Origin: a virus
Taxonomy: Duplodnaviria; Heunggongvirae; Uroviricota; Caudoviricetes
DNA: 64,000 bases
Strand: one strand, 5' to 3'
Virus record (IMG/VR): IMGVR_UViG_2671180724_000008
In this document: positions 1 to 64,000 of the stretch, one piece after another
How the letters are laid out: every line of letters begins with the position of its first letter
Numbering within the stretch: position 1 is the first letter of the stretch
Made by a program: the position numbers and the translations under genes
Notes under the pieces: generated by a model
What the model was told of the DNA's origin: nothing
The model's database searches: none
Seen by the model: the letters and a program-made list of their open reading frames with translations, nothing else

Positions 1-1
1 T

Positions 2-265
2 GGCGCAAAAATCTGGGCCGGTCCATTAATGCGAACAGGTGATGTAAGAATTTACAACGCAAAAACTGAGACGTTCGAGGATGTGTTAGGCGAATATGGG
101 ATGGGAAAAGAAACCGGCTTTTTGCCGTGGAACAGAGGATTGTTACTTGATCCAGAATTAAGCTCTTGGTTTCCAAATAAGGTGCAAGTTAACGTTGAGA
201 AATTTATCGTACTTATCATCTCCCGCAAAACAAGAACCCCAGTTGGTTTATATCTAAAAGATTAA
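2..265 (+). CDS. Hypothetical protein, C-terminal part of a gene starting upstream of the window
   Basis: Frame open from position 2 with no upstream stop; followed by hairpin plus T-run at 267-294. Confidence 0.35.
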   Translation, partial: GAKIWAGPLMRTGDVRIYNAKTETFEDVLGEYGMGKETGFLPWNRGLLLDPELSSWFPNKVQVNVEKFIVLIISRKTRTPVGLYLKD

Positions 266-266
266 C

Positions 267-294
267 AATTAGGCGACTTCTGTCGCCTTTTTTG
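267..294 (+). terminator. Rho-independent terminator (GGCGAC-ttct-GTCGCC then TTTTTT)
   Basis: GC hairpin followed by T-run directly after stop codon. Confidence 0.7.
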
Positions 295-390
295 TTAACA
301 GCCATTGATTCTCGCCTAAAAATTCTAAGGCAGCACCTACCATTTAACCTTTACACAGCAGCCGTAGGCATTTAGGCTATATCACATATA

Positions 391-409
391 AGAAAACAAG
401 TTGTTTCAG
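391..409. promoter_or_regulatory. Copy of recurring palindromic motif AGAAAACAAgTTGTTT upstream of parA
   Basis: Same motif recurs upstream of at least eight other genes in the window. Confidence 0.4.
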
Positions 410-441
410 ACAATAATAATAGACGCAAAGGGAACTCTCCA

Positions 442-1110
442 ATGACCAAGATCTTTGTGGTTGGCGGCACAAAGGGCGGGCCTGGCAAATCCACTGTTGC
501 CCAGCAAATTGCCGTTTGCCTGAAAGTCAAAAAGAAGAAGAAGGTTTATATCACTGATATAGATATTCAGCGCACGACAACAAGCTGGTGTGAAGACCGT
601 CGACAGAACGAAGACCTTGAGCTGATTCCTTTTGCCTACGTTCAGGATGACATCATTAAGCACCTAAAATCGCTTCAGGGTAGAGCTGAGTTTGTAGTGG
701 TAGATGCTGGTGGCTTTGACTCCGAAATTCAGCGACAAGCGATGCTGATGGCCGACGTTATCATTATCCCGCTGCGTCCTAAGCGTCGTGATTTGAAATC
801 TCTGCGTGACATCGATCCTATTATCGACAATGTTCGTAATGTAAACGATAAAGTGAAGGTCCGCGCGGTCATGAACCAGTGCCCGGCTTTGCCATCACAA
901 GTGTCTCGCATTCTGGCGGCTAAAGAGATTGTCGAGACGTTTGGCATCGAGTCTGCGCCAGTCAATCTATATAACCGCAACGTCTACGATGATGCGGAAG
1001 AGTCTGGTCGTTCTATCTTCGAAATGACCGGTAGCGAGCGCGACAAAAAGGCTGAAGCCGAGTTTGAAGAATTTGTAGATTATCTGTTGAGTCTGGAGGA
1101 AGAAGAATAA
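442..1110 (+). CDS. parA: ParA/MinD-family partition ATPase
   Basis: Deviant Walker A GGTKGGPGKST near N-terminus; about 220 aa; followed by overlapping small gene. Confidence 0.8.
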   Translation: MTKIFVVGGTKGGPGKSTVAQQIAVCLKVKKKKKVYITDIDIQRTTTSWCEDRRQNEDLELIPFAYVQDDIIKHLKSLQGRAEFVVVDAGGFDSEIQRQAMLMADVIIIPLRPKRRDLKSLRDIDPIIDNVRNVNDKVKVRAVMNQCPALPSQVSRILAAKEIVETFGIESAPVNLYNRNVYDDAEESGRSIFEMTGSERDKKAEAEFEEFVDYLLSLEEEE

Positions 1111-1469
1111 TGTCCATGAAAATGGGTGACCTAGCAAAGCGCAAAGAGCCTGATGCACCGGCTAAGAACACAACTCCTTTGCGCCAACCAGTCAGACCAC
1201 AGGGACGCCCGACTCGTGGCAAAGAGAAAATTAAGAGCCGCACGATGTCACTGGAGGACGAATACTTCGAACTGCTGGAGATGATGAAGTTCATCCCTCG
1301 TTTCGAGAAATTCACCCGTTCAGACGTGATTCGCGCAGCCATTTTCCATCTGGCAGAGAAGTCACCGCAGGAAATCGAGGACATCGTGAAACTTAACGAG
1401 GCGATCACAGCTGCCGATGTCACGATGCGTACCGATGAAATCAAACGAGAGTTGATGAAAAAAGGTTAA
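1110..1469 (+). CDS. Small basic protein, putative partition partner (ParB/ParG-like centromere-binding protein)
   Basis: Start overlaps parA stop (ATGA-type coupling); basic N-terminus; no motif recognised. Confidence 0.4.
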   Translation: MSMKMGDLAKRKEPDAPAKNTTPLRQPVRPQGRPTRGKEKIKSRTMSLEDEYFELLEMMKFIPRFEKFTRSDVIRAAIFHLAEKSPQEIEDIVKLNEAITAADVTMRTDEIKRELMKKG

Positions 1470-1475
1470 AAATCA

Positions 1476-1508
1476 TGCATTGGCGCAATGTACGCGCCAA
1501 TGCATGAC
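1476..1508. terminator. Strong 13-bp hairpin (CATGCATTGGCGC-aatgtac-GCGCCAATGCATG) between convergent genes; possible bidirectional terminator
   Basis: Perfect inverted repeat between the parA-operon stop and the stop of the minus-strand GIY-YIG gene. Confidence 0.55.
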
Positions 1509-1521
1509 TACAGTGTCAGCT

Positions 1522-2289
1522 TTATGCCGCGCTAACACTATGTTCAGTCCTAACCACCCCAACCTTCACAAAAGGGCTACCGTAGCTTGGTGGCTTCTTG
1601 ATTAATTTGCCTACATACAGTTTTCTAATATGCTCATCGGCTATTCTGCCAACAAATTCATAACGTTTTGTGTCGGGGCCAAGAGCTATATCCCTTGTAA
1701 AGTACTGCTGAGAACCGGCTTTGACCCAGCATTCAATCCGATAAACTTCCATTATCAGCCCACCATATGTAGCGTAGGCATATTTGAGATTCTCGTCTCT
1801 TGGAACCTTTGCCCATACGCCACGCGTAGCTTCATATAATGCCAGAGCGGACATTCCTGACTTGTAGGTGCTGTTTAGCAGGAAGGCAAGACCGGCGTGC
1901 TCAGGAGCAATTTCAGTTTCCTCTTGCAGCACTAAGTGATGGTAGGCGTCCAGTGATATTCTGCCCATCATGGAACCACTTCCTCGTACCTTATTCGTAA
2001 GCTCTCCGACCCCCATAAGGTCGATGCATGTCGCCTCAACAAGTTTGGCTGTGGTTTCATCCATACCATGACGAAGTATATCTATGCCTAATTTTTTATT
2101 AGCCAAAAGTTCTTTGATCCGCATGGATTTGGGAGAGTCATCGGGATACTTGATGTGATCGAGACAACGAGTCGATTTGCCTTTTCCTATGTAAAACGGT
2201 CTTTTCATCTTGTCTTCTGTATCATAGAGACAGTAAACATAGTATTTAGCCTTATCCAATGATCTCGCGTATACCGATAAATCGTCCAT
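1522..2289 (-). CDS. GIY-YIG nuclease-domain protein, possible free-standing homing endonuclease
   Basis: N-terminal YVYCLYD...PFYIGKGK...R...H matches the GIY-YIG signature; encoded opposite to the surrounding genes. Confidence 0.55.
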   Translation of the reverse strand: MDDLSVYARSLDKAKYYVYCLYDTEDKMKRPFYIGKGKSTRCLDHIKYPDDSPKSMRIKELLANKKLGIDILRHGMDETTAKLVEATCIDLMGVGELTNKVRGSGSMMGRISLDAYHHLVLQEETEIAPEHAGLAFLLNSTYKSGMSALALYEATRGVWAKVPRDENLKYAYATYGGLIMEVYRIECWVKAGSQQYFTRDIALGPDTKRYEFVGRIADEHIRKLYVGKLIKKPPSYGSPFVKVGVVRTEHSVSAA

Positions 2290-2400
2290 TATTGCATCTC
2301 TTAGCTACTGACTAATGCGTTCTATTTTACACATAAGTTTTTAATCAATTTAACAGGCTCAAAGTGTAGAGCTTCTGGGCGTCTAAGACGACAAGTTATG

Positions 2401-2458
2401 CCTGCTTCCGTATATATAAATAATAAGTAACTTATTAAATATATACAGAAGCAGGTCT
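2401..2458. repeat. Long hairpin element (CCTGCTTCCGTA, AT-rich loop about 35 nt, TACAGAAGCAGG) with T-run; similar copy at 49095-49153
   Basis: 12-bp stems in two related copies; loop of this copy contains the ATAAGTA..CTTAT palindrome. Confidence 0.5.
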
Positions 2459-2562
2459 TTTAAAAGACACCACCAGAACAACTCCCTTCCGTTTCCACTT
2501 CCAAAAACTGCCACCAGTCGCTATCATCCGCCCATTGTGATAAGTAAGTAACTACCTACCAG

Positions 2563-3312
2563 GTGAGCCACATGAGCCAAATCTTTTTCGACACCATCGA
2601 CAACGACCAGTACGACTTCATGACAGAGTGGAATACCGCTGTTATGGATAAGTGGGTTGCTGAAAACATTGGTTTGTCGCGTTGCAAAGACGAGGCTGAA
2701 CTCTTCGATACGAAGTGGTTTGATTACCGCGACATGCATCCTCTTATGGCCACCTGTCTGTTTACAGAGGCATACAAACGTCAGTACTCAAATATCATGC
2801 TGACGCACGGTCGAGAACACTTTGAAACAGCTCCGTTCACCACCGGGTTAAAACGCCTGCCTTATCAGGAGTTGTCGACTGCCAATAAAACGTCGCTATG
2901 GAAAGCACGCCAGTTTGCTGACCGCTATTGCTGCTCATACGACTACTTTATTTCCACCGTTCTTTCCGCAGCTGCACGACGACTGTGGGACAAGCTGCCG
3001 CGTCCGCAGCATTTGTGGCAGCCAGAACTGATTGAGATATTCGAAGATAAATTAGCCAGACGCGCAACAACCCGTCTGGATGACTCTCTGGTTAGCTTTA
3101 AGCATATGGGAGACATGCAGTTCAACCCGATTCAGGAAAGCTATTTTGAGTGGATTCTGGAGCGTTTACGCGCCATCCCCCGCAGCAAGCGCATACGCGC
3201 AATTTTCTCCGCTATCTGGCTAATGGAAATCGTTCCAGAGCGCCTTATTTCCGCCCACTTTCCAGAAGAACTGGAAGAAGCACGGCGGTTTATTGATCCC
3301 CTATCTAATTAA
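2563..3312 (+). CDS. Hypothetical protein (directly upstream of the helicase)
   Basis: 249-aa ORF; no motif recognised. Confidence 0.5.
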   Translation: MSHMSQIFFDTIDNDQYDFMTEWNTAVMDKWVAENIGLSRCKDEAELFDTKWFDYRDMHPLMATCLFTEAYKRQYSNIMLTHGREHFETAPFTTGLKRLPYQELSTANKTSLWKARQFADRYCCSYDYFISTVLSAAARRLWDKLPRPQHLWQPELIEIFEDKLARRATTRLDDSLVSFKHMGDMQFNPIQESYFEWILERLRAIPRSKRIRAIFSAIWLMEIVPERLISAHFPEELEEARRFIDPLSN

Positions 3313-3355
3313 CTAATACTAGAAAACAATTTGTTTAAAAAACAAAGGAAAGCAC

Positions 3356-4696
3356 ATGACCGAACTTTGCCATACAGGACGCGGGCTGTCCGAAGAGTTT
3401 GATGAAGATTTCCAGAACAGACTGACGGCATATTTTTGTCGTGATCACGAGTTTCTTACTCGTGCGGGAGATCTGGTTGTGCCTAGCCAATTTGCCAATG
3501 CGGCCAATGCCATATTGGTTAATATGGTTTCGGGCTATTACCGTATGTACAAGAGCGCGCCCTCTTCATCTGCAATTCTGGATATGCTTAAGCGTGCGAA
3601 ACGCGATAAGACTATCCGTGAGGAACTATTCGCCGATGTTGTTGCTGCGTTTAAGCGCATCCTTGCAGAAAAATTGTCCGATACCTCGTACATGGTTGAC
3701 CAGGTATCAACCTTCGCAAAAAGCGTAGCGTTTGATGATGCTCTGATTAAGGCTGCTGAACTGAAAGAGAAGGGCGACTTTCAGGGGGCGATGGCAATCA
3801 TGGCCAAGGTTCAGCAGATTGGATCGAATGAAGCGACCGGAATCTATGACTACTACACCTCCGCAAGTGAGCGATTGAAAGCGCGTGAATATGAGGCTTC
3901 AGAGGAGTATGTACCAAACAGTATTACAACTGGACTCCCTCTTCTCGATAGGTTGCTGTACCAAAAAGGCTGGGCAAAGCGCGAAATGGTGCTCTTCATG
4001 GGGTTCGCTAAATCCGGTAAATCGACCGCAATGGGTGAGTTTTCCATAAACGCAACGCTTGCCGGCTACAATGTTCTGTATCTCTCGCTGGAGGTTCACA
4101 CCAACATTTTGTCCGACCGCTTTGATGCAAGATTGTCGGAGACGGAAATGTCCAAGCTGGTGGAACGGCGCGATGAAGTTCATCGTAAGTTGGCAGAGTT
4201 GGGAGCCACGAAGGGGATTGGTAGTTTGTGGGTTGTTGAGCGTCCGTCAGGAAGTATGTCACCGGCCGATCTGGACCGTATGCTTAACAGTATGAAAGCC
4301 AATGGCATGGTGCCTGACATGGTTGTTGTCGACTACGCAGATTTGATGCGTGCCAGTTATGACCTTCGTGATGATCGCGCCAATATTCGTAGTATCTACA
4401 CCGATTTACGTGCTCTTTATGACAAACATAACGTTGCTGGGATCACGGCATCGCAGACAAACCGTGAAGGTGGCGCGTCAGAAGTTGCCACAATGATGCA
4501 CGCTGCCGACAACATCGAAAAAGTACGTATTGCTGACCTGGTAATAACGATCAACAAAACCGAAGAAGAAGAAGCGAAAGGAGAGGCTCGTCTCTACTTT
4601 GCTGGTTCGCGTAACCAGCAGGGAGGGATCAGCATTCGCGTTAAACAAAACCTCGAACAAATGCGCTTCATTGAGCGAATCTTAGACGTTACCTAA
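3356..4696 (+). CDS. DnaB-family replicative DNA helicase
   Basis: RecA-fold Walker A GFAKSGKST and Walker B-like MVVVDYADLM; conserved AAAGGAAAgCACATG initiation context. Confidence 0.8.
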   Translation: MTELCHTGRGLSEEFDEDFQNRLTAYFCRDHEFLTRAGDLVVPSQFANAANAILVNMVSGYYRMYKSAPSSSAILDMLKRAKRDKTIREELFADVVAAFKRILAEKLSDTSYMVDQVSTFAKSVAFDDALIKAAELKEKGDFQGAMAIMAKVQQIGSNEATGIYDYYTSASERLKAREYEASEEYVPNSITTGLPLLDRLLYQKGWAKREMVLFMGFAKSGKSTAMGEFSINATLAGYNVLYLSLEVHTNILSDRFDARLSETEMSKLVERRDEVHRKLAELGATKGIGSLWVVERPSGSMSPADLDRMLNSMKANGMVPDMVVVDYADLMRASYDLRDDRANIRSIYTDLRALYDKHNVAGITASQTNREGGASEVATMMHAADNIEKVRIADLVITINKTEEEEAKGEARLYFAGSRNQQGGISIRVKQNLEQMRFIERILDVT

Positions 4697-4701
4697 AAAA
4701 T

Positions 4702-4726
4702 AAGCGTGGAGAACACCTCCACGCTT
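4702..4726. other. Hairpin AAGCGTGGAG-aacac-CTCCACGCTT in the helicase-primase intergenic region
   Basis: Perfect 10-bp stem; T-run lies on the minus-strand side, so not a plus-strand terminator. Confidence 0.4.
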
Positions 4727-4777
4727 GATTCATTGGTGAAACAACTTTTCTTTTGCCAAACCACAAAAGAAAAACAC

Positions 4778-5959
4778 ATGAGCCTTTATGTTATATCAAC
4801 ATTTAGGTTGGTCACAATATTGCCTGTTAAAAGTGGAATTATCGTGAGCGAGCTGAAAGAGCTAATTACCGAATTAGATTTTGAACAATGGTTGGACACT
4901 GAAGGTATCGTTTATCGACGTGGAGGTGTGAGTGCTCGCGGTCGTGAAGTGAATATCAAGGAGTGTCCGGTATGCGGCAGCTCCAACTGGAAGGTATATT
5001 TCAATCTGACCAGTGGCGTCGGCAAATGCTTCGCTGGTGATCATCCCGAAGAGATTCAGTTCAATAAGCTGGTCTTCCTCAAGCACTACAGCGGTAAATC
5101 ACGACGACAGTTCGAGGAATATGTGCAGAACGCTCTTCTTTCCCAGGGGTGGGCACCAAAGAAAGAAGAGATAGTGCTTGCAAGCACAGTCGAGTTAGAG
5201 GGACCACTTGCACTCCCTCGTCATTACGAGCTTCCTATAGATGGCCGTCTTCCAGACTATCTGGTTGAACGAAACATATCACCTGAAATGGCAAAGTATT
5301 TTGACCTACGATACTGCGTCGAAGGCAAGCACGCTTATGTAGATCCGTATACAGATCAGGTAAAAGGACAGATATTCGATATGCGAGTACTGATACCGGT
5401 TTACGATCTGGATGGGGTAATGAAGACATTTCAGGGACGAGACATTACCGGTACAGCAGACCGCCGCTACCTCTTTCCTATGCAGCTTCCAGCTTCAGGT
5501 AAGTTTCTCTACAACGGCCATAATGCGGTCGGCAAACAGACTGTAGTTGTCTGTGAGGGGGCGTTCGATGTTATGGGGGTTAAACGAGCTATTTTTGATG
5601 AAGAAACATTACGTGATTACGTGGAACCGATAGGAACGTTCGGGATGCATCTATCTGGTAACACCACTCAGGATGCAGAAGATCAGTTAGGCGCGTTCCT
5701 GACGCTCAAGGCGCGTGGGTTACGTAATGTGATCATGATGTGGGATAGTGAAAAGCAAGCTATACGCAACACTATGGCCGCAGCCAGGCGACTGACCAGT
5801 ATCGGTCTTAATGTCAAAGTTGCGTGTTTGGGTGAGGAAGGACTCGACCCAGGCGGTGCAACGCCAGAACAAATTATCAAAGCCTATTATCGGGCAAAAC
5901 CGTATACCAAACAGTTGGAGTTGCAAAGCAAGGTTTTGGGCATTAAGGCTCTATCGTAA
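4778..5959 (+). CDS. DNA primase (zinc-ribbon plus TOPRIM, DnaG-like)
   Basis: CPVCGSS...GKC zinc motif and VVVCEGAFDVMG TOPRIM-like motif; start set at 4778 by the conserved AAAACACATG context. Confidence 0.75.
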   Translation: MSLYVISTFRLVTILPVKSGIIVSELKELITELDFEQWLDTEGIVYRRGGVSARGREVNIKECPVCGSSNWKVYFNLTSGVGKCFAGDHPEEIQFNKLVFLKHYSGKSRRQFEEYVQNALLSQGWAPKKEEIVLASTVELEGPLALPRHYELPIDGRLPDYLVERNISPEMAKYFDLRYCVEGKHAYVDPYTDQVKGQIFDMRVLIPVYDLDGVMKTFQGRDITGTADRRYLFPMQLPASGKFLYNGHNAVGKQTVVVCEGAFDVMGVKRAIFDEETLRDYVEPIGTFGMHLSGNTTQDAEDQLGAFLTLKARGLRNVIMMWDSEKQAIRNTMAAARRLTSIGLNVKVACLGEEGLDPGGATPEQIIKAYYRAKPYTKQLELQSKVLGIKALS

Positions 5960-5973
5960 CAAACGCCGTTAAA

Positions 5974-5994
5974 ATAAGTAGATGATTACTTATC
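5974..5994. promoter_or_regulatory. Copy of intergenic palindrome family ATAAGTA-N-TACTTATC
   Basis: One of about 15 dispersed copies, all intergenic. Confidence 0.4.
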
Positions 5995-6034
5995 TTTCTG
6001 TAAGAATACTTTCATCTGTTAGCTAGGAGTTGGT

Positions 6035-6817
6035 ATGAAAGACGAAATTCAGAAATTAGCCTGCGACATCATTGATAAAACTGGTTTAGAAATCAGCGAG
6101 AGCAATCGACTAGACATCATTGAAAAAGCGGTAAAAACAGCAATGGATCATATCGCCACTCGTTTGGTTGAGATCCCGCTACCAGGGCTACCTTATCTGA
6201 AGGTTGAGTTACACGTATGGGGTGAACCTTCTTGTGCACGGCGTTCTGCATTAGTTGTTTTTATTAGCAAAGAAAACCCGCTCAGTCTTAAAGTGCAGGT
6301 TGGTGCATGGATGGATGGAAAAGTGATCTACACAAATACCGTTTTTTGTGCGCCAAACGACAGTATTATTGAAGAGGCTATTCAGGAATCACTTCTAACT
6401 ATGCATAGCTTAGTTTTGCTGGAAGACAAGCAAAACTACGAAGAGTACTTACGGTCGATAAAAGGTGAGAGAACATTGTCACTTAAAGCCGATTTTGTTA
6501 CCCCGACAAACCTGTTGGAAGTCTTGCTTAATAAAGGGGCTAATGATGCCGTAAATGTAATCAGAGAGAGTGAGTATGCGTCTCTTTGCGACATGTGCAA
6601 AAGCCAGTTGGATCTGGTGCATATCGTTATTGATGCTGGGAAGGCATGTGATGGCGTAATGGCGGAATTTGCTGGGAAGATGGTCAGGATTGCTAACGAA
6701 TTACCGATGATAGAGCAAGAGGCTAAATCATACGCCACCAATCATGTCACAGAGCTTCTTGTCCCCTATCGCTTAGAAAGCAATCAGCGCAAGATGGTTA
6801 GCTGGGGAAGTTGGTAA
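6035..6817 (+). CDS. Hypothetical protein
   Basis: 260-aa ORF with GGAG RBS. Confidence 0.5.
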   Translation: MKDEIQKLACDIIDKTGLEISESNRLDIIEKAVKTAMDHIATRLVEIPLPGLPYLKVELHVWGEPSCARRSALVVFISKENPLSLKVQVGAWMDGKVIYTNTVFCAPNDSIIEEAIQESLLTMHSLVLLEDKQNYEEYLRSIKGERTLSLKADFVTPTNLLEVLLNKGANDAVNVIRESEYASLCDMCKSQLDLVHIVIDAGKACDGVMAEFAGKMVRIANELPMIEQEAKSYATNHVTELLVPYRLESNQRKMVSWGSW

Positions 6818-6872
6818 TCTCTCCGCGCGTCGTTTTTTACGCAAATAACGATAGGTAAGTACAAGATTATTT

Positions 6873-7355
6873 ATGGCGGTAGTTGTGAAAGCTGATTTGT
6901 CAAAAATCCCCTCTATTTCAGGAAATAATGGTTATTCACTTCGTTGTGAGGAAGTAAAGATAAACGGTGAGTCGGCATATTGCAGCTACTCCGTTTGCCA
7001 GCACACCATTCTTGCCTTCAAAGAAAACCGTCTTCCTCGAACTTCATTCCAGTCGTGCGCAACCACTATCAAAGCAGGCAAATGCAAGGCGTTAAAAATG
7101 ATGGTTGAAGAGATTCGTAAAGGAGAATCTCTGTATTTCGAAGATATGACCGCGCTCATTAAGGAGGTTGAAGAACGGAATAAACAAGCCAGAACTATAA
7201 AACGAAAACGTGACAGTGTAACGATTAATAGCATGGTTAAGAAGAGCACCACATCACAAACAGCGATCACTGACGTGTATGCGGCGTTGCTTGAAGAAAC
7301 AACAAAAGAAACACATGAGCAAATCGATCAACATATGGAGGCAAAACAACAATGA
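6873..7355 (+). CDS. Hypothetical protein
   Basis: 160-aa ORF; stop overlaps the ligase start. Confidence 0.45.
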   Translation: MAVVVKADLSKIPSISGNNGYSLRCEEVKINGESAYCSYSVCQHTILAFKENRLPRTSFQSCATTIKAGKCKALKMMVEEIRKGESLYFEDMTALIKEVEERNKQARTIKRKRDSVTINSMVKKSTTSQTAITDVYAALLEETTKETHEQIDQHMEAKQQ

Positions 7356-8674
7356 AAAAGTTGATCGCACTTAAGCATAAGCTGGACGAAATGAAAGCTA
7401 TGGGAACCAATGCAAAAAAAGAGGCATTGGCCAACATGGATGACTTCGAGCAAAGCATGGTTTCATTGATGCTCAACCCTTTCATCCGTTTTGGGGTAAA
7501 GAAATACAAAGTGGCAGAGCCGCTTAGTGAGTCCGTCCCAAGTGACGAAAAAGCCATTGATATACTGAATAAGCTGGCCTCTCGCGAGCTGACGGGGAAC
7601 GCAGCAATAGCTGCTGTTGAGTCTATCGTGGCGTCAATGTGCGCCGATGGGCAGGACGTGTTCCGTCGTTTCCTCTTAAAAGATCCGAAAGCTGGCGTTG
7701 GGATTAGCCTATGCAACAAGGTTTTTGAAAATCCCATTCCGAAATTCGAGGTGCAGCTGGCGTCACCGTATAAAGAAAAAGGCGACAAATACCCCTTCAA
7801 GCCAAATCCTAAAGCAAAATGGCCGATGATTGGCAGCCTTAAGCTCGATGGTTTGCGAGTAATTTGCGAGGTTATTGTTGACGAGGAAGAGGTGAACTTC
7901 CTTTCTCGTACTGGTAATCCAATCACGTCTCTCGATCACCTAAAGCCAGCCATGCTCGAATTAGGCAAACTTTCAGGCCACAAACACATCTTCTTCGATG
8001 GTGAAGGAACAGCCGGTTCATTTAACAAGTCCGTATCTGCATTGCGCAAAAAGAACGTGCAGGCAATTGGCGCTATTTATCATGTTTTCGACTTCTTCCT
8101 ACCGGAATGGCGGGCACAGGCTAAATCCAAAGAGTATGCAAAGACAGGTATGAAGCTGAAAGAGCGCCTGGCTATTCTCGTGGCGTTGTTCAAAAACGAT
8201 CGCAGTGAAGACTACGCGCAAGACATTCACCTACATCCGTTCTACATCATCCATAGCCACGAAGACTTCATCGAACGCTTCATGAAACGCCTGGACGATA
8301 ACGAAGAAGGGGAGATGGGCAAAGATCCGAACTCTGTTTACGAGTTTAAACGTACCCGCAGCTGGTGGAAGTTAAAAGACGAAGATTCAGAAGATGGTGA
8401 AATTATCGACTTTGAGCCGGGCGACCCGGACTCTGGTTTTGCCAACACACTTGGAAAAATTGTTATTCGTCTTGAAAACGGCGTCATCGTTCGTGCGAGC
8501 GGCATTAAGCATAAATATCTGGACGAGATCTGGAACAACAAAGAGAAGTACCGTGGTCGTATTGTCGAGGTTCATTGTCACGAGAAAACACCGGACGGCA
8601 GCTTACGCCACCCACGACTGAAATGGCCGCGTTGCTTACGCGATACAGAAGATCGAATCGGAGATAAAGAATGA
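7352..8674 (+). CDS. ATP-dependent DNA ligase
   Basis: Adenylation motif I KLDGLR and WWKLK-type motif V. Confidence 0.8.
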   Translation: MKKLIALKHKLDEMKAMGTNAKKEALANMDDFEQSMVSLMLNPFIRFGVKKYKVAEPLSESVPSDEKAIDILNKLASRELTGNAAIAAVESIVASMCADGQDVFRRFLLKDPKAGVGISLCNKVFENPIPKFEVQLASPYKEKGDKYPFKPNPKAKWPMIGSLKLDGLRVICEVIVDEEEVNFLSRTGNPITSLDHLKPAMLELGKLSGHKHIFFDGEGTAGSFNKSVSALRKKNVQAIGAIYHVFDFFLPEWRAQAKSKEYAKTGMKLKERLAILVALFKNDRSEDYAQDIHLHPFYIIHSHEDFIERFMKRLDDNEEGEMGKDPNSVYEFKRTRSWWKLKDEDSEDGEIIDFEPGDPDSGFANTLGKIVIRLENGVIVRASGIKHKYLDEIWNNKEKYRGRIVEVHCHEKTPDGSLRHPRLKWPRCLRDTEDRIGDKE

Positions 8675-8850
8675 TGCTCGGCTGGATGATTGCATTTTTA
8701 GCGGTTGGTTTTTTAATCGGTATTGTGGTGATGTCCAGTTGCATCAATGACTACATTAAAAGCGGTGTTATAGAACGACGCGGTCGTATTTATCGCATTG
8801 TAGAAATAACCCACACAGTGAAGGAGATTAAGGATGATCGTATTAAGTAA
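8671..8850 (+). CDS. Small membrane protein (59 aa; below track cutoff)
   Basis: ATG overlaps ligase stop; hydrophobic helix MLGWMIAFLAVGFLIGIVV; C-terminal RRGRIYRIVE shared with next small protein. Confidence 0.4.
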   Translation: MMLGWMIAFLAVGFLIGIVVMSSCINDYIKSGVIERRGRIYRIVEITHTVKEIKDDRIK

Positions 8851-9049
8851 GCGGGAGAAGGAAACGCTTCATGAAATCAGTAAGTGGCCGGAGTTCCCTG
8901 AGTACTGGAAGCCTAAAACGCGGGCTAAGTTAGAGCGGTTAGGGTTGGTTGCAAACGTTTCTGAAACGTGGTGTTCGGCCAACTACCAGTTAACTGATAA
9001 AGGGAAAGTATTGCTACAGCAATTAGTAGAATCAGGAGCGTTCAAATGA
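8834..9049 (+). CDS. Small hypothetical protein
   Basis: 71-aa ORF in a chain of overlapping small genes. Confidence 0.4.
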   Translation: MIVLSKREKETLHEISKWPEFPEYWKPKTRAKLERLGLVANVSETWCSANYQLTDKGKVLLQQLVESGAFK

Positions 9050-9198
9050 TTCCATACATCTCATTAGCTTTTATGGGTGGCTTCCTTATTGGCTTCGGCA
9101 TCTGTCGTGATTTAATTAAGCAGGAACTTAAAACCAAAACACTGTGCATCGGAAAGCGTGTGTATCGGGTAGTTCATGAAACAAAGGTGAAAAAATGA
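9046..9198 (+). CDS. Small membrane protein (50 aa; below track cutoff)
   Basis: Hydrophobic helix plus GKRVYRVVHE motif resembling the 8671 ORF. Confidence 0.35.
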   Translation: MIPYISLAFMGGFLIGFGICRDLIKQELKTKTLCIGKRVYRVVHETKVKK

Positions 9199-9485
9199 GC
9201 AATTTAACTTCTTGGGAATGGTGGTTGGCCACCTATTTCTTAGCGGCCGGAGTCGCATTCGCCTTTTACGTAGGTCAGTTAGTCGTAAAACTGTTGCTGA
9301 TTAAATTTGCTAGTCATAAACGTATCGATGATGGTCTGTGGCGTCTTGGCACCCTGGTGGAAACTCGCTACGGGCAACTTAAGGAGAACGAAACCATTAC
9401 TATCCAAGCGAAACGATTCACTGCCACCATCACAAGAACACCTAGTCGTAGAGTGGCATTGATCAAAAAAGTCACAACCGAATAA
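9195..9485 (+). CDS. Small membrane protein
   Basis: N-terminal TM helix WWLATYFLAAGVAFAFYVGQLVV. Confidence 0.45.
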   Translation: MSNLTSWEWWLATYFLAAGVAFAFYVGQLVVKLLLIKFASHKRIDDGLWRLGTLVETRYGQLKENETITIQAKRFTATITRTPSRRVALIKKVTTE

Positions 9486-9494
9486 AAACATATT

Positions 9495-9516
9495 GATAAG
9501 TATTTACTTACTTATC
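9495..9516. promoter_or_regulatory. Copy of palindrome family GATAAGTAtttacttaCTTATC followed by TTTT
   Basis: Perfect 8-bp AT-rich arms. Confidence 0.4.
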
Positions 9517-9875
9517 TTTTGTGTATAAGATGACTTTGTTTTCGTTGAGACGCGACTGTTTGAACTTAAATACAAGTGCAAACGAAGAAGTCTATCTGGC
9601 AGTAGCCTAATAAGCCAAACACCAGCGAGGTCAGTTTCCAGCCTCGTTACCGAAATGGGACACACTGAGCGAGTGTGATTGCAGAACGCAGGAGGGAACA
9701 TTCATGTTCCCTCCGATGAAGTAACAGAATGGGCGGTTGGTATATTTTCAACTCCATATGACTCCCGGATTCTTAGCCACTGACCGCCCATCCTGTTACG
9801 TCATTTTGTTCAATTATGTCGTTTATACTGGGTTAAAAAGCGGCGACGTAGCCCGGCTGGTATGGTTAGCCAGCA

Positions 9876-9997
9876 CACAACGTTGAGGCCATTACATTTT
9901 TATCAATTCTAAGGTTCTATTCACAGAGATACCGGCGAGCGTTGATATGTAACATGTTGGGCAAACATTCAATCGGAGTAGTGGCCTCAACGTTGTG
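9876..9997. repeat. Stem-enclosed element: 16-bp inverted repeat CACAACGTTGAGGCCA / TGGCCTCAACGTTGTG around about 90 nt
   Basis: Perfect long-range inverted repeat; stem related to elements at 10519 and 11268. Confidence 0.55.
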
Positions 9998-10263
9998 AAG
10001 ACGGGATTGTTGTGTAGGTTTAACCACTGTTGCCATTGGTGCCTGTTTTCACAACAAATGATTCCATACATCACATTGTATAAATTACAAAGTAGGTGCT
10101 GTCCTCAGAAACATCATCTACTTAAAGATTTTGCCTTCTACTATTGAGCGAAGTCGAAAGCGTCTGGCACTAACGAAAAGTGCAAGTAGCGGTGCGTTTC
10201 CTGGCAGAAACTAAACCGTCGCGATTGGCACTGTTGAGTAATAAATACTGGCAGTGCTGAATT

Positions 10264-10339
10264 GATGGTGTAGCTCAGCGGTAGAGCAGTTGGCTGTTAA
10301 CCAACTGGTCGGTGGTTCGAATCCACCCACCATCGCCAA
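10264..10339 (+). tRNA. tRNA-Asn (anticodon GUU)
   Basis: Cloverleaf by hand: acceptor GATGGTG/CACCATC, anticodon stem GTTGG/CCAAC with loop CTGTTAA, T-arm GGTGG-TTCGAAT-CCACC, 3' CCA. Confidence 0.8.
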
Positions 10340-10343
10340 TTTA

Positions 10344-10430
10344 GGGGAGTTAGTCCGTAGAGGTAGCGGTGTAGACTGTAAATCTACTGTCATTGCGACT
10401 CGGGTGGTTCGACTCCATCACTCCCCACCA
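10344..10430 (+). tRNA. tRNA-Tyr (anticodon GUA), long variable arm
   Basis: Acceptor GGGGAGT/ACTCCCC, anticodon stem GTAGA/TCTAC with loop CTGTAAA, T-loop TTCGACT, 3' CCA. Confidence 0.7.
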
Positions 10431-10434
10431 AATT

Positions 10435-10510
10435 GCCGGTTTAGCTCAGTTGGTAGAGCGCCTGCCTTGTAAGCAGGATGTCAGCGGTTCGTGTCCGTTA
10501 ACCGGCACCA
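10435..10510 (+). tRNA. tRNA-Thr (anticodon UGU)
   Basis: Acceptor GCCGGTT/AACCGGC, D-arm GCTC-AGTTGGTA-GAGC, anticodon loop CTTGTAA, T-arm AGCGG-TTCGTGT-CCGTT, 3' CCA. Confidence 0.8.
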
Positions 10511-10518
10511 ACATAATA

Positions 10519-10598
10519 TTGAGAACATTGGCGTAACGGGGTCATATCCCAATCTATGAATAAATGTTACGTTGCCGCGTGACAACCAGTGTTCTCAA
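10519..10598. repeat. Stem-enclosed element (TTGAGAACATTGG / CCAGTGTTCTCAA) with nested CGTAAC/GTTACG stem
   Basis: 13-bp inverted repeat; same CACAnnGTTGAG stem family in inverted orientation. Confidence 0.5.
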
Positions 10599-11178
10599 CA
10601 TTGTGGTGAATGCACAGGCTGATGTGCCGCAACTACAGTAGTGCGCGCTTTGCGGGGCTTGCTACAACCCTGTGTCGGAGATCAGCGCCGACCATCACAA
10701 TTTGGCTCTCTTGCAACAGCATAACGCTGAAATATGTCCAACCTGGTGCGGCCTGTTCACCCGCCGTTAGCTCCACGAAACGGAGCGCACAACAGATAAG
10801 AGAACTTCCCATATGGGGCTTGGCTTAAATGCATCGAGTTCTCTTATCGCTGTGTCACAGACAAATTTCCGACAGCCCTGTTTATCATCGGACGCAACCT
10901 AAAAGGTCGAGGCAAAGCCAGGTAATAGCGGAGGGAGTGACACAGCACACAACAGGTAAGAGCATTTGTAGAGTTCGACTCTCTACCGTGGGCTTTTTCC
11001 CGCGATGCGAGCCATAAATGCTCTTTCCGTTGTGGTGGATTCGCAGACTGATGCGATAGCTTTCTTGGATGTTAGGGAAATGCGGCCGCAAATCTTCCCT
11101 TTCGCGAGCGGTGATCGTCCGTAGTCCTAATTGGCTGCACCGTATGCCGGAGATTCAGTACCGGCCACCACAACGGCC

Positions 11179-11265
11179 GGAGAGTAGGGAGCATGGTGCT
11201 CAAGCGGTCTTGAAAACCGTCCCATTGTGCAAACGATGATGGTTCGATTCCATTACTCTCCGCCA
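11179..11265 (+). tRNA. tRNA-Ser (anticodon UGA), long variable arm
   Basis: Acceptor GGAGAGT/ACTCTCC, anticodon stem-loop GGTCTTGAAAACC as in enterobacterial tRNA-Ser(UGA), T-loop TTCGATT, 3' GCCA; D-arm atypical. Confidence 0.65.
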
Positions 11266-11267
11266 GA

Positions 11268-11345
11268 CACAGCGTTGAGCGGTTTGGCCTTTTAATCAAC
11301 TCGATTAAGACTCCGCTAACATAAACCAGACCGCTCAACGCTGTG
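11268..11345. repeat. Stem-enclosed element directly 3' of tRNA-Ser (CACAGCGTTGAGCGGT / ACCGCTCAACGCTGTG)
   Basis: 16-bp perfect inverted repeat around about 45 nt. Confidence 0.55.
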
Positions 11346-11420
11346 ATAGACAATTACGGCAGACGTTCTTAACCATAGCTTGCTAACATCCTAGCAACAC
11401 TTTTTTTCAGCGCAAAATTC

Positions 11421-11443
11421 AAAGGGGCTTCGGCCCCTTTTTT
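11421..11443. terminator. Bidirectional rho-independent terminator (GGGGC-TTCG-GCCCC flanked by A-run and T-run)
   Basis: GC stem with tetraloop; T-run on both strands; just past the stop of the minus-strand gene 11461-12795. Confidence 0.8.
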
Positions 11444-11460
11444 GAAAGCAATGGGCAAGT

Positions 11461-12795
11461 TCATGCCAAATTATCCAGATTTCTTTTCTTTTTTTCAATT
11501 ATATTTCTCGCGCCAGAAAAAATTTTACTCAAAATAATTGATTTGCTTGCTCTATTATTAAGATGTAACAACGCGCTATAAAATACATAGTTATCTATTT
11601 TACTATTTAAAGTATTCCCAAGCTTCCCGTTATATGTGCTATTAATAGTATTAAAATATACATGTTCAGGACCTATATTACAAATACCCCTATCAACTCG
11701 CTTTAAATAATGTTTAACTAAAGAAATAGCATCTTCCTTATCATTAATAACATAAAGTCCTGAGCGTTTACCTAGCTTGCTGTCCGAGAATAATTTATAA
11801 CCAACAAGTTCATTTAACGTATTATCCACTTTTGTCAACTCTTTGTTGGCAATCTCCAAATAATACTCAATCTCTTTCTCCATATTACTTATTAAAGAGT
11901 TAAATTCTGCTCGTAACAAATCACCACCAGGTGATTTATAACTCCATAAAATTGAATTGGTAATACGTACTACGTCAGATACTTCTGGTTTCTCTGAATA
12001 GTTTTTGTATCTAGTGCAAATAATGCTGTGCTTTATATATTCTCTAACTAATGATCGATAATCCCTTTCGAAAAGGTTTTTGACATCTAGTCTTCCATTG
12101 CTTGTTGTTATTAAGGTGGTGTTTAAAACTGGGTCGCCTTCAAAAAAATTATATTTATTTAGTAATCGTTTTAGCTTGTGTGAATTATGTGATGTTTCGC
12201 CATAATAATTTATCCCAAAAATAGCAATTATTAGCATAACATCAGGAGTGATGAAATGTCGTAATTGCTCGGCATAAACTTTTTTATCTTCGATTTTCGA
12301 AGATGGAGAGTAAAAACCTTTGTCTATATATTCTAATATTGAAACAATATTACTAACATAACGTATAAAAACTTGATTCATTACAACGGAATCATAAACC
12401 TGATGCAAATAATCTACTCTCAAGTTGTTTTTTATTTTTTCCCCTGTACTAGATGATAACTCTTCTTTTACCTGCCCAAGTAGCTTTTCGTGGTGCTCCA
12501 GCAATGTTTTAAACCATTGTTCAAATGATGATTTTCTTGCCTCAGTTAATGAATCTGATGTTATCTGGACAGCTTTCATAGCTGCTTTCGCACTTTTCTT
12601 TGCTTCATAAGCGTTCCATGCTGAAGCACAAAAAGCTGCCGCCGTGATGCAACTGGTAAAAATAGAAATCCTATCTGCAACATTCAAGCTCCAGAACCAA
12701 TCAGACGATGAAATCAAAACCACAGATATTACGGGAACAATGAAAATCAAAACAGGCATGTATGTACTCGCTCTAATAGTTATTAGTCGAGGCAA
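11461..12795 (-). CDS. AT-rich membrane-anchored protein of unknown function; candidate superinfection-exclusion, abortive-infection or defence gene
   Basis: Gene visibly much more AT-rich than neighbours; two N-terminal TM helices then about 380-aa soluble region; own AT-rich promoter region and terminator; opposite strand. Confidence 0.6.
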   Translation of the reverse strand: MPRLITIRASTYMPVLIFIVPVISVVLISSSDWFWSLNVADRISIFTSCITAAAFCASAWNAYEAKKSAKAAMKAVQITSDSLTEARKSSFEQWFKTLLEHHEKLLGQVKEELSSSTGEKIKNNLRVDYLHQVYDSVVMNQVFIRYVSNIVSILEYIDKGFYSPSSKIEDKKVYAEQLRHFITPDVMLIIAIFGINYYGETSHNSHKLKRLLNKYNFFEGDPVLNTTLITTSNGRLDVKNLFERDYRSLVREYIKHSIICTRYKNYSEKPEVSDVVRITNSILWSYKSPGGDLLRAEFNSLISNMEKEIEYYLEIANKELTKVDNTLNELVGYKLFSDSKLGKRSGLYVINDKEDAISLVKHYLKRVDRGICNIGPEHVYFNTINSTYNGKLGNTLNSKIDNYVFYSALLHLNNRASKSIILSKIFSGARNIIEKKKRNLDNLA

Positions 12796-12854
12796 ATATT
12801 ATATAAATCTCGTTATGATTTACAGACATGTATACGTATTGCTAATTATCACCA

Positions 12855-12888
12855 ACAAATGATAGGTGTGTACATATCTATCATTTGT
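12855..12888. promoter_or_regulatory. Palindrome ACAAATGATAG-N12-CTATCATTTGT in promoter region of the minus-strand gene
   Basis: Perfect 11-bp inverted repeat; half-site related to the GATAAGTA family. Confidence 0.45.
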
Positions 12889-12937
12889 TGTAAAATTAAT
12901 GTATACGCTATGAATACACTAATAATATGAGGTAATC

Positions 12938-13183
12938 ATGACTATCGTTATCTACGGACGAGATAACTGTTCATACTGCAAACGTGCGGTCGAGCTGGCG
13001 AAGCAACTAAAGGGACATGGCTACGGTGATTATGAGTACATCGACATCACTACTACCGGTATCGATAAGGAAAAACTTAGCGAAATTGTTGGTAAACCGG
13101 TAGAGACTATACCCCAGGTACTGATCGATGGCCAGCCGATTGGCGGATACACAGAACTGGCTGCATACGTCAGCACCCTCTGA
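12938..13183 (+). CDS. Glutaredoxin (NrdH/Grx-like redoxin)
   Basis: CSYC active-site motif near N-terminus, 81 aa. Confidence 0.75.
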   Translation: MTIVIYGRDNCSYCKRAVELAKQLKGHGYGDYEYIDITTTGIDKEKLSEIVGKPVETIPQVLIDGQPIGGYTELAAYVSTL

Positions 13184-13187
13184 TTTT

Positions 13188-13211
13188 AACGGCTCACAGG
13201 AGCCGTTTTTA
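13188..13211 (+). terminator. Rho-independent terminator (CGGCTC-acag-GAGCCG then TTTTT)
   Basis: Hairpin plus T-run after glutaredoxin stop. Confidence 0.7.
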
Positions 13212-13349
13212 TTCCCACCAAACTCACTCCCGTTTCCCTTAAAATTCAAAAAACAACGTCAAAATGATTCCATACCTACTATGTATGGAATCATTCGTGA
13301 AAATGAGTTACTTTTACTCTTGATCCTATAAGAATCTATGCCTAATATA

Positions 13350-13365
13350 CTGTTTACTTATACAG
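13350..13365. promoter_or_regulatory. LexA (SOS) box CTGTTTACTTATACAG, about 29 bp upstream of the recombinase start
   Basis: Matches CTGT-N8-ACAG with AT-rich spacer. Confidence 0.6.
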
Positions 13366-13393
13366 TGAATCGGCGTAACTCGGTGATTGTCAT

Positions 13394-14497
13394 ATGAAAA
13401 ATAGCTTTGACAGAGCACGCGCTGCGGAGAACACCTCAAAAGAGGCGATTGAGTATCTCGAAAGAGCATCTCAAATGCAGGCCGTTATGATCTCGCAGGT
13501 TAGCAATGACATGAGATTCTCGGACGCATTCATGTTATTCACTCGCTTATCTCTGCTTATAACCAGACGTCGGCCAGAGATCGCTGTTCATTGTATTTTG
13601 ATACATGTTTTGCCGCACATTGCTGATGTAAAAGTAAGTGACATTAATAGGTTCATGGTGAACCAACTGGTAAACCCACTAATACTGGATGGCAAAATTG
13701 TTATGGGCCGCCGCGTTTTCTCTCTGATGAAGCAGTTCCTTAGCTGGTGCGCCTTCCAGGGGATGATAGACGTGTCACCGTTAAACGATATGTCACTAAA
13801 CAAAGTTGCCGGTGGCGCAAAGCCCACACCTCGCGAGCGGAAGCTGACCGACGCAGAGGTATGGGTGTTCTGGAATATATGGGACTACTTCAATGTGTGC
13901 GCTGGTACAAAATGGGCGGCCAGGCTGTGTCTTGTATCAGCAAGACGACCTGACGAAGTACTGCGGGCTAAAAAAAGTGAGTTCAATCTTAAGCGTGGGG
14001 TTTGGAATCAAGGCAAGAGAAACAAGTCAGCACGTGAGCATTCGCTGCCTTTAAGCACATTAATGCGCACATGCATTGAAGAGTTGTTCGAATACGGTAA
14101 AGACAGCCAGTGGCTCGTGCCTTCGAATAAAAAAATCGGGAAAGACCTTCCTATGTCTAAAGTGGCAATAGCCCAGGCATTACGTCGTATTCTGGAACGA
14201 CCAGAACTGATGGAGCTTGAGCCATTTACACCCCGAGATTTGCGCCGTACTGCGCGTAGTTACTTCCCAGCATTAGGCATAAGCCAGGAGGTATCACGCA
14301 AAATCATGAACCACAGTCTTGAGGGGATAGATCGGGTCTACGACCGGCACGATTATATGGACGAGATGCGAGACGCCTTAGAAAGTTTCTCGACGTACAT
14401 CGCATCAATCGTAGAGCAACCGGATTTAGACGAAATTGACCACAAATTCAAGGGAGATCGTCTATCAACAGAGCTTATTCGTGTAAATTTTTCATAG
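13394..14497 (+). CDS. Tyrosine recombinase (phage integrase family); integration versus dimer-resolution role unresolved
   Basis: C-terminal motifs RDLRRTARSY and HSLEG...RVYDRHDY resembling P4-type integrase R/H-x-x-R/Y signature, recalled from memory; no obvious N-terminal arm-binding domain. Confidence 0.65.
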   Translation: MKNSFDRARAAENTSKEAIEYLERASQMQAVMISQVSNDMRFSDAFMLFTRLSLLITRRRPEIAVHCILIHVLPHIADVKVSDINRFMVNQLVNPLILDGKIVMGRRVFSLMKQFLSWCAFQGMIDVSPLNDMSLNKVAGGAKPTPRERKLTDAEVWVFWNIWDYFNVCAGTKWAARLCLVSARRPDEVLRAKKSEFNLKRGVWNQGKRNKSAREHSLPLSTLMRTCIEELFEYGKDSQWLVPSNKKIGKDLPMSKVAIAQALRRILERPELMELEPFTPRDLRRTARSYFPALGISQEVSRKIMNHSLEGIDRVYDRHDYMDEMRDALESFSTYIASIVEQPDLDEIDHKFKGDRLSTELIRVNFS

Positions 14498-14878
14498 AGA
14501 CTTTATGGCCTCAACAACCTTTTGTGATGCGCCTTTCTCTTTACCGAATCGCTCGTTATATGCAGCAAGAACCTGTTTTTCGTCCTCGTTAAGAGGAGCG
14601 GTGCCTTCTTTGTATAAAAATGCTGCGAGTTCAGGTTGGCGTTCTTCCAGCACCATCATCATAAGACGACTTGGCTCAATACCCAGCGCCAGCGCCAGCG
14701 GACGAACCTTATCGATAGGCAAAGGAATTTTGCCACTTTTAATTAAAGAAAGGTTGTTGGCATTTTTATAACCAATAAGTCTGGCTATTTGGGCCTGACT
14801 CATAGGTGAGGATTCAATCAGCCCTGCGATAAAAGCAGCATAGCGACTTTCTATAAATTCAATCTTGTTGTCAGACAT
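14492..14878 (-). CDS. XRE-family helix-turn-helix transcriptional regulator
   Basis: HTH region SQAQIARLIGYKNANNLSLIKSG; divergent from downstream plus-strand genes. Confidence 0.7.
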   Translation of the reverse strand: MSDNKIEFIESRYAAFIAGLIESSPMSQAQIARLIGYKNANNLSLIKSGKIPLPIDKVRPLALALGIEPSRLMMMVLEERQPELAAFLYKEGTAPLNEDEKQVLAAYNERFGKEKGASQKVVEAIKSL

Positions 14879-15129
14879 TGTTACAACCTTTGCGCGTTTA
14901 ATTCTCTCTGGTAAGTGCTTACCGATATTACATCAAAGGTTAGGGTTGTAAAGCTATTATCATTTTTTTCGGCAGGCACTTGTAAGACCGAGCAAAGGTC
15001 CATGCATGGAGAAAAACTAGCCCAAAATAGGTAAGAAAATTAACTTGCATCTGATATAGATGTATTCAGTATTGATACAAATTTTAGTAGTATTCCTTAC
15101 CATAGTATAAGTTAGAATGGATTGATTGA

Positions 15130-15342
15130 ATGAAAACCACTATTTCCAGCCTAATCGCTCTTGAGATCGGACACGTACAGAAATTAGCTGATGAGTGTGT
15201 AGCTGACATCCTCACCGATCTACCGAATGAGCAGATTCAGGTTGGTGTGAATGACACAACTGGCTTTATATTCGAACTTAACAACAAACGCTTCACGCTT
15301 CTCAATACCGGCTCCGGGTCTTTAGCCGTCAGAATCTGTTAA
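15130..15342 (+). CDS. Small hypothetical protein
   Basis: 70-aa ORF divergent from the XRE regulator. Confidence 0.4.
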   Translation: MKTTISSLIALEIGHVQKLADECVADILTDLPNEQIQVGVNDTTGFIFELNNKRFTLLNTGSGSLAVRIC

Positions 15343-15440
15343 CCCCTCTTCTCCCTGCGCGAATGGCTTAGTTCCCTGTTCGCGCAGTGCTACATTAAAC
15401 ACACTAGTAAATAATTTGTTTTCATAACAAAGGATTAGCC

Positions 15441-17549
15441 ATGTCTAAAAAACGTTCCATCAAAGAGGTTCAGGACTTCCGTGACAGTGTAAAACGAGTA
15501 GTCGCTCTCCTTTCAGGTAAAAACATCCCTGTTGCAGAACGAGGGGACGACGCTTATGTACGCTATAACGATGATGGAGAGCCAATTCTCGTAAACATCC
15601 CATCAATCCCGGATAACGCAACACCGGCATTGATGAATGCTGTGCGCGGATTTCTCGATCATGAGGTTGCTCACATTTTGTTTACCGATATTCGTGTGTC
15701 CAACAAAATGAGAGAAAAAGGACGCGTTCCTTCCTGGTCGCTATGGAATGCCTTAGAAGACGTGTTCATCGAGCGAAAAATGGGGCAGGTCTTTAACGGA
15801 ACAAGACGTAATCTGATGGCAACTCAGCGCCTTATAATCGAAAAAGTCTTTAAACCAAAGGCTTCAGAGGCTATTGCTTATTGTGGCAAAGATCAGCGCG
15901 CGCTTTTTCTAAACTTCTTTCTCTGTCCGGTTGTAAGAGCCTGGGATGGCCAAGCACCGTTCGTAGATTTCATGGATGAATACTGGCCTGTCATTGAGAA
16001 ACCAATTTCATTATTAAAAGAACATGGTATCGATGTGGCCGTGCGTAACATGTCTTGCACCGAGGATTGTGTAAAGGTGGCTGCGACCATAGCTAAGATC
16101 CTCAAAGACACTGAAAGTGAAAGCAAAGGTAAGGAGTCAGCTCCGGGAAAAACTTCCGATCCTTCAGACGCTGACCAGACGGATGCCTCTGGAGAAAACA
16201 ATGAAGACAACGAAGATCATGAGACACCCTCAGCGTTAGATAATCACAAATCTATCGAATCAGAATCACACAGTAAGCACAAACATGATAATAACGACAG
16301 TGATGATTCAGATAATTCTGAATCATCAGAAACAATATTCGATGATACAGAAAATGATAAAGAGGTATCAGATTCTGATGCTTCTGATAACGCGGCGTCA
16401 GAATCATTAACCGCTGGCCACGAAAAAAGAAAAACGACAGAAGACGGCTCTTCAGATATTCCAACTCCGTCAAAAATGAGTCTGGAAGAGGCTTTAGAGG
16501 AGCTGGATAGCATAGAAGATGAAGTCGGAGGCATGACAGAAGATGCTCTATCCGAAACGATTAAAAGCGAGTTAACAGAAAGCTCGAAAAGCGAATACAG
16601 GCCATACAATCGCTCATACGACTTCATCGGCTCGATTGATCAGGCAGAAGCCCATATCAAACGGCTTATTAAAACATTCTCCGATATTGATTTAGGAGGA
16701 TATCCAATCAGCCGCTATCGCATCGTTCCTGAAGGCAACCAGCTCTTCGACAAATATATTGAAAAGCATCTTTCGTCAGGTGTTTCGTCGACGCTGGCAA
16801 AAGACCTGGAGCGAGCAATAGCAAGCAGAAACAGAGTTCAGTTTATACCGGGCCAGCGTCGGGGGCGCATTCATGGTTCTAGTATCTACAGATTAGCAAT
16901 GAATGATGATCGCGTGTTTCGTAAAAAAGAAGAATCTAAAGCCGTTAACGCCTGTGTTCAACAAGTGATTGATTTATCAGGTTCAATGAGTGGCGAAACG
17001 ATAAAACTAGCTCTTGCAAGTGCATATACCATCGCCGATGCTCTTGATCGAATAAATGTTCCCAACATTATCACCGGCTTCACTACATTTGGCAGTCATC
17101 TGGCAGCGATAGAACTTAAGGCTATCAAGTATGAGTTCTCTCGCTTTGAATCTTTAATGCTACCTATCATCAAAAATTGGAATGAAAAAGCAAATTCTCG
17201 CGAAGTTCGCTCACGTATGGGGTGCGTAGGCTACACATTCCCACTTCTTAATAACGTGGATGGTGAAAGCATAGCCAGCCTTGCATCGTTATTTTCCGGT
17301 CGCATGGAGGACAGGAAGATCATGCTTGTTCTGAGCGATGGCGAGCCGCTGGCTGTTGGGAGAGGTTTTGACGCTCATTTGCGTTCGGTTGCGAAGCAAA
17401 TTGAAACGCAGACTGACATTGATTTGATGGCAATTGGCATCATGACTGACGCACCGGAGAGATTTTACGCAAATCATGCCCTGGTAACGAGCGTTGATAG
17501 TCTTGGTTCATCTGTAGTTACTGAACTATCTCGTATCATTTTGAAGTGA
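15441..17549 (+). CDS. CobT-like protein with C-terminal vWA domain and acidic Ser/Asp-rich linker
   Basis: MIDAS-like DLSGSMSG motif in C-terminal third; long low-complexity acidic insert; adjacent to AAA ATPase. Confidence 0.6.
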   Translation: MSKKRSIKEVQDFRDSVKRVVALLSGKNIPVAERGDDAYVRYNDDGEPILVNIPSIPDNATPALMNAVRGFLDHEVAHILFTDIRVSNKMREKGRVPSWSLWNALEDVFIERKMGQVFNGTRRNLMATQRLIIEKVFKPKASEAIAYCGKDQRALFLNFFLCPVVRAWDGQAPFVDFMDEYWPVIEKPISLLKEHGIDVAVRNMSCTEDCVKVAATIAKILKDTESESKGKESAPGKTSDPSDADQTDASGENNEDNEDHETPSALDNHKSIESESHSKHKHDNNDSDDSDNSESSETIFDDTENDKEVSDSDASDNAASESLTAGHEKRKTTEDGSSDIPTPSKMSLEEALEELDSIEDEVGGMTEDALSETIKSELTESSKSEYRPYNRSYDFIGSIDQAEAHIKRLIKTFSDIDLGGYPISRYRIVPEGNQLFDKYIEKHLSSGVSSTLAKDLERAIASRNRVQFIPGQRRGRIHGSSIYRLAMNDDRVFRKKEESKAVNACVQQVIDLSGSMSGETIKLALASAYTIADALDRINVPNIITGFTTFGSHLAAIELKAIKYEFSRFESLMLPIIKNWNEKANSREVRSRMGCVGYTFPLLNNVDGESIASLASLFSGRMEDRKIMLVLSDGEPLAVGRGFDAHLRSVAKQIETQTDIDLMAIGIMTDAPERFYANHALVTSVDSLGSSVVTELSRIILK

Positions 17550-17565
17550 TTAAAACAGCCTTAAC

Positions 17566-17587
17566 GATAAGTAACTACTTATGATAG
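17566..17587. promoter_or_regulatory. Copy of palindrome family GATAAGTAACTACTTAT
   Basis: Intergenic. Confidence 0.4.
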
Positions 17588-17644
17588 TTAATGATATATT
17601 TATATAAGAAGTTGAACGCTCATTAGAGAACAAAGGAAAAACGC

Positions 17645-18880
17645 ATGACTACTACTGCACTGCAAAATGAAAAAAATCCTTCTGATTACCTTGTTTGCAA
17701 GTGGTGCGGAAAATCATTTCACTATTTTAAGTCCCATGTAGCCTATGGTAATTGCGAGGGCATTCCTGAGTCGGTAAAAGATGCCGATCCTGACACCGTA
17801 CTGAAAATGTACACAACGCAGTTTCCAGATGAACCAACGCTATCGAAAAAGGCACTTGATGCAATTCAAGCTAAACGTGCCGAGCAAAAAAGCGAAATGG
17901 CCAAATCTTCTGGTGTGACCAGTAGCCCAGGCTACATAGGCACAGTTGAGTACAAGACAGATCTGGTCGCAGCTCACGAACTGCTAGACGTAACGGTGGA
18001 AGAACTCGGAACAAAACGTGGGACGCCGCTCATGGTTAGCGTCAACGTCAATACGCCGTTTCCAGAGTTCGTTCCTGAAGTGAAGAAGGGCTACGTATAT
18101 GGCGACTTCGAACTGATCAAAGACATTTTCATGATGCTTGAACTTGGCATACCAGGCTATTTGTGGGGACATGCAGGAACAGGCAAATCGTCATTGCCTA
18201 CACAGCTATGTGCTTTGCTCAATCGTCCGTTGATCCGTGCCCAACATACAGCATCAATGGAAGAAGCTCATGTTACGGGTCAAATTCTGGCGCGTGATGG
18301 CTCTACGTATTTCGAGCCAGGCTTGCTTGCGCTCGCAATGAAGCATGGCTGGGTTTACCTCGCGGATGAATACGACTTTGCGTTTCCACAAATTCTTGGC
18401 GTGTATCAGCCAGTGCTGGAAGGTGAAGCGTTGGTCATCAAAGAGGCGACACCAGAATGGCGTCGCATTACTCCGCATAAACGGTTTGCTTTTATTGGCA
18501 CTGGCAACACGAACGGATCTGGTGATGAAACCGGCTTGTACCAGGGTACAAACATCCAGAACGCCGCGAACTTTTCGCGTTTTGGCATCGTTTCGAATGT
18601 GAAATACATGAGCAAAGAGGCAGAGATCAACATGTTGATAAATGCCGGCATTGTGGATGAGTACGCTGAAAAGATGGTTAAGTTTGCCGGTATCGTTCGC
18701 GATGGTTACGAAGAACACAATATCAGCCAACCGATTGGGCCTCGTGAGCTTTTGTTGTCGGCCAAGATTGGAATGATGCGAGGCGACTTTGTGACAGGTA
18801 TTGAGCGTTCTTTCATTAACAAACTCCCTTCAGCTTCTGCACAAGCGGCTCGTGAAGTTGTTCAAAAAATATTTGGTTGA
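17645..18880 (+). CDS. CobS/MoxR-like AAA+ ATPase with N-terminal zinc-ribbon
   Basis: Walker A GHAGTGKSS; N-terminal CxxC...C motif; paired with vWA protein. Confidence 0.65.
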   Translation: MTTTALQNEKNPSDYLVCKWCGKSFHYFKSHVAYGNCEGIPESVKDADPDTVLKMYTTQFPDEPTLSKKALDAIQAKRAEQKSEMAKSSGVTSSPGYIGTVEYKTDLVAAHELLDVTVEELGTKRGTPLMVSVNVNTPFPEFVPEVKKGYVYGDFELIKDIFMMLELGIPGYLWGHAGTGKSSLPTQLCALLNRPLIRAQHTASMEEAHVTGQILARDGSTYFEPGLLALAMKHGWVYLADEYDFAFPQILGVYQPVLEGEALVIKEATPEWRRITPHKRFAFIGTGNTNGSGDETGLYQGTNIQNAANFSRFGIVSNVKYMSKEAEINMLINAGIVDEYAEKMVKFAGIVRDGYEEHNISQPIGPRELLLSAKIGMMRGDFVTGIERSFINKLPSASAQAAREVVQKIFG

Positions 18881-19060
18881 TCGTGCGTAAAGGATGTTTC
18901 GGCTCTCTTATCGCTGCTTCTGAAACTGGTAAGGCTTGTCTGGTGTGTCCAGACAAGCCCGATTGTCACCAATCAGCAAAAGAAGTTGCGATTTCGATGC
19001 ACGGGAAGTTCGTAGGCTTCCCAAATGACAAAATCAAAAAAACCAGAAAGGTAAAAACAC

Positions 19061-22000
19061 ATGAAGGCACTGATGGTTCGAACTGACTTCTCACTTGGGG
19101 AGTCGGCTTTAAAAGCGGAAAACGCGGTGAAGATTGCCAGAGAAGCTGGCTACACCGCTGTAATTTCAGCAGATAGCATGAATATTGCGAGTGTTATTCC
19201 ACTACAACGTGCCGCTGGTGACGACATGGCGGTTATTTGTGGTGTGAAACTAAATATCGTTGATGATCCCACATACGAGTACCGGGCTAAACTTGCTAAA
19301 GAGTCTAAGGGATGTATGGAATCATTAGAGCGAGGACGTAACTACTCGTTTACCGCTCTAATTAAAAATGAGCAAGGATATCGCGACATCTGCGAACTAA
19401 TGACGGTGGCCAACACACGAGAACAGTTCTACTTTGTACCGCGTCTCTCGCTCGAACAGTTGGTTTCTACATATGCCAAAGGCAACATCATCCTGCTCAC
19501 TTCCGACATCGGTAGCGTGTTCCAACGCAACGATTTTGCAAAAATCATAAGCACACTGATTACAGCGGGTGGAAAAGACAACTTCTATAGTGTGGTTTAT
19601 CCGCACCCTACCCCATTCTACGACCAGATTAACGTCCGGGCGATGAAAGTCGCCAGCGCATTGAAAATAGAGCCAGTGGCGTTCTATCCCGCTTATTACG
19701 AATCGATCGACGATGCAGACATTAAAGACATTGCGCACATGGTTACGAACAACATCAAAATCGACCAGCCGCATCGTCTGCGTATCCCCCACCAGCGAGA
19801 TAACGCCGTCAATGGTCGCCGCCATCTCCTTGAGGCTCTTAAAGCCTTCTCCGTTCGCATGGATGTGCCGGTAACAGCTGCAATGGCCTCAACAACGCAG
19901 GATACCATTATCGATGCCTGCACATGGCGCTGGCATGAATTGCCGCCAGCACTGCCAAAGATGGCAGACGACGAGCCTGCAACGCTTATGAAACTGGCTG
20001 TTGCAGGGCTGCGTAAACGTCTTACCACAAAAGAGTTTGGCTACACACCACCTGCTTCTGAGAACAGGGTTTATGTTGAGCGGCTAAAGTACGAAATGGA
20101 CACGCTGACTCGCCTGGGATTTTGTGGTTACTTCCTGATGGTACGCGATCTGATGAATCACAGCCGTGAAACTGGCATTCCTGTCGGGCCTGGTCGTGGT
20201 TCCTCCGCTGGATCTCTGGTGGCATGGTGCATAGGCATAACCAACGTCGACCCAATCCGTCACGGTCTTCTGTTTGAACGTTTCATCAACCCTGAGCGTC
20301 TCGACTTGCCGGATGCGGATTTGGACTTCAGCCAGGCACGTCGCCATGAAGTGATCGAGTATTTGAATGAACGCTACGGCGAAGATTACGTTGCGGGTAT
20401 TCCGAACTTCACATATCTGGGCGCAGCCTCTGCACTACGTGACACCGCTCGTATTTATGGTGTGGAGTCCGCAGATATGGCGGTATCAAAAGAACTGAAG
20501 AACGTCGAGGATGATAGCCTTCCATTGGAAGAACTGCGCGAACAACTGGCAAGTCTCGACAAATACGCAACAAAATATCCTGATGCATTCAATGCAGCCT
20601 GCAAGTTACAAAGCCTTATGCGTGGCTTTGGTAGACATGCGGCAGGGATGATCGTAGCAGGTGTTCCTCTGACAGAACGTACACCGGTTGAGCGCCGTGG
20701 TGACGCGCGTTGTATCGCATTTGACAAGCGTTACTGCGAGGCTATGGGCCTAATTAAGCTGGACGTGCTTGGCCTGGCAACTCTCGATTTGCTCGATAGT
20801 GCAAAACGCTACATAAAAGAGAACACAGGTGAAGATATCAATCTTGATGCCATTTCTCTTGAGGATCGCAAGGTGCTGGATGGTTTTGCTGCTGGGTACA
20901 CTCAAGGTGTTTTCCAGCTTGAATCAGGCCCAATGCGCAAGCTGCTTAAAGATTTAGGTGGTGGAATTGAGCCAATGAGCTTTAAAACGGTTGTTGCTAC
21001 GACTGCGCTCTTCCGGCCGGGGCCAATTCAGTCAGGCATGTTGGATGATTATGTTTCTGTCGCCAAAGGCTTTATGACGCCGGAATCATTACACCCCGTT
21101 CTTGATGAACTTACCGCAGAAACAAATGGCGTGATTCTCTATCAGGAACAGACGATGAACGCGACTCGATTGCTTGCTGGCTTCACAATGGCTGAAGCTG
21201 ACGGTGTTCGTAAAGCGATCGGCAAAAAAGACATGGAAAAAATGAAGAGCATGGGCGAGAAGTTCATCGTTCAGGCTCAAGCTGGCTGGATAGACGTTGA
21301 GCTGGAAGATGGCACTACACAGCGCATTCACCGTGCGGAACATTTTAAATGCGAAGACGGAACTCTGAAAACTGTCGAAGAGGCACTTGAGTACGGCGCA
21401 AAACTACCTATAAACGCAGTACGCGTTACAGCGTCACATCCAGGGCTATCAGAGATGAAAGCGAAGGAGATCTGGACCGCATTCGAAAAGAATGGTGCCT
21501 ACCAGTTCAACAAATCACACTCTGTTGCTTACTCCTTAATCAGTTATCAATCTATGTGGTTGAAAACTCATTATCCCGCAGAGTTTTTCGCTGCTGCTCT
21601 CACTATTCTTGGCGAAGATAAACACCAGGGGCTGGTTAAAGATGCGCTGACCTATGGTATTCGCGTATTGCCACCAGACGTTAACGTGTCATCTAACCGA
21701 ATCGAGATCCGCACGCTTGAAGATGGCAGCCAGGTGCTGTATGCGCCCTTCTCTGCTGTGAAAGGTTGTTCTGAGAATGGCTGCCAGGCCATCATGAGAG
21801 CGCGAGAAAAAGTTGGCGGCAAATTCGAGTCACTGGCGCAATTCGAAGAAGCTGTCGAGAAACGTGCCTGTAATAGTCGAGTGCGCGAATCACTGCAAAA
21901 AGTAGGGGCGTTTGCATCCATCGAGCCAGGTAGTCTGCCAGCAACTGATCCAGAGCGTCTCCGCGACCAAGCTGAATTGATGGGAAACCTTGTCATAGAC

Positions 22001-22579
22001 GCAGTTAAAGCCTCACGTCCGTTTGAGATGAACCCCAAACGTTCGGCTGAGATTAACGTGCTCATGACACGGATGGCGGCTGAAATGGGATTAGGTGATG
22101 AACTAATCCGCCCTAGCATTGGCATTAAGCCGAAAATCATGATCATTCTGGACAATGCAAACGGCAATGATGCTCGAACCGGTTACTTTATGGAGAACGG
22201 ATACGACGATTTTAAGGCCAAGCTGTTGACGGCTGGGGATTTGCGCATGGGCGATCTCTATGTCACAGGCGTTTGCAAAAAGGTGAAAGACAAAGAAAAG
22301 GACTACACCAAAGACGAGATCGGCCAGTTCACCGACTTTATGCGTGAAGAGATCAATCTGGTGCGCCCGACCTATGTGCTGACGTGTGGCAGCCGGGCAA
22401 CGGCATTGTTTAACAACAAAAACAAGCCATCCGATTTGGTCGGCAGGAAGGAGTACCTTCCAGACCTTGACGTTACTGTCTTTTACGGGTTTAACCCCAA
22501 CATTCTTTACTTCAGACCTGAAGAGGGAGAACGACTAGAAGCGATATTAGCCGACGTAGCAGAAACCATTAAGACGTGA
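19061..22579 (+). CDS. dnaE: DNA polymerase III alpha subunit (DnaE-like replicative polymerase)
   Basis: 1172 aa; core motifs GPGRGSSAGSLVAWCIGIT and NPERLDLPDADLDF typical of DnaE. Confidence 0.9.
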   Translation: MKALMVRTDFSLGESALKAENAVKIAREAGYTAVISADSMNIASVIPLQRAAGDDMAVICGVKLNIVDDPTYEYRAKLAKESKGCMESLERGRNYSFTALIKNEQGYRDICELMTVANTREQFYFVPRLSLEQLVSTYAKGNIILLTSDIGSVFQRNDFAKIISTLITAGGKDNFYSVVYPHPTPFYDQINVRAMKVASALKIEPVAFYPAYYESIDDADIKDIAHMVTNNIKIDQPHRLRIPHQRDNAVNGRRHLLEALKAFSVRMDVPVTAAMASTTQDTIIDACTWRWHELPPALPKMADDEPATLMKLAVAGLRKRLTTKEFGYTPPASENRVYVERLKYEMDTLTRLGFCGYFLMVRDLMNHSRETGIPVGPGRGSSAGSLVAWCIGITNVDPIRHGLLFERFINPERLDLPDADLDFSQARRHEVIEYLNERYGEDYVAGIPNFTYLGAASALRDTARIYGVESADMAVSKELKNVEDDSLPLEELREQLASLDKYATKYPDAFNAACKLQSLMRGFGRHAAGMIVAGVPLTERTPVERRGDARCIAFDKRYCEAMGLIKLDVLGLATLDLLDSAKRYIKENTGEDINLDAISLEDRKVLDGFAAGYTQGVFQLESGPMRKLLKDLGGGIEPMSFKTVVATTALFRPGPIQSGMLDDYVSVAKGFMTPESLHPVLDELTAETNGVILYQEQTMNATRLLAGFTMAEADGVRKAIGKKDMEKMKSMGEKFIVQAQAGWIDVELEDGTTQRIHRAEHFKCEDGTLKTVEEALEYGAKLPINAVRVTASHPGLSEMKAKEIWTAFEKNGAYQFNKSHSVAYSLISYQSMWLKTHYPAEFFAAALTILGEDKHQGLVKDALTYGIRVLPPDVNVSSNRIEIRTLEDGSQVLYAPFSAVKGCSENGCQAIMRAREKVGGKFESLAQFEEAVEKRACNSRVRESLQKVGAFASIEPGSLPATDPERLRDQAELMGNLVIDAVKASRPFEMNPKRSAEINVLMTRMAAEMGLGDELIRPSIGIKPKIMIILDNANGNDARTGYFMENGYDDFKAKLLTAGDLRMGDLYVTGVCKKVKDKEKDYTKDEIGQFTDFMREEINLVRPTYVLTCGSRATALFNNKNKPSDLVGRKEYLPDLDVTVFYGFNPNILYFRPEEGERLEAILADVAETIKT

Positions 22580-22586
22580 TCCCATA

Positions 22587-22612
22587 AACATGGCCTCTAT
22601 GGCCATGTTTTC
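22587..22612 (+). terminator. Rho-independent terminator (AACATGGCC-tcta-TGGCCATGTT then T-rich)
   Basis: Hairpin after dnaE stop. Confidence 0.6.
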
Positions 22613-22704
22613 CCTTATCCCCTCATATCCCCTATCCTCGAACTCCTTGCCTTATCATCACAATGATATAATCAATATAAAATGATAAGTAAAAAGGAAA
22701 GCAC

Positions 22705-23136
22705 ATGATCACCGATATTTACGAGAAAATAATGTCTGATCTCGAGTTTGACCGAGACAATCTGGAGGAAGTCTGGCGTAGACAACCCCGCCTTTTAATG
22801 GAGTATGGCTCAAAACTCGCTCATGCAGAAAGAAGTGTCGCAGAGGCAAAACTTAACCTTGAAGCTGTTGAAGCAAAGCTATACGACACAGAGCGTAAGA
22901 ACTTGAGTATGAACGGCATTAAGTTCAACGAGTCTGTACTGGACGCTAAGGTTAAAACAAACCCACAGTATCTGTCTAAACGGCAGAAGTTGGATGAAGC
23001 ACGGCACATCGCAGACATATACAAACATGCTGTCGCCGCCTTTTCGCATCGCCGAGACATGATCGTTCAGGCGTCGAAGATGGCCATCGTTGAGTTAGAT
23101 CGATTAGGCTCTGAACGCTTTATTACTCCCCGTTGA
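22705..23136 (+). CDS. Hypothetical coiled-coil protein
   Basis: 143-aa ORF with conserved AAAGGAAAGCACATG context. Confidence 0.5.
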   Translation: MITDIYEKIMSDLEFDRDNLEEVWRRQPRLLMEYGSKLAHAERSVAEAKLNLEAVEAKLYDTERKNLSMNGIKFNESVLDAKVKTNPQYLSKRQKLDEARHIADIYKHAVAAFSHRRDMIVQASKMAIVELDRLGSERFITPR

Positions 23137-23253
23137 TTTTTGATAGATAATAAGTAAGTACTGATCTATCATTTAACAGCTCGAAAGAGCCACGAATGAA
23201 CGAAAGCCCAACGCGCATAGCGCCATCGGCCAAATCACAACAAGGAGAAACAC

Positions 23254-24276
23254 ATGTCTAAGACATTACTTGATTTGCTTAACAAAACTCGTGAAGACAT
23301 TGCCGCCAAACGTGGCAAAAACACTGATTTGACCCGCTTAAAAGACGGCATCAACTATATCCGCATCTTCCCTAATAAAGACGACCCGAATGGTAAGTTC
23401 TTCCAGACTTTTGGTATGCACTACATTAAGTATCAGAACGAGGAAGGTAAAGAAGCAACCAATGCTTATATTTGTGAGCAACATACTCACGGTCGCGCTT
23501 GTCAGCTATGCGAAATGGTGATGGAAGGTCGCGCTCGTCACAAGGGTAACAAAGCAATGGAAGAGCGCATCGGTCAAATGCGTGCAACCCCTCGCTACCT
23601 GGTAAACGGCATTCTTTCAACTCGTGAGGATTTCTCCGATGCAGAGAAATGTCAGTTAATCGAACTGCCTTCCACTGTGTTCGATGATATCTGCAAAGCA
23701 ATCACCGAAGACATCGCTGACGATATCGGCAATCCATTAAGCAAAGAGGAAGGTTACGCATTTCAAATTAAGCGCACAGGCTCTGGTCGCGATACAGAAT
23801 ATGACGTTTCACCAAAACGTAAAGTCTTCAAAGGTGATATCGAAGATAAATTCTGGAACAACCAACATGACCTGATTGCTTATGTGAATCAGGCCGATGA
23901 AACTCGCCTTCTTGCGACAGTTCGCACTATGGGTCGTCTGATTGGCATCGCTGCACCAACTGCCACTGCATCGGCACCAGCAATTTCCTCAACAGCGAAA
24001 ACATCGGCCTCTGCACTGCCTGGATTTGGCTCGATCACTGGTCATACGGAAGGAGCGACGGCTGTAGCAACCGCCCACACTCCAGCTTCTGAACCAACCA
24101 GTCTGGTTGATGAAGAAGTCCTGCGAGCAATGGAATCTGAATTTAAATCAGAAACAAGTTCTGCTGCCACATCAGCCAAAGAGTCTGAAGCAGACGCAAC
24201 GACATCTGTAGCAGCCGCATCTGCGGCGGAAGATGAAGGTATTGATGACCTGCTGAAAGAACTGGAGTCTCTGTAA
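23254..24276 (+). CDS. Putative single-stranded DNA-binding protein (gp32-like)
   Basis: Cys/His cluster CEQHTHGRACQLCE and acidic Ala/Ser-rich C-terminal tail; position between polymerase and recombination genes. Confidence 0.4.
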   Translation: MSKTLLDLLNKTREDIAAKRGKNTDLTRLKDGINYIRIFPNKDDPNGKFFQTFGMHYIKYQNEEGKEATNAYICEQHTHGRACQLCEMVMEGRARHKGNKAMEERIGQMRATPRYLVNGILSTREDFSDAEKCQLIELPSTVFDDICKAITEDIADDIGNPLSKEEGYAFQIKRTGSGRDTEYDVSPKRKVFKGDIEDKFWNNQHDLIAYVNQADETRLLATVRTMGRLIGIAAPTATASAPAISSTAKTSASALPGFGSITGHTEGATAVATAHTPASEPTSLVDEEVLRAMESEFKSETSSAATSAKESEADATTSVAAASAAEDEGIDDLLKELESL

Positions 24277-24292
24277 TCCCATTACGTGACCA

Positions 24293-24321
24293 GTAAGGCG
24301 TCTACGGACGCCTTACTTTTT
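24293..24321 (+). terminator. Rho-independent terminator (AAGGCGTC-tacg-GACGCCTT then TTTTT); member of AGGCGTCC hairpin family
   Basis: Hairpin plus T-run; lies inside the 5' end of track ORF 24286. Confidence 0.7.
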
Positions 24322-24336
24322 GGAAGGAATGTACCG

Positions 24337-25281
24337 GTGAATTATCTCTTCGTAGATGGCAATAGCCTGGGTTATTACCACCAACAATCTGACAAATTGC
24401 ACAACGGCGAAATGGAAGTACAGGCTGCTTTCGGCTTTGTTAAGAACGTCCGTCGTTATGCCTCCATCCTCCATGCCCGACCTATGATTCTTTGGGATGG
24501 ATTTAGTGACAAGCGTCGCGACTTTTACCCGGACTACAAAGCAAATCGCGACGACGATCCTGATATGAAAAAGATGAAGGAAGGCTTTGCTGTCCAGAAG
24601 CCATACATCCTCAAAATGATGACCGCGCTTGGTGTTAACCAAATCATTGCAAAAGATGCAGAAGCGGATGATCTGGCCGGGCTGCTGGTATCCCGCATGG
24701 CACCGCAGCCAACCGTTGAACACATCTATCTGTTAACAGGCGATAGCGACTGGCTTCAGTTAGTTCGCGAAAACGTAAGCTGGGTAAGCCTGCGTGAAGA
24801 CGCCAAAAACAAGCAGGTTAATTTTGAGCAATTTGCGGAGCTGACAGGATTCGCCACGCCTCGCGCATTTTTGGAAGCAAAAGCATTACAAGGCGATAAC
24901 TCGGACAACATTAGCGGTGTTGGTGGCATTGGTGCTGGCGGCGCGAAAGAGCTGCTGCATGAATGGGGAAGTGTCGCAACGATGGTACGCGGCATCAACG
25001 ACGGCTCAATCGTGGTTAATAAAGGGCGTCATAAGACCGCCTTCAACAAACTAGCGAAGAATGCCTTCAACGAGAAAACAGGCTGTCGAATGCTCGAAGC
25101 GTTCAAGAGAAACATCACGCTAATGAACCTGATTGAGACGAAGTTTCCGCCTACCGAAATCGAAACAATCAAAGGCAATCGTGACGTGAAAGCATTCGAG
25201 CAACTGTGCTACGAGCTGAATTTCCGTTCGTTCCTTGAAGACCTTGAAGTGTTTGTTCTTCCATTCGAAAGGTATTGCTAA
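24337..25281 (+). CDS. 5'-3' exonuclease / flap endonuclease (FEN family)
   Basis: H3TH-type motif GDNSDNISGVGGIG; start reassigned to in-frame GTG at 24337 after the terminator with GGAAGG RBS. Confidence 0.8.
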   Translation: MNYLFVDGNSLGYYHQQSDKLHNGEMEVQAAFGFVKNVRRYASILHARPMILWDGFSDKRRDFYPDYKANRDDDPDMKKMKEGFAVQKPYILKMMTALGVNQIIAKDAEADDLAGLLVSRMAPQPTVEHIYLLTGDSDWLQLVRENVSWVSLREDAKNKQVNFEQFAELTGFATPRAFLEAKALQGDNSDNISGVGGIGAGGAKELLHEWGSVATMVRGINDGSIVVNKGRHKTAFNKLAKNAFNEKTGCRMLEAFKRNITLMNLIETKFPPTEIETIKGNRDVKAFEQLCYELNFRSFLEDLEVFVLPFERYC

Positions 25282-25547
25282 TGCTTAAATCGATTATTAA
25301 TGGCGCTACCACCACCCCTACCCAACTGGCAAAAGAGATTGTCTTTTATCACGGTGAGTACGCTGTCATCGCACTGCCGTCAATTCTAGGCGCTGCCGGA
25401 ATGAAAGCGACAGATCGCGAGTTTGGATTAGTCAGCGAGCAGGTCGTAAAAATCCTCGCTCGTGTATCCAAACACCTTAACCACGATGCGATTGTATTCG
25501 ACGAATCCGCCGCTTTAAAACGAATCAACAAAACAAAAGGAGCCTGA
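25275..25547 (+). CDS. Hypothetical protein
   Basis: 90-aa ORF coupled to flanking genes. Confidence 0.4.
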   Translation: MLMLKSIINGATTTPTQLAKEIVFYHGEYAVIALPSILGAAGMKATDREFGLVSEQVVKILARVSKHLNHDAIVFDESAALKRINKTKGA

Positions 25548-25549
25548 TC

Positions 25550-26623
25550 ATGGCAAAAGGAAAATCCGCACTGGCACTTGCTCTGAAAAAGAAAATCGGT
25601 AGCAACGACGAAATTCAGAAAGTAACCCATTGGATTGACACAGGCTTTCCTCCGTTAAACAAAGCTATTTCAGGTCGTTACGATGGCGGTTTCCCATGTG
25701 GTCGTATCGTAGAAGTATTCGGGCCGCCAAGCGCGGGGAAAACCTTTTTGGCAACAGCAGCAATGATCTCCGCTCAGAAACAAGATGGTCTGGCGGTATT
25801 CCTCGATCATGAGAACAGTTTTGACGTTGGCCTGGCGGTAGCCAATGGCCTGAATGCAGATGAGGATGACGGCCAGTGGGTATACAAGCAGCCTGATACC
25901 TTCGAAGACTCTGTAGAGTTGATCGGCACAATACTTAAATTGGTACGTGATGAAGAGCTTATCCCTGAATCAGCACCTATCTGTATCGTGGCTGACTCAC
26001 TTGCGTCTATGGTTCCGAACTCCAAAGCCGAGAAGTTCGAAAAGATGGCTGAAGGCACTGCCAAAGACAAAGATCAGCTAAACATGAACGACAATACGGC
26101 GCTTGCTCGTGCGACGAGCGCGAACTTCCCCACTCTGGCTTTGTGGGCACGCAAATATAACGCCTGCATCATCTTCTTGAATCAGGTTCGCACAAAAATC
26201 GGTGTAATGTTTGGCGACCCTACGACGTCACCAGGCGGCGATTCACCGAAGTTTTACGCTTCTGTGCGCATCCGTCTCGGTGCATCGGTGATGAAGGATG
26301 GTAAAGAGAAGATCGGTCAGGACGTAGGCGCAGAGTGCATCAAAAACAAAGTTGCACCACCGTATGGCAAATGCACCTGGAAATTCTACTTCGATCCTAC
26401 TCGTGGCCTCGACGTTATCGAGTCGCTCGTCGAGTACATGCTGGAAGAAGGATACCTGCCAAAGAACGCCAGCGGGCGCGTAGAAATTGGTGACAAGAAA
26501 TACACCAAATCACAGATCGTCGAGATGTATCGGGAGAAGCCACTAGCTGAAATCATTGCGGCTTTACAGGCAATCGACGACCGGAGATCAAAAGACAATC
26601 CCACCGAGTCAGTAGAAGAGTAA
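25550..26623 (+). CDS. RecA/UvsX-family recombinase
   Basis: GRIVEVFGPPSAGKTFLA closely resembles the RecA Walker A region. Confidence 0.85.
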   Translation: MAKGKSALALALKKKIGSNDEIQKVTHWIDTGFPPLNKAISGRYDGGFPCGRIVEVFGPPSAGKTFLATAAMISAQKQDGLAVFLDHENSFDVGLAVANGLNADEDDGQWVYKQPDTFEDSVELIGTILKLVRDEELIPESAPICIVADSLASMVPNSKAEKFEKMAEGTAKDKDQLNMNDNTALARATSANFPTLALWARKYNACIIFLNQVRTKIGVMFGDPTTSPGGDSPKFYASVRIRLGASVMKDGKEKIGQDVGAECIKNKVAPPYGKCTWKFYFDPTRGLDVIESLVEYMLEEGYLPKNASGRVEIGDKKYTKSQIVEMYREKPLAEIIAALQAIDDRRSKDNPTESVEE

Positions 26624-26628
26624 ACACA

Positions 26629-26652
26629 AGGCGTCCACAGGACGCCTTTTTT
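26629..26652 (+). terminator. Rho-independent terminator (AGGCGTCC-acag-GACGCC then TTTTTT)
   Basis: Hairpin plus T-run. Confidence 0.75.
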
Positions 26653-26665
26653 ATCTCTTGAAAAT

Positions 26666-26686
26666 ATATAAGTACTTACTTATCAT
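26666..26686. promoter_or_regulatory. Copy of palindrome family ATAAGTACTTACTTATC
   Basis: Between terminator and next start. Confidence 0.4.
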
Positions 26687-26715
26687 TTTCACATAACAAC
26701 CACATAGGAAAACAC

Positions 26716-26916
26716 ATGATCAAAATCTATCTATTGGCAGTAGCCACAGGCCTTTCAGTGGCTCTCATCTACGGATTACTGGTTCCGTCGCTGATTTCTG
26801 CAAAGAGTGATTTGGCCGTCATGCTTGGAGTTCTCGTTGGTTTTGGTACTCCTGTAATCGGTCTTATTGCTGGTCGTAAGTTTATTAACTCATTAATCAA
26901 AGCAAAGGGGAAATAA
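26716..26916 (+). CDS. Small two-TM membrane protein (possible NfeD-like partner of the SPFH protein)
   Basis: 66 aa, two hydrophobic helices; stop 4 bp before SPFH gene. Confidence 0.5.
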   Translation: MIKIYLLAVATGLSVALIYGLLVPSLISAKSDLAVMLGVLVGFGTPVIGLIAGRKFINSLIKAKGK

Positions 26917-26919
26917 GTA

Positions 26920-27750
26920 ATGAAGAAACGTTTACCTGTAATTGCTCTGGCGGCTATTTGCACAATGGGTATTATTGGCTATGACCGCGTAGAACCTGGA
27001 TTTGTTGGCATCAAAGTAAACAAAGTAGGTGAAGATAAAGGGATTGGTGAAGTTGTTGGTGTTGGCCACCAATGGGTAGGCATTAACACTGAACTTTATG
27101 TATTCCCGACCTTCAAACAAATGAAGATCTACGACGAGCCGTTCACATTCCAGATGAGTGACGGTACTGCTATCGGTCACAAAATTGGCGTTACGTATCT
27201 GGTTAATCGTGACAAGGTAACGACAGTGTTCCAGACCTATCGCAAAGGCGTAGACGATATCACCGAATCAGATCTGCGTCAGAAAATTGCCGACTCTCTA
27301 AACCGTTTGGCCAGCCGTATGACCACTGACTCATTTATCGACGGTGGTAAGGCACAATTGCTGGACAACGCACTGAAAGATATTCAGAAAGAGATGTCTC
27401 CGGTTGGTATTGAGGTACTGAGCCTGTCATGGGTTGGAAAACCTGATTACCCAAAAACCGTCATTGAATCCATCAACGCCAAAGTAACGGCTAACCAGCG
27501 TACTCTGCAACGTCAGCAGGAAGTCGAACAACGTAAAGCTGAGGCGAATATGCTGCGTGAACAGGCTAATGGTGAAGCTGATGCTATCCGTGCTCGTGCG
27601 CAAGCAGAAGCAGACGCCATTCGTCTGCGCGGTGAAGCTCTGCGTCAAAACCCGAACGTTATGGAACTGGAAGCCATCAATAAATGGAATGGCCAGTTAC
27701 CGCAGTACATGACTCAAGGGGCTAACACTCCTTTCATTACCGTGAAATAA
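26920..27750 (+). CDS. SPFH/band-7 (prohibitin-like) membrane protein
   Basis: N-terminal TM helix, SPFH core and C-terminal Ala/Glu-rich coiled coil. Confidence 0.75.
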   Translation: MKKRLPVIALAAICTMGIIGYDRVEPGFVGIKVNKVGEDKGIGEVVGVGHQWVGINTELYVFPTFKQMKIYDEPFTFQMSDGTAIGHKIGVTYLVNRDKVTTVFQTYRKGVDDITESDLRQKIADSLNRLASRMTTDSFIDGGKAQLLDNALKDIQKEMSPVGIEVLSLSWVGKPDYPKTVIESINAKVTANQRTLQRQQEVEQRKAEANMLREQANGEADAIRARAQAEADAIRLRGEALRQNPNVMELEAINKWNGQLPQYMTQGANTPFITVK

Positions 27751-27767
27751 CTCTCTTTGAGAAGTTC

Positions 27768-27791
27768 AGGCGTCCAGTTGGACGCCGTTTT
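27768..27791 (+). terminator. Rho-independent terminator (AGGCGTCC-agtt-GGACGCC then GTTTT)
   Basis: Hairpin plus T-run. Confidence 0.7.
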
Positions 27792-27845
27792 ATTCTCGTT
27801 ATTATCACATACAAGAAAACAATTTGTTAAAAGGTTAAGTTAATT

Positions 27846-28670
27846 ATGCCCAACCACATTACAAACGAAATCCGAGTCATAGGTGGCACAAATAAACAAC
27901 GCTTAGATTTCATACGTGCCATAACTAACAAAAAAGGTCTAATTGACTTTAATACCATTTGCAGACGTCCGAAAAGTATAGAAATGGAAGAAAACAATCA
28001 TATCAGGCGCATGGCCTCTGCAATGGCGGGCGAAACAGTTTACGACTACATGTTCGGTGAATTAAAGACTCCAGAACAGCTCGAATTAGCTATGCGTGAA
28101 TCAGGAATGACACGCAAGGAAATTCGCAAAATCAAAGAGCAGGCTCTTATGCGGCTTGAGAATTATCGTCGCTATGGCTATTACTCATGGTTTGACTGGT
28201 CGCGAGCTAATTGGGGAACAAAATGGAATGCCTACAACATCGAAATGCCCGTAAAACGTATCCCTACACGTATTAAGTACGGCCATAATTTCCGCCATAC
28301 ACACGTTCGAGCATATGCAAAACGAATCTATAAAAAACGTCTTGCAAGACATGCCGCAACTGGTGGTGAGTTGGTGATTCGCTTTGAAACAGCCTGGTCT
28401 ATGCCAAAACCAATTTATCAAGCGATGGCTAGAAAGTTCCCGCACCTTGAGTTTGTAATACGTTATGCAGACGAAGACTTCGGCAATAACTGCGGATTCA
28501 TTTTACTTCGCAACGGCAAATGGGAATATGACTACATTGCACCGGCGAATAACGAACAATCGTCAGAAGAAAAAATCAAATGGCGCAAGTTCGCCTTTGA
28601 GTTATGTTGTCCTGGTATCACTCCACAAGAATACGGTCTAAATGAAGAATACGAATACGCCGGATATTAA
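27846..28670 (+). CDS. Hypothetical protein
   Basis: 274-aa ORF preceded by the AGAAAACAATTTGTT motif. Confidence 0.5.
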   Translation: MPNHITNEIRVIGGTNKQRLDFIRAITNKKGLIDFNTICRRPKSIEMEENNHIRRMASAMAGETVYDYMFGELKTPEQLELAMRESGMTRKEIRKIKEQALMRLENYRRYGYYSWFDWSRANWGTKWNAYNIEMPVKRIPTRIKYGHNFRHTHVRAYAKRIYKKRLARHAATGGELVIRFETAWSMPKPIYQAMARKFPHLEFVIRYADEDFGNNCGFILLRNGKWEYDYIAPANNEQSSEEKIKWRKFAFELCCPGITPQEYGLNEEYEYAGY

Positions 28671-28716
28671 AAAAATTGTCATTTAGCTTTACGCATGAAG
28701 CATAGAGGTTAATAAG

Positions 28717-29457
28717 ATGAAAAGAAAAATTGAAGAACCAAAAACGACCCTTAATAAACATGGGGAAAAAATTCAAACACATCCAGCGTTCGGTCTTGTG
28801 AAAACAAGCCGTGTTAGCACAACTGGCATTCGCCTATTTGATTCAGAACTGGAACATAGAGACTATATTGAAATAGGCGTTTACGAGGCGGAACTGTCCT
28901 TAGACAATGAACGAACCCGGCCACAAAGAAGTAGCAATAGACGGCCTTTAGTTGAAATCAGACTTAGTCAGGCACAATGGGCTGCTATGGTTAGCAGTTT
29001 TGGTGTGGGCGAAGGTGTGCCATGCACTATTTCATATAAAACCATTGGCGACTCAATTAGAGTTCATGATATTGCCGAGCAAAAAAGTATTCGGCAAAAA
29101 TTCAACGATCAAATAAAGGCAGCTACGAATAGTGAGATTGATCGACTTAATCAGCAAGTTTCAGAGCTAGGTGAGCTTGTGAAAAAAGGAAGAGCTGGAA
29201 AACGTGACCTTGAAGAACTATATAGAAAACTTGCATCTGCTGTAGCTAACCTTCCTGAAAATCTGTGCTTTGCTACCGAATTAATGCAGGAGCAAATGGA
29301 TGAAATTGTCTCATCTGGAAAGGCGGAGATTGAGGCGTATGTTGCGGGCACGGTTATGCGTAAAGGGTTAGCAGCATTAGGCACAGAATCATGCATTAAC
29401 GATGATCCTACTGTCTCTATCACCAAAATGGAAAGCGGTAAAGAATTACTGCCATAA
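28717..29457 (+). CDS. Hypothetical protein
   Basis: 246-aa ORF. Confidence 0.5.
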   Translation: MKRKIEEPKTTLNKHGEKIQTHPAFGLVKTSRVSTTGIRLFDSELEHRDYIEIGVYEAELSLDNERTRPQRSSNRRPLVEIRLSQAQWAAMVSSFGVGEGVPCTISYKTIGDSIRVHDIAEQKSIRQKFNDQIKAATNSEIDRLNQQVSELGELVKKGRAGKRDLEELYRKLASAVANLPENLCFATELMQEQMDEIVSSGKAEIEAYVAGTVMRKGLAALGTESCINDDPTVSITKMESGKELLP

Positions 29458-29477
29458 ATGCATCTGAGGTACTGACA

Positions 29478-29867
29478 ATGCTTTTAATTCAACCTGGGTT
29501 CGGTTTAAAGATAAAAAAAGGGCATATGTTTGGTGAGCGAGATTCCAAACGAAAAATTCTGTCTATTCGATTACCATTTATCACCATTCATTGGTTAAAC
29601 AGAGAGTCAACCGATTATTGGTATAAATGCGCAAGAGCAGCATTTAACGACCCTGACTGGTTTGTAGAAAATCACCACGCGGTTCGTCAGGCAAAAAGAA
29701 AGGCTAATACGACATATATGAAGGCATATCAGGATGCCTGGGAAGAACATCGTGGCCGATACCAAAAAAACATTGAAAAACTTGAATCAGAAAATATGGA
29801 CCTAAGAAGAAAACTTGGTGAAGCACGTCGAGACATCGAAGCATATAAACGTCTTGTATCGGAGTGA
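29478..29867 (+). CDS. Hypothetical protein (basic, coiled-coil C-terminus)
   Basis: 129-aa ORF; start uncertain. Confidence 0.4.
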   Translation: MLLIQPGFGLKIKKGHMFGERDSKRKILSIRLPFITIHWLNRESTDYWYKCARAAFNDPDWFVENHHAVRQAKRKANTTYMKAYQDAWEEHRGRYQKNIEKLESENMDLRRKLGEARRDIEAYKRLVSE

Positions 29868-29929
29868 ATATATCTTTGCTTTATTTTTTCAAAGGTGATT
29901 ATTTTCCTATTTATAAGGAGAAGTAAAAC

Positions 29930-30355
29930 ATGGCAGCAATTAAGAAACTCTACGATGCCGCAAACGCGGCTCTGGATGTTATTGATGATGAAGTATCAAA
30001 AGGCTTTCCTGAACCTGATTGGGCGCATCAGCTACGAAACGCTATCGCCGAAATGAATCCACCAGATCCGACCACCGACGAGACAGACTGGCAGCGATTT
30101 ATCCGTATGTACGCTCAGGAAATAGGTCCAACGCCAACGGCAGAGCAAGCAATGCTGCTGAAATACTTCAAAGAGGCGGGAGAGGATTTACCAATTGATG
30201 ACTCAGCATATTGGTTCCACTGCGCATGGCGTAAGTATGACGTGATATTCACACAAGGCATGGGGAGCAAAGATATGGTTGTGTGGCATCTACTCCATAT
30301 AGACACAGCCGTTGACAGAGTTATTGAACAGTTTTTCCCTAAACAAGAAGATTGA
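29930..30355 (+). CDS. Hypothetical protein
   Basis: 141-aa ORF. Confidence 0.5.
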   Translation: MAAIKKLYDAANAALDVIDDEVSKGFPEPDWAHQLRNAIAEMNPPDPTTDETDWQRFIRMYAQEIGPTPTAEQAMLLKYFKEAGEDLPIDDSAYWFHCAWRKYDVIFTQGMGSKDMVVWHLLHIDTAVDRVIEQFFPKQED

Positions 30356-30410
30356 TCGCCTATTCATAACTAACAAAATAAGTAAACACTAACCACAAAA
30401 GGAAAAACAC

Positions 30411-30686
30411 ATGAGAGTTTTAGTTCGAATCGTTACCAGCACTGTCTATGACGTGTTTCCGCTTTTTATGGTCAAAGCCGATGGTCTTAACGACGAAGAA
30501 ACTGACGCGCTGATCCAGCGTATTCTCGTTGAATATACAGGTCATGACGCTGATTCAGTGATGGTTGATGATGATGGTGTTTGTTGGCATAACGGCAACT
30601 GTTGGTACGTAGAAGAGACTCAACAAATCAGTGATGAAGATGCCGCACATCTTGAGCGTATTTTAAGCATCAGCACTTTTGAGTGA
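30411..30686 (+). CDS. Hypothetical acidic protein
   Basis: 91-aa ORF with conserved initiation context. Confidence 0.5.
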   Translation: MRVLVRIVTSTVYDVFPLFMVKADGLNDEETDALIQRILVEYTGHDADSVMVDDDGVCWHNGNCWYVEETQQISDEDAAHLERILSISTFE

Positions 30687-30725
30687 GTTTACAGTAAAAT
30701 TTATATAAGTTAGTATCTACCTATC

Positions 30726-30905
30726 ATGAAGATTTTTATTGAATACTTGTTACTCATCGTGTCAATAGCTTTTGTCATCGACTGCATTTTCACTGGTGTC
30801 ATTCGTAAAGTCTTTTCCCCGGTGAACGACGTAGTAATAAACGCTTTGGCTATCGTGCTCGTATTTAATTCAGCATTTGATGTAATCAAAGAGGTGGCAG
30901 CATGA
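30726..30905 (+). CDS. Small membrane protein (59 aa; below track cutoff)
   Basis: Two hydrophobic segments; stop overlaps next ATG. Confidence 0.35.
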   Translation: MKIFIEYLLLIVSIAFVIDCIFTGVIRKVFSPVNDVVINALAIVLVFNSAFDVIKEVAA

Positions 30906-31237
30906 AGGCCATCCCATTCGCGCTGTTGTTCCTTTCTTCGATCGTTGTGGCCGACACCACTGTTTATCAGTGTGAAATGTCTGTAGCCGACGTTAAGAAT
31001 GGCGCTCTTACCGACGTCATAAAAGCACCATATGGAGCGATGGTCGTAGACAGCGGCGACCAGTTCTATGTTGTGCGTGACGATCGAGTATTGTCATCCC
31101 CATATCTCACAAACCGTAATGGCAAATTAACCGGCGTTGGAGAAGACCACTTCGTATACAACAAATACAAGGGCTTCTATGGCGTTCACGCTTCTCAGCA
31201 AAGCTACCTTTTCGATGACTGCAAGGAGGTTGGATAA
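30902..31237 (+). CDS. Secreted/periplasmic protein with N-terminal signal peptide
   Basis: N-terminus MKAIPFALLFLSSIVVADTT resembles a Sec signal peptide. Confidence 0.5.
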   Translation: MKAIPFALLFLSSIVVADTTVYQCEMSVADVKNGALTDVIKAPYGAMVVDSGDQFYVVRDDRVLSSPYLTNRNGKLTGVGEDHFVYNKYKGFYGVHASQQSYLFDDCKEVG

Positions 31238-31449
31238 TGGCATTAACACTGGCAGGTCTGGAAATCGAGAAAACAAGCGGCTACTGGCGTGCTAAGGGTT
31301 TCAAGCAGCCAGGCATTCTTGAGCGTCTGGAACGTGAAGATGGGTATATCGTCCACCAGCGGCGTGAATGGCGTATGTACGATCCAGAAACAGGAAAACT
31401 GACTACAAAAGCCGGAACACTCTGGGGTCTGTTGAAGAAAATACACTAA
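31237..31449 (+). CDS. Small hypothetical protein
   Basis: 70-aa ORF coupled to upstream gene. Confidence 0.45.
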   Translation: MALTLAGLEIEKTSGYWRAKGFKQPGILERLEREDGYIVHQRREWRMYDPETGKLTTKAGTLWGLLKKIH

Positions 31450-31496
31450 ATGCAAACTGACTGCGGCTCGTTCCGCAGTCATATTTCATAGTCGTC

Positions 31497-32029
31497 ACCG
31501 CTGACAGCATACACAATCAACTACCGCTGATAGCATATCGAGAGTCTATCTTACCGCTCACAGCATACTTTACTCGATTTTTTACCGCTGACAGCATACT
31601 TAAGACATTGCATGAATAATGTGTACCGGTATGGGTATAACCAGAACAAAATTACCGCTGGCAGCATACGAAGGTCTGACATATACCATTAATTACCGCT
31701 GATAGCATATCCAAACAAAAATTCCTCAATAAAACACCGCTGACAGCATACGTTCTATCAGGGAGCAGCAGGCAATAAATGCCTTTCACTACAAGCAATC
31801 AGCGCAATAGCAATAGAATGTTAGTGAGCGCAAACCTATATGGAATGCACTCTTCGAGGTTAGTAACCACTGGGGAGGTATGACAGAGCATTGAGTGGTG
31901 ATAGATGATTTACCGCTCACAGCATACGTTCATCTCACTATACCGCTGGTAGCATATCTTTAACCGTTCACAGCATACTTTTCAGAAAAATAGCCGCTGA
32001 TAGCATACATTTCACCGCTGACAGCATAT
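31497..32029. repeat. Iteron array downstream of repA (incA-like): about 12 copies of 17-bp TACCGCTGACAGCATAC in two clusters
   Basis: Direct imperfect repeats at roughly 31497, 31522, 31553, 31583, 31653, 31694, 31735, 31911, 31941, 31962, 31991, 32013; irregular spacing. Confidence 0.85.
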
Positions 32030-33123
32030 CAAAGCAGTTTGAGACTATTGGAAAGGATCTCAATCATCTTGATATTTTCAGGCGTCAAATTCTGCGAAAG
32101 TTCGGTTATCTTGTTGATAATGTTCTGTTTAGCATCAATTTCCCCGGCTTTCTCATCTGGTTTTTTGGGTTCGATGTCTTCAGGTTTTGGCGGTGCGACT
32201 TTAAGTTTTGGATTACGGCTGTGAATCTGGATATAGATCGACCGCCCTCGCTTAATCTCGCTGTATTCGAGATAGCCCAAATCTTGGAGAGCTTTTAAGC
32301 CGTTACGTATAGTCTGATTCTGCGAGCTGACATTCCTGCTACTCAAATTGAGTCGCGCACGCAATCGAGCAAGCGATACCGGCGCAGGCTTGGTTGGAAG
32401 ACTTTCGATGAAGGTGTACAGAGCCTGTGCTGTTTCTTTGCGTGGTAGCTTATTGATAACCTTTAACTGCAAAAGAACCTTATGGTCAAAGCGATATAGT
32501 TCGGCCAGCTTCGGTTCTGCATAGAACACCACCGTATCTTTCTGCTCGTTGTAGTCCACGCTATTGATGAGGTGCACCATCAGAAGCGAGATCTTGTTAG
32601 AGCCGTCGACGTTCTTTTCTTCATACGTTCTCTGGAAAGACAGAGTTGTACGCATGATCTTCAAAAGACTGTTTGTAAGCCGGTCGCGGAGTGTTTTGCG
32701 GATCTGTGACGATGGATAGCCACAAAACTTCGCAAATTTCGTGATGCTTAACTCGACACGACCGTTAGGTTCGCCGTATTCTGCCAGCGAACGCACAACG
32801 CCCACCCACGTTTTGAAATCATGATCCATGTCGAGACGAGGACCGGTTATCTTGATGTCGGAATAGCCTTCAGAACGGGCTACTTCGAGCTGAACAAGCT
32901 CCTTTGAAGCATCGATTTCATTTGGCTTGTTACGCTTGCTGTATTTTGTCCCCTTGAGCGTGGGCACGAACAACCCCAGCCGCATCAACGCAATTGGTTG
33001 GACTGTATTGTTGCTATTAGGGACAAGTTCCCCTGTGTACAATTCAAGGGAACCTTCTTCAAAGTTGTCGAGATTATCTTCTACTTCTTTGTTATTTTTA
33101 CCTTTTTTATTTTTTGTGGACAT
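32029..33123 (-). CDS. repA: Plasmid replication initiator RepA (P1/RepFIB-type)
   Basis: Iteron arrays on both sides; motifs NSNNTVQPIALMRLG, ITGPRLDMD, ALYTFIESLP, HSRNPKLK resemble P1 RepA as recalled; start placed at 33123 so the gene does not overlap upstream iterons. Confidence 0.85.
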   Translation of the reverse strand: MSTKNKKGKNNKEVEDNLDNFEEGSLELYTGELVPNSNNTVQPIALMRLGLFVPTLKGTKYSKRNKPNEIDASKELVQLEVARSEGYSDIKITGPRLDMDHDFKTWVGVVRSLAEYGEPNGRVELSITKFAKFCGYPSSQIRKTLRDRLTNSLLKIMRTTLSFQRTYEEKNVDGSNKISLLMVHLINSVDYNEQKDTVVFYAEPKLAELYRFDHKVLLQLKVINKLPRKETAQALYTFIESLPTKPAPVSLARLRARLNLSSRNVSSQNQTIRNGLKALQDLGYLEYSEIKRGRSIYIQIHSRNPKLKVAPPKPEDIEPKKPDEKAGEIDAKQNIINKITELSQNLTPENIKMIEILSNSLKLL

Positions 33124-33141
33124 GTGGACACCTTTGTCATT

Positions 33142-33245
33142 CAACCGCTGACAGCATACTTGATTTGCCGCTGGCAGCATACAAAAAACAGTTGGCAGCA
33201 TACGGCGAACCGTTGACAGACTATCAATTACCGCTGACAGCATAC
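33142..33245. repeat. Iteron array upstream of repA (origin/incC-like): about 5 copies
   Basis: Copies at about 33142, 33166, 33190, 33209, 33229, between repA start and GATC cluster. Confidence 0.8.
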
Positions 33246-33279
33246 ATGAACATGGCTTCAGACCAGTCGTGGCGCGGCT

Positions 33280-33361
33280 TACAGCGATCGGGGATCTTAT
33301 TTGATCTATACAAGGATCTATCTATGGATCTCTTTATTAGGATCTATCCTGTGGATATGTG
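33280..33361. promoter_or_regulatory. Putative plasmid origin core: six GATC sites in GGATCTA-like repeats plus DnaA-box-like TGTGGATAT
   Basis: GATC at 33286, 33293, 33303, 33315, 33327, 33341; DnaA-box-like 9-mer at 33351-33359; layout matches P1 oriR as recalled. Confidence 0.6.
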
Positions 33362-33444
33362 AATAATTAAAACAGGCATTTACTACCTTCGGCGCACCTG
33401 GTGGGTTATCGTTGCCTCGGCTAACAATCACAGAAAAATGACAT

Positions 33445-34089
33445 ATGGATCTAAAACGCACGCGCTGGGTTCGTCGTCTTGAAGACGGCTCATACACTAT
33501 CGAATCAAATTCCAACCTGAATAAGCAGAAGTTGCTTTGTGACATCTGCGGTATAGCGGCGAAGTGCCCGATCTACGAAACCAGAATAAAACTTGATAAG
33601 GCTGGTGTGAATTTTCATTTAAACAGTTGCATCAGGTACGTTCCATTGCTCGCATTTCGTAAACCGATCATCGGATTGGATGCCCCCTACTTCAACACAC
33701 TCCGTTCAGGTGTGACGTGGCGAGATCGTTTATCACCAGACAAGCTGATTTGCCTTGTATCCGCAGACACAGGGAAAATCATCCGTTTTGGGAAAGTAGA
33801 CAAGGTTTACTCAGGTCCAGTAGACGAAATGTTGCGGAAACACAGCCGGTTTAATCATCTCTGTATGGGTGGTGAGAAAATCGAAAAGGTGGAAGAAGTG
33901 ATCCGTAAATCCTACGGACACTTTCTGACCAAAGATAGCCTGCTCACCGCAATCTACATCAGACATGTAAAACGTGAGTTCGACCTCGAATACCACAGCG
34001 AAGAAGAGCTTAACCTTGTTGACCCACGTCCAAAAGCTGGCGTCATAAGCATAAACGCAGCGCGTAAAAAGCCCACTGACGCGCTGTAA
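33445..34089 (+). CDS. Hypothetical protein
   Basis: 214-aa ORF. Confidence 0.5.
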   Translation: MDLKRTRWVRRLEDGSYTIESNSNLNKQKLLCDICGIAAKCPIYETRIKLDKAGVNFHLNSCIRYVPLLAFRKPIIGLDAPYFNTLRSGVTWRDRLSPDKLICLVSADTGKIIRFGKVDKVYSGPVDEMLRKHSRFNHLCMGGEKIEKVEEVIRKSYGHFLTKDSLLTAIYIRHVKREFDLEYHSEEELNLVDPRPKAGVISINAARKKPTDAL

Positions 34090-34343
34090 CCCTCCAGATC
34101 GTATATTGGCGTAGATAGAATCTACGCCCCCTCAAAATAGCTCTCATAGCGTTCTACAGTGATCCTGTCTTATTTTTAGTCATACAGGCAAGCAAAGTTG
34201 CGCCACAACAAATAGGTATATACTTACTTATAAATTTTGTATATTAAGACGCTCGTTTCATTCCTAACATACCGTTATGCATAGTTGTTTACCTTCTCAT
34301 TGCTCTTAAAATTTGTATCAAAATAACCACAAAGGAAAAACAC

Positions 34344-35429
34344 ATGACTTTGCCATACGGCGTCATTTCTGACTGCCACTACCACAAATGGGATGCGTTC
34401 TCCACGACGAACGCTGAGGGGCTTAACTCCAGACTTGAAATACAGTTGGAAGCAACGAAAGAAGCAGCCATCGCCATGAAGAAGGCCGGTTGTAAGTACA
34501 TGTTGGTTGCCGGTGATACATTTCACGTCCGAGGAACTGTGTCCCCTTCTGTTTTGCATTACGTAACTGAAACGTACAAGTGGATTATCAACGAGCTTGA
34601 TCTGACAGTAGTAATGCTGGCCGGTAATCACGATCTTGAAACCAACGATTCAGTATATAGCGCCAACGCAGCAGCATCGCTGAGTTCTATCGGCGTGGTA
34701 ATCGTATGTGGCAAGCGCCCACACTCAATAAAAATTGGTGATGTGACTGTCCACCTGATTAGCTGGCGTAACAATCATGCGGAGCTTATCAGCGATCTGA
34801 AAGCATTACGTAAGAGCGTAGAAGGTGATAATCATGACGTTGTTATCCATACATCCATTAACAAAGCCATTCCAACAATGCCTGACGTCGGTATCGATGC
34901 GCAGGAGTTAAAGGATATCGGCTTTCGTCTCGTGCTTAGTGGGCATTACCACAACCACAAAGAGGTCATTCCTGGTGTTATCAGTGTCGGTGCGCTGACC
35001 CATCAAAATTGGGGAGATGTTGGATCTCTGGCTGGTTACATGATCGTAAACCCGGACGGCAGTTTCAGTCACTACGAAACCAGTGCGCCTAAATTCATTA
35101 ACCTGGAAGATTATGTTGCCGATGACCAAATTCGCGGCAACTACGTGCGTTTCCGCGCCGTAATTGAGAACGATGAAGAAGGCATTAAGTACCAGAATAT
35201 CCTCAAAACAATGGGCGCAAAAGGTGTCGTGTGCAACTTCATCCGTAAGTCATCAATGATGGAAGGGACAGCAAGCACAACGGAAACCAGCAAAATCGAT
35301 AGCTTGGGAGAGTCGGTATCTGCTTATTGCAAGATTGTCCACGATACTGACGGCGGATTTGATCTGAGCAAGTTGGATATTTTGTGTCAGGAAATCCTCA
35401 CCGAAGCGGAGAGTTCGGAGGCTGTGTGA
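34344..35429 (+). CDS. SbcD/Mre11-family nuclease (calcineurin-like phosphoesterase)
   Basis: Metallophosphatase motifs SDCHYH, VAGDTFH, LAGNHD, SGHYH. Confidence 0.8.
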   Translation: MTLPYGVISDCHYHKWDAFSTTNAEGLNSRLEIQLEATKEAAIAMKKAGCKYMLVAGDTFHVRGTVSPSVLHYVTETYKWIINELDLTVVMLAGNHDLETNDSVYSANAAASLSSIGVVIVCGKRPHSIKIGDVTVHLISWRNNHAELISDLKALRKSVEGDNHDVVIHTSINKAIPTMPDVGIDAQELKDIGFRLVLSGHYHNHKEVIPGVISVGALTHQNWGDVGSLAGYMIVNPDGSFSHYETSAPKFINLEDYVADDQIRGNYVRFRAVIENDEEGIKYQNILKTMGAKGVVCNFIRKSSMMEGTASTTETSKIDSLGESVSAYCKIVHDTDGGFDLSKLDILCQEILTEAESSEAV

Positions 35430-35658
35430 GGCAAAGTCGTTATGGGAGCTTTCGAGACTTTGCCATCACGATGAAAAGACTTGAACGAGGCCAGACGGTG
35501 ATGTTTCACAAGCCCTACCCGCCACAAGGAAATCCCGTAGCGTTTTATCTTGGAAGGTTAACAAGAAAAGGCGTATTGAGACGCAGATCCTTCCCGGCGC
35601 ATACGGAGTTCAGATTGAAAGAAGGTCAAAAGCTAACACACGGTATCAAAGGTGTTAT

Positions 35659-37575
35659 ATGAAGTTTTTAAAGCTCCAGGTTGAGAATTTTATGGCTATC
35701 GCCAGCGCGGAGGTCGAGTTAGATCAGCGTGGTTTAGTGCTAATTCAGGGCGTTAATAGTGATGATAGTTCCGCATCAAGTAATGGCTCTGGAAAGTCAA
35801 CTCTAATGAATAGCCTGATGTGGTGTCTTTATGGCGAAACAGCTCATGGTGTGAAGGGTGACGATGTGTTGTCTACCGACCATGAAAAGAACTGTCGTGT
35901 TGCAGTAACCATCGAGGATGAAGGCAAGAGATATGCGATCATTCGTCACCGTAAACACAAAGAGTTCAAAAATCGTCTTATCGTTCGTGGTGAAGATGGC
36001 GATATGACGAAAGGCAAAGATGCGCTGACGCAGGAGTTCGTCGAGCGTCTGATCGGTGCATCTAAAGAGGTTTTCATGGCTTCCATCTATGCGAGCCAAG
36101 AAGCTATGCCAGATTTACCTGGAATGTCCGACAAAAACCTCAAAACCATCGTAGAAGAAGCCGCTGGCGTTGACAGACTGACACGCGCCTACGCTATTGC
36201 TCGTGAGCGAGCTAATGCAGCTGCCGCACGTATGGATGTGGTTAAAACCAAATTGGAGTCGACAATCTCGACCATTGAGGCAACACAGTCAGAAATTGAG
36301 TCCGCGAAAGCCTCCTCTGAATCATGGGAACAAGAGCGTTCTAAACGTTATGACGATGCCTTGGCTGGGCTGGCAAGTGCCGAAGTTGAGTTAACGGAAG
36401 TTGAACTTGAGATCCGCACTCTTCCCGAACAGATCCGTGATACCGAGAAGGCAATCGAAAGTGAGCGCAAAAAGTTAGCCTCAAAAGAAGAACATGACGC
36501 CAAGTTGCTCAAAGTGCGTGGTGCGATAACTGATATTCGGGCAAGCATCAAAGCTACAGAAAATAGTCAGGCTGATGCAATGAGCCGCGCGCGCAATTTT
36601 AAGACTAAAGCAGAAGAGGTTGGTACTAAAGTGGGATCGCCATGCCCTACTTGTGGCAAAGCCTACTGCGAAGAAGATCTATCAACGGTGAAGGAGAATT
36701 TCATTGAACAAGCACGTCAGGAAATTGGTCAGGCGAAGACACTTGCAGAGGCAATGGCTAAACACAAAACGAATCTTGAGAAAGCGTTAAGCATTGAGTC
36801 TGCCCTTGTTAAAACGACACCTGATGTAACGGCTATCATTGCACGGATTGAAGAGCTTACTAAACAACTCTCATCTTTGCGTCATCGTGAGAAGGAGGTT
36901 GTTGCTATTGAGTCTCTTGTTACTCGTGCTCGTGCAGAGGTAGATCGTATCTCAAAAGAGGTTAATCCGTTTATTGCACTTATCGCCAGACACGAAGATA
37001 ACCTGGCATCCAGTAAGTCTACCTTCAAGTCCTTAAAAGATGAGTTGAAGGCTATTCAGGAACAAACGTTGCTATTGGAAAAAGCTCGTCAGGTCTACTC
37101 TCCTGCCGGGGTGCGTTCTCATATTTTGACGTCTGTTACGCCTTTCCTGAATACACGTACAGCTGAGTATCTCAATACGTTGTCTGACGGGAATATTACT
37201 GCTGAGTGGTCGACGATGGATGTCACTAAAAAAGGTGAGTATCGCGACAAATTCAACATTAGTGTGCAGAAGAAAGGTTCAAGTAAGTCGTTCCAGACCC
37301 TCTCTGGTGGTGAGAAGCGGAAGGTTCGCATTGCGTGTTCTTTGGCATTGCAGGATCTGGTTAGTAACCGGGCGAGTAAAAACATCGATTTGTTTATCGG
37401 CGACGAAATTGACGATGCACTCGATACAGCCGGTCTTGAACGCCTCATGGGTATTCTGGAGTCCAAAGCTCGCGAGCGAGGTACTGTGCTGATTATCTCC
37501 CATAAAGAGATGAAGTCATGGTTCCGGGAAACTATTACGCTGGAAGTTAAAGAGGGGCGCAGCTATGTCGTTTAA
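35659..37575 (+). CDS. SbcC/Rad50-family ATPase
   Basis: N-terminal Walker A GSGKST, long coiled-coil middle with CxxC hook-like motif, C-terminal signature LSGGEKRK and Walker B. Confidence 0.8.
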   Translation: MKFLKLQVENFMAIASAEVELDQRGLVLIQGVNSDDSSASSNGSGKSTLMNSLMWCLYGETAHGVKGDDVLSTDHEKNCRVAVTIEDEGKRYAIIRHRKHKEFKNRLIVRGEDGDMTKGKDALTQEFVERLIGASKEVFMASIYASQEAMPDLPGMSDKNLKTIVEEAAGVDRLTRAYAIARERANAAAARMDVVKTKLESTISTIEATQSEIESAKASSESWEQERSKRYDDALAGLASAEVELTEVELEIRTLPEQIRDTEKAIESERKKLASKEEHDAKLLKVRGAITDIRASIKATENSQADAMSRARNFKTKAEEVGTKVGSPCPTCGKAYCEEDLSTVKENFIEQARQEIGQAKTLAEAMAKHKTNLEKALSIESALVKTTPDVTAIIARIEELTKQLSSLRHREKEVVAIESLVTRARAEVDRISKEVNPFIALIARHEDNLASSKSTFKSLKDELKAIQEQTLLLEKARQVYSPAGVRSHILTSVTPFLNTRTAEYLNTLSDGNITAEWSTMDVTKKGEYRDKFNISVQKKGSSKSFQTLSGGEKRKVRIACSLALQDLVSNRASKNIDLFIGDEIDDALDTAGLERLMGILESKARERGTVLIISHKEMKSWFRETITLEVKEGRSYVV

Positions 37576-38308
37576 ATTAAGCCGCTCGCAGTTTTTGCAG
37601 GTATTTGCAGTGATGCAGTCGATAAAACTGATCAATGGGCATACTTCCAATAGTGCGGCTCCACGTATTCTGTGGGGCAGCAATAATATTGACAAAGCAC
37701 AATTCGCCCCGTTGCTTGGTCTAATATCCGAGACACCATTGATGCAAAGTTTGGAATCACTACCGTCTGGATGTATTGCGCCGATCTTGATTAATCCTTT
37801 TGTTGAGGGGGGATATCTTCCCAACGTCGGACCTGGGTTTATCGCAACCCATGAAACTGAAGATCTTAACATTAATAGCGAAGGGTTCTTTGGGGCAATG
37901 GATGCGCATCTCTGTATGGCTTTCACGAACCTTATTCGACTTGCCAATAAGCGGGCGGATAGTTTGGCATCGCCAGGTGATGCTTTTACTGGTTTCCTTA
38001 TCCAAAGGAGGGATAAAAAGTACAGTGCGGACAAACTACAGTTTGTTGGTAAGTATGGAGAAATGGTAGAAATCGAACTTCAGCTCCCTCATGTTTTAGC
38101 AAACGATAGTGCAGACAGTCGGAGGCTGTTGGGCATCATGCGTCATTTCATAGCAAGTGGCGTTAAACATGCCGTAGATAAACGTGTCACGCAGGAAAAT
38201 GAGTATTCAGACTTTGCAAGCTATCCCCAACCAACGTTGCAAACGGCAATAGTAGCCAATTCGTTGGAGGCGAGATTATTGGAAAACCCTATATGGGGAA
38301 CATGGTAA
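37565..38308 (+). CDS. Hypothetical protein
   Basis: 247-aa ORF overlapping SbcC-like stop. Confidence 0.5.
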   Translation: MSFKLSRSQFLQVFAVMQSIKLINGHTSNSAAPRILWGSNNIDKAQFAPLLGLISETPLMQSLESLPSGCIAPILINPFVEGGYLPNVGPGFIATHETEDLNINSEGFFGAMDAHLCMAFTNLIRLANKRADSLASPGDAFTGFLIQRRDKKYSADKLQFVGKYGEMVEIELQLPHVLANDSADSRRLLGIMRHFIASGVKHAVDKRVTQENEYSDFASYPQPTLQTAIVANSLEARLLENPIWGTW

Positions 38309-38317
38309 GGAGACTAT

Positions 38318-38887
38318 ATGAGTAAAAAAATCAGCGTAGTTGGTGTTGATCCCTCAATGAGCAACTTTGGGCTTGCTGTGGGCACTTTAGACCTTGAAAC
38401 GGACGAACTTGAGATTCACGGCCTTACTCTTGTTGAGACTAAAGCGGGGAGTAACAAAAAGACAGTTCGTGTGAACAGTGACGATCTGCGCCGTGCCAGT
38501 GAAATATGGCGTGTTGCGAAGCCAATCATTGATAAGGCAAATATGGTTTTTTGTGAGCTACCGGTTGGGAGCCAAAACTCTCGTTCGCAGACGTCTTACG
38601 GTATTTGTATCGGTGTACTTGCGTGTGTGGATAAGCCATTGATCCAGGTCACTCCAAACGAAATTAAGCATTTTGTCGGCAATAAACTTACTACATCGAA
38701 AGAAGAGATTATCCAGTGGGCTACGAAAAAACACCCTAAAGCACCGTGGCTGCGTCGTAAGCAATCTGGACAGGATGTTCTCGTGAACAAAAACGAACAT
38801 TTGGCTGATGCGGTGGCTGCCATCCATACCGGTATGCAAACGGATCAGTTCCGCCAGGTGCGCGATGTTCTTAAGTCTCTCATTTGA
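38318..38887 (+). CDS. RuvC-family Holliday-junction resolvase
   Basis: N-terminal VVGVDPS and C-terminal EHLADAVAAIHTG resemble RuvC catalytic regions. Confidence 0.6.
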   Translation: MSKKISVVGVDPSMSNFGLAVGTLDLETDELEIHGLTLVETKAGSNKKTVRVNSDDLRRASEIWRVAKPIIDKANMVFCELPVGSQNSRSQTSYGICIGVLACVDKPLIQVTPNEIKHFVGNKLTTSKEEIIQWATKKHPKAPWLRRKQSGQDVLVNKNEHLADAVAAIHTGMQTDQFRQVRDVLKSLI

Positions 38888-38893
38888 TTTCAT

Positions 38894-38917
38894 TGATAGG
38901 TAAGTGCTTATCTATTA
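38894..38917. promoter_or_regulatory. Copy of palindrome family TGATAGGTAAGTGCTTATCTA
   Basis: Intergenic upstream of nrdA. Confidence 0.4.
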
Positions 38918-38960
38918 ACATGGGCCACTATATTTAGTGGCCCTCTTTATTTGGTGATAC

Positions 38961-41276
38961 ATGATAAGCATCGTAAAACGTAACGGCCAAACAGAGCCGT
39001 TATCCGAAGAAAAATACAACCGCGTCGTAATGTATGGCGTAGAAGGCATTCGTGGTGTAAGCGCATCCGCTGTAGCAATGGGAGCTGCGGCCAGCATTTT
39101 TGATGGGATTACCACCAGCCAGTTGCATGAGGCTTTGGTTAAATCTGCCGCTGATTTGATCTCACCAGATGCACCAAATTACTCGCAGGTGGCTGCCCGC
39201 CTGAACATTTTTAAAATCCGCAAAGATGCCTTCGGTCGTTACGACTATCCGAACTTCTACCAACACATTGTCAAGAACGTTAACAAGGGCGTCTATGACA
39301 AGGATTTGCTGACACATTATTCATTTGAAGAGATCGAAGAACTCGGCAATTACATTAAGCCTAAACGTGACGATCTTTTTGGCTATGCAGCTACGGTGCA
39401 ATTGCAAAGCAAATATCTCGTTCAAAACCGTGTTACTGGTGAGATTCATGAGGGGCCGCAACATATCTATATGCTGGTAGGCATGTGTCTGTTCCAGAAT
39501 TGGGAAGACGACTGCGCTGGCAAAACACGTATGGAGATGGTCAAAGGTTTCTATGACGTTACAAGTACGTTCAAACTGTCTCTGCCCACACCAATCATGG
39601 CCGGCGTCCGTACTCCAACCCGTCAGTTCTCCAGTTGTGTGCTGATTGAGTCTGGCGATAGTCTGAAAGGTATTAGTGCAGCTTCAGCCGCAATTATCGA
39701 CTACGTTTCACGTCGTGCTGGAATTGGTATTGGTTTTGGCCGTATCCGTGCGCTGGGCAGCGAGATCCGCAATGGTGAAGCCACCCATACCGGAGTTATT
39801 CCATTCCTGAAGCATTTCCAGACGGCTGTTAAATCTTGTTCGCAAGGTGGTGTTCGTGGTGGCGCAGCAACAGCGTTTTACCCGATCTGGCATCTTGAAG
39901 TTGAAAGTCTGCTGGTGGTGAAAAATAACCGTGGTATTGATGAAAACCGCGTTCGCCATCTTGATTACGGCGTCATGAGTAACCGTCTAATGTACCGTCG
40001 ACTCGTCAGAAGCGAGAACATCACTCTGTTCAGCCCGCATGATGTGCCTGATATGTACGAAGCCTTCTTCACAGACCAGGATCTGTTTGAAAAGCTGTAC
40101 CATAAATACGAAGCCGATGATTCAATTCGCAAGAAGTCAGTACCTGCCATTGAGCTGTTCTCATCTCTGATGCAGGAACGAGCGTCCACGGGCCGAATTT
40201 ATATTGCGAACGTCGATCATATTAATGAGCATGGCGCTTTCATTCCTGCTCTTGCACCTGTCCGCCAGTCAAACCTGTGCATGGAGATCACTCTACCCAC
40301 TCGTCCACTGGCATTTACCGACGACCCGAACGGTGAGATCGCGCTATGCACTTTATCCGCTTTTAACCTCGGAGCCATCCGTTCACTGGAGTCTCTTAAA
40401 GAGGTGGCGTTCTATGCCGTTGCTGCACTGGATTCGTTACTGGATTATCAAGACTATCCGATGGAGGCAGCCGAAGTGCCTGCCAAAGCTCGTCGTAGCC
40501 TGGGAATCGGTGTAACCAACTTTGCTTATTACCTGGCAAAGAATGGCGTTCGTTATTCTGATACCGCTGGCAATAAACTGGTGCATGAAACGTTCGAAGC
40601 TATCCAGTATTACCTTCTTGATGCCAGCTGCCGACTTGCTGAAGCAAAAGGTGAGTGTGACTGGTTTGAGCAGACCAAGTACGCAATTGGTCAGTTGCCG
40701 ATCGACCATTACCGTTCTTCATTAGACGAAAGTGACGAAACCAACTTTGAGTTAAAGATGCCGTGGGAAGAACTGCGTGAACGTATTGCGAAATACGGCC
40801 TTCGCAACTCCACACTGACGGCACAAATGCCATGTGAGACTTCCAGCCAGATCACTAATTCCACCAACGGCATCGAACCGCCTCGTGGCCCGGTGTCGGT
40901 GAAATCTTCTAAGGACGGCATCGTTAAGATGGTCGTGCCTGAGTTTGAAAAACTGAAGGAACAGTATGAATACCTGTGGGATATGCCGGACAACCGCGGC
41001 TATCTGACAAAGGTGGCGATCATCCAGAAGTTCTTCGACCAGGCTATTTCAGCCAATACCAACTATGACCCTTCTCGCTTTGAAGGCGATAAAGTCCCAA
41101 TGATGACGCTACTGTCAGATTTGCTTCTCGCCTACAAGATGGGAGTTAAAACGCTTTACTACCACAACACCAGAGATGGGGCAGGAAAGCGTGATGACGA
41201 CGAACCGCAGAATCCACTGACGCAAGCTGTAGCCGTCGAGCCAGAAGATGAGTGCGACGGAGCCTGCAAAATCTGA
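38961..41276 (+). CDS. nrdA: Ribonucleotide reductase large subunit (class Ia, NrdA)
   Basis: 771 aa with N-terminal ATP-cone-like segment; followed by NrdB. Confidence 0.9.
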   Translation: MISIVKRNGQTEPLSEEKYNRVVMYGVEGIRGVSASAVAMGAAASIFDGITTSQLHEALVKSAADLISPDAPNYSQVAARLNIFKIRKDAFGRYDYPNFYQHIVKNVNKGVYDKDLLTHYSFEEIEELGNYIKPKRDDLFGYAATVQLQSKYLVQNRVTGEIHEGPQHIYMLVGMCLFQNWEDDCAGKTRMEMVKGFYDVTSTFKLSLPTPIMAGVRTPTRQFSSCVLIESGDSLKGISAASAAIIDYVSRRAGIGIGFGRIRALGSEIRNGEATHTGVIPFLKHFQTAVKSCSQGGVRGGAATAFYPIWHLEVESLLVVKNNRGIDENRVRHLDYGVMSNRLMYRRLVRSENITLFSPHDVPDMYEAFFTDQDLFEKLYHKYEADDSIRKKSVPAIELFSSLMQERASTGRIYIANVDHINEHGAFIPALAPVRQSNLCMEITLPTRPLAFTDDPNGEIALCTLSAFNLGAIRSLESLKEVAFYAVAALDSLLDYQDYPMEAAEVPAKARRSLGIGVTNFAYYLAKNGVRYSDTAGNKLVHETFEAIQYYLLDASCRLAEAKGECDWFEQTKYAIGQLPIDHYRSSLDESDETNFELKMPWEELRERIAKYGLRNSTLTAQMPCETSSQITNSTNGIEPPRGPVSVKSSKDGIVKMVVPEFEKLKEQYEYLWDMPDNRGYLTKVAIIQKFFDQAISANTNYDPSRFEGDKVPMMTLLSDLLLAYKMGVKTLYYHNTRDGAGKRDDDEPQNPLTQAVAVEPEDECDGACKI

Positions 41277-41281
41277 CATAT

Positions 41282-41308
41282 GGTGGGGGGTATCCCCACC
41301 TTCTCTTT
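41282..41308 (+). terminator. Rho-independent terminator (GGTGGGG-ggtat-CCCCACC then T-rich)
   Basis: Hairpin after nrdA stop. Confidence 0.65.
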
Positions 41309-41381
41309 GATTTGTAAGCCTTGTTTAAACAAATAAGATAACAACTTGTTTAAACACATCAAAAAGCAAAAGGAAAAACAC

Positions 41382-42524
41382 ATGTCATATTCAACGTTCC
41401 GTTTGGGTGCTAATGATGCAACCAAAGAGCCTATGTTCCTCGGACAATCTGTCAACGTGGCACGTTACGATCAGCAAAAATACCGTGATTTTGAAAAGTT
41501 GATTGAACGTCAATTGTCTTTCTTCTGGCGGCCGGAAGAAGTTGATATTTCGAGCGATCGCATCGACTTCAATACGAAGCTGCGGGACCACGAACGCCAC
41601 ATTTTCCTGAGTAATCTCCGTTATCAAACGTTGCTCGATTCAGTTCAGGGACGTAGCCCAAATGCAACGCTGCTGCCGCTTATCTCTATTCCTGAACTGG
41701 AAACGTGGGTTGAAACGTGGTCTTTCTCTGAGACTATCCATAGCCGTAGCTACACCCACATTATTCGTGGCATGGTGGACGATCCGAGCATTGTTTTTGA
41801 CGGTATTGTTACGGATGAAGAAATCATCAACCGAGCGATCAGTATCTCTGCTGAATATGACAGGCTTTATGGGATGACATGCGAGCGCCAGTCGTTAGGT
41901 GAGAAGGAGTTTGAACGTCTGTACGTAAATGAATATGGCTGGGAGCCATACCCTTTGCACCGTCAGCTTTTCCGCACGTTGGTGTCCATTAATGCGCTTG
42001 AGGCGATCCGTTTCTATGTAAGTTTTGCATGTACGTTTGCCTTTGGCGAACGGAAGTTGCTTGAGGGTAACACCAAAATTATGCGCTTTATTGCCCGTGA
42101 TGAAGCTCTGCATTGCGAAGGAACTGAACGCATGATCCGCTTCATGCGTACCGGTCGAGAAGGTTTATTGTGGAAAGAGATTGCTGCTGATGAAGAAAAC
42201 GTCATTTACGACACCATGAAATCAGTCGCCGAACAAGAAATGAACTGGGCAGACTATCTCTTCAAAGACGGTTCGATGATTGGTTTAAACGCGGATATTC
42301 TCAAAACCTATGTAAAATACCGCACCAATCTGGCTATGAATCGTCTTGGCCTGAAGGCTTTATTTCCAGAAGTTACCACTGATCCGCTGGTCTGGATGAA
42401 CAAGTGGTTGTTAACCGACACACTGCAAATTGCACCACAAGAGGCAGAGCAAAGCACATATCTGGTAGGTCAGATCGATTCTACCGTGGATAAGGCTTCT
42501 CTAAGCCAGTTTGCAGACCTGTAA
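41382..42524 (+). CDS. nrdB: Ribonucleotide reductase small subunit (NrdB)
   Basis: Ferritin-like di-iron protein directly after nrdA; start set at 41382 by AAAAGGAAAAACACATG context. Confidence 0.85.
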
Positions 42525-42601
42525 ACCGATACAAAGCATTATGTGGCCTGGCAACGCTGGGCCACAATGGATCACAAGAATTAAGAAGGAACAAAACTAG
42601 C

Positions 42602-43471
42602 ATGAACTTTACCAAACTGACTGACCACCTGAAACTTGCCACCGATCGACTCATTGGATTTAAGCCAGAACCATATGAGTTGCATGAAGGTCATGGTGTA
42701 GCTACTGAAAGTATTTACAAGATGGTCGATCAGTTTCATGAACTCTTCCAGCATCCGAGACGCGTTATGCCGACACCAGAGCTGCTTCGTCTCCGTGCAA
42801 GCCTGATTCATGAAGAAGCTGTAGTGGAAGGTATTCCAGCCGCAATGAATGGGGATATTGAGCAACTGCTGGATGCAATGGCCGACTTTTTATACGTTGG
42901 TGTTGGTACGATGGTCGCCATCAAAGGTGGTATTTCTACCGGCATGACCTATTACACGCAGGAACAGAGCATTGATCGCTTTATGCAGACAATTTTTGTG
43001 CCTGGTAACACTGTTTTCGATGATATGGCAATGCCATTTCAGGAAGCTCGTGAGGCGTCATGTATGCTCGAAGAGCTGGCAGATAAACTTGAGAACAAGA
43101 CTGTTAAGGATTCTGAGCTGATTCAGGAACTGCGCCGTGTAATGAACAAAATCTATGTGGCGTGCATGATGACCTATCGACTGGCTGATTTCCTCGGTAT
43201 CAATGTCGTCGAGCTGGTTGGCGAAATTCATCGGTCCAACATGACAAAATTATGGCCTGCAGATGCCGAAGAGCGTCGCCATGCTGTGGCCAACTGCAAA
43301 TACGACTCTTCTGACCTGGGATTTCGCCATGCTGATGGCACCGATAAGATGATCGGTTTTCGAATTTCCGATGGAAAGATTCTGAAGTCTCCAACCTATA
43401 GTGATGTCGATTTATCCTCCTTTGTTGAGCAAGCTAAAGCCTCAGCAATGTACGGAATGATCAAAAAATAA
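42602..43471 (+). CDS. Hypothetical protein, possibly MazG-like nucleotide pyrophosphohydrolase
   Basis: Weak match to MazG EExxE...D pattern (LIHEEAVVEG ... DAMADFLYVGVG). Confidence 0.3.
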   Translation: MNFTKLTDHLKLATDRLIGFKPEPYELHEGHGVATESIYKMVDQFHELFQHPRRVMPTPELLRLRASLIHEEAVVEGIPAAMNGDIEQLLDAMADFLYVGVGTMVAIKGGISTGMTYYTQEQSIDRFMQTIFVPGNTVFDDMAMPFQEAREASCMLEELADKLENKTVKDSELIQELRRVMNKIYVACMMTYRLADFLGINVVELVGEIHRSNMTKLWPADAEERRHAVANCKYDSSDLGFRHADGTDKMIGFRISDGKILKSPTYSDVDLSSFVEQAKASAMYGMIKK

Positions 43472-43540
43472 TTGTAGGTAGTTATCTATCTGTGTATATT
43501 GCATTGGCGCGTTAAATTTCTGAAACAACTATTCGTTTTT

Positions 43541-43566
43541 GGTGGCCTATGGCCACCATTTTTTTA
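43541..43566 (+). terminator. Rho-independent terminator (GGTGGCC-tat-GGCCACC then TTTTTTT)
   Basis: Hairpin plus T-run. Confidence 0.75.
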
Positions 43567-43642
43567 TCTATCTGGTCTTGTTCGCTCAATAAATGTAAAC
43601 TCACATAATGAATAAGTAGTTACTTATCTTTGTGAGGTTTTT

Positions 43643-44746
43643 GTGTCACTCCTTTTGAATCGTGAGCATACGAACGGTCAGGTAACAAACGCATCGTATG
43701 CAAAAGTTATTGAGACGGTGCTTAAAAGCGGCGTGCAGGCTGATGATCGCACAGGCACTGGTACTTTAAGCACCTGCTACGTTCCCTCTTACTACATGCT
43801 TACTGGTGGGACTGTGCCGCTTATTTCTGGAAAGGCGGTAAATCTTAAGCCACTACTTGTCGAACTTGAGTGGTATCTGAAAGGCACGGGCAACATCCAA
43901 TTTCTCAAGGATAACGGCGTTAAGATTTGGGATGCATGGGCCGATGAGAATGGCGATTTGGGGCCGGTTTACGGTAAGCAGTGGCGTCGCTGGGAAGATA
44001 CCCGCATCGTGAGCCATAGTGAGTATCTGAGCAAGATCGATACGTTCCGTGAACGCGGGTACAAAGTCGAGGGATACCTGGGTATCAGTGAAGATCGCGT
44101 AGTGCTGTCCCGTGAAATCGATCAGCTACAGCGTATTGTCGATACACTGCGCACGAACCCTACCGATCGTCGCATCATGCTTAACGCATGGAACGTAGGC
44201 GAGCTTGAGGATATGAAACTGCCACCTTGCCACTTTGTCTTCTCTTTGTGGAGTCGTGAGCTTGATTTTGAAACCCGTTTAACGATGGCAACTGACATTG
44301 GTCTTCAACACAGTCGCCTCGGTTACGAGTCTATCTACACCAAGATGCTATACGATCTGGAGATGGTCGGCAGTGTTACTGAAACTGAACTGGATGAACT
44401 TGGAATCCCCAAACGCATCCTCAACTCCTGCCTCGTACAGCGTAGCGTAGACACTTTTGTTGGTATGCCATTCAATATTGCTGGTTATGGCATTCTCACT
44501 CATTTTCTCGCGAAGATTACGGGTCACATGGCCGGTGCCTTTGTGCATTTTGGCTTTGACGTGCATTTGTACAATAACCACATGGAAAGTGTGTGTGAGC
44601 TAATGAAACGACAGGCTCCAGAGCATTCAGATCCGGTCGTTATTTTCCCTCATGAATGGTCTGAGCTGGATGATTTCAAATGGGACGATATTCTGATTCT
44701 TGGCTATGACCCTCTACCGTGGATCAAGGTTCCAGTGGCGGTGTGA
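43643..44746 (+). CDS. thyA: Thymidylate synthase (ThyA) with two insertions
   Basis: Motifs DRTGTGTLS, LPPCHF, QRSVDTFVGMPFNIAGYGILT; about 100 aa longer than E. coli ThyA. Confidence 0.9.
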   Translation: MSLLLNREHTNGQVTNASYAKVIETVLKSGVQADDRTGTGTLSTCYVPSYYMLTGGTVPLISGKAVNLKPLLVELEWYLKGTGNIQFLKDNGVKIWDAWADENGDLGPVYGKQWRRWEDTRIVSHSEYLSKIDTFRERGYKVEGYLGISEDRVVLSREIDQLQRIVDTLRTNPTDRRIMLNAWNVGELEDMKLPPCHFVFSLWSRELDFETRLTMATDIGLQHSRLGYESIYTKMLYDLEMVGSVTETELDELGIPKRILNSCLVQRSVDTFVGMPFNIAGYGILTHFLAKITGHMAGAFVHFGFDVHLYNNHMESVCELMKRQAPEHSDPVVIFPHEWSELDDFKWDDILILGYDPLPWIKVPVAV

Positions 44747-44747
44747 T

Positions 44748-45161
44748 ATGGCAAGAGGTATGTATGTCTTATGCGAAATTGAAGGTGTGCTGGCAAATAC
44801 CAGCCATCGTAAATCTGTATCTGACGCGGATGCAGGCCAGCTCATTGCCGGTGATGAACTCATTTTCCCTACCAGCCGTATGTTGCGTGGTTTTGCTCGC
44901 TCAGGGGCTGAAGTGGTGCTTATCAGTAGCCGCTCTGAAACCCTTGAAGCGCCCACTAAACGATGGCTGAAAGATTTTGGTGTTGATTACGACTGGCTTC
45001 ATCTCGTACCGAATGGCATCAGTTATGAGAAGCATATTAAGCGCACATTAGCGGAGCATAAAGGCGATCTGCTTATCGCTGCGCTGGTGCACGATCCTCG
45101 ACTCCGTGCCGCTTTAGCTGACTCTCATCATAGACCGGTCATCTATGAGGTGGGCAAATGA
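44748..45161 (+). CDS. Hypothetical protein
   Basis: In-frame ATG at 44748 just after thyA stop; stop overlaps DHFR start. Confidence 0.45.
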   Translation: MARGMYVLCEIEGVLANTSHRKSVSDADAGQLIAGDELIFPTSRMLRGFARSGAEVVLISSRSETLEAPTKRWLKDFGVDYDWLHLVPNGISYEKHIKRTLAEHKGDLLIAALVHDPRLRAALADSHHRPVIYEVGK

Positions 45162-45634
45162 AGATGATAGCTGCTGTTGGCCGTAATTATGAGATCGGTA
45201 GAGCGAACGAACTGCCCTGGCGTTGCTCTACCGATCTGAAGCTATTTAAGAGACTCACCAAAAACGCCACTGTCGTTATGGGACGTAAAACGATGGAAAG
45301 TCTCAAACGCCCTCTTCCAGAGCGTCATAATCTCGTTTTGACGCGCTCTCATGGCTTTGTACCAAATGGATTCTACCCTGCTGGTGTGGATGATGTGTTG
45401 CGATTACCAGAGCCTGTGTGGGTGATTGGCGGGGAACAAATTTACTCGCTATTCATGCCGCATGTTGAAGAGATTTGGCTCTCCCACATCGGCGTTGATG
45501 TACCAAACGCTGATGCATTCTTCCCGGCAAGCATGATGCGTAACTTAGGCTTTGTGCCTGTTGAAACAGCTTATACCCAACGAGCCAGCGAGGAAGAGCC
45601 TGGCTTTTCGCAGATCGTATACAGAAGGTCGTAA
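45158..45634 (+). CDS. folA: Dihydrofolate reductase
   Basis: N-terminus MIAAVGRNYEIG...LPW and VVMGRKTMESL resemble FolA. Confidence 0.85.
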   Translation: MKMIAAVGRNYEIGRANELPWRCSTDLKLFKRLTKNATVVMGRKTMESLKRPLPERHNLVLTRSHGFVPNGFYPAGVDDVLRLPEPVWVIGGEQIYSLFMPHVEEIWLSHIGVDVPNADAFFPASMMRNLGFVPVETAYTQRASEEEPGFSQIVYRRS

Positions 45635-46278
45635 TGGATTACCGGATTGGGATCACTGGTGCTCAGGGCAGTGGGAAAACAACCCTGGCTAAATATATCG
45701 ACAAACATTACGGAATCCCTTACGTGGATGCTGGTGTCGGAAGTTTGATGAGCCGCCTCGGTGTTCGAGTAGGTGAGTCTATGCCTCTATATGAGCGGCT
45801 TCAGATTCAAATGGAAATAGCAAAGCATATAGAGCTACTTACGCGTGGTGTTGAAGGCTTTGTTATCGATCGTACACCTGCTGATGTTATGGCCTACACG
45901 TTGGATTTGGTCGGCCATACAAATGAAGAGCGGTGTATTGAGTTAGCCCTCGATATCGAAAAGTTTTGCCACAAAACTGCCATTTCAAACTTTAACGCCA
46001 TTGCTGGCTTACGCCCGGGAGTCGCTCTCTCAGAGCGAGATTACTTGCGATCACAACGAGCATCATTAGACCGTCTGTATGTTGCTCGTATTGATGCGTT
46101 GATGTGCGGGGAACTGACAAAAATTCACCTGCATCCGCAAAGGGGAGATCTGCAAACCTTCGTCGTTTCCAACCGATATCGCACGGTTGAAGCAAGAGCC
46201 AGATCAGTGATGAGAATGCTAGATAACGCTGTAGAAAAGATAGAAAACCGGTTCTGTGGCCGAGTGACCGTTCATTAG
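45634..46278 (+). CDS. P-loop NTPase, putative (deoxy)nucleoside monophosphate kinase
   Basis: Walker A GITGAQGSGKTT at N-terminus; context among nucleotide-metabolism genes. Confidence 0.5.
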   Translation: MDYRIGITGAQGSGKTTLAKYIDKHYGIPYVDAGVGSLMSRLGVRVGESMPLYERLQIQMEIAKHIELLTRGVEGFVIDRTPADVMAYTLDLVGHTNEERCIELALDIEKFCHKTAISNFNAIAGLRPGVALSERDYLRSQRASLDRLYVARIDALMCGELTKIHLHPQRGDLQTFVVSNRYRTVEARARSVMRMLDNAVEKIENRFCGRVTVH

Positions 46279-46339
46279 AAATTGTTCGCCTCTTCTACAT
46301 TGCGACAATAAAACTCTCAAAATGGGTTAAGGATAAAAA

Positions 46340-46759
46340 ATGTTTAGTGAAATGTTGCTTGAAGATGAACTGGATCGGAAAACAACAGAGGCTTTGATTC
46401 GTGTGGCGGACGAACATTCTCGGTCGTTTATGAGCGATCGAGAGGCTCGTCTGGCTATTCGTGCCATATTCGAAACTGCGCAAGGGCTTGTTGGCGCACA
46501 AGTAGGTGAAGCCATTAACATCGCCATGTCTCAGTTCAGTGAAGGCAGTAAAAAGCCTCTGTTTCCTATGCATTTGATGCTGGCTGGTGGCACGGTGCTT
46601 TATATCTCTGTTTGTCTGGATAGCAACCAAATCAATATTCTCAACACTGCGTCAGGTAAGTGGAAAGATCCGATTGTCTGTGAAACCAGTGAAGAAACTT
46701 TGAAAAAAGCGGCTCAATTTGTACGTAGCGCACTACTTAAGGGCGCTAAGAAGTTGTAA
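46340..46759 (+). CDS. Hypothetical protein
   Basis: 139-aa ORF. Confidence 0.45.
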   Translation: MFSEMLLEDELDRKTTEALIRVADEHSRSFMSDREARLAIRAIFETAQGLVGAQVGEAINIAMSQFSEGSKKPLFPMHLMLAGGTVLYISVCLDSNQINILNTASGKWKDPIVCETSEETLKKAAQFVRSALLKGAKKL

Positions 46760-46768
46760 GGAGTTCTG

Positions 46769-47326
46769 ATGACAACGATTGTTGCAGGCATCGATATCGA
46801 GTCTACGGGACTGGATTTCCTTGCTGGTCATAAAATTATTGAAATCGCAATTACCCGCTATGAACTGGAGACACAGAGACATATTGATAGTCTGGAGATG
46901 CGTTTTAACCCTCGCAGAAACATAGATCCGAAAGCTCAAGCCGTTCATGGCATTTCATTGGAACAGCTCGCAGCTGAACCTTTGTTGTCAAATCATGCCA
47001 GCGAAATTGGCGCTTATATGGGGGCATGTAGTGCGTGGATTGCTCATAACGGCGAAGCGTTTGATATACCATTTATTCGGCACGAGTTTTCAGGGTATGG
47101 AGTAAGACTGCCAGACGTTCCTGTTATAGATACTATGTTATCGGGATTGTGGGCCACAGAAGACGGTAAACGCCCCCGCCTTGAAGAGTTGGCCTTCTCT
47201 CTTGGCTTTATATACGATCATGCCAAAGCACATAGTGCCTTATATGACACAAACTTAATGATGCAATGCTTCTTTAAGGCACGTAATAAGTACGGATTTT
47301 TTAAATTACCCTCTGAAATTGTGTAA
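46769..47326 (+). CDS. DnaQ-like 3'-5' exonuclease (DEDD), candidate proofreading subunit
   Basis: Exo motifs DIESTGLD, HNGEAFDIPF, HSALYD. Confidence 0.8.
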   Translation: MTTIVAGIDIESTGLDFLAGHKIIEIAITRYELETQRHIDSLEMRFNPRRNIDPKAQAVHGISLEQLAAEPLLSNHASEIGAYMGACSAWIAHNGEAFDIPFIRHEFSGYGVRLPDVPVIDTMLSGLWATEDGKRPRLEELAFSLGFIYDHAKAHSALYDTNLMMQCFFKARNKYGFFKLPSEIV

Positions 47327-47330
47327 AACA

Positions 47331-47368
47331 AAAGCCTACTTTAAAAAGTTTAAAGTAGGCTTTCTTTT
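47331..47368. terminator. Bidirectional terminator (AGCCTACTTT ... AAAGTAGGCT flanked by A-run and T-run)
   Basis: 10-bp stem with T-runs on both strands. Confidence 0.7.
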
Positions 47369-47484
47369 AAAGAACAGTCGCCTTTCAATCATTTCCTGCC
47401 TGTATTTAATACTTTTCCGCCTGATAGGTTTAGTCAAAATGTAGCCATCGAAACGCAAATGTAACCAAACAGAAGGAGACTTAC

Positions 47485-48294
47485 ATGAGTTCGGTTGAAA
47501 ATGTAATGACAAATGATGATCTGGACGAGCTGACAGCCATGTTGCAATCACTTGATGAACCAGTAAAAAAAGCTGCACAGGTTGAAAATACTGATGATAT
47601 TGACGATCTGCTGCTCGGCCTCGATGCTGGCGTAGCCATGAGTTCTGATGATGTTGCCGAAGAACTGTTCAATGAAGAAAAAGCAGGTGATTTCAGCTCT
47701 GCTTTAAATGAGTTGGAGTTAGCGCATGAGCCTATAAACGTAATTAACGCTGAAAGTGGTGAAGCTGCCGAAAATGAGCCAGAACAGTTGGGGATCATTG
47801 AGGTTGAAGAGTGTGTTGAGGTTAATGATGAATTAAAAGTTCAACAGTCAAATGATAGCAATACAAATAAAAAAACTCGTGCTGCAAGAGGTCCTCGTTT
47901 TACTTTAAGTGATAAAGATGATTCGTTTTTCAATAAAGCAGGCTTAGAAAAAGATATTTTCTTAGACGCTTACGAAAACGCGCCTGTCAAAGCGAAGGAT
48001 AAGATATTAAACCTTCTTAATTGGTTTAGCGGAGGTCCAGATATTAGTGTTTACACGGTAATTTCCATGAGACACCTTCTTACAGAAAAGAAGGCTACAA
48101 GTAATAGTATTAAGATTGCTTTAATGAGCAATCCAGAAAAACCGTATCCGCTTAACACTGCGTCAACTCAGGCTGGGCAAATGATGGCTGTATTTCCAGC
48201 TACAGGAATTGCCGTTAGAGACGGTGGAAATCTAACATTGAACGAAGAATCACCGATCGTTAAGAAGTTTGTCGCGGAGTACACTATTGGATGA
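47485..48294 (+). CDS. Highly acidic protein of unknown function
   Basis: N-terminal about 110 aa very rich in D/E; C-terminal half AT-rich; sits upstream of the Dam-type methyltransferase. Confidence 0.5.
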   Translation: MSSVENVMTNDDLDELTAMLQSLDEPVKKAAQVENTDDIDDLLLGLDAGVAMSSDDVAEELFNEEKAGDFSSALNELELAHEPINVINAESGEAAENEPEQLGIIEVEECVEVNDELKVQQSNDSNTNKKTRAARGPRFTLSDKDDSFFNKAGLEKDIFLDAYENAPVKAKDKILNLLNWFSGGPDISVYTVISMRHLLTEKKATSNSIKIALMSNPEKPYPLNTASTQAGQMMAVFPATGIAVRDGGNLTLNEESPIVKKFVAEYTIG

Positions 48295-48370
48295 CGTTCC
48301 CCTACTGAAAATAAAGCCCATAGAGAGCTTTATAGTGCTGGGTAAGCTAATCACATACCCAGCACCATAA

Positions 48371-48418
48371 AAACGCGCCAGAGAGCTTCTTGTTCGCATT
48401 TCTGGCGCGTTTTATTTG
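48371..48418. terminator. Bidirectional rho-independent terminator (ACGCGCCAGA ... TCTGGCGCGT then TTTTATTT)
   Basis: 10-bp GC-rich stem plus T-run. Confidence 0.75.
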
Positions 48419-48477
48419 ATTGCCATACATAAAATCAAATGCAAAAATAGGTAATCACTTACCTATCGAGAAAGAAG

Positions 48478-49071
48478 ATGATTGCAGCCGAAAAAATCAA
48501 ACAGCGAAAGCGCGACAACTCTCTTCGTGACCTCTGGAGAACACCTGATTGGCTGTTTTCTGCCATTCAACGTTATCTTGGAGTGACATTTGATGTTGAC
48601 GTTGCCTGCAACAAGGACAATGCAAAGCTGCCTAATTTCATAGGCATTGAGCGTGATGCTTTGAAATCTGAATGGGGACAGCCAGGTACAATTGCCTTCC
48701 TCAATCCACCCTACTCCAAAATCTCCCCCTGGATTGATGCGGCTATACGTGAGCAGGCTCGCGGAGTTACAACAGTGATGCTAATTCCTCAATCCCTCGA
48801 TACAAAGTGGTATGAGCGTGCAACAGAGTATGCGAATGAGACGATTATTCTGTCTGGTGGCCGCGTAGCGTTTGTCGAGCCTGACGTCAATTTGGGTCAG
48901 GTAGAAGTAAACATCAACCCCGGTGGCAGTATGCTCGTTGTTTTTCGAGGATTCTGTCAGGACGCTGGGCACTCTATAAGCAAGATCCCTTTGGACGTCA
49001 TGAAAAGTCTGGGAGGGTATGATCCTGCGAATGTGGTCAGGAAAAAAAGACCATCAAAGAAGGCTGCTTAG
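48478..49071 (+). CDS. Phage-type DNA N6-adenine methyltransferase (Dam family)
   Basis: WRTPDWLF, FDVDVA and NPPYS motifs. Confidence 0.8.
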   Translation: MIAAEKIKQRKRDNSLRDLWRTPDWLFSAIQRYLGVTFDVDVACNKDNAKLPNFIGIERDALKSEWGQPGTIAFLNPPYSKISPWIDAAIREQARGVTTVMLIPQSLDTKWYERATEYANETIILSGGRVAFVEPDVNLGQVEVNINPGGSMLVVFRGFCQDAGHSISKIPLDVMKSLGGYDPANVVRKKRPSKKAA

Positions 49072-49094
49072 TTTGTTCTGGCGAGTGTAATTAA

Positions 49095-49153
49095 CCTGCT
49101 TCTGTAAATAAATAACTACATATTAATTATTAATATACGGAAGCAGGCTGTTT
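49095..49153. repeat. Long hairpin element (CCTGCTTCTGTA, AT-rich loop, TACGGAAGCAGG); second copy of the 2401-2458 element
   Basis: Near-identical 12-bp stems. Confidence 0.5.
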
Positions 49154-49256
49154 TGTATCAGAGACTCCCAGACCTGAACACCACTACAGAATCCACTAGA
49201 ACCCCTTCTCAGACGCTTTAAAATCGATTTTATGAACCACTTTAAGGAAAACTAAC

Positions 49257-49487
49257 ATGTCATACCCGACCAATGTTGTTGCGCTCGTAGAGAGCGATTT
49301 TCTGGCTAAGGCTCGTGAAATGATGAAAGATCGCGAGCAGGCTTTCAACTTGTACGAATGGGCAATTAAGTGCTTGCATCTTGGGGAGCATCGCGAACTT
49401 GTTGAACAGCTTTTAGGTGAGTTGATCAACGAGGTGTTTGCCTTGAATGTTCAACTACATGGTCGAGAAAATAATCAATCGAAATGA
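49257..49487 (+). CDS. Small hypothetical protein
   Basis: 76-aa ORF. Confidence 0.4.
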   Translation: MSYPTNVVALVESDFLAKAREMMKDREQAFNLYEWAIKCLHLGEHRELVEQLLGELINEVFALNVQLHGRENNQSK

Positions 49488-50069
49488 TAGATAAGTACAA
49501 ACTATTCATAAGATGAATTGTAAGTGCTAAGATCTGATAGTTTCCAGTCATAGACTGGAGACTCGACCTGATGGGTGGGGGTAAGCGTCACTGGCGTCAG
49601 GTTTAAAAAAGCTCACTACCAGCGTAGAACCGGTGCCGTTTAGGTGTCGGGGAAGGGGGAACCAAAGTGAGCAGAGACAAGGGTCACTTTATGATTGTCG
49701 AGTCTGGGGTGTTTCGAGAGGTTGAATCCAGTACTCCCCTTCATAAAGTGTGGGAAGATCTCGGTTCTGGGGTGCTGTCATCCATAACTTCCCAAGTCTA
49801 AGCTGGCAGTAGACTTAGACCATAGCTTTTCAGGTTATGAAACGACCAGGTTGGTGAGGAATTTTATACTCACCTCCCTGGGAGAGTATTACCTGAAAAG
49901 ACAACCTCTCACTTCGTTCGAGGTGAACTTCACTCACTTCGTTCGTTCAGTTCAGGTTTATAAAAACCTGTACTGGGAAGTAATTTGTTTATTTTAATAA
50001 TTATTACACGCACGCGTGTGCGCACGCGCGAGGAAAAAAATAGGCGCGGCGCTTGATTCAGGAGTTTAT
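49488..50069. other. ORF-free structured region (about 0.57 kb) upstream of rnhA with hairpins, short direct repeats and a 25-nt alternating purine-pyrimidine tract
   Basis: No plus-strand ORF of 60 aa or more; hairpin CCAGTC-ata-GACTGG; repeats CACTTCGTTCG x2 and TCTGGGGTG x2; tract ACACGCACGCGTGTGCGCACGCGCG at about 50008-50032. Confidence 0.5.
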
Positions 50070-50660
50070 ATGACGTCGAAGACACCAGCCCGGTCGCAAG
50101 CAAAAACTCGCAAAAAAGACAAAAACAAAAATTCTCCCCGCACCAATCCCACAACGCCTGTCGTAGAGTTCAATCCCCAGCTTAAAACCGTGAAAATCTT
50201 CAGTGATGGCTCTTGCCTTAAAAATCCGGGTGGCCCGGGCGGTTACGGTATAGTTCTCCAGTATCGTGGTGAGGAACGCGAGTTCTCAGATGGTTTTCAT
50301 AGCACCACCAATAACCGCATGGAGATGATGGGGGCACTTATCGGGCTGGAGCGTTTGAAATATCCATGCAACGTTATTTTGCACTCTGATAGCCAGTATC
50401 TGAAAAACGGCATGACACAGTGGATGAAATGGTGGAAACGCAATGGATGGATGACTTCTGACAAAAAACCGGTAAAGAATGTTGATCTGTGGAAGCGTCT
50501 GGATGAGGCCGCAAGTCGACATAATGTTCGCTGGAAGTGGGTTAAAGGTCACGCCGGGCATCGTGAAAATGAAATATGTGATCGACTCGCGAAGATCGCA
50601 GCTTTTTCAGCAGCAGATATGCCTCACAAGAAAGATATTGGTTTTGTTTATAACAATTAG
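50070..50660 (+). CDS. rnhA: Ribonuclease HI with basic N-terminal extension
   Basis: Near-colinear match to E. coli RnhA motifs [35 protein letters not shown]; start set at 50070 (AGGAG RBS). Confidence 0.9.
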
Positions 50661-50808
50661 TAAGTAAGTATTTACCTATTATTTTAAATCATGTATCTTA
50701 TCGGCGTCAGGATGACAATGTGTCGGTAAGACACAGTTCCAGGATGGAACGAGAAAGGCGGCTGGCAATCGCCAGCCGCAACTCTTTCTGACACTGGATG
50801 GAGTCCAC

Positions 50809-51303
50809 ATGGCACGTCAAACCTATTTCACTTCTGCAACTAAACGTCCTCGTTCTTTACGTCAAATTTTGGCCGAATTATTTAGCGGTCGTGTTATGTC
50901 ACGTCTTGATGAACTAGAGACTACCGTTCGGTTGCTGAATGAACGTTTAGATAATCAAGCGTCAGTTGTTGCGAACGTGGGGGCGATTGTTGCCTCTGGT
51001 TCTTCACGCGAAGCGAAAAATGCACGGCCTTTAGTGAAGGAGAAAAACAACAAGGACAGTTCGAATGGAAAATTTTCAAAGAAAGAGGCTGAAACCAATG
51101 GCCTACGTTCTCATTATAGTTTCACTGGCGACGGTAGCAGTTCCAGCCGGTCAGAGCCTTTTGATGCCGGATTCATCCATCACCACACCTTCGTCGACGA
51201 CAATTACCACCACTCCAGTGGAGCGTCCTGTCACTCTGGATGGGATGGCGGTGGATGCGATACCTCAAGTTCATCCAGTTACTCAGGATCATGCTGTGAC
51301 TAA
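50809..51303 (+). CDS. Hypothetical protein; C-terminal half overlaps an alternative-frame TM ORF, so gene model uncertain
   Basis: Coiled-coil N-terminus then Ser/Gly/His/Cys-rich tail; alternative frame 51098-51316 encodes TM helix plus Thr/Pro-rich tail. Confidence 0.3.
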   Translation: MARQTYFTSATKRPRSLRQILAELFSGRVMSRLDELETTVRLLNERLDNQASVVANVGAIVASGSSREAKNARPLVKEKNNKDSSNGKFSKKEAETNGLRSHYSFTGDGSSSSRSEPFDAGFIHHHTFVDDNYHHSSGASCHSGWDGGGCDTSSSSSYSGSCCD

Positions 51304-51312
51304 GGCGGTTGT

Positions 51313-51501
51313 ATGAACTGGTTTTCAAATCACTTTGGAAAAATTTGGCTGGCAATTCTGGCCCTCATGGCCGCCGGTTGGGTATCGAACATTATAAAAC
51401 TTGTTTGCTCTGGCGATCTCCAGTTTCAGGCTGGCATGACCTTGGCTCGTGTAGTTGGGATTTTTATTTTTCCAGTCGGTTCGGTACTTGGTTACTTCTG
51501 A
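51313..51501 (+). CDS. Small membrane protein
   Basis: 62 aa with two hydrophobic helices. Confidence 0.4.
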   Translation: MNWFSNHFGKIWLAILALMAAGWVSNIIKLVCSGDLQFQAGMTLARVVGIFIFPVGSVLGYF

Positions 51502-51594
51502 CGGTTGTTAGTGCATATGCATTGACCGTCTTTGCGTAAGCAATTTATTTAACTAGAAAACAACTTGTTTTGACAAATAACAAAAGGAAAACAC

Positions 51595-52020
51595 ATGTTA
51601 GGTTTCTTCAAAAAGAAAACTCGTAAAGCAGTTATCGAAGTCAAAAAAATGGAGAACCGTGATGCGGTTGAGGCCACCGTGTGGGGCGCGTACATGATCT
51701 CCTATGCCGACGGCACATGTGACGCAAAAGAAATTGCCATTCTTGAGAAGACAATTGCAGCTCTGCCTGCGTTTTCTCCGTTTGCTGGTGAGATTGCCCA
51801 AATGAGCGCCAATATCCGTGCTCGTTACGAAGCGTCCCCTCGTTCCGCTAATGCACAGGCTATGCGTGAGCTGGCTGATATTGCGGGCACTCCAGAGGCG
51901 GTCGATGTTCTGTGTCTGTGCCTTGATATTGCCGACCAGGACGGCATTGGTGAACAAGAAGAGCAGGCACTGAAAAAGATCGCCCAGGCGCTTCAGTTGT
52001 CACTGGATGCTTATCTCTAA
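51595..52020 (+). CDS. TerB-like domain protein (tentative)
   Basis: Pattern YADGTCDAKEIAILEK ... ALQLSLDAYL reminiscent of TerB/DjlA-N family; conserved promoter and RBS motifs upstream. Confidence 0.4.
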   Translation: MLGFFKKKTRKAVIEVKKMENRDAVEATVWGAYMISYADGTCDAKEIAILEKTIAALPAFSPFAGEIAQMSANIRARYEASPRSANAQAMRELADIAGTPEAVDVLCLCLDIADQDGIGEQEEQALKKIAQALQLSLDAYL

Positions 52021-52178
52021 TGCTTGAGAGATTCCGGCTTGTGACCGTCATTGCTCTTCTGGTGATGGCGGTGTTGGTGGATTTTACGGGAAAGATGATG
52101 TCTGTCATTTCTGATGGCGTCCTCATTGGTCTGGCGATCTACTTCGCTTACCCGCTAGTCCGTAAAGCAACGTGTTAA
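52020..52178 (+). CDS. Small membrane protein (52 aa; below track cutoff)
   Basis: ATG overlaps TerB-like stop (TAATG); two hydrophobic segments; terminator follows. Confidence 0.35.
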   Translation: MLERFRLVTVIALLVMAVLVDFTGKMMSVISDGVLIGLAIYFAYPLVRKATC

Positions 52179-52181
52179 TGA

Positions 52182-52208
52182 CAAGGGCCAAATGGCCCTT
52201 GTGTTTCG
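52182..52208 (+). terminator. Rho-independent terminator (CAAGGGCC-aaat-GGCCCTTG then T-rich)
   Basis: Hairpin plus T-rich tail. Confidence 0.65.
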
Positions 52209-52317
52209 TTGACCGAAATAGAGAGTTTGCACCTTTACGTTTAGCTTGCTCCCCTTTTATGCCACATCACAATAAAGCCAATAAGAAAACAACTTGTTTA
52301 AGCATTAAGGAAAACAC

Positions 52318-52884
52318 ATGTGCGAGAAATGCAAAGCAATAGCTGATGAACAAAACGCCCTATTCGAAGAAATGGATGCTAATGAACTTGTCAAAATGTT
52401 AGGCATTGTTCGGGGAACAGAAGACGTTTCCATATTTGAGAGACTGTTTACAGTACTTAATTTTAATTCCACCTTTGAAGAACCAACTCAGGTTGTAGCT
52501 TTAGCACATCATTTCGGCGTTCATTACCTTGCTGAAAAAGAGAGAGCTGATAAGTTGCAAGCGACTTTGGATATGGTGAGCGAGACTCAAGGAACTCATG
52601 ACGGTAACAAAAGTGAGACGATTATTGCCAGCAAAGATCGTGAAATTGCCGGACTTAAGTCTTCTCTAACGATGTTGATGTCTGCATTCAATCTGATGTC
52701 TTCTAAGGCGGGTTATAAAATGCCGTCACTAAACAGTGACGATCCAATGGCCGTTCGTCAGCTTTTGGGAGCAATGGCCGACCAGCTCGACGACACAAAG
52801 AGTCGCCTTGAAGACATGATGCGGGAGCTCACGCATCGCCATGACTTGAATAAGCAGCCGCACAAAACGCAATACGCACTCTAA
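52318..52884 (+). CDS. Hypothetical protein
   Basis: 188-aa ORF with conserved promoter and RBS motifs. Confidence 0.5.
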   Translation: MCEKCKAIADEQNALFEEMDANELVKMLGIVRGTEDVSIFERLFTVLNFNSTFEEPTQVVALAHHFGVHYLAEKERADKLQATLDMVSETQGTHDGNKSETIIASKDREIAGLKSSLTMLMSAFNLMSSKAGYKMPSLNSDDPMAVRQLLGAMADQLDDTKSRLEDMMRELTHRHDLNKQPHKTQYAL

Positions 52885-52902
52885 TACTGCACCAGTCGAC
52901 AG

Positions 52903-52926
52903 GGGGCGAAAGCCCCCATTTTTACG
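52903..52926 (+). terminator. Rho-independent terminator (GGGGGC-gaaa-GCCCCC then ATTTTT)
   Basis: GC stem with GNRA-like loop plus T-run. Confidence 0.75.
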
Positions 52927-53025
52927 CCTTAAATCTGCTGTAACGCCTATGAATGCAGCTTTTATGCCTTTTCAAGTTTGCGATAATTACACCAATAAGA
53001 AAACAAATTATTTAATGGTGTAATT

Positions 53026-54711
53026 ATGAATACAGCCCTTTCCATCATCGACGATGCCAGCTCAAACACGGCTATCGACTATCGTCAGGAAATGAATGTC
53101 ATCCACGAAATCGTGGCCGAGTGCGAGAAAGAGATCGCCTTCATGTATCAGGTACACGACTTCGTTTATGGCGACGAACGCCACAACATGATTAATCGCC
53201 TGCTGCGACTAAACCATCGACCAGATGAAGATCGCTCGCGTTTAAATCGAGGTTGGTTGGATAAAGTCGATCTGGAATGGGTGAAACAGAATATTTGGGC
53301 CGAGTACTGGAGGAAGGTCACGGACATGACTAACGTTTTGCTGATCATGCCAGCTTCCCGTCGAGATGAGTGGCGCGAGCAGTTTATAGAGGGCAAACAG
53401 GAAGTCATCAAAACTGACAGAACCGGCTACCAGATGAAAGTTAAAGAGTTCGTTGGTGTACCGGAGTTCAAAGCAGAAACGGTCATACCCACGATGCTTA
53501 ATTTGCTGAATGACAGGCACAAATATCTCTCTGAGCGCGTGTATGGCTTGTTTAAGGCGCTGAGTCCTGCGCACAAGACAAATAAGACAAACGGTTTCAG
53601 CGAGCGGCTGATAATCGCTGACTGCATTTCTGATTTCTGGCGGGACAGCGTTAGCGTGAACTATCGCAAAGAGGACTACATCGACGATCTGCGTGTCTTG
53701 CTTCATTTCTTCGCGCACAAAGAATTTATTACCATCAACCGCACTGCTGAGGTGCTATCAGCTGCGTATAGGGCAAACGACTGCCAGACCGGTGACTGGA
53801 TGAACGTCGATGGAAATCTGATGCGCGTGAAGATGTTCAAGAACGGCAACGTTCACTTTGAAATACATCCTGACGTGGCCTGGAAGTTGAATGAGGTGCT
53901 GGCTTACAGTATGCCTGCTGCAATCCCCGCGCCATGCCGCACTGCGCCAAAAACACGGGCACCAAAGCAGTTCGGGTTAATCCAGAAGACGATCTCCGTG
54001 CCGGTTCGCACTGCGCTTCGTGACGGGCGATTGAGCAAAGACAAAGGCGTATGGTACTTCTCTGATTCAGCTCTCCAGAAGTCGCAGGTGGAAGAGCTTG
54101 AGCGCACACTGAGCTTCATTGGCGGCGTGCAGGAGAAAAAGCACTGGCAGTTCCCGTATGACATCGGCCATACGCTAAATACGATTGTGGCTACCGGTTT
54201 AATACCGGATACAAAATCACACCAGTTCTACCCTACCCCACGCTTGATTGCTGAGTACGTTGCCAGAGCCACTGAATTGAAGCCTGGTGAGAAGCTGCTG
54301 GAGCCTCAAGCCGGACGTGGGGATCTTCTGGCCTATATTAACGCCGATCTGGAAGATGTTACCTGCATAGAAATCGCACCTCTCTTCGCTGATATCCTGC
54401 GTGGAAAAGGGTATACGAACACGATTTGCTGCGACTTCATAAAGTGGTCTGAGGACAACGCAGGTTATCAGTTCGACAAAATCGTTATGAACCCGCCGTA
54501 CTCGCTTGGTCGTCATAGAGAGCACACGATGGCTGCGCTGGGGCATCTGAAAGTCGGCGGGCGTCTTGTAGCAGTATTGCCGGGCACTGCGCCAATACTG
54601 GACTGGATGACGATGGATAATTACGTTTATGCCAGAGGGAAGTCGTTTACCAACGAGTTTGAAGACACAGGGATCACAGTCAGCGTATACGTTTTCAAAC
54701 GCGTTAAATGA
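53026..54711 (+). CDS. Two-domain protein: about 400-aa N-terminal region of unknown function fused to C-terminal N6-adenine/N4-cytosine-type DNA methyltransferase domain
   Basis: C-terminal motifs FYPTP, EPQAGRGDL (AdoMet binding) and NPPYS (catalytic). Confidence 0.7.
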   Translation: MNTALSIIDDASSNTAIDYRQEMNVIHEIVAECEKEIAFMYQVHDFVYGDERHNMINRLLRLNHRPDEDRSRLNRGWLDKVDLEWVKQNIWAEYWRKVTDMTNVLLIMPASRRDEWREQFIEGKQEVIKTDRTGYQMKVKEFVGVPEFKAETVIPTMLNLLNDRHKYLSERVYGLFKALSPAHKTNKTNGFSERLIIADCISDFWRDSVSVNYRKEDYIDDLRVLLHFFAHKEFITINRTAEVLSAAYRANDCQTGDWMNVDGNLMRVKMFKNGNVHFEIHPDVAWKLNEVLAYSMPAAIPAPCRTAPKTRAPKQFGLIQKTISVPVRTALRDGRLSKDKGVWYFSDSALQKSQVEELERTLSFIGGVQEKKHWQFPYDIGHTLNTIVATGLIPDTKSHQFYPTPRLIAEYVARATELKPGEKLLEPQAGRGDLLAYINADLEDVTCIEIAPLFADILRGKGYTNTICCDFIKWSEDNAGYQFDKIVMNPPYSLGRHREHTMAALGHLKVGGRLVAVLPGTAPILDWMTMDNYVYARGKSFTNEFEDTGITVSVYVFKRVK

Positions 54712-54772
54712 TAGGTAAATACTTACTTAATTTGTGTAAGAATGTAGTAACTAAACGATAAGAGAAAAACAC

Positions 54773-55477
54773 ATGAACAACCTCCAGTTAGAGCATTTTA
54801 ACGTCACAGGCCATTCTGATTTTCCTTTCAAGTTTACATTGAAAGGTTATGCAGAGGATGCGGTAGGCCAGATCATTATTGATAAAGGCATCGTTAAGTT
54901 TGAGGGGAATTTTGATGAATCCGCGAAAACATTCATAGACTTCGTTGCCAAACGTTGGAGCGAGCAATGGAAAGACCTGGAAAAGCGCGCCAATGAGTTT
55001 GATCGGTTCATGGATGCAATGGATACAGCAAAAGAGGCTCTGGCTGCCGGGACTCCGTTAGATCTGGAGTCACTTTTCAACGGCGAAGTGGCCTCTGCAA
55101 TGTTCGCCACCATGTTCGCGGGTGAGTTCGTCCGCAGCGGTGCCAAAAACTACCTTGAGCTGGATTACAACGTCCCTGCAATTGGCGATTTCGTCGTTAC
55201 CATCCAACGCAAAGAAGGTAAGACGCCAGGTGAACGCGTCGCAGAGCTTGAGGCCGTTGTGGATCAGCGTAACGGAGAGTGTGACCGTTTGATCAACGAG
55301 CTTCATGCACTTCGGGAAGAAAGAATATGCGCGGGTAGCAATACACGTAATGCAGCGGATATCTACTTCCAGTTAGTTGAGGAATGCCAGATTCCACCAG
55401 GTGGCTCTCTTGTCGATTACGTAAGACATTTAATGGCGGAAGTTAGCTCCAGCCATAAAGATGGTGAGGTGCGCTGA
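54773..55477 (+). CDS. Hypothetical protein
   Basis: 234-aa ORF. Confidence 0.5.
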   Translation: MNNLQLEHFNVTGHSDFPFKFTLKGYAEDAVGQIIIDKGIVKFEGNFDESAKTFIDFVAKRWSEQWKDLEKRANEFDRFMDAMDTAKEALAAGTPLDLESLFNGEVASAMFATMFAGEFVRSGAKNYLELDYNVPAIGDFVVTIQRKEGKTPGERVAELEAVVDQRNGECDRLINELHALREERICAGSNTRNAADIYFQLVEECQIPPGGSLVDYVRHLMAEVSSSHKDGEVR

Positions 55478-55857
55478 TGTTTGGCATTGACGCACAGCGT
55501 ATAGCCGCTTTTGCAAAAAGCCCTCTTGATAATCCCTTGTCTCGTAGTGAGCAAATGGAGCTGGCAAGGCTTTTTCTTCATATTCAAAAACAGTCAGACG
55601 TTTTCAATAACATGCCTGATCAACCTATTCTGGATGGTCACATCCAGATGGTCATTAACAGTCATGAGAAAGGCTGGGCTGCAATCGTCCCCAGCACAAT
55701 TACATACAAGTTGGCGAAAGAGGTTCAAGAGTTTCGAAAAGCCAGTGTCGAATCGGAGTCTACCAAAGCCGCAATAAACACTCTTATTCGCATGGGATTC
55801 ACATGGAACGGTGGAGCCTACTGGCAAGCACCTCACCCCATTTTATCCGGCAATTAG
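55477..55857 (+). CDS. Hypothetical protein
   Basis: 126-aa ORF coupled to upstream gene. Confidence 0.45.
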   Translation: MFGIDAQRIAAFAKSPLDNPLSRSEQMELARLFLHIQKQSDVFNNMPDQPILDGHIQMVINSHEKGWAAIVPSTITYKLAKEVQEFRKASVESESTKAAINTLIRMGFTWNGGAYWQAPHPILSGN

Positions 55858-55976
55858 ACGCTACAAATCCTTCTGCGTGAATAAATAAAGGCCATAAGTT
55901 GTGGCCTTAAATAAATTGTTTTCTGCCTTTTCTTATTTGTGAAAATAACCACAACTAGAAAACAACGGAGTTAAGA

Positions 55977-56618
55977 ATGTCTAGTATTTCCGAAGCTCAT
56001 ATGTTCGCCGCTGGCGCTCATGGTGGCGTTGGTCAGAAAAGAAAATATACCGGCGAAGACTACATCAACCACCCGGTTGCTGTCCGAGAGATTGTTGCAT
56101 TGCATGACGGAACCGTGGAGATGCAAATCGCGGCGCTTCTGCATGATGTGGTCGAAGACACCCATGTAACCATAGAGATGGTTCGTGATCACTTCGGTGA
56201 GCGCGTAGCTGAAATGGTTCAGGCTCTGACCAACATTGCAAGGCCAGAAGACGGCAATCGAATACAGCGTTTCATCATCAATGTCCGGGAGCTGGAGCAA
56301 AATCTCGACATGCAGACGCGCATGATCAAGCTGGCTGACCTGCTCGACAATACCTCTTCTATCGTGAGTCGCGATCCCGAGTTTTCAGCTGTCTACCTCG
56401 CAGAGAAAGAACTGATGCTGGACGTACTCTTTCACGGCAAAGAGATTGGTGCCAACGCTGATGTTGTCGAGTACATGGAGAGGAAAGGTATAGAACACCC
56501 GTTGCTATTAAGTGCAATGGCGAAAGTCACTGAAGGTATTGCGCTTCTGAAACCGGTACACATCAAACGTTATGAAAAACACAAATCGCTGATCTGGAGC
56601 GCGTGGGAGGCTGCATGA
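55977..56618 (+). CDS. HD-domain protein resembling the (p)ppGpp hydrolase domain of SpoT/RelA (small alarmone hydrolase-like)
   Basis: AHGGVGQKRKYTGEDYINHPVAV and AALLHDVVEDT match the SpoT/Mesh1 HD motifs as recalled. Confidence 0.6.
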   Translation: MSSISEAHMFAAGAHGGVGQKRKYTGEDYINHPVAVREIVALHDGTVEMQIAALLHDVVEDTHVTIEMVRDHFGERVAEMVQALTNIARPEDGNRIQRFIINVRELEQNLDMQTRMIKLADLLDNTSSIVSRDPEFSAVYLAEKELMLDVLFHGKEIGANADVVEYMERKGIEHPLLLSAMAKVTEGIALLKPVHIKRYEKHKSLIWSAWEAA

Positions 56619-57157
56619 AGGTCGAAAAAATAGATGTTCTTTCCTTTGTGCTGACGGATCTGGAACGCCTCGATCCGGTTCGAGTGATGATTGAAAACTA
56701 CGAACCTGGTAAGGGAAGAATCACCATCACCTGCTACGGAAAAGCCTGGACAGCGGCTTGGTTTGCTATGGGCGGTGATGATGTGCAGACGTTCATTAAG
56801 CGAGTTAGCAACGACTATCTAATCGACAATTTCGACCCTCAACTGCTAAGCACGGTCGACGATGACAACGATGCAAATCTGCTTTTCGTGAAGTCAGAAA
56901 TCATAAAGTTACGAAGAGAGAGAGAAATCGACGCCGTACAGGCTCGCGAAATGTGGGACGAGGCGGAAAACGCTGATGACGTAAAAGAAAGCTGCTGTTG
57001 TTTCGGCGTCGGTAACAAACTGCTGAATCTCTTTGGTGATGATCCGTGGTATGCCGACTGGCCAACTGTACCAAACCCGAAATACCAGTATCTGGAACGC
57101 ATTGTGAACGCGGTACGTGAAGGGCTGAAAGAGTTAGACAAGTTAGAGGCATTGTAA
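56603..57157 (+). CDS. Hypothetical protein
   Basis: 184-aa ORF. Confidence 0.45.
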   Translation: MGGCMKVEKIDVLSFVLTDLERLDPVRVMIENYEPGKGRITITCYGKAWTAAWFAMGGDDVQTFIKRVSNDYLIDNFDPQLLSTVDDDNDANLLFVKSEIIKLRREREIDAVQAREMWDEAENADDVKESCCCFGVGNKLLNLFGDDPWYADWPTVPNPKYQYLERIVNAVREGLKELDKLEAL

Positions 57158-57612
57158 TGAGAGAGAAAATCAAGAACCCGGTCGTCGTATTGTATAAACG
57201 GGAAACCAGCGATTCTTATGCGGTATCCATCACTGATGGAAGCCAGAACATGCACGATGGCCTGCTAATGGCTTCAGTGTCTCCCGATGAGGCAGACAAC
57301 TCTTTTGCCGTTTTCGCTATGGTTGGTTACTACATGGCTGCCGAAATTGAGAAGTTGCGGGCGCAGAGAGATGCATTAGCGGCGGAGAATGCAGCCCTGA
57401 AAGAATCTGAGCGAGCATTCGATGAGATGTGTGCCGAGGAACACGGAGATAATTGGGTTAGCGAATTAACGGAGACTCCAGCCACCGATGCTTTTCTGGC
57501 TGAAGTACGTGCGCAGGGCGTGGAGATGTTTGCTGAGTGCGCATACACATTTGAACATCATGATCACGCAGTAGCTTTTGCCGCTGAGCTTCGTAAAGGA
57601 AATAAACAGTGA
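57157..57612 (+). CDS. Hypothetical protein
   Basis: 151-aa ORF. Confidence 0.45.
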   Translation: MREKIKNPVVVLYKRETSDSYAVSITDGSQNMHDGLLMASVSPDEADNSFAVFAMVGYYMAAEIEKLRAQRDALAAENAALKESERAFDEMCAEEHGDNWVSELTETPATDAFLAEVRAQGVEMFAECAYTFEHHDHAVAFAAELRKGNKQ

Positions 57613-58145
57613 ATGAGATTTACTACCTGACGTTACGTGAACGTTATTTACCAAAACCAGCGCCTAAATGCTCTGTTTGTGGCGAGGAAATGTCAATACA
57701 GCGCATATCTGGTGCACATGTTGTTTATGCCTGTTCCGGTGAGGGTGATGACGGATATTTTAAGATAGGGCGTACTTTTGCAGACGAACATTATGAAAAA
57801 TCACGCGTAACAGTAGTTGATGATTGTGATCCCGATGTGATTGCACTGCTGGACGAACTGGATAAAAGACAGCAACACATCCGACGTCTTGAGCAGGAGA
57901 ACGTAGAGATGGCCCTAACGCTTGAGAAACTGCGTGTTGAGCTGGAGACCGTTAAACAGCGGGAAAAGGATCTGTTTATGGAAAATGTTCGACTTAAGTC
58001 AGGTATAGCAGGTCTGATACACCTCGGTATTCGATATGCGGATGTCGAAGTCATGAAAATAGCTGGAGATGCCCAGCTTTCTACTCCATGCACTGACAGC
58101 ATCATAAACAGCATTGCAGCAGGCATTCGCATTACAGCAGAGTGA
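57609..58145 (+). CDS. Hypothetical protein with N-terminal zinc-ribbon and coiled coil
   Basis: CSVCGEE...YACSGEG motif. Confidence 0.45.
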   Translation: MNEIYYLTLRERYLPKPAPKCSVCGEEMSIQRISGAHVVYACSGEGDDGYFKIGRTFADEHYEKSRVTVVDDCDPDVIALLDELDKRQQHIRRLEQENVEMALTLEKLRVELETVKQREKDLFMENVRLKSGIAGLIHLGIRYADVEVMKIAGDAQLSTPCTDSIINSIAAGIRITAE

Positions 58146-58348
58146 GTGATATGGATAAAAATACCCCTGCTTACTGGAGTTTATCACTTGATACCGAATG
58201 CCCAAAATGCGGTCACAATTTCGATCTGCTTTGTGATGCTGATTTTTGGGAGTTTTCGGGAGCAAAACAGGCGTGTGAAGAAATAGAAGGTTACGAAACA
58301 TGCTGTCCAGAATGCAACCATGAATTTAAAACTGATTTTGTGTATTGA
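58142..58348 (+). CDS. Small zinc-ribbon protein
   Basis: CPKCGH ... CCPECNH four-Cys pattern. Confidence 0.4.
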   Translation: MSDMDKNTPAYWSLSLDTECPKCGHNFDLLCDADFWEFSGAKQACEEIEGYETCCPECNHEFKTDFVY

Positions 58349-58358
58349 AGCATAGCAC

Positions 58359-58880
58359 ATGACCGCCTTTACCAAAGAACAACTAATTGATCATATTAAT
58401 GATCGCAAAGATGTCCGTCAGAGAATGTTGGATACCGCGACGGTTTCTTCTGGATTCCGAGAATATCTTGAAAGAGAACTTGCCACCGATCAGATTGCTC
58501 TGGCGTCGCTGGAAGCTGAACCTGTCCTGTATCAGTCCTGCACTCGCCCCACCTGGAATAGCGGTGTTCCGTGGACGGAATGGAAAGAACGTAGTCGTGA
58601 GGGCTACGAAGACGATTTGCGCTTTACAGACACGCCTGATCATGCCGGTTGGATAAACAAATGTCGAAAACTATATACCACTCCGCCAGCGCCACTGCTA
58701 CCTGATGGACTGGTTAAAGCAGTGCGCTTCTATGAACAGGTTAAGCGTGAAAATCCGCCAGTCGAAACCGGAGCATGGAAAGACGCGGTTGACTGGGTGC
58801 TTAAAGAGGCTTTCCAGGCTGTATCAGTGTTGGAAAGCAGCAGAGAACACGAAGTTATTAGCCAGCAGGAGAAGGCATGA
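58359..58880 (+). CDS. Hypothetical protein, paralog family member A
   Basis: N-terminus MTAFTKEQLIDH shared with the 59075 ORF. Confidence 0.45.
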   Translation: MTAFTKEQLIDHINDRKDVRQRMLDTATVSSGFREYLERELATDQIALASLEAEPVLYQSCTRPTWNSGVPWTEWKERSREGYEDDLRFTDTPDHAGWINKCRKLYTTPPAPLLPDGLVKAVRFYEQVKRENPPVETGAWKDAVDWVLKEAFQAVSVLESSREHEVISQQEKA

Positions 58881-59065
58881 GACAACTTTACACCATTGTT
58901 ATCGCATTTGTTTTTGGTTTTGGCGGCATTTGCGTCGGTGAGAGTGCTGGCTATAACCGTGGATTAAGTGAAGGAGTTGCTATCAGCAAGGGGGATAAGT
59001 GGGATTGTGCTTACTCATACGTGACTGGATTCCTTATGTGTGATCGAACCCCAAAATATAAGTAG
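58877..59065 (+). CDS. Small membrane protein
   Basis: 62 aa with N-terminal hydrophobic helix. Confidence 0.3.
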   Translation: MRQLYTIVIAFVFGFGGICVGESAGYNRGLSEGVAISKGDKWDCAYSYVTGFLMCDRTPKYK

Positions 59066-59074
59066 AGGCTATCA

Positions 59075-59656
59075 ATGACCACCTTTACCAAAGAACAGTT
59101 AATCTCCCATGCACGCGAAAGCGTTAGTTATCTGGAAAACTTGAAAGGACGTGTTAGCAAAGAAGGTGCGGACTGCAAAGTTGTTCTTGAGATGGTTGAA
59201 CAAGATCTAAAACTGGCACGAATTGCACTGTCCTCGCTTGAGGCAAAACCAATAGGTGCATTCCACATTGCAGAACAGCAAGTTGACGGTACAAGTGACT
59301 ACCTCAAGGATGGAGAATGGCCTATTGATAATGGAATTATTGAGGTCTACGCCGCTCCACCCGTTCCAGTAGTACCGGAAGAAAAACTAATGCCGAACCC
59401 TCTTAGCAGATATGCGGTTGATGCGGTTGCAGCTATTGCAGAGGTGAGAGGCTGGAACGCCTGTCGTGCTGCTATGCTTCAGAAGAATGCTAATAACACA
59501 CCAGAATGCGACAACCTAGTTACAGAGTTAGCAATGTGGGTTAAACGGTTAGTCAGCCAATTGAAGAAAGCGAAGCCGGACTGTGACTTACCAGATAAGG
59601 CAATGAACTACCTAGAGCAGCACAGATTGGTGGGCGTGGAGGATGCCCTACGATGA
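59075..59656 (+). CDS. Hypothetical protein, paralog family member B
   Basis: MTTFTKEQLISH and LSSLEAKP motifs parallel member A. Confidence 0.45.
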   Translation: MTTFTKEQLISHARESVSYLENLKGRVSKEGADCKVVLEMVEQDLKLARIALSSLEAKPIGAFHIAEQQVDGTSDYLKDGEWPIDNGIIEVYAAPPVPVVPEEKLMPNPLSRYAVDAVAAIAEVRGWNACRAAMLQKNANNTPECDNLVTELAMWVKRLVSQLKKAKPDCDLPDKAMNYLEQHRLVGVEDALR

Positions 59657-60240
59657 TTGAAATAACAAAAGAAGAACTAACACAGGCAACAAAGGAGTAC
59701 GGGAAAAAGCACATCGCGCATCGTATGGCGAATGTGTTACTGGCCTTGTCTGAACAAAAGCCATCTGCGTTTGTAATGAAAGATGATTTGGCCGATCCGG
59801 CAATTGTTTCGACTCCGGCATATTTAGATATTGAGGATGCGGAACAAAAAACGATTGGGGATATTGTCGCGCTTTATGCCGATCCCTTTCCTGTCATCGG
59901 TGACACTACTGCTCTTGTGGACGATATTTTAAACATTCTCGCGCTTCTTGAGGCTGGCGATTGGTCAGAACATTGCACTAAAACGGAGTTAGGCGGTCGG
60001 CTTGAAAGAGAGATTACACAACTTATTGGTGATGCCCAAAATGATTTGTCACCTGAGCATCTCCCCTGCGATGTAGTCCTTGTGCCAGGGATGAGGATAC
60101 ACGAAGGCGTCAGAACGAAAACATTATTAACCGCATTACAGAGAAGAGCCGAACTAAGCTCGCGGATAAAGTTGATGCCATCCAAAATATTTGATGTCGT
60201 CAAATTTACGCCATCACAACATACTGAGAGAGATAAATGA
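59653..60240 (+). CDS. Hypothetical protein, possibly a distant third paralog
   Basis: N-terminal IEITKEELTQA weakly resembles members A and B. Confidence 0.45.
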   Translation: MIEITKEELTQATKEYGKKHIAHRMANVLLALSEQKPSAFVMKDDLADPAIVSTPAYLDIEDAEQKTIGDIVALYADPFPVIGDTTALVDDILNILALLEAGDWSEHCTKTELGGRLEREITQLIGDAQNDLSPEHLPCDVVLVPGMRIHEGVRTKTLLTALQRRAELSSRIKLMPSKIFDVVKFTPSQHTERDK

Positions 60241-60863
60241 GCACGGTAGCGAAAGATCTCACAGAAGATATTCTCAATGAAATTATTGCTGGTGCGAATA
60301 CCTCGCTTGAGCAACTTCTTGCGTTAGCACTGAGAGCCGAACGTCGAGACAGAAATCGTTTTTATGAGCGATTACCAGGGAAACGACCAGATAGATCAGA
60401 TGAAGATGGTTGCGATATAGACTACATGGAGCCTTCAGAGATTTATCAACTTGGTAAAGATGACGGCTGGAACGCTTATCACGATGCTGTGATGAAGTTG
60501 GATGAAAAAGTTAAACCTCTTTCTCGACCGGTAGATCACGGTTTCCGCGATAACTGCGAATGCTCTAGTTGCCAGACCACGGCCCGTATTTGTTCCGAAT
60601 TGACAGATAAATCCAGCCTAATCTACGAAGTTAATGTAGGCGGTAATACATGGGTCGAATGCACAAGAGCTGCATACGTAAGAGCAAAAGACAAGGGTGA
60701 ATTAACCAGAGTTGTTGCCCATCACCCAAATAATGAGCTTAAAGATCACCAAATTCGAGAACTGGTGAACGAGTTGAGGGATATTGCGGTTCAGTACCAC
60801 GGAACGCAGCAATTGCGGGAGAAGATTGCCAGAGCAGTGAACAACTCAGTCCGTAAAAAATAA
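60237..60863 (+). CDS. Hypothetical protein
   Basis: 208-aa ORF; last phage-like gene before the non-coding junction region. Confidence 0.45.
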   Translation: MSTVAKDLTEDILNEIIAGANTSLEQLLALALRAERRDRNRFYERLPGKRPDRSDEDGCDIDYMEPSEIYQLGKDDGWNAYHDAVMKLDEKVKPLSRPVDHGFRDNCECSSCQTTARICSELTDKSSLIYEVNVGGNTWVECTRAAYVRAKDKGELTRVVAHHPNNELKDHQIRELVNELRDIAVQYHGTQQLREKIARAVNNSVRKK

Positions 60864-61076
60864 GCAATAGTACGATAAAGAGGCCCCATGCTCTTGATGG
60901 GGCCTGTAGCAACTAGCGTTATGGACGCTGGTTTACGTACTCAATGATCGCTTTGATAATCGCGAACATCGGCGGCACGATTTTGAACAGTAAGTTAACC
61001 ATAACAGGCCTCACTTAGTTTTATCGCGCCTAGCTGCAAATACCTTTGGGCTTGCCTTTGCAGTTGCAATATCTGT

Positions 61077-61096
61077 AGTCGCCAGATACTTACGGC
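61077..61096. repeat. 20-bp direct repeat AGTCGCCAGATACTTACGGC (copy 1)
   Basis: 19/20 identical copy at 61250-61269; each copy next to a short hairpin. Confidence 0.6.
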
Positions 61097-61249
61097 ACGA
61101 TTTCGAGTTAAGGTAAGGTTTTAGAGTCACCAAAAACCTGGACTTAAATCTTCTTTGAGAACAACGATGTTTAGTAAATGGTCATTATTACCTGGTATGA
61201 CCACTCAACGTTTCTTGATGAATCCAGTACATTCGGTTAATCTTAATTC

Positions 61250-61269
61250 AGTCGCCAGATACTTATGGC
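61250..61269. repeat. 20-bp direct repeat AGTCGCCAGATACTTATGGC (copy 2)
   Basis: See copy 1. Confidence 0.6.
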
Positions 61270-61302
61270 TCAGGAACAGAGCCGCAAACTCTGTTTCCTT
61301 TT

Positions 61303-61333
61303 AAAAAGCCCAGCCTAGTCAACTGGGCTTTTT
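61303..61333. terminator. Bidirectional rho-independent terminator (AAAAAGCCCAG ... CTGGGCTTTTT)
   Basis: 8-bp GC stem flanked by A-run and T-run. Confidence 0.75.
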
Positions 61334-61631
61334 AATGTCTATTTTTAACCCAATGAACCTTCAATACCGCAACATCAGTGTCTTGCGAATTAAGATAGTG
61401 TGTATAGGTTATACATGCAAGTGCATAACTCTGTGGATAACTCAGGAAGGAAAAAGTAGCTTCCGCGCAATTTAGGCCAGACAAGGCTTTCGCAAAAATC
61501 AACGGAGAGAAAAAAATTTGTTAAAAATAACGTTTGTTGGAATTGTATATATTTATGCCTTTCAATAGTTAGCATCTTATTAACATCTTTTTTAAGAGAT
61601 AGAGTTCAAAAATATATAGCTTCAACATATA

Positions 61632-61647
61632 CTGTATGCATATACAG
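61632..61647. promoter_or_regulatory. LexA (SOS) box CTGTATGCATATACAG upstream of the UmuD'-like gene
   Basis: Perfect CTGT-N8-ACAG within TACTGTATGCATATACAGTA, about 20 bp upstream of ATG 61666. Confidence 0.8.
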
Positions 61648-61665
61648 TATTAAGAGGCGAGTATT

Positions 61666-62055
61666 ATGGGCTTCCCTTCTCCTGCGGCGGATTATGCTGA
61701 GAGCCGTATTTCTCTTGATCAGCAGATAATTAGACATCCTTCAGCGACCTACTTCTTGAGGGCAGCTGATAGCCATCATCGTGAGGGAATATTGCAGGGT
61801 GCATTGCTGGTGGTCGATTCCTCACTCACTCCTGTTGATGGATCTCTTCTTGTATGTGCTCTGGATGGGGAATATCGCGTAAAAAGATACCGGAAGTATC
61901 CACGTCAGCATCTGGAGGATTTAAGAACTGGTAAGAAGGAAGCATTGCCAAAGGATGATGATGGATGCACGGGCAGCAATGCCGTGTTTGGTGTGATCAC
62001 TCACATTATCAACGACGCAAGAAGTGGCGAGTTTGATGATTGTCCTGTGATGTAG
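61666..62055 (+). CDS. UmuD'-like protein: UmuD homolog encoded without the N-terminal pro-peptide, starting at the residues that follow the UmuD self-cleavage site
   Basis: Begins MGFPSPAADY, colinear with UmuD after Cys24-Gly25; retains DS and VKR catalytic-region residues; comparable to P1 HumD as recalled. Confidence 0.8.
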   Translation: MGFPSPAADYAESRISLDQQIIRHPSATYFLRAADSHHREGILQGALLVVDSSLTPVDGSLLVCALDGEYRVKRYRKYPRQHLEDLRTGKKEALPKDDDGCTGSNAVFGVITHIINDARSGEFDDCPVM

Positions 62056-62092
62056 GAGAACTGTTTAGGTGGTGCATTGCACCACCTTTTTA

Positions 62093-63193
62093 TCACACTG
62101 CGCGGAATGCGATTTCGCCAGGTATTACTTCACCTTGCCAATACATTTGGGCAGCAACGCGATCTGCGAGGTCACGATAAATAGCCGTAAATTCGCTATC
62201 TGGACGACTAATAACGGTTGGTGTTCCGTTATCCAGATCCTCACGAAGAGAGATATGAAGTGGCATTTGGCCTAACAACTGCGTGTTGTATTTCTCGGCC
62301 AGTTTCTGTGCGCCACCGGTGCCAAAAATTGGCTCGTGATGACCGCAGTTACTGCAAATATGCACACTCATGTTTTCGACGATACCTAGTACCGGCACTT
62401 CGACTTTTTCGAACATCACAATGCCTTTCTTCGCATCGATCAGCGCGATGTCTTGCGGCGTAGTTACCACAACCGCACCAGTTACAGGAATGTTCTGCGC
62501 CAGCGTCAATTGAATATCACCAGTGCCCGGCGGCATATCGAGAACGAGATAGTCCAGATCAGGCCACAGTGTTTCCTGCAACATCTGCATCAGCGCCTTG
62601 CTGGCCATCGGTCCACGCCACACCATTGCATTGTCGTCGGTGACCAGATAACCAATAGAGTTGGTTGCCAGGCCATGAGACATGATAGGTGCCATGTGAG
62701 TACCGTCCGGTGAGGTTGGACGTTGGTTTTCCGCACCCAGCATGGTTGGAATTGATGGACCGTAGATATCGGCATCCAAAATACCAACTTTCGCACCTTC
62801 AGCAGCCAACGCCAGTGCCAAGTTTACTGCTGTGGACGATTTGCCTACACCGCCCTTGCCTGAGCTGACGGCGATGATGTTCTTAACGCCATTAATGCCT
62901 GGTTGGTTTTTGACGCGCTTAAGCGTGGCAATGTTGTACGACAGCTTCCAGTCGATAGCCTTTGCGCCAGTGATACGGAGCAGATCACCACTACATTGCT
63001 CTTTCAGGTCTTCAAAAGGCTTATTCCACACGAAAGGCATGATTAGTTCGACATGCAGTGTGTCATCCATCAACGCAACATGGTGTAACGCTTTAAGCGT
63101 AGTCAGGTTGTGCTTCAGGGTTGGGTGCTGAAAATTAGCCAGCGTACCGGCTACCATTGCTCTCAGGGCATCCGGCGATTTGGACTCGCTCAT
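62093..63193 (-). CDS. apbC: Fe-S cluster carrier ATPase Mrp/ApbC (host chromosomal)
   Basis: Near-identical over most of its length to enterobacterial Mrp as recalled (SGKGGVGKSSTAVNLA, CxxC motif); divergent from metG as in E. coli. Confidence 0.95.
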   Translation of the reverse strand: MSESKSPDALRAMVAGTLANFQHPTLKHNLTTLKALHHVALMDDTLHVELIMPFVWNKPFEDLKEQCSGDLLRITGAKAIDWKLSYNIATLKRVKNQPGINGVKNIIAVSSGKGGVGKSSTAVNLALALAAEGAKVGILDADIYGPSIPTMLGAENQRPTSPDGTHMAPIMSHGLATNSIGYLVTDDNAMVWRGPMASKALMQMLQETLWPDLDYLVLDMPPGTGDIQLTLAQNIPVTGAVVVTTPQDIALIDAKKGIVMFEKVEVPVLGIVENMSVHICSNCGHHEPIFGTGGAQKLAEKYNTQLLGQMPLHISLREDLDNGTPTVISRPDSEFTAIYRDLADRVAAQMYWQGEVIPGEIAFRAV

Positions 63194-63350
63194 CCCGTCT
63201 CCTTTATTTTAATTTGCGCAATTGTCGCCTTGTAGTGTACTCCAGCTACGACATTTAATCATTTATGAGAAATGCTGTTATCACATGGCAGACATAAGGC
63301 CATTTTGTTACTATCAAGCCCCTTTTCACTACAAAGAAGTAATGCCTACT

Positions 63351-64000
63351 ATGACCCAAGTCGCGAAGAAAATTCTGGTGACGTGCGCGCTGCCGTACGC
63401 TAACGGCTCAATCCACCTCGGCCATATGCTGGAGCACATCCAGGCTGATGTCTGGGTTCGTTACCAGCGAATGCGCGGCCACGAGGTTAATTTCATCTGT
63501 GCCGACGATGCCCACGGTACGCCGATCATGCTGAAAGCACAGCAGCTTGGTATCACACCGGAACAGATGATTGGCGAAATGAGCCAGGAACACCAGACTG
63601 ATTTCGCAGGCTTTAACATCAGCTATGACAACTATCACTCGACGCACAGCGAAGAGAACCGCCAGCTGTCTGAGCTTATCTATACTCGCCTGAAAGAGAA
63701 CGGTTTTATTAAAAACCGCACTATCTCTCAGTTGTACGACCCGGAAAAAGGCATGTTCCTGCCGGATCGTTTTGTGAAAGGCACCTGTCCGAAATGTAAA
63801 GCGCCAGATCAATACGGCGATAACTGTGAAGTTTGCGGCGCGACCTACAGCCCGACTGAACTGATTGAGCCGAAATCGGTAGTTTCTGGCGCTACGCCGG
63901 TAATGCGTGATTCTGAACACTTCTTCTTTGATCTGCCCTCTTTCAGCGAAATGTTGCAGGCATGGACCCGCAGCGGTGCGTTGCAGGAGCAGGTGGCAAA
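63351..64000 (+). CDS. metG: Methionyl-tRNA synthetase, 5' partial (runs off window end)
   Basis: N-terminus [35 protein letters not shown] with HIGH-type motif and zinc knuckle CPKC...CEVC, matching E. coli MetG. Confidence 0.95.

What the first reader, a model, noticed from the sequence alone, without database searches (positions are those of the whole stretch)
31497..33361. Complete P1-like replicon: iteron arrays on both sides of repA plus GATC-rich, DnaA-box-containing origin
About 12 copies of a 17-bp iteron lie downstream of repA and about 5 upstream, followed by six GATC sites in 60 bp and a DnaA-box-like 9-mer. This mirrors the oriR-repA-incA layout of P1/RepFIB replicons, with the window's Dam-type methyltransferases potentially controlling origin methylation. 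It is a classical system, but it underpins the plasmid-prophage interpretation.
Basis: partly seen in the sequence, partly recalled or inferred. Interest (0 to 1): 0.5.

Follow-up and report, generated by a model that had tools for sequence, protein, structure and literature searches.

The report
P1/RepFIB-type plasmid replicon of phage-plasmid
This stretch is the ordinary, already catalogued plasmid-maintenance replicon (initiator gene flanked by its own binding-site repeats, next to a host-factor origin module) that lets an SSU5-like E. coli phage persist as a low-copy plasmid, built on the same plan as the classic phage P1 and IncFIB replicons.

Summary
There are 12 iterons (core ACCGCTGACAGCATAC) at 31497-32029 downstream of repA (minus strand, 33123..32029, 364 aa) and 5 at 33144-33245 upstream. 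Six GATC sites follow within 59 bp, then two tandem DnaA boxes at 33350-33366. All of this is far above chance.

RepA is 46% identical to P1 RepA over the whole P1 protein (E 4e-86) and about 50% identical to RepFIB initiators. It has the Rep3 WH1 domain. The DnaA-box/GATC module aligns at nucleotide level with P1 oriR, SSU5 and RepFIB.

The window is an SSU5-like E. coli phage-plasmid. The same replicon (95% identity or more) occurs in 115 of 5,426 complete E. coli genomes, always on plasmids.

Differences from P1:
- a different iteron sequence, so it is not IncY;
- 12 control iterons, all direct, in two blocks (P1 has 9 in mixed orientation);
- a 55-aa RepA C-terminal tail;
- no adjacent parAB.

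RepA plus iterons form a diverged specificity cassette inside a conserved SSU5 backbone that retains the host-factor part of the origin.

Verdict: real, correctly interpreted, classical and already known. Interest is low.

The parts
31458..31481 (.). Terminator-like hairpin (9-bp stem, 6 G-C pairs) directly after the 70-aa ORF 31237-31449. It marks the outer edge of the replicon and the point where nucleotide homology to the SSU5 backbone stops (31447).
31497..31751 (-). Distal block of 7 control iterons (starts 31497, 31523, 31553, 31584, 31654, 31695, 31736), in the same orientation as the origin iterons. Three of them are deleted in phage PhiR41_1, so they are at least partly dispensable.
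31752..31911 (.). 160-bp iteron-free spacer between the two control blocks. No Rfam match and no convincing ORF. Found only together with this replicon (126 plasmid records). Function unknown.
31912..32030 (-). Proximal block of 5 control iterons (starts 31912, 31942, 31963, 31993, 32014). The last one overlaps the repA stop codon TGA (32031..32029), exactly as incA copy 9 abuts the end of repA in P1. It is the incA equivalent.
32029..33123 (-). repA, 364 aa. Rep3 WH1 domain at aa 118-239 and a weak WH2 match at aa 251-296. Residues 32-309 align with P1 RepA 20-284. Residues 310-364 are a lineage-specific tail (a Pro/Lys/Glu-rich linker followed by predicted helices).
33115..33131 (-). Two tandem TGTCCACA motifs (GTGTCCACA, ATGTCCACA) overlapping the repA start codon. 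Each is 2 mismatches from the DnaA-box consensus. They sit where P1 has its repA-proximal DnaA box. This is an inferred weak site, not shown.
   Evidence: sequence; P1 comparison
33144..33245 (-). Five origin iterons (the incC equivalent) at 23/21/21/21-bp spacing, which puts them on the same helical face. By register with P1 PrepA they contain a weak promoter-like TTGTAT-17 nt-AAGTAT (33184..33156). The promoter is inferred, because the consensus scan found none.
33249..33285 (.). G+C-rich spacer (59% G+C) between the iterons and the GATC module. It aligns with the corresponding P1 oriR spacer.
33286..33344 (.). Six GATC (Dam) sites. Five lie in AGATC(C/A) heptamer-like repeats and one in CGATCG. 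The stretch is A+T-rich (64%). It is homologous to the five-GATC region of P1 oriR and is the presumed unwinding and SeqA-sequestration region.
33350..33366 (-). Two tandem DnaA boxes (ATATCCACA, TTATTCACA) sharing one base. They are homologous to the tandem boxes at the outer end of P1 oriR.
48478..49071 (+). Dam-family N6-adenine DNA methyltransferase (PF05869, E 5e-38), 15 kb away. A link to the origin is possible but untested.
442..1469 (+). ParA-like ATPase (442-1110) followed by a 117-aa ORF (1116-1469). This is the probable partition pair, located 30 kb from the replicon rather than next to the control iterons as in P1.

Best explanation
This is the theta-type, iteron-controlled plasmid-maintenance replicon of an SSU5-like Escherichia phage-plasmid. 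It belongs to the P1 RepA / RepFIB family.

Inferred mechanism, by homology with P1:
- RepA monomers, released from dimers by DnaK/DnaJ/GrpE, bind the five helically phased iterons at 33144-33245.
- Host DnaA binds the tandem boxes at 33350-33366, and possibly weak boxes at the repA start.
[quoted passage not shown] After firing it is hemimethylated and sequestered by SeqA, which limits re-initiation.
- The repA promoter lies within the origin iterons, so RepA represses its own synthesis.
- The 12 extra iterons downstream of repA titrate RepA and pair with origin iterons (handcuffing), holding the copy number low.

Shown here: the sequence anatomy, the homology of RepA and of the origin module, and exclusively plasmid-borne occurrence in nature.

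Inferred: every biochemical step, the promoter position, and the dependence on Dam, DnaA and chaperones.
For: - Iteron statistics: 17 hits against 0.39 expected. The array layout is given.
- RepA is 46% identical to P1 RepA across residues 20-284 of 286, E 4e-86.
- RepA is 49% identical to SSU5 RepA, 85% to Klebsiella pJN2-26 RepA, and about 50% to RepFIB initiators in thousands of plasmids.
- Pfam Rep3_N is found in all four aligned RepA proteins, and Rep3_C in three of four. PHROG 775 matches at E 5e-133.
- The feature order matches the experimentally annotated P1 oriR/repA/incA record, including the last control iteron touching the repA stop codon.
- There is nucleotide-level alignment of DnaA boxes, GATC heptamers and G+C-rich spacer with P1, SSU5 and RepFIB.
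- The GATC cluster is unique in the window.
- 120 of 5,426 complete E. coli genomes carry the replicon (115 with at least 80% coverage): 185 places on plasmids and 0 on chromosomes.
- Carrier plasmids are typed with this single replicon, rep_cluster_488, and range from 62 to 152 kb.
- The nearly identical PhiR41_1 is deposited as a phage of E. coli K-12.
Against: - No experiment on this replicon was found or could be run.
- The consensus promoter scan found no sigma-70 promoter in the origin iterons on the repA strand, so autorepression rests on register with P1 only.
- The left DnaA boxes each carry one mismatch, and the repA-proximal ones carry two.
- Iteron orientation in the control array differs from P1, SSU5 and RepFIB.
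- The RepA C-terminal tail has no counterpart in P1, so parts of the control logic could differ.
- The WH2 domain match in this protein is below threshold (E 0.13).
- The single-sequence structure model was unusable.
Confidence: 0.92

Rival explanations
1. The distal block of seven repeats (31497-31751), or the whole downstream array, is not a copy-control locus. It would instead be a centromere or other cis site, for example one bound by the partner of the ParA-like ATPase, that merely resembles the origin repeats.
For: - The distal block is separated from the proximal one by a 160-bp spacer and has irregular spacing of 26-70 bp.
- It is not alignable with the Klebsiella relative beyond the repeats themselves.
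- No parS-like site was identified for the ParA-like gene at 442-1110.
Against: - The repeats have the same 16-bp core and the same orientation as the five origin iterons.
- P1, SSU5, RepFIB and the Klebsiella relative all carry RepA-specific iterons at this position.
- PhiR41_1 lacks three of the seven yet is a viable phage-plasmid record.
- The par-like genes lie 30 kb away.
Confidence: 0.05
2. The region is the lytic (phage-mode) origin, or a decayed, non-functional remnant. Plasmid maintenance would then depend on another locus, such as the element's own DnaE or primase genes.
For: The element encodes its own DNA polymerase III alpha subunit and nucleotide-metabolism genes, so a second replication mode certainly exists.
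Against: - The homology is to P1 oriR/repA, the plasmid origin, not to oriL/repL.
- The repA ORF is intact. It is at least 99% conserved in 120 plasmid records, and identical in one.
- All 17 iterons and all GATC sites are intact.
- 62-64-kb E. albertii derivatives keep this replicon as their only typed one.
- No other initiator is annotated in pSTEC409_1 between positions 1 and 100,000.
Confidence: 0.03

Closest known systems
Phage P1 plasmid replicon (oriR - repA - incA; IncY)
   Same: - RepA is 46% identical over the full length.
- The order is the same: tandem DnaA boxes, GATC heptamers (5 in P1, 6 here), G+C-rich spacer, five iterons at about 21-bp phasing, repA, and a control array whose last iteron touches the stop codon.
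- The DnaA/GATC/spacer module is about 77-83% identical at nucleotide level.
   Different: - The iteron sequence differs: GATGTGTGCTGGAGGGAAA in P1 and GTATGCTGTCAGCGGTA here.
- There are 12 control iterons, all direct, in two blocks. P1 has 9, of which 3 are direct and 6 inverted.
- RepA is 78 aa longer, mainly through a 55-aa C-terminal tail.
- parAB-parS is not adjacent.
- The phage backbone is unrelated (SSU5-like siphovirus, not Punavirus).
RepFIB replicons of IncF plasmids (example: p50EVA-1, NZ_CP138413)
   Same: - RepA is about 50% identical.
- It has a DnaA box, five GATC sites, iterons, repA and downstream iterons.
- PGAP and other annotators name this window's protein 'RepB family' or 'RepFIB replication protein A'.
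- Typing tools file SSU5-type rep genes under IncFIB (bioRxiv 10.1101/2025.09.12.675607).
   Different: - The iteron sequence differs (ATAAACTGTAGTCAGT).
- The RepFIB control array has mixed orientation.
- RepFIB RepA lacks the C-terminal tail, because its hits cover only query residues 24-309.
- RepFIB is resident in conjugative plasmids rather than a phage.
Klebsiella SSU5-like phage-plasmids (pJN2-26; probably also pKPHS1-type, which I did not compare directly)
   Same: - It has the same iteron core (ACCGCTGACAGCATAC).
- It has 5 origin iterons.
- RepA is 85% identical, including the C-terminal tail.
- All its iterons are direct.
- Cross-incompatibility with the window's element is predicted but not tested.
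   Different: It has 8 control iterons (4+4) instead of 12 (7+5). The spacer and the distal block are not alignable. It is found in a different host genus.
Salmonella phage SSU5 (backbone prototype)
   Same: - The flanking genes are 86-94% identical at protein level and syntenic.
- The GATC/DnaA module is shared at about 77% nucleotide identity.
- The overall replicon plan is the same.
   Different: - RepA is only 49% identical.
- The iterons differ (CCACTATAGAGAG core).
- The SSU5 origin module is tandemly duplicated.
- Nucleotide homology breaks at window position 31447 and resumes at 33285. RepA plus iterons therefore behave as a diverged specificity cassette inside a shared backbone. This is consistent with the published 48% RepA identity between pECOH89 and pLF82, which otherwise share 71 CDS at almost 100% identity (PMC3999498).

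Membership tests
P1 RepA / RepFIB iteron replicon family | Initiator homologous to P1 RepA over its full length | tested here: met
   BLASTP gives 46% identity over residues 20-284 of 286, E 4e-86. About 50% identity to RepFIB initiators.
P1 RepA / RepFIB iteron replicon family | Rep3-type initiator with two winged-helix domains (WH1 + WH2) | tested here: inconclusive
   WH1 (PF01051) scores 37.5 bits against a cutoff of 22.4. WH2 (PF21205) sits at the expected position, aa 251-296, but is below threshold at E 0.13. It reaches E 4e-4 in a family member. No PDB sequence hit. The AF2 single-sequence model was unusable.
P1 RepA / RepFIB iteron replicon family | About five directly repeated iterons at two-helical-turn spacing immediately upstream of repA | tested here: met
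   Five copies at 33144-33245 with spacing 23, 21, 21, 21.
P1 RepA / RepFIB iteron replicon family | Cluster of Dam (GATC) sites plus DnaA box(es) on the far side of the origin iterons | tested here: met
   Six GATC sites in 59 bp and two tandem boxes. They align with P1, SSU5 and RepFIB.
P1 RepA / RepFIB iteron replicon family | Second iteron array downstream of repA (incA-type control locus) | tested here: met
   Twelve copies at 31497-32029, the last overlapping the stop codon as in P1. Number and orientation differ from P1.
P1 RepA / RepFIB iteron replicon family | repA promoter embedded in origin iterons (autorepression) | tested here: inconclusive
   The consensus scan found no promoter on the repA strand. 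Register with the annotated P1 PrepA gives a weak TTGTAT-17-AAGTAT.
P1 RepA / RepFIB iteron replicon family | Autonomous replication that depends on RepA, DnaA, Dam and DnaK/DnaJ/GrpE | not testable with these tools
   Only indirect evidence is available. The replicon is found in 120 complete E. coli genomes, always on plasmids, and it is the only typed replicon of its carriers.
IncY (P1/P7 incompatibility group) | Iterons of P1 sequence, recognised by P1 RepA | tested here: not met
   The window core is GTATGCTGTCAGCGGT and the P1 core is ATGTGTGCTGGAGGGA. No P1-type iteron lies in the region. The window is therefore not filed as IncY.
P1-type maintenance region (rep + par as one block) | parA-parB-parS immediately beyond incA | tested here: not met
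   Beyond the control iterons lie small conserved + strand ORFs of unknown function. The ParA-like gene is at 442-1110.
SSU5-like phage-plasmids | Syntenic SSU5 backbone around the replicon | tested here: met
   Flanking ORFs are 86% and 94% identical to SSU5_070 and SSU5_068. The window is 98-99% identical at nucleotide level to PhiR41_1 and pSTEC409_1, which carry terminase, portal, capsid and tail genes.

The most novel reading that the evidence does not exclude
The lineage-specific features may not be neutral variation. They are the 55-aa RepA C-terminal tail (shared only with SSU5-type phage-plasmids), the all-direct two-block array of 12 control iterons, and the inverted iteron-like 19-mer inside repA (32768-32786). 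They could form an added control layer that couples plasmid-mode initiation to the phage's own replisome or to the lysis-lysogeny switch. For example, the tail could recruit phage-encoded replication proteins, or the distal block could set a phage-specific copy number. A related reading is that incompatibility is escaped by exchanging a RepA-plus-iteron cassette at breakpoints inside the origin, while the host-factor module stays with the backbone.
Probability: 0.07. Interest if true: 0.4.

Novelty: already known. Interest (0 to 1): 0.15.

Why it matters
The replicon fixes the nature of the window. It is a plasmid prophage of the SSU5 group, not an integrated phage or a conventional plasmid.

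It also yields testable predictions:
- low copy number;
- dependence on Dam and DnaA;
- incompatibility with Klebsiella relatives (pJN2-26 and its kin) that share the iteron;
- compatibility with P1 and with SSU5/pLF82-type elements.

SSU5-like phage-plasmids carry resistance genes such as CTX-M-15 on pECOH89 (PMC3999498). A 2026 preprint links a phage-plasmid RepA and copy number to heteroresistance. I saw only its title, the opening lines of its abstract and term counts and could not open the text. An accurate map of the iterons and origin is therefore practically useful for typing and for interpreting copy-up mutations. Conceptually it adds nothing new to iteron biology.

Tried and rejected
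1. An Rfam scan of 31200-33600 at E up to 1 gave no match. There is therefore no evidence for a regulatory RNA in the 160-bp spacer.
2. The spacer 31745-31915 was searched against plasmids. It occurs only with this replicon and has no other homologue. The idea that it is a remnant of another element was dropped.
3. The inverted iteron-like 19-mer inside repA (18/19 match) is reached in only 1 of 200 synonymous-codon shuffles. However, the Klebsiella orthologue has four synonymous differences there and no hit. I treat it as probably fortuitous and unproven.
4. PDB sequence searches with RepA and with a 4-sequence profile gave no meaningful hit.
5. Single-sequence AlphaFold2 of RepA gave mean pLDDT 39.6, which is unusable, so no fold search was run. 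I ran no further search on building an alignment, because the P1 homology already settles the family.
6. NCBIfam gave no hit for RepA.
7. The consensus promoter scan found nothing in the origin iterons on the repA strand.
8. Attempts to fetch pECOH89 (HG530657) and p09EL50 (CP003298) failed. A guessed accession, NC_024956, returned an unrelated IncF plasmid. Assignment to the 'H89' rather than the 'pLF82' RepA type therefore rests on indirect evidence: phage Cyrano (OV696614), which I take from memory to be the pLF82 element, matches only the GATC/DnaA module.
9. The 2026 heteroresistance preprint and the P1 genome paper (under a PMC id recalled from memory) could not be opened.
10. The PGAP start at 33243 (404 aa) was rejected. 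Its first 40 residues are translated iterons, homology to P1, SSU5 and Klebsiella begins after M41, and a good Shine-Dalgarno sequence precedes ATG 33123.
Full report
**Observation**

Reading 30800-34200 and listing ORFs shows one long minus-strand ORF flanked by copies of one short repeat.

A mismatch-tolerant search for ACCGCTGACAGCATAC finds 17 hits in the 64-kb window against 0.39 expected, and no shuffle reaches 17. Sixteen hits lie between 31497 and 33245, all on the + strand. Allowing four mismatches adds the copy at 33209.

- 12 copies downstream of the gene: seven at 31497-31751, a 160-bp gap, then five at 31912-32029.
- 5 copies upstream, starting at 33144, 33167, 33188, 33209 and 33230, spaced 23, 21, 21 and 21 bp.

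Information content defines a 16-17-bp core, RTATGCTRYSAGCGGT(A) in the sense of the gene.

Six GATC sites start at 33286-33341. This is the only spot in the window with more than three GATC in 70 bp, and only 1 of 2000 random placements of the window's 272 GATC sites reaches six.

Two tandem DnaA boxes share one base on the minus strand. They are TTATTCACA (33366..33358) and ATATCCACA (33358..33350), each one mismatch from TTATCCACA.

**The gene**

The mechanical ORF starts at 33243 (404 aa), and PGAP uses that start in RefSeq records. Its first 40 residues are translated iterons (MLSAV.., MLPTV.., MLPAA..).

Homology to P1, SSU5 and Klebsiella RepA begins after the internal Met. AAGGTG lies 5 nt before ATG 33123. 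The PhiR41_1 record uses the 364-aa form. I take repA as 33123..32029.

The family evidence is as follows:
- Pfam Rep3_N (WH1) at 37.5 bits against a cutoff of 22.4.
- A sub-threshold Rep3_C (WH2) match at the expected place. It is significant in a sister sequence.
- PHROG 775 at E 5e-133.
- BLASTP against annotated P1 RepA gives 46% identity over residues 20-284 of 286, E 4e-86.
- Against SSU5 RepA, 49% identity.
- Against Klebsiella pJN2-26 RepA, 85% identity.
- tblastn against PLSDB shows at least 99% identity in 120 plasmids, 80-90% in 332 (the rows listed in that band are Klebsiella), and about 50% in thousands of IncFIB plasmids, some annotated 'RepFIB replication protein A'.

RepA is a P1/RepFIB-type initiator.

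**Anatomy compared with P1, RepFIB and SSU5**

The curated P1 record lists, in repA sense:
- a DnaA site;
- five Dam sites;
- five incC iterons that contain PrepA;
- repA;
- nine incA iterons, the last ending on the last base of repA;
- parA and parB.

The window has the same order, including an iteron that overlaps the TGA stop codon (32031..32029).

A three-way alignment shows that the DnaA boxes, the GATC heptamers and the G+C-rich spacer are homologous base for base with P1 and SSU5. The iterons are not alignable. blastn places the P1 match at 33263-33377.

A RepFIB plasmid, p50EVA-1, shows the same plan: TTATCCACA, five GATC sites, iterons, repA, then downstream iterons.

The differences are these:
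1. The iteron sequence differs from P1 (GATGTGTGCTGGAGGGAAA), from SSU5 and from RepFIB. The element is therefore not IncY.
2. All 17 iterons here are direct, as in the Klebsiella relative. P1 has three direct and six inverted copies in incA, and SSU5 and RepFIB also mix orientations.
3. There are 12 control copies in two blocks, against 9 in P1. PhiR41_1 has 9 because of an 87-bp deletion of three distal copies, and Klebsiella has 4+4.
4. RepA carries a 55-aa C-terminal tail that P1 and RepFIB lack. SSU5 and Klebsiella have it in diverged form.
5. No par operon follows the control array. A ParA-like ATPase with a 117-aa partner lies at 442-1469.

**What the window is**

The region is 98% identical to Escherichia phage PhiR41_1 and 99% identical to many circular E. 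coli and E. albertii plasmids of 62-152 kb. These are typed by MOB-suite with a single replicon, rep_cluster_488.

The best-annotated carrier, pSTEC409_1, has terminase, portal, capsid, tape-measure and tail genes. It also has dnaE, nrdAB, thyA and dfrA, which is the SSU5 gene set.

Among 5,426 complete E. coli genomes, 120 carry the replicon (115 with at least 80% coverage). It occurs at 185 places, all on plasmids and none on chromosomes. This is strong natural evidence that the replicon supports extrachromosomal maintenance.

**Cassette structure**

Nucleotide homology to SSU5 runs up to 31447, the end of the 70-aa ORF. It resumes at 33285, the first GATC. The flanking proteins are 94% and 86% identical to their SSU5 counterparts, against 49% for RepA.

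RepA, both iteron arrays and the G+C-rich spacer therefore form a diverged specificity cassette. The host-factor half of the origin travels with the backbone.

This fits the published remark that pECOH89 and pLF82 share 71 CDS at almost 100% identity while their RepA proteins are only 48% identical (PMC3999498). It also fits the note that typing tools file SSU5 rep genes under IncFIB (bioRxiv 10.1101/2025.09.12.675607).

**Mechanism**

The mechanism is inferred from established knowledge of P1 and other iteron plasmids. Sources are the P1 record notes, the general iteron review PMC6090056, and my own knowledge of the P1 literature on Dam dependence, SeqA binding and handcuffing.

1. Chaperone-activated RepA monomers fill the five phased origin iterons.
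2. DnaA binds the tandem boxes. It possibly also binds two weak TGTCCACA motifs over the repA start, where P1 has a proximal box.
3. The 64% A+T stretch of six GATC sites melts. It must be fully methylated to fire.
4. Once hemimethylated after firing, it is held by SeqA.
5. RepA bound to the origin iterons occludes its own promoter.
6. The 12 downstream iterons titrate RepA and handcuff origins, which keeps the copy number low.

None of these steps was shown here. The promoter is the weakest link. The scan found none, and only register with P1 PrepA suggests TTGTAT-17-AAGTAT.

**The methyltransferase remark**

The window does encode a PF05869 Dam-family enzyme (48478-49071, E 5e-38). It also encodes a 561-aa DUF4942/PHROG 6263 methyltransferase at 53026-54711. 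Their specificity cannot be read from sequence here, and host Dam is sufficient in E. coli. The suggested link to the origin is plausible but untested.

**Rivals**

- A centromere role for the distal block is unlikely. The repeats are identical in core and orientation to the origin iterons, and three of them are dispensable in PhiR41_1.
- A lytic-origin reading is contradicted by homology to oriR/repA rather than to oriL/repL.
- A dead-remnant reading is contradicted by conservation in plasmid-borne copies.

**Dead ends**

These are listed in full under Tried and rejected. In brief: Rfam, PDB sequence searches, single-sequence AlphaFold2 (pLDDT 39.6), the spacer homology search, the internal inverted iteron-like site (statistically unusual but not conserved), and several papers and accessions that could not be opened.

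**Verdict**

It is a member of the P1/RepFIB iteron-replicon family with its own iteron specificity, resident in an SSU5-type phage-plasmid. It is present in more than a hundred public records, so it is classical and already known. The lineage-specific details are modest leads: the all-direct 7+5 control array, the RepA tail, and the cassette boundaries inside the origin.

Noticed in passing
L003 (SSU5, JQ965645) 3238-3981: SSU5 has a tandemly duplicated origin upstream of repA. A repA-proximal set of 4 iterons (3322-3397) is followed by a GATC/DnaA module in which several GATC sites have decayed to GACC or GAAC. A second set of about 5 iterons (3682-3780) is followed by an intact GATC/DnaA module.
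   Followed up: partly
L008 (Klebsiella phage pJN2-26, MZ779062) 2684-2703 and 3954-3973: The record annotates 'attL' and 'attR' phage attachment sites that are simply two RepA iterons on either side of repA. This is an annotation artefact of a direct-repeat finder.
   Followed up: yes
window 33124-33243: PGAP/RefSeq records start RepA 40 codons too early (404 aa), reading through all five origin iterons. The start supported by homology and a Shine-Dalgarno sequence is ATG 33123 (364 aa). RefSeq and PHROG 775 also label P1-type RepA 'replication helicase', which is a misnomer.
   Followed up: yes
window 32768-32786 versus 33193-33211: An inverted 19-mer inside repA (codons for SLAEYGEP) matches origin iteron 3 plus its flank at 18 of 19 positions. 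Only 1 of 200 synonymous-codon shuffles does as well. The Klebsiella orthologue has four synonymous changes there, so a function is doubtful.
   Followed up: partly
window 32029-32194 (RepA aa 310-364): The C-terminal tail is a Pro/Lys/Glu-rich linker followed by two predicted helices ending in ...IEILSNSLKLL. It is absent from P1 and RepFIB RepA, conserved in Klebsiella and diverged in SSU5. Function unknown.
   Followed up: partly
window 33445-34089 (+): A 214-aa ORF is transcribed divergently from repA and starts 79 bp beyond the DnaA boxes. It matches PHROG 2105 (unknown function), has no Pfam domain, contains several Cys residues, and is 86% identical to SSU5_070. It always sits next to the origin in SSU5, Klebsiella and E. 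coli relatives.
   Followed up: partly
window 442-1469 (+) and 62093-63193 (-): A small ParA-like ATPase (222 aa, PHROG 164) with a 117-aa partner (PHROG 5111) is the probable partition system. A second, unrelated ParA-fold protein of the Mrp/NUBPL (ApbC) type lies at 62093-63193 and is an auxiliary metabolic gene rather than a partition gene.
   Followed up: partly
window 15441-29457 and 34344-47326: By collinearity with pSTEC409_1, the replicon is embedded in a large phage replication and nucleotide-metabolism module. The module includes CobT-like, AAA ATPase, DnaE, 5'-3' exonuclease, RecA-like, SbcCD-like exonuclease/ATPase, NrdAB, ThyA, DHFR and RNase H genes. The lytic replication machinery is therefore separate from the RepA system.
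   Followed up: no
window 1522-2289 (-): A 255-aa ORF with a LEM-3-like GIY-YIG nuclease domain (PF22945, E 6e-7) lies on the strand opposite its neighbours.
   Followed up: no

Follow-up and report, generated by a model that had tools for sequence, protein, structure and literature searches.

A previously unannotated, highly structured ~450-nt RNA upstream of rnhA in SSU5-like phage-plasmids

The 64-kb stretch of DNA analysed here (the window) is an SSU5-like phage-plasmid, and its region ~49540–49990, on the + strand, reads as a stand-alone gene for a previously unannotated, highly structured noncoding RNA (ncRNA) of ~450 nt. We hold with moderate confidence that this RNA belongs to the lysogenic state and acts in trans; a new structured ncRNA family with a trans mode of action is the most likely interpretation. 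The gene combines a promoter of its own, recognizable in the sequence, with a transcript exceeding those of its neighbours in published RNA-seq and a structure that covaries among relatives. The segment queried is 100% identical to the E. coli plasmid NZ_CP048306.1.

The gene lies between a 76-aa ORF, whose stop is at 49487, and the ATG of rnhA at 50070. A first-pass annotation had described positions 49488–50069 as having no plausible ORF and proposed a structured RNA, a decayed gene or a regulatory or replication element linked to RNase H. The coordinates, the sequence features and the lack of a plausible ORF all proved to be as described, and of the three options it is the structured RNA that has strong backing, from covariation, from the conservation of a promoter and from transcript data already in print. 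The longest + strand ORF in the gap is 48 aa and the sole antisense ORF (74 aa) overlaps the start of rnhA; no ORF of this region is kept between clades, the ORF positions differing from clade to clade. A 44-aa ORF annotated elsewhere as CYRAN_81 has a frameshift in two relatives (L006 and L007); in two others (L159 and L160) its start codon is missing. Substitutions are spread evenly over the codon positions (19/19/15 and 53/61/57), while the flanking genes have a strong third-position skew (for example, 27/15/101). A protein-coding gene or pseudogene was therefore rejected, there being neither a period-3 bias nor a conserved ORF, and the decayed-gene option falls as well because the region is also better conserved than its coding neighbours.

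The conserved core spans ~49562–49984 and excludes the alternating purine-pyrimidine (Pu/Py) tract that the first-pass annotation had put in the foreground. Column identity is 0.88–0.98 in the core, compared with ~0.8 in genes and 0.63–0.69 in the Pu/Py stretch, and in blastn comparisons across genera the RNA is 88–92% identical versus 68–79% for flanking DNA; the adjacent 269-aa protein has an identity of just 52–60%. Within the main clade almost all nucleotides of the 3′ two-thirds are fixed, although recombinational spread, rather than constraint, could be part of the cause of this high identity. Each element carries one copy of the gene, and no paralogues were found within the 64-kb window.

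Comparison with Rfam 15 (4227 families, including tmRNA, RNase P, 6S, group I/II introns, GOLLD, ROOL, HEARO, OLE, C4 and RNAI) had been suggested as a check on a structured RNA; other evidence bears out the structure, and no described family matched in the window or in the divergent homologues. At gathering thresholds the whole window gave only three tRNAs at 10.2–10.5 kb, a permissive scan of 49000–50300 gave only chance miRNA-type matches (E ≥ 0.25), and the divergent homologues L158–L161 gave no match. RefSeq annotates nothing at the locus in 233 E. coli records, and no description of an ncRNA of SSU5, pHCM2 or pKPHS1 was found in the literature.

The region folds far better than shuffled sequences do (−172.6 kcal/mol, z = −5.25). 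In an alignment of 59 sequences (A3), 99.8% of cells are paired and changes on both sides of a pair number 138, compared with 36 in shuffles (reached in 0/500). A second alignment, of 12 sequences from at least five clades and made by sequence only, has 90.7% of cells paired, with both sides changed in 38/93 pairs versus 18.9 ± 2.5 when shuffled (0/500) and a covariation score of 0.316 versus at most 0.107 in slid controls. The RNA is on the + strand: 254 of the 1876 canonical cells are G-U, and these would be A-C mismatches if read on the other strand. The minimum free energy (MFE) is −172.6 kcal/mol for the + strand and −141.6 kcal/mol for the − strand. The RNA and its parts are as follows.

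49540–49990, + strand: ncRNA of ~450 nt, from its conservation profile, covariation, MFE z-score (−5.25) and published RNA-seq of the embedded pseudo-ORF CYRAN_81
49540–49562, + strand: 5′-terminal hairpin, hypervariable in sequence, a hairpin in all cases, with at least five different stems
49565–49603, + strand: long hairpin H2, with conserved G-rich GGGUGGRGG and CUGG segments
49611–49672, + strand: helix H3 (49611–49616 with 49667–49672)
49673–49822, + strand: central domain of four helices, H8, H11, H12 and H13
49685–49694 with 49741–49750, + strand: H8
49751–49757 with 49788–49794, + strand: H11, 100% paired, 4/7 pairs compensated
49770–49774 with 49779–49783, + strand: H12
49796–49805 with 49810–49820, + strand: H13, 100% paired, 8/10 pairs compensated
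49826–49900, + strand: long arm H14 (49826–49839 with 49887–49900), enclosing H15
49846–49858 with 49869–49881, + strand: hairpin H15, like H14 a helix of the 12-sequence analysis
49905–49945, + strand: two CACUUCGUUCG copies (49910 and 49935) around the complementary CGAGGUGA (49919–49926), with three compensated pairs
49947–49983, + strand: 3′-terminal hairpin UCAG...CUGG with an inner variable hairpin, and the invariant CUGGGAAGUAA

Compensatory changes are abundant, and at least five clades show them. In the 5′ hairpin, pairs 22:43 (CG/UA/AU/UG) and 25:40 (CG/UA/UG/GC) of A3 covary, as does 29:38. H2 has 15 pairs, 8/15 of them changed on both sides, and is 94.9% paired across clades. H3, which changes from CUCAC:GUGAG to CCUGU:GCAGG in L159 and L160, encloses a conserved ACCAGCG, the variable hairpin H4 (49630–49650; pairs varying among GC, GU and AU) and the purine-rich GGGGAAGGGGGAACC. 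For the central domain, an independent RNAalifold run gave 15/25 compensated pairs, and the covariance model (CM) R1 scores 170 bits here and 94–163 bits in divergent clades. At the 3′ end, pair 446:455 of A3 is UA in 52 sequences and GC in 7, and the terminal hairpin is present in L158–L160 with varying size. Two further pairings were set aside: the long-range RNAalifold helix ACUUC:GAAGU is unsupported, and an alternative pairing of the invariant 3′ CUGGGAAGU with ACUUCCCA was rejected, since the 5′ partner GGGAAG covaries with CUUCCC (as GGAAGG:CCUUCC and GGGGGA:UCUCCC) and the 3′ motif does not.

Some helices compete. A hairpin CAUAGCU:GGUUAUG (49821–49839), with compensating changes read off the alignment strings, is an alternative to H14, and CGAGGUGA is able to pair with either copy of CACUUCGUUCG, the first of which can also be placed as the loop of a CCUC...GAGG hairpin (CACC:GGUG in L158). 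Such mutual exclusion, seen for two pairs of helices, hints that the RNA may switch conformation, a feature more usual in cis-regulators.

The short motifs singled out at first pass fared unevenly. The direct repeat CACTTCGTTCG has exactly two copies, at 49910 and 49935. Two copies of TCTGGGGTG (49703 and 49766) and a single T-loop-like GGTTGAATCC (49720) are present, but neither the second repeat nor the decamer is conserved in divergent relatives, and their significance was not borne out; the decamer becomes GGTTGTGTTC in L006, GTTTGTTACC in L161 and GGTGTAGTCT in L159. A tRNA-like or T-loop reading of GGTTGAATCC was rejected on this lack of conservation, and the Rfam tRNA model, run over the whole window, matched only at 10.2–10.5 kb and not at the decamer.

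Upstream of the RNA are the elements of a promoter and a palindrome.

49486–49507, no strand assigned: degenerate copy, GATAGATAAGTACAAACTATTC, of an intergenic palindrome of 22 bp with the consensus GATAGGTAAGTACTTACCTATC
49505–49510, + strand: −35-like hexamer TTCATA, read from the sequence, its position conserved in all clades
49525–49533, + strand: extended −10 TGcTAAGAT, with TAnnnT kept in all clades

These motifs directly support transcription of the RNA from a sigma-70 promoter of its own, of the host type and with the −10 extended. The −35-like hexamer is TTTACC or TTTAAA in relatives, at a spacing of 17 nt from the −10; T..TA..AT is invariant in alignments A1 and A3, and the TGn extension is kept except in the Klebsiella clade (TTG-TAGAAT). 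A consensus promoter scanner did not flag this promoter because its −35 is weak. The lone − strand promoter-like site (49546–49517) lies in the non-conserved 5′ hairpin and faces away from the RNA. The 5′ end is predicted at ~49539–49541, 7 nt past the −10, and the 3′ end probably falls just past the invariant CUGGGAAGUAA (49973–49983). On these predicted ends, the molecule starts with a stabilising 5′ hairpin and finishes at the 3′ hairpin. No + strand intrinsic terminator was called, and no canonical U-run follows the 3′ hairpin. The palindrome GATAGATAAGTACAAACTATTC abuts or overlaps the −35 region. Its counterpart at the same place is near-perfect in Salmonella and Klebsiella relatives, and the window holds far more copies of the motif than expected (46 matches versus 13.7, a count reached by 0/100 shuffles).

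Published RNA-seq of the phage-plasmid Cyrano in E. coli LF82, for which strandedness is not stated, puts the RNA locus at 12–40 times its neighbours (PMC9928086). CYRAN_81, a 135-nt pseudo-ORF inside the RNA, has log2 values of 6.8–10.35 in 10 samples (PMC9928086, Table 1 and S1 Table); in the same samples CYRAN_80 is at 3.1–5.8 and rnhA at 2.6–5.0, and the repressor gene CYRAN_45, with a condition profile similar to that of CYRAN_81, is at 6.4–10.35 (PMC9928086). These data directly support an RNA level comparable to that of the repressor gene in the lysogenic (plasmid) state, when flanking lytic-module genes are silent. The annotation of CYRAN_81 as a tiny protein is a mis-annotation of the RNA.

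The RNA occurs in 687/72,556 PLSDB plasmids and in 232/5,426 complete E. coli genomes. Hundreds of SSU5-like phage-plasmids share it, from E. coli, Salmonella, Klebsiella and related hosts; a scan of genome contigs gave two Kluyvera loci and no others. The commonest gene on its 3′ side is rnhA, present there in most relatives, but a Tad2-like gene (L159, L160 and L167), betT (L008) or an unknown gene (L158) can take its place. In Buttiauxella (L169) the downstream genes are an OLD/UvrD (Gabija-like) pair on the opposite strand, and in L173/L174-type loci the next gene is likewise on the opposite strand. We infer that the RNA forms the constant left edge of a slot where accessory (defence/anti-defence) genes are exchanged. 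Because the downstream gene varies between relatives, the RNA is independent of rnhA, and the functional link to RNase H proposed at first pass is not supported: the LF82 rnhA is at background when the RNA is 12–40 times higher. The RNA is also not indispensable for the phage-plasmid lifestyle, since Moellerella relatives have a real gene in its place and a Klebsiella sub-lineage (FF979-type) has a different element there, with no CM match even with filters off. Pseudomonas nickie-like phages have no gap at the corresponding place.

This distribution bears on whether the element is a long cis-acting leader (an attenuator, riboswitch-like switch or processive antiterminator) governing read-through into rnhA or other cargo. 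Its orientation is that of rnhA, no canonical terminator intervenes, and the two mutually exclusive helix pairs (H14 versus CAUAGCU:GGUUAUG, and the CACUUCGUUCG repeats around CGAGGUGA) show some covariation. Against this, the downstream gene differs between relatives and is on the opposite strand in the Buttiauxella and L173/L174-type loci, the next gene in L158–L160 begins only after an extra 250–300 nt that carry a palindromic motif of their own, rnhA lies 12–40 times below the RNA in all 10 RNA-seq samples, and the RNA is better conserved than any gene under its possible control. We regard a leader as quite improbable, and the RNA is presumably not one for rnhA.

Between the RNA and rnhA lie three further segments.

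49984–50004, no strand assigned: AT-rich spacer, varying in sequence and length (~20–60 nt), AT-rich in most relatives and less so in L159
50005–50030, no strand assigned: alternating Pu/Py (CA/CG)n tract, hairpin-capable; a neighbouring block that may or may not belong to the RNA unit
50030–50040, + strand: polypurine run GAGGAAAAAAA, conserved in rnhA-bearing clades and in pEH4236

The tract ACACGCACGCGTGTGCGCACGCGCG at 50006–50030, noted at first pass upstream of rnhA, is real, with a full run of 26 nt that ends 39 nt before the rnhA ATG, but it lies outside the RNA core and did not merit the emphasis given to it. It is the only alternating run of at least 16 nt in the 64 kb, and its 26 nt exceed the 12 bp of (CG/CA)n expected of a Z-DNA-prone sequence; its − strand was flagged as terminator-like. 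It is at most an element beside the RNA. An element that works as DNA, or a remnant, would fit a block that adjoins a gene-replacement region, has a palindromic, protein-site-like motif directly upstream, and holds a statistically exceptional tract whose 3′ end, CGCGCGAGG, persists in relatives without rnhA. Candidates are a decayed gene, a site of recombination or attachment where the cargo slot begins, a protein-binding array, or a Z-DNA/cruciform Pu/Py regulator of rnhA. Such an explanation is nonetheless very hard to sustain: the compensatory changes go through G-U intermediates on one strand only, the element has its own conserved promoter and high transcription, codon periodicity is lacking, and the tract is among the least conserved parts, variable in length and sequence and shortened, with half of it missing, in pHCM2.

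The same segments are central to another alternative, which we consider unlikely: the RNA would act as primer or R-loop transcript at a replication origin activated by transcription, as with ColE1 RNA II or T4 ori(uvsY). The transcript would enter the AT-rich spacer and form a persistent RNA-DNA hybrid over the G/purine-rich CGCGCGAGGAAAAAAA, which RNase HI, next-door or from the host, would trim to a 3′-OH primer. Like the ColE1 RNA II pre-primer (~550 nt), this is a structured transcript of about 0.5 kb (here ~450 nt) with its own sigma-70 promoter, and it is similarly placed, with a small helical protein gene upstream, a purine-rich/A-run downstream and rnhA adjacent in most relatives as the most frequent downstream gene. 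It lies in the nucleotide-metabolism and replication module; the AT-rich spacer, GC-rich Pu/Py tract and polypurine run are conserved in order, even in rnhA-less clades; and the element is expressed in the plasmid state, in which Cyrano is kept at ~5.5 copies per cell (PMC9928086). However, the window has a Rep3-type initiator replicon (Rep3_N, 32029–33243) 16 kb away, whereas a ColE1 replicon needs no plasmid-encoded initiator; PLSDB types the relatives as IncFIB. ColE1 copy number is controlled by RNA I, antisense to the 5′ end of RNA II, but here neither an antisense RNA I-like family (RF00106) nor a conserved antisense promoter was found. Linkage to rnhA is not conserved, transcripts of the rnhA region are at background, and the element is absent from the Moellerella relatives. 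A ColE1-like trio of Rop-like protein, RNA II and RNase H was rejected: the 76-aa neighbour, modelled as three helices (pLDDT 79), resembles no PDB fold at E < 6, nor does it match Rop. Cumulative GC skew has no inflection here, which is weak evidence against an origin because all genes are co-oriented and the test is thus uninformative.

Returning to a trans-acting RNA of the lysogen, we suggest that the folded molecule works by its tertiary structure or, for example, by binding proteins as a scaffold or decoy; such a role fits the near-total fixation of the 3′ two-thirds in the main clade. It may serve the prophage-plasmid state in lysogeny maintenance, immunity, or coping with host or competitor systems. 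The analysis identified neither a function nor a partner or target, and the best complementarity to the rest of the 64-kb window, 11–12 nt with E ≥ 1.4, is not significant. More speculatively, the RNA could found a new class of large structured RNAs, core to a clinically widespread phage-plasmid lineage. We raise this doubtful idea because dormant elements produce the RNA, because its gene occupies the fixed border of a slot for defence/anti-defence cargo, and because a sister Klebsiella lineage has an unrelated structured RNA in its place. If so, the “RNA slot” itself would be the functional unit, for instance of RNA-based immunity, exclusion or anti-defence; alternatively, it would be an R-loop origin, with RNase HI from the adjacent gene maturing the primer at the conserved polypurine run.

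Clinical Enterobacteriaceae commonly carry SSU5-like phage-plasmids, and published work describes resistance and toxin genes carried by them, while the control of their lysogeny, copy number and competition is largely unknown. An RNA as abundant in lysogens as the repressor transcript, yet unannotated or mis-annotated, is clearly a player that has been overlooked. It also lends itself readily to experiment, since PhiR41_1 has been deposited with E. coli K-12 MG1655 as host. Our analysis corrects the annotation of CYRAN_81 and of the SSU5_090 start, and flags the neighbouring locus as a cargo-exchange hotspot.

Among RNAs of known function, those of P1/P7 (c4), P4 (CI) and N15 (CA) are similar in being prophage-plasmid RNAs of the lysogenic state, and the level of the RNA described here likewise tracks immunity genes. 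However, those RNAs are ~70–90 nt, processed and antisense to a nearby target, whereas this one is ~450 nt, has no match to Rfam C4 and has no complementary target detectable in the window. With 6S RNA and CsrB/CsrC it would share the mode of action proposed here, that of a stable, structured, trans-acting RNA whose whole fold is functional, but there is no similarity in sequence or structure. A CsrA sponge in particular was rejected, as GGA is not enriched (~7 in 450 nt by hand count, roughly the chance expectation).

There is also a resemblance to GOLLD and ROOL, large structured ncRNAs associated with phages. Although no covariance model of either matches, and although this RNA is smaller, limited to SSU5-like phage-plasmids of Enterobacteriaceae, ~39 kb from the tRNA cluster (10264–10510) and expressed in lysogeny, it is, like them, hundreds of nucleotides long, built of many helices, unusually conserved in sequence and encoded by a stand-alone phage or prophage gene with no function assigned. 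The small group of large ncRNAs from bacteria and phages that lack a function gains a well-supported family.

The first-pass annotation had described 49488–50069 as an ORF-free, structured region with an alternating purine-pyrimidine (Pu/Py) tract, and had offered a structured RNA, a decayed gene or a regulatory or replication element linked to RNase H. The sequence features it listed were all found in place: there is no plausible ORF between the end of a 76-aa ORF (49487) and the rnhA ATG (50070), the alternating run (50005–50030) is the sole one of at least 16 nt in 64 kb, and its predicted fold is much more stable than those of dinucleotide shuffles (z = −5.25 on the + strand). While the structured RNA was borne out by covariation, the emphasis on the tract was not sustained. 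Mean column identity in a six-genome alignment is only 0.63–0.69 in the tract region versus 0.88–0.98, the locus maximum, in a core from ~49562 to ~49984; thus, the object of interest is the core of a proposed ~450-nt RNA (+ strand, ~49540–49990).

This region is non-coding. Between-clade substitutions show no preference among the three phases (19/19/15, 53/61/57 and 53/53/48), and a third-position excess is found in the 76-aa gene, the methylase gene and rnhA (e.g. 27/15/101). The core is 88–92% identical by blastn, compared with 68–79% DNA identity to the window for flanking genes in Salmonella, Klebsiella and Enterobacter relatives. Both the even phases and the greater conservation of the core argue against a decayed gene. 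The ORFs present are short, with place and frame varying by clade: CYRAN_81, a 44-aa ORF annotated in phage-plasmid Cyrano, carries a frameshift in the versions from Salmonella Newport and Klebsiella, and its GUG start is missing in loci L159 and L160. Comparative alignment revealed no conserved coding gene here among clades, the core being the best conserved part of the locus, and a scan of Rfam 15 returned no family matching the RNA.

The + strand of the region encodes a structured RNA. RNAalifold, applied to 59 distinct sequences drawn from 143 homologous loci, gave 133 pairs, almost none broken: 99.8% of cells are paired, 138 cells are changed on both sides versus 36 ± 7 in shuffles (0/500), and pairing collapses to 36–48% in a slid-partner control. 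Because variation in this alignment lies mostly in the 5′ third, more distant relatives were sought, via a neighbouring 269-aa protein and contigs encoding it. Identity in these clades is 85% (L161), 74% (L159) or 69% (L160, L162 and L167); in the Raoultella locus L158 the RNA is not alignable by blastn, and a second called “74-aa ORF” (7211–7435) is actually the RNA 5′ domain. When 12 sequences from these clades were aligned by MAFFT on sequence alone, 93 curated pairs were 90.7% canonical; 38 pairs changed on both sides versus 18.9 ± 2.5 in shuffles (0/500), and the covariation score was 0.316 (slid controls ≤0.107). Helix 49751–49757:49788–49794 covaries from GGGAAG:CUUCCC to GGAAGG:CCUUCC to GGGGGA:UCUCCC, helix 49796–49805:49810–49820 is 100% paired with 8/10 pairs compensated, and RNAalifold, run independently on the central domain, found 15/25 pairs compensated. 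The minimum free energy is 31 kcal/mol lower on the + than on the − strand. G-U cells (254 of 1876 canonical) would read as A-C on the opposite strand, which, together with the compensated pairs, makes an element acting only as DNA extremely improbable.

Within the main clade the 3′ 300 nt are almost invariant, which points towards tertiary structure or contacts with proteins and away from helices alone. Two mutually exclusive helix pairs, each with some compensating changes, suggest from sequence that the RNA may switch conformation: a long arm (49826–49839 with 49887–49900) versus the hairpin CAUAGCU:GGUUAUG (49821–49839), and CGAGGUGA with either copy of CACUUCGUUCG.

The gene has its own promoter and the following parts:

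49505–49510, + strand: −35-like hexamer, TTCATA in the window; every clade has a −35-like hexamer here
49525–49533, + strand: −10 element TGcTAAGAT, with a 17-nt spacer from the −35 that is kept in every clade
49540–49562, + strand: 5′ hairpin starting ~7 nt past the −10, hypervariable in sequence and always paired
49973–49983, + strand: invariant CUGGGAAGUAA, with the terminal hairpin, at the end of the conserved core

The extended −10 form TGnTAnnnT occurs in all clades except Klebsiella (TTG-TAGAAT). No canonical U-tract terminator was found after the core, and we therefore infer a 3′ end at ~49984–50000. A covariance model of the central domain has exactly one match in the window, at 170 bits.

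Misson et al. re-analysed RNA-seq of E. coli LF82, host of the 97%-identical Cyrano, and placed CYRAN_81 at 12-fold and the repressor at 10-fold (PMC9928086). Their log2(fpkm+5) values for CYRAN_81 in five conditions, strandedness not stated, are 6.8/6.9, 9.3/9.0, 6.9/6.9, 9.0/8.2 and 10.35/10.3 (PMC9928086, S1 Table), against 3.1–5.8 for the gene upstream and 2.6–5.0 for rnhA; the repressor, CYRAN_45, has a similar profile (6.4–10.35). CYRAN_81 is thus 12–40 times both neighbours, so in lysogens the RNA is transcribed as a unit of its own.

Although rnhA follows the RNA in E. coli, Salmonella and most Klebsiella elements, the proposed link to RNase H failed on comparison, since the downstream gene differs among relatives (coordinates are those of the locus to the right of the RNA):

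Window, 50070–51300: rnhA
L008 (Enterobacter pEH4236), from 3765: betT
L159, from 8377; L160, from 8735; L167, from 6191: Tad2-like gene
L158 (Raoultella): gene of unknown kind
L169 (Buttiauxella plasmid), 5639–7849: opposite-strand OLD-TOPRIM/UvrD pair, with just the first codons of rnhA left
L170, from 4649: further hotspot position

The RNA thus marks a constant left border for a slot where cargo is exchanged; a cis leader of the next gene, against which this inconstancy speaks, is quite improbable. An R-loop or primer RNA is also unlikely; the sole observation keeping it alive is that the order 3′ of the RNA (a variable AT-rich spacer, a (CA/CG)n tract whose end, CGCGCGAGG, is conserved, and then polypurine GAGGAAAAAAA) is partly kept in clades without rnhA. 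The replacement hotspot right of the RNA holds rnhA, Tad2-like (anti-Thoeris family), betT with DUF2254, OLD-TOPRIM/UvrD (Gabija-like) and type I restriction subunit genes. Clades without rnhA carry an extra conserved non-coding block of ~250 nt after the RNA (L158 7830–8025; L159 8215–8376; L160 8585–8734), with a copy of a palindromic motif and two GC-rich hairpins (e.g. GCCTCAAGGAAGAGGC, CGGCCGGGTTTACCGGCCG) just before the next gene.

In the FF979-type sub-lineage of Klebsiella the same syntenic slot holds a non-homologous ORF-free element of ~570 nt (L171 2729–3300, K. pneumoniae pFF979_1; also L172, L173 and L174), with neither a blastn nor a covariance-model match to the RNA. It is unannotated, is 83–100% conserved in 30 plasmids, and has a folding z of −6.3 and, in just four sequences, 16 compensated pairs; the gene downstream varies too. 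This element is a candidate second structured RNA; were two unrelated structured RNAs to share one site, this would suggest that an RNA is required at the site as such.

The RNA was found in 687 PLSDB plasmids (Klebsiella, Escherichia, Enterobacter, Salmonella, Citrobacter, Cronobacter, Shigella, Kluyvera and Raoultella), 12 deposited phages, ~75 IMG/VR contigs and 232/5426 complete E. coli genomes, where RefSeq annotates nothing beneath it; a literature search found no description of it. The syntenic 76-aa protein occurs in 728 plasmids. Among the elements that encode this protein but not the RNA are ~30 Klebsiella plasmids, with a different ORF-free element, and a Moellerella phage-plasmid, where a real 113-aa gene and a type I restriction subunit are found instead. 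Several database annotations at the locus are probably wrong: CYRAN_81 (L003 3268–3402) and the L158 74-aa call lie inside the RNA, SSU5 rnhA (SSU5_090; N-terminus L001 4525–4680) is ~155 nt too long and overlaps the RNA 3′ end, pFF979_1 rnhA seems ~70 nt too short, and the small CDSs of L002 are also affected.

A 751-nt query around the region matched SSU5-like phage-plasmids, with Escherichia phages CMS-2020a, PhiR41_1 and Cyrano at 96–98% and Salmonella phage SSU5 and Klebsiella phages at 87–90%; E. coli plasmid NZ_CP048306.1 is 100% identical to the RNA segment. The surrounding genes are co-oriented and serve nucleotide metabolism and replication (ribonucleotide reductase, thymidylate synthase, DnaQ-like exonuclease, Dam-type methylase and RNase HI). 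A Rep3-type plasmid initiator (32029–33243) lies 16 kb away, and a three-tRNA cluster (Asn-GTT, Tyr-GTA, Thr-TGT; 10264–10510) ~39 kb away. The 76-aa protein (49257–49487), always encoded just upstream of the RNA and confined to SSU5-like phage-plasmids, retains 82–87% amino-acid identity across genera, far above its neighbours; its predicted three-helix model (pLDDT 79) had no fold match in the PDB. Between the methylase and 76-aa genes, a conserved segment (49086–49152, 0.87 identity) contains a long inverted repeat, CCTGCTTC...GAAGCAGG, whose interior is AT-rich and after which comes CTGTTTTGT; it probably serves as a terminator or as a hairpin for processing, and it is the origin of the chance miRNA-type Rfam matches.

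At least 13 intergenic gaps contain, shortly before a + strand gene, a copy of a 22-bp palindrome (consensus GATAGGTAAGTACTTACCTATC):

Copies of ~16–22 bp at 44, 2544, 9496, 14911, 17567, 23150, 26668, 34216, 38900, 43612, 48451, 49486, 50664 and 54715

Its core, GTAAGTANTTAC, has 46 matches in the window versus 13.7 expected (0/100 shuffles reach 46), and it looks like a dispersed phage operator or promoter element. The −35 of the RNA promoter directly adjoins one copy, which is degenerate in the E. coli elements and almost perfect in those of SSU5 and Klebsiella.

In conclusion, the RNA of this locus is discrete, conserved and highly structured, has a σ70 promoter of its own and is abundant in the plasmid-prophage state, and we are highly confident that the locus is a real structured ncRNA gene. 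The RNA would act in trans as a folded molecule, given that the downstream gene is inconstant, that no antisense target was detectable within 64 kb and that the 3′ 300 nt are near-fixed in the main clade. As its expression tracks repressor and integrase, it may serve the lysogenic programme, in maintenance, immunity or dealings with host or competitor systems. Taken whole, this statement is a commitment rather than a demonstration, one that we judge slightly likelier to be right than wrong. In having a hairpin near its 5′ end, the RNA resembles many stable RNAs.

Follow-up and report, generated by a model that had tools for sequence, protein, structure and literature searches.

A DUF4942-Methyltransferase Fusion in an SSU5-like Phage-plasmid: a Conserved N-terminal Module Joined to a Minimal Orphan Methyltransferase Domain

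What does the long region that precedes the catalytic domain contribute to a methyltransferase encoded by a mobile element? The question is raised by an open reading frame at positions 53026..54711 (+ strand) of a 64,000-nt stretch of viral DNA (the window), which runs exactly from ATG to stop and encodes 561 amino acids (ORF list). A preliminary description, which gave the same boundaries, read the product as a fusion of methyltransferase motifs at the C-terminal end to an N-terminal two-thirds without recognisable motif, the latter being perhaps a new target-recognition or effector domain that would make the protein a second, differently specified methyltransferase for host-range or epigenetic control.

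Identity and Setting of the Gene

The window belongs to an SSU5-like phage-plasmid from Escherichia, and the gene encodes a DUF4942-methyltransferase fusion homologous to gp095 of Salmonella phage SSU5. Its nucleotide sequence is 99.8% identical to that in the Escherichia coli plasmid p009_B and 89.8% identical to SSU5 gene 095, and the gene is present in 9 phage records and in 457 PLSDB plasmids, of which 446 are non-mobilizable, under names such as “DUF4942 domain-containing protein,” “DNA methyltransferase,” and “YdiA.” PHROG 6263 (“DNA methyltransferase”) matches the protein from end to end (residues 1–561 against positions 1–548 of a 548-position profile, E = 1e-299). With this gene, a family that is catalogued and widespread but uncharacterised gains one more member; the gene is common and already annotated. 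In the literature on DUF4942, the SSU5/pHCM2 methylase, and ydiA, we found no experimental work on any family member and table mentions at most.

The only other NPPY-type open reading frame in the window (48478–49071) encodes a Dam-family methyltransferase (PF05869, E = 5e-38), so the description of the protein as a second methyltransferase is correct. About 100 nt 5′ of the start codon, a terminator-like GC hairpin followed by a T-run (52902..52926, +; consensus scan and sequence) closes the upstream gene, which suggests that the methyltransferase gene may start its own transcription unit; the hairpin is a pattern match, and such sites number 3 in the region against 3.4 expected by chance. 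The consensus promoter scan returned no site upstream of the methyltransferase gene.

The C-terminal Domain Is a Minimal Amino-methyltransferase of Gamma Order

Residues 396–561 (54211..54708, +) constitute a minimal class-I SAM-dependent amino-methyltransferase domain, a Rossmann domain of seven β-strands with an NPPY motif. The motifs to which the preliminary description drew attention do lie where it placed them, all within the last ~160 residues, and alignment by phmmer to M.TaqI shows that the catalytic motifs run in the order X, I, II, III, IV, which is the gamma order; motifs V–VIII follow on the one Rossmann domain. The motif X-like FYPTP (residues 401–405; 54226..54240, +) aligns with ETPP of M.TaqI, and Gln400, Phe401, Tyr402, Pro403, and Pro405 are invariant in an alignment of 30 sequences that reaches down to 34% identity (alignment A1). 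It is followed by motif I, EPQAGRGDL (residues 426–434; 54301..54327, +), the AdoMet-binding loop, which aligns with LEPACAHGPF and retains Pro427, Ala429, and Gly430 without exception in A1, and by motif II, TCIEI (residues 446–450; 54361..54375, +), which contains the acidic Glu449 and aligns with VGVEI, with Thr446 and Glu449 invariant in A1. In motif III, CCDFIKW (residues 468–474; 54427..54447, +; LADFLLW in M.TaqI), Phe471 is invariant in A1 and Asp470 is kept in at least 90% of sequences. Motif IV is NPPY (residues 489–492; 54490..54501, +; NPPYS at residues 489–493), the catalytic tetrapeptide of amino-methyltransferases, and its Asn489, Pro490, and Pro491 are invariant in A1. The catalytic-motif residues are kept in at least 90% of a larger set of 130 cluster representatives.

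The full-length AlphaFold2 model (pLDDT 80.7) is consistent with this assignment, in that 150–160 residues of the methyltransferase domain superpose at ~2.2 Å on methyltransferase structures. Every match to the Pfam and NCBIfam methyltransferase models falls below the respective cut-off (13.5 bits against 20.4 for N6_Mtase, PF02384). The last catalytic strand occupies residues 551–559 of 561, so the protein ends directly after the last strand of the fold and lacks a C-terminal target-recognition domain (TRD) such as that of M.TaqI. In this it differs from the gamma-class N6-adenine DNA methyltransferases M.TaqI, M.BseCI, and CamA, which are of the Pfam N6_Mtase/Eco57I type: M.TaqI itself carries a TRD C-terminal to its catalytic domain, as is expected of the class, whereas the window protein stops after motif VIII and has its extra sequence, a region of 395 residues, exclusively on the N-terminal side.

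The fold does not in itself separate DNA from RNA as the substrate, as the RNA m6A enzymes METTL5, KsgA, and Erm are structurally about as close to the catalytic domain as are the DNA methyltransferases. A non-DNA substrate, whether RNA (m6A or m2G in rRNA or tRNA) or protein (HemK-like glutamine methylation), with modulation of host translation as the outcome, is nevertheless quite improbable. The highest sequence identities among the top structural matches (24–26%) belong to the DNA methyltransferases M.TaqI and CamA, type II methyltransferase models of the defence library match at E = 2e-10, and relatives cluster with other DNA methyltransferases in phage early regions and plasmid leading regions; METTL5, KsgA, and Erm are cellular RNA enzymes at 14–20% identity, with neither a DUF4942 domain nor a mobile-element context. 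As far as its motifs and relatives indicate, the enzyme is a solitary SAM-dependent amino-methyltransferase, most probably acting on the N6 of adenine in DNA.

The N-terminal Region Contains DUF4942

The N-terminal two-thirds of the protein, held to lack any recognisable motif, in fact matches Pfam PF13708 (DUF4942) over residues 140–295 at E = 1.7e-20, with a score of 74 bits where the cut-off is 25. DUF4942 is matched likewise by all 16 members of a second alignment (A2), in which Pfam scans found no other domain. The domain is accordingly not new, as had been supposed, but a catalogued one that stands in a fixed architecture of a large family, and the domain search that the preliminary description proposed has put a name to the region while leading to a family whose own role is uncharacterised.

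The region begins with a disordered tip and long helices (residues 1–87; 53026..53286, +), the least conserved part of the protein. In the AlphaFold2 model, residues 1–16 have pLDDT values below 50 and helices span residues 20–48 and 52–62; this stretch is acidic (pI 5.05). It leads into the DUF4942 core (residues 88–305; 53287..53940, +), delimited by the Pfam match, by hhalign, and by alignment with stand-alone DUF4942 proteins, which carries a variable hairpin insertion at residues 121–145 and three near-invariant motifs, His183-x-Thr185-Asn186, Asp221-Leu222-Arg223, and His277-x-Glu-x-His281-Pro-Asp. Stand-alone and fused DUF4942 proteins have Trp95, Thr102, Thr185-Asn186, Asp221-Leu222, Gly274, His277, and Asn289 in common; His183, Arg223, and His281 are specific to the fused family and are replaced in the stand-alone proteins.

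The H-x-E-x-H-P-D and H-x-T-N motifs brought to mind a metal-dependent enzyme, and this candidate was not supported, given the replacement of His183, Arg223, and His281 in the stand-alone proteins and the failure of the N-terminal region to match any enzyme fold; such a role stays conceivable for the fused subfamily alone. A profile of the N-terminal region gave no match to PDB sequences, and the fold search of BFVD gave two weak matches, both to proteins without a functional name. One weak winged-helix match emerged from the structural work.

A Large Family Has the Fusion as Its Fixed Architecture

A phmmer search with residues 1–390 against 1.84 billion representatives recovered 610 clusters at E ≤ 0.001. 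Among the best 149 of the 610 cluster representatives, 130 are 500–600 residues long and match in the same place; the shorter members are truncated or frameshifted fragments or pseudogenes. At the level of genomes, motif IV lies in the same open reading frame in 76 of 80 loci from Gamma-, Beta-, and Alphaproteobacteria, 199–230 residues after the HP[DE]xAW motif of DUF4942. These counts indicate that the fusion is a fixed feature of a large family and not a peculiarity of the window, and on the same counts we rejected a one-off fusion and an assembly or frameshift artefact.

The family spans phages, prophages, phage-plasmids, and IncHI2 plasmids. Full-length homologues occur in phages of Aeromonas, Pseudomonas, Vibrio, and Marinomonas, and a 563-residue version of the fusion is carried by IncHI2 plasmids. 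DUF4942 matches labelled as methyltransferases or hypothetical proteins were also obtained in phages of Rhizobium, Fusobacterium, Tenacibaculum, Tunturiibacter, and Bacillus.

The DUF4942 Core Is More Conserved than the Catalytic Domain

Mean pairwise identity among the 130 representatives is 20% for residues 1–87, 46% for the DUF4942 core (residues 88–305, with 42 columns conserved at ≥90%), 26% for residues 306–395, and 42% for the catalytic domain (residues 396–561), and the regions rank in the same order in the 30-sequence alignment. The region that determines specificity, a TRD, is normally the most variable part of a methyltransferase. The DUF4942 core, more conserved than the catalytic domain itself, is unlike such a region and fits a constant job.

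These values bear on the idea that the N-terminal region acts as a classical TRD, dictating a sequence motif and giving the enzyme a specificity different from that of the Dam-like methyltransferase. It is the only candidate for DNA binding in cis in a protein that, unlike M.TaqI, has no TRD after motif VIII, and no separate specificity subunit is encoded nearby in the 77 loci whose surroundings were compared. The target-recognition idea is nonetheless weakened by the conservation of the core, which is the reverse of what is expected of a TRD, and we regard it as improbable. Of the original fusion reading, the division into two modules has stood, and the N-terminal one does not appear to be a known TRD; the domain is not a novel one, and a target sequence that varies is probably not what it reads.

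The charge distribution points in a compatible direction. Median pI values are 8.8 for the DUF4942 core, 8.6 for residues 306–395, and 5.3 for the catalytic domain, so that the two basic segments are compatible with nucleic-acid binding, unlike the acidic DNA mimics ArdA and Ocr. An acidic, DNA-mimicking anti-restriction protein of the ArdA/Ocr type is unlikely in view of the basic core.

Two Separable Modules

Between the DUF4942 core and the catalytic domain lie a conserved proline-rich and basic linker (IPxxxR...PKxF) and a small α/β subdomain (residues 306–395; 53941..54210, +; AlphaFold2 secondary structure), which in the window protein has a pI of 9.6. The subdomain travels with the methyltransferase domain, both in PHROG 9133 (residues 328–560, E = 3e-50) and in a natural recombinant, P0044. 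Residues 1–305 of P0044 are 97–98% identical to the E. coli/Citrobacter type, and residues 306–561 are 99–100% identical to the Klebsiella type, module B being common to P0044 and P0080 at 99–100%. This mosaic confirms the module boundary: the protein consists of module A (residues 1–305) and module B (residues 306–561), the latter comprising the linker, the small subdomain, and the catalytic domain.

The stand-alone DUF4942 proteins support the same division. Proteins from IncI and IncL/M plasmids and from pWW0, aligned with the window protein, cover residues ~20–300 and stop where the linker starts, which indicates that the modules are separable. Judged by this alignment, module A is a complete DUF4942 protein of the YdiA/YgfB type. 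The variable and basic segment of residues 306–395 appears, from its sequence, the more likely site for an element that modulates specificity and is the best candidate for one.

The Methyltransferase Is an Orphan

All open reading frames within 6 kb of the gene were clustered across 77 loci. No neighbour family recurs in more than 8 of the 77, no nuclease recurs, and the best-conserved neighbour family (8 of 77 loci) encodes a CI-like S24 repressor. The genes that surround the methyltransferase gene in p009_B and SSU5 encode thymidylate synthase, dihydrofolate reductase (DHFR), a 3′-5′ exonuclease, RNase H, and the Dam-like methyltransferase, and no nuclease partner is annotated near the methyltransferase gene in either. 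In the window, the three immediate neighbours tested are without a Pfam family, and the other nearby genes tested belong to HD_4, Dam, and TerB. Two distant homologues, from an Enterobacterales strain and from Variovorax, lie in lambdoid early-right regions, where they adjoin CI/Cro-like genes, replication genes, and other orphan methyltransferases. The methyltransferase is an orphan.

We also considered whether the protein could be the modification component of a restriction-modification system, or of another kind of defence such as a MADS-like one, that resides on the plasmid. There is a match to the PADLOC mad2 model (E = 2.5e-15) and a weak one to type IIG models, and homologues in some phage records are labelled “RE endonuclease” or “restriction methylase.” The model matches are, however, limited to the catalytic domain (residues 394–523), and a conserved nuclease or other partner is missing from the 77 loci, from the annotated surroundings in p009_B and SSU5, and from among the neighbours tested in the window. 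A defence system was rejected on these grounds and is very improbable indeed.

Stand-alone DUF4942 Proteins in Plasmid Leading Regions

DUF4942 also exists without a methyltransferase. Pseudoalteromonas phage PS_L5 encodes a stand-alone protein of 251 residues (Pfam E = 2e-46) that aligns with residues 83–297 of the window protein at an hhalign probability of 98.7%, and conjugative plasmids encode stand-alone proteins of 259–286 residues. A tblastn search with the PS_L5 protein matched at least 5000 PLSDB plasmids; among the matches listed, 4556 are conjugative. On an IncI plasmid, the DUF4942 gene directly adjoins oriT/nikA and has psiB-psiA-ardA upstream of it; its companions are ssb, an anti-restriction gene, and DUF1380 on a pOXA-48-like IncL/M plasmid, and on pWW0 they are umuD, ligD, a cytosine methyltransferase gene, recX, and ssb. 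The 100 largest families that Samuel & Burstein (Nature 2024, PMC11541004) list as enriched in leading regions include two DUF4942 families, both labelled uncharacterised: number 24, with 2171 members and a false discovery rate p value of 0, lies at a median position of 1 counted from oriT, and number 76 has 551 members (PMC11541004). In ~37 kb of an IncI-gamma plasmid and ~17 kb of a pOXA-48-like IncL/M plasmid, both with a stand-alone DUF4942 gene, no YdcA-like methyltransferase is annotated, which suggests that the domain can function independently of methylation. The domain occurs in CP4-type genomic islands and in SPI-3 as well.

These proteins give substance to a different explanation, namely that DUF4942 is an independent anti-defence or establishment effector, that the fusion is a “polyvalent” protein with two functions, joined for no other reason than to deliver both counter-defence activities at once, and that the methyltransferase needs no DUF4942 to find its substrate. 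The effector might inhibit a component of host restriction or of another defence, or serve as a decoy for it, or it might act on DNA that is entering the cell. Such a role would be in keeping with the abundance of the stand-alone proteins (250–286 residues), their neighbours in leading regions, which include ardA, klcA/ardB-type genes, psiB, and ssb, their median position of 1 from oriT in 2171 elements, and the IncI-gamma and IncL/M stretches that lack an annotated YdcA-like enzyme. Giant phage proteins of the polyvalent or DarB-like kind, furthermore, often contain a methyltransferase domain related to that of the window protein, and the strong conservation of DUF4942 would fit a conserved host target. 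Against this, most DUF4942 proteins among the phage matches listed, across distant phyla, carry methyltransferase or methylase labels, and the same architecture recurs on IncHI2 plasmids; so persistent a linkage is rather what functional dependence typically produces. The catalytic domain by itself offers no further part that would bind nucleic acid, the neutral to basic DUF4942 does not resemble the acidic ArdA and Ocr, and the differences at His183, Arg223, and His281 mean that the stand-alone and fused forms may differ in their job. On balance, we find an independent effector possible but rather doubtful.

A Proposed Role for the Fusion

The analysis shows how the protein is built and folded, that its catalytic motifs are intact, to which proteins it is homologous, that it is an orphan, and how conservation is distributed along it. 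The reading of these findings that we favour, with moderate confidence, is that the protein is an orphan DNA adenine methyltransferase that protects the DNA of its element from restriction and whose DUF4942 module supplies engagement or targeting of the substrate. The gene lies in a region of replication and nucleotide-metabolism genes and would, on our assumption, be expressed at replication; the enzyme would then methylate the element's own DNA, which might thereby survive host restriction when it enters a new cell or following induction. The DUF4942 module would contribute some unvarying function that is missing from the catalytic domain by itself, possibly by holding nucleic acid, a constant trait of DNA that is entering or being replicated, or a host factor. 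It would not read a target sequence that varies; differences in specificity, if any, would more likely stem from residues 306–395. An anti-restriction role is also a more economical reading of the genetic context than the control of host range or epigenetic state that had been put forward initially.

A broader suggestion, which we make tentatively, is that DUF4942 is a self-standing counter-defence or establishment module that acts on or marks newly entered or replicating DNA, or acts on a conserved host factor, and that phages have welded to a methyltransferase without a TRD. The gene itself, as a common and annotated orphan methyltransferase of SSU5-like phage-plasmids, matters little; its value is as a clue, as stand-alone DUF4942 proteins are among the most abundant uncharacterised families of leading regions, and the plasmids that carry them include the clinically important IncF, IncI, IncL/M (pOXA-48), and IncP-9 groups. 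The persistence of the fusion in phages would suggest that both kinds of element use the domain against the same problem, that of bringing foreign DNA past host defences. Were DUF4942 a counter-defence or establishment module, the fusion would give a first approach to the function of YdiA/YgfB, whose gene is typically the earliest to arrive in the recipient. A new way to direct a methyltransferase would be implied as well, by a conserved targeting domain in place of a TRD, with methylation that may be non-specific or structure-specific; targeting of this kind, independent of a sequence motif, would matter for unassigned or diffuse m6A signals in plasmid-bearing enterobacteria.

Comparison with Other Mobile-element Methyltransferases

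A precedent for a plasmid methyltransferase that needs a targeting partner is provided by M.EcoGIX and M.BceJIII, which are likewise orphan adenine methyltransferases of mobile elements, expressed early against restriction, and which are active in vitro only when tethered to host PolI (Fomenkov et al. 2020, PMC7736820). The M.EcoGIX family is of the beta class, with a DPPY motif, PF01555, and a length of ~227 residues (PMC7736820). Membership of the window protein in this family was rejected, as it has no PF01555 match and BLASTP of module B against the 227-residue PF01555 enzyme of IncF plasmids gave E = 0.78.

The two modules have separate counterparts on conjugative plasmids. The YdiA/YgfB proteins, homologous to module A over residues ~20–300, are 250–286 residues long, have no methyltransferase domain, and are encoded beside oriT among anti-restriction and SOS-inhibition genes. 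YdcA, a class-I SAM methyltransferase of 187 residues from IncF leading regions, is homologous to the catalytic domain (31% identity over 121 residues, E = 6e-15) and has in common with it the motifs QF..P, LEP.AG.G, and NPP[YF]S.G. It differs from the window protein in being a stand-alone, minimal, and uncharacterised enzyme, whose gene is preceded by a separate DUF3560 gene (ydbA) and not by DUF4942. The same type of catalytic domain recurs in the giant polyvalent or DarB-like phage proteins (PHROGs 9133, 15406, 11358, and others), and in PHROG 9133 it is preceded by a small subdomain, as in the window protein. These proteins are 1200–3900 residues long, and in place of DUF4942, which was undetected in them here, they carry many other domains.

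A natural mosaic among homologous proteins

The 561-residue product of the methyltransferase gene at window 53026–54711 (+) joins a DUF4942 module (residues 1–305) to a TRD-less methyltransferase module (residues 306–561), and one of its homologs in the SSU5-like group, P0044, draws these two modules from different sources. In comparisons with the homologs P0008 and P0080, P0044 shows 97–98% identity to the E. coli/Citrobacter type over residues 1–305 and 99–100% identity to the Klebsiella type over residues 306–561. P0044 is a natural mosaic inside the SSU5-like group, and the split in identity between two types therefore places recombination exactly at the DUF4942/methyltransferase module junction. 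P0044 offers a ready-made module swap for specificity tests.

Both modules have separate counterparts

DUF4942 also occurs as a stand-alone protein of 250–286 residues, without a methyltransferase domain, on conjugative plasmids and in one phage. Such proteins are encoded on the IncI-gamma plasmid NZ_CP021208 (L089:8749–9597; L handles denote sequence stretches of other elements), a pOXA-48-like IncL/M plasmid (L090:7941–8801), and pWW0 (L088:7001–7780), and in the early region of phage PS_L5 (L086:2698–3453). The plasmid-borne genes lie in leading regions, adjoining oriT, in the company of ardA, psiB, ssb, and anti-restriction genes. A tblastn search matched the stand-alone protein to at least 5000 PLSDB plasmids, and the family is among the top leading-region-enriched families of Samuel and Burstein (2024; PMC11541004), where it is labelled uncharacterised.

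The C-terminal domain, in turn, is homologous to YdcA of the IncF leading region, a minimal methyltransferase of 187 residues. On IncF plasmid OZ026771, ydcA begins 47 nt downstream of ydbA, which encodes a 453-residue DUF3560 protein (ydbA–ydcA, L091:10506–12477). By analogy, this pair may represent a two-gene version of an accessory domain plus TRD-less methyltransferase.

Genomic setting

Besides this gene, a single ORF of the window carries NPPY: about 4 kb upstream, it encodes a 197-residue Dam-family N6-adenine methyltransferase (48478–49071, +; PF05869, E 5e-38), the homolog of SSU5 gp088. Also near the gene are those for a 141-residue TerB-domain protein (51595–52020, +; PF05099) and a 213-residue HD-domain phosphohydrolase of the HD_4 type (55977–56618, +; PF13328), a RelA/SpoT-hydrolase-like family; no Pfam family was found for the three immediate neighbors (52318–52884, 54773–55477, and 55477–55857).

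A consensus promoter scan of the intergenic region upstream of the gene called no site. By eye, TGCGATAAT at window 52979–52987 (+), 39 nt ahead of the ATG, could tentatively be read as a candidate extended −10 element.

Elsewhere in the window, four tRNA genes are clustered at 10264–11265 (+): Asn-GTT, Tyr-GTA, Thr-TGT, and Ser-TGA. In the near-identical E. coli phage-plasmid p009_B, downstream of the window-matching region, an S24 peptidase gene adjoins two cellular-type genes: apbC, which encodes an iron-sulfur cluster carrier, and metG, which encodes methionyl-tRNA ligase (L001:17531–19686).

Follow-up and report, generated by a model that had tools for sequence, protein, structure and literature searches.

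The window, a 64,000-nt stretch of caudoviral DNA, encodes on its plus strand a 213-aa protein that carries motifs of alarmone hydrolases. This raises two questions: whether the protein has the make-up of a free-standing hydrolase of the RSH type, and, if so, what such an enzyme does for the element that carries it. The preliminary description had proposed a stand-alone alarmone hydrolase-like HD protein that might either reprogram the stringent response of the host or counter alarmone-based anti-phage signalling. Here, we identify the gene as a small alarmone hydrolase (SAH) gene of the PaSpo type (Table 1) and weigh its possible roles.

Table 1. Features of the SAH locus in window coordinates.
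Feature	Position	Strand	Basis or remark
Gene for DUF4942 + N6-adenine-methyltransferase-like protein, 561 aa	53026-54711	+	phrog_6263; PADLOC mad2 and MTase_II in residues 394-523
Putative GC-rich hairpin AAGGCCA-N7-TGGCCTT, between upstream gene and SAH gene	55888..55908	.	terminator-like on the - strand only
Shine-Dalgarno sequence GGAG, 6 nt 5' of ATG	55967..55970	+	read from sequence
SAH gene, PaSpo-type, RSH HD hydrolase domain only, 213 aa	55977..56618	+	ORF list (ATG start, TGA ending at 56618); HD_4, TIGR00691, SSU5_099, AlphaFold2, Foldseek
Codon of H32, putative metal ligand	56070..56072	+	aligned with Rel H53; invariant in 33 sequences; HP of B. subtilis Rel and SpoT
Codons of H56-D57-V-V-E60-D61, HD dyad and ED motif	56142..56159	+	Rel H77-D78 and E81-D82; LHDVVEDT of Rel/SpoT
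Codons of D121-L-L-D-N125	56337..56351	+	Rel D144 and N148 (IKLAD..N motif); IKLADRLHN of Rel; both invariant
Gene of unassigned function, 180 aa	56615..57157	+	C-terminal part of phrog_3451; start overlaps SAH stop as ATGA

Domain content, active site, and predicted fold

The two motifs on which the preliminary description was based, HPVAV (residues 32–36) and AALLHDVVEDT (residues 52–62), are both found in the translated ORF. The resemblance goes beyond chance because the HD_4, TIGR00691, and phrog_990 profiles all match the protein. The HMM search that had been suggested as a check on the HD_4 and RelA_SpoT hydrolase assignment returned Pfam HD_4 (PF13328; E = 1.2e-18) at residues 8–135, where the score of 67.7 bits exceeds the gathering score of 27.2, and NCBIfam TIGR00691 (spoT_relA) with E = 1.4e-24. 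The latter match spans only model positions 1–123 of 687, which represent the hydrolase part, and scores 86 bits against a cut-off of 499 bits. The generic Pfam HD family (PF01966) is also above its cut-off (26.9 bits vs. 22), and phrog_990, annotated as "metal-dependent phosphohydrolase," matches residues 4–209 (E = 2.4e-55). Searching the 213-aa protein against Pfam at E <= 1 yielded no RelA_SpoT synthetase (PF04607), TGS, or ACT domain; together with the restriction of the TIGR00691 match to the N-terminal part, this agrees with the earlier reading of a hydrolase that lacks a synthetase domain.

The window protein has 1,549 homologues at E <= 1e-5, and we based the family alignment on 33 relatives at 43%–98% identity. 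Invariant in this alignment are R22, Y24, T25, Y29, H32, P33, H56, E60, D61, T62, R98, K118, D121, N125, and E143, and D57 is kept in at least 90% of the sequences. A profile alignment with Bacillus subtilis Rel, from which the Rel residue numbering is derived, pairs R22, H32, H56-D57, E60-D61, D121, and N125 with R44, H53, H77-D78, E81-D82, D144, and N148, respectively. From what is known of RelSeq and MESH1, we take H32, H56, D57, and D121 to be the metal-binding tetrad of RSH hydrolases and E60-D61 to be their catalytic ED pair. The loss of catalytic His/Asp residues, named in the preliminary description as a finding that would speak against an alarmone hydrolase, is not what the alignment reveals: the whole Rel hydrolase set is retained.

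From this family alignment, AlphaFold2 predicted an all-alpha structure of 12 helices (pLDDT 96.1, pTM 0.92). The best 40 Foldseek matches in the PDB, all with E <= 0.001, are exclusively MESH1, bacterial SAHs, and the hydrolase domains of Rel/SpoT; the lowest E value is 2.9e-7, and TM scores normalised to the target are 0.73–0.77 against the single-domain enzymes. Likewise, all matches of phmmer against the PDB sequences are SAHs or hydrolase domains of RSH enzymes, namely Acinetobacter baumannii SpoT, Rel from several species, human and fly MESH1, Lmo0812, RelH, the Pseudomonas aeruginosa SAH, and a (p)ppApp hydrolase. Compared to relatives of 165–190 aa, the window protein carries an insertion around residues 155–175 and an extra C-terminal helix, both of which are common to the enterobacterial phage-plasmid clade. 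In sequence, profile matches, predicted fold, and catalytic residues, the protein equals the single-domain RSH hydrolases, as its first designation as a stand-alone enzyme had it, and the gene has the computationally checkable features of both the RSH HD hydrolase domain and the single-domain SAHs.

The top fold matches are complexes of human MESH1 with PAPS and NADPH, and the literature stresses the versatility of RSH hydrolase chemistry. Both observations would suit an enzyme that acts on something other than an alarmone, either another 3'-phosphorylated metabolite (NADPH or PAPS, as for MESH1) or a defence signalling nucleotide. We regard such a substrate as very improbable because the ortholog described below rescues cells from five toxSAS in vivo, which shows that it acts on toxSAS products.

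Orthology to SSU5 PaSpo and a probable role in counter-defence

The window protein and SSU5_099 (YP_006906731.1) of Salmonella phage SSU5 are both 213 aa long and share 187 of 213 residues without a gap (88% identity). A tblastn search with the window protein gives just one match in SSU5, and the two genes are syntenic, each lying in the same place behind the DUF4942 methyltransferase gene and the "ea" genes. Since SSU5 encodes no RSH-type HD protein other than SSU5_099, we identify the latter with PaSpo, the SAH of Jimmy et al. (2020). With gapless identity of 88% and synteny as the proxy, the sequence comparison makes the window gene an ortholog of the representative of the PaSpo subfamily. 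The dN/dS ratio between the two alleles is 0.18 overall (0.10 for residues 1–140 and 0.26 for residues 141–213), which places the gene under purifying selection. A decayed or inactive gene is ruled out for the window allele by this ratio and by the presence of all catalytic residues. Existing names give little away: RefSeq lists the gene, whose copies are 99.5%–99.7% identical in DNA, as "HD domain-containing protein," and the SSU5 records use "metal-dependent phosphohydrolase" and [quoted passage not shown]

The PaSpo family, its occurrence in phages, and its activity against toxSAS are already published. In Escherichia coli, SSU5 PaSpo neutralised all five toxSAS tested, i.e., CapRel, PhRel2, FaRel2, PhRel, and FaRel (PMC7229694, Table 1; Jimmy et al. 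2020 PNAS). Co-expression of PaSpo is now routine for producing CapRel-SJ46 (PMC9712102), FaRel2 (bioRxiv 2024.07.05.602228), and PhRel2 (bioRxiv 2021.04.30.441581). Aminoacylation of tRNA that was pyrophosphorylated by FaRel2 is restored in vitro by MESH1 and ATfaRel, the two hydrolases with which these assays were done, PaSpo not being among them. The idea that phage SAHs serve in counter-defence was put forward by Jimmy et al. (PMC7229694).

Our best explanation is that the window gene encodes an active PaSpo-type SAH, an accessory function of the phage-plasmid that provides broad counter-defence against toxSAS by destroying their products; we hold this to be probable. Hydrolysis would be carried out by an HD metal centre formed by H32, H56, D57, and D121, which binds Mn2+ in characterised relatives, and by the E60-D61 pair. 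The enzyme would strip (p)ppGpp and (p)ppApp of their 3'-pyrophosphate and probably do the same at the CCA ends of tRNAs that were pyrophosphorylated by toxic small alarmone synthetases. The targets would be broad and include toxSAS effectors such as CapRel, FaRel, FaRel2, and PhRel, because the toxin's product is destroyed and the toxin itself is not bound. As an outcome, the element could replicate in hosts that are armed with toxSAS abortive-infection systems. The parts of this explanation differ in their footing. The window allele is presumably enzymatically active, and the in vivo rescue from tRNA-targeting toxSAS classes suggests that pyrophosphorylated tRNA is a substrate of PaSpo. Counter-defence against toxSAS is most likely what the SAH contributes in its native element, although in the literature searched we found no experiment in which a phage-encoded SAH overcomes toxSAS defence in a real infection.

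The neutralisation of FaRel, a producer of (pp)pApp, by SSU5 PaSpo in vivo (PMC7229694) would also suit a role in lysogenic conversion, in which the SAH of a resident phage-plasmid shields its host from the (p)ppApp toxins of competitors (T6SS effectors of the Tas1 type or MuF toxins), similar to Aph1. The structure of a (p)ppApp hydrolase (7smg) is detectable as a homologue, and the gene resides on a stably inherited plasmid prophage of clinical Escherichia, Salmonella, and Enterobacter isolates. However, this dedicated (p)ppApp hydrolase is a much weaker match (E = 2e-6) than Rel, SpoT, and MESH1 (E ~ 1e-13), and we think it quite unlikely that such immunity is what the gene is for.

Phage-plasmid context and variable presence of the SAH gene

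Over 1.8 kb, the locus is 98%–98.7% identical to non-mobilizable plasmids of approximately 110 kb from E. coli, E. albertii, and E. marmotae (pG749_2, pECOH89) and 87% identical to phage SSU5. The window belongs to an E. coli phage-plasmid of the SSU5 type that resembles pG749_2 and pECOH89. Hence, the initial placement of the gene "on a phage" holds in that the element is of phage type and needs amending in that it is an SSU5-type phage-plasmid and no classical phage. The RefSeq annotation of pG749_2 combines phage structural genes (capsid, portal, terminase, tail) with genes for plasmid maintenance and replication (RepB, ParB, DnaE, primase/helicase, RecA), nucleotide metabolism (nrdAB, thymidylate synthase, dfrA51), four tRNA genes, and captured apbC and metG.

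Several of these genes are noteworthy cargo in themselves. The window has the same tRNA genes as pG749_2, Asn-GTT, Tyr-GTA, Thr-TGT, and Ser-TGA, which lie at 10264–11265 (+) of the window. A host-like apbC, which encodes an iron-sulfur cluster carrier, is located at 62093–63193 (-), and metG, which encodes methionyl-tRNA synthetase and is full-length by comparison with pG749_2, extends from about 63350 past the window end; the corresponding stretch of pG749_2 is L004 25496–28787. Both are unusual for a phage-like element, and they stand out beside a gene that may repair tRNA ends. The trimethoprim-resistant dihydrofolate reductase that RefSeq names DfrA51 is placed at 8840–9316 of the pG749_2 sequence (L004), about 44200–44700 of the window, inside the nucleotide-metabolism module with nrdAB and thymidylate synthase; most probably, a DHFR of phage type has here been given the name of a resistance gene. 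The tRNA-Thr is one of two tRNAs targeted by the toxSAS FaRel2 (bioRxiv 2024.07.05.602228), and a link between the phage-plasmid's own tRNA-Thr and the SAH is speculative.

The SAH gene is part of a same-strand run of small early genes (Ead/Ea22-, Eaa-, and Eae-like) located 3' of the DUF4942 DNA methyltransferase gene. Early gene runs of this "ea" type are the usual place for accessory genes. The methyltransferase is likely an orphan enzyme with an anti-restriction function. The hairpin 5' of the SAH gene is conserved in SSU5 and in phage-plasmid Cyrano, the latter of which lacks the SAH gene, and a consensus scan found no promoter-like site on the plus strand directly upstream of the SAH gene.

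The SAH stop overlaps the start of the downstream gene (ATGA), and an SAH of another subfamily (ATfaRel, PbcSpo) does act as an antitoxin (PMC7229694). By analogy with ATfaRel, the window SAH could be the type IV antitoxin of a toxSAS toxin–antitoxin module encoded by the phage-plasmid itself, a scenario to which we assign hardly any probability. Eight flanking ORFs (53026–58880), among them two upstream and three downstream of the SAH gene, have no RelA_SpoT or nucleotidyltransferase match in Pfam, PHROGs, NCBIfam, or PADLOC, and the RefSeq (PGAP) annotation of the whole near-identical plasmid pG749_2 contains no RelA/SpoT-type gene; the search for a synthetase covered these flanking ORFs and the annotation of this close relative. 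The homologue in Klebsiella phage-plasmids adjoins no toxSAS either, and the gene of the type found at 56615–57157 is not beside it and occurs alone elsewhere. Moreover, the SSU5 SAH was treated as a stand-alone enzyme by Jimmy et al. (PMC7229694). We therefore reject a toxSAS partner within the flanking ORFs and the pG749_2 annotation and, as no toxSAS is adjacent, view the SAH gene as an orphan accessory gene of the early "ea" region.

The downstream gene has a counterpart in SSU5, SSU5_100, which accompanies the SAH gene there with the same ATGA overlap, and it is missing together with the SAH gene in Cyrano. As it is non-adjacent to the SAH homologue in Klebsiella phage-plasmids and occurs without an SAH gene in phage EC.W1-9, we rejected it as an obligate SAH partner. 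Its 180-aa product carries a CCCFGVG motif and matches positions 105–281 of phrog_3451, the one family to which it could be assigned, and the product of the gene at 54773–55477 (+) matches positions 13–101 of the same family. It follows from these split matches that some phages seem to encode a fusion of both genes and that the "ea" region is highly mosaic.

The SAH gene is a variable accessory gene of SSU5-type phage-plasmids. At a coverage of at least 80%, we found it in 122 PLSDB plasmids from Escherichia, Enterobacter, Salmonella, and Citrobacter, and 292 PLSDB plasmids match at least a portion of the surrounding 1.8 kb. Among complete E. coli genomes, 36 of 5,426 carry the gene, every time on plasmids. 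Cyrano, CMS-2020a, and PhiR41_1, which are E. coli phage-plasmids with 97% identity elsewhere, do not have it. In Cyrano, the sequence is retained through the upstream gene and the hairpin into the spacer, to about position 55951, followed by a 62%-identical homologue of the window gene at 57157; this junction implies that both the SAH gene and the gene at 56615–57157 are missing there. The homologue of Klebsiella phage-plasmids is 52% identical and located immediately upstream of the DUF4942 methyltransferase gene.

Decayed and chimeric SAH versions circulate on related elements of approximately 110 kb. In one E. coli protein (P0009; 231 aa, 63% identity), HG replaces the HD dyad. Another E. 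coli protein, annotated as "AAA family ATPase" (P0010), joins an AAA_28 P-loop N-terminus to the SAH from E60 on and consequently lacks H32, H56, and D57. Three Enterobacter proteins (P0012–P0014) have the N-terminus of an upstream-type gene fused to SAH residues from about 75, and a further SAH (P0011) is shortened and ends at residue 139. In some E. coli phage-plasmids of the SSU5 type, the SAH gene is reduced to its initial 43 nt, which are 100% identical; examples are pGMI17-003_2 (L003, NZ_CP031136.1; 2501–2543) as well as H127 and H140–H142. This stub is directly followed by apbC and metG, which implies that a deletion took the rest of the SAH gene along with the entire downstream "ea" block. 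With several relatives decayed or chimeric and many related phage-plasmids devoid of the gene, the SAH gene is dispensable.

Patchy presence of this kind fits an accessory gene in an arms race, i.e., counter-defence. It is less suited to a gene of core metabolism, which matters for another reading, in which the main substrate is host (p)ppGpp and a lowered alarmone level keeps the host permissive without the involvement of any defence system. Transcription, translation, and nucleotide synthesis would then be kept open for lytic growth or plasmid replication. In line with such manipulation of the stringent response, the nearest relatives in sequence and fold are the (p)ppGpp hydrolase domains of SpoT and Rel and MESH1, and the element's own nrdAB, thymidylate synthase, and DHFR are consistent with metabolic reprogramming. 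The same role was proposed for phage SAHs by the authors of other phage genomes (PMC12846349). Given how unevenly the gene is distributed among near-identical phage-plasmids, we consider this a possibility of lesser weight, though it is compatible with counter-defence and does not exclude it.

Implications and comparison with known systems

Alarmone hydrolases carried by phages may plausibly serve as a general counter-measure against abortive-infection systems of the toxSAS kind, such as CapRel. In the laboratory, detoxification of toxSAS toxins with the SSU5 enzyme is already standard practice; what we add is a close ortholog of PaSpo and its population context, i.e., its status as a variable accessory gene and the 52%-identical Klebsiella homologue. 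When SSU5-group phage-plasmids were screened with DefenseFinder in a 2025 survey, few anti-defence systems were reported and the SAH gene went unmentioned, so surveys of this sort may miss it. Phage-plasmids that naturally carry or lack the SAH gene are ready material to test the native role.

The SAH could also be at work throughout the carrier state, where it would continuously erase the output of host toxSAS/CapRel as well as incoming (p)ppApp toxins and, with the four tRNAs and metG, make up a translation-protection toolkit. We deem this unlikely. Were it true, a class of host immunity would be disarmed, which would leave carriers more open to infection by unrelated phages but immune to interbacterial alarmone toxins.

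Among known systems, the hydrolase domain of the long RSH proteins SpoT and Rel is the best match by sequence in the PDB (A. baumannii SpoT 7qps, E = 2e-13; E = 3e-25 in the profile search). The HP, LHDVVEDT, and IKLAD..N motifs of these enzymes are conserved in the window protein, whereas their synthetase, TGS, ACT, and other regulatory domains are absent from it. MESH1 and the bacterial SAHs from P. aeruginosa (6yvc), Corynebacterium glutamicum (RelH, 7qod), and Leptospira (7qoe) agree with the window protein in the all-alpha HD fold (Foldseek probability 1.00) as well as in the metal and catalytic motifs, but they share only 21%–28% identity with it, and the window protein is approximately 35 residues longer. 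ATfaRel, a member of another SAH subfamily, is likewise a single-domain RSH hydrolase that neutralises a toxSAS via the toxin's product. Yet ATfaRel is encoded in a three-gene toxin–antitoxin locus beside its toxSAS, and the window gene stands without a toxSAS neighbour.

The closest known system is SSU5 PaSpo. The two alleles differ by 26 substitutions, 19 of which are within residues 141–213, and their hosts are Salmonella for SSU5 and E. coli for the window. The gene upstream differs as well, and SSU5 diverges from the window 5' of about position 55870. The two enzymes have the same catalytic residues and are encoded on the same type of replicon, that of the SSU5 phage-plasmid group.
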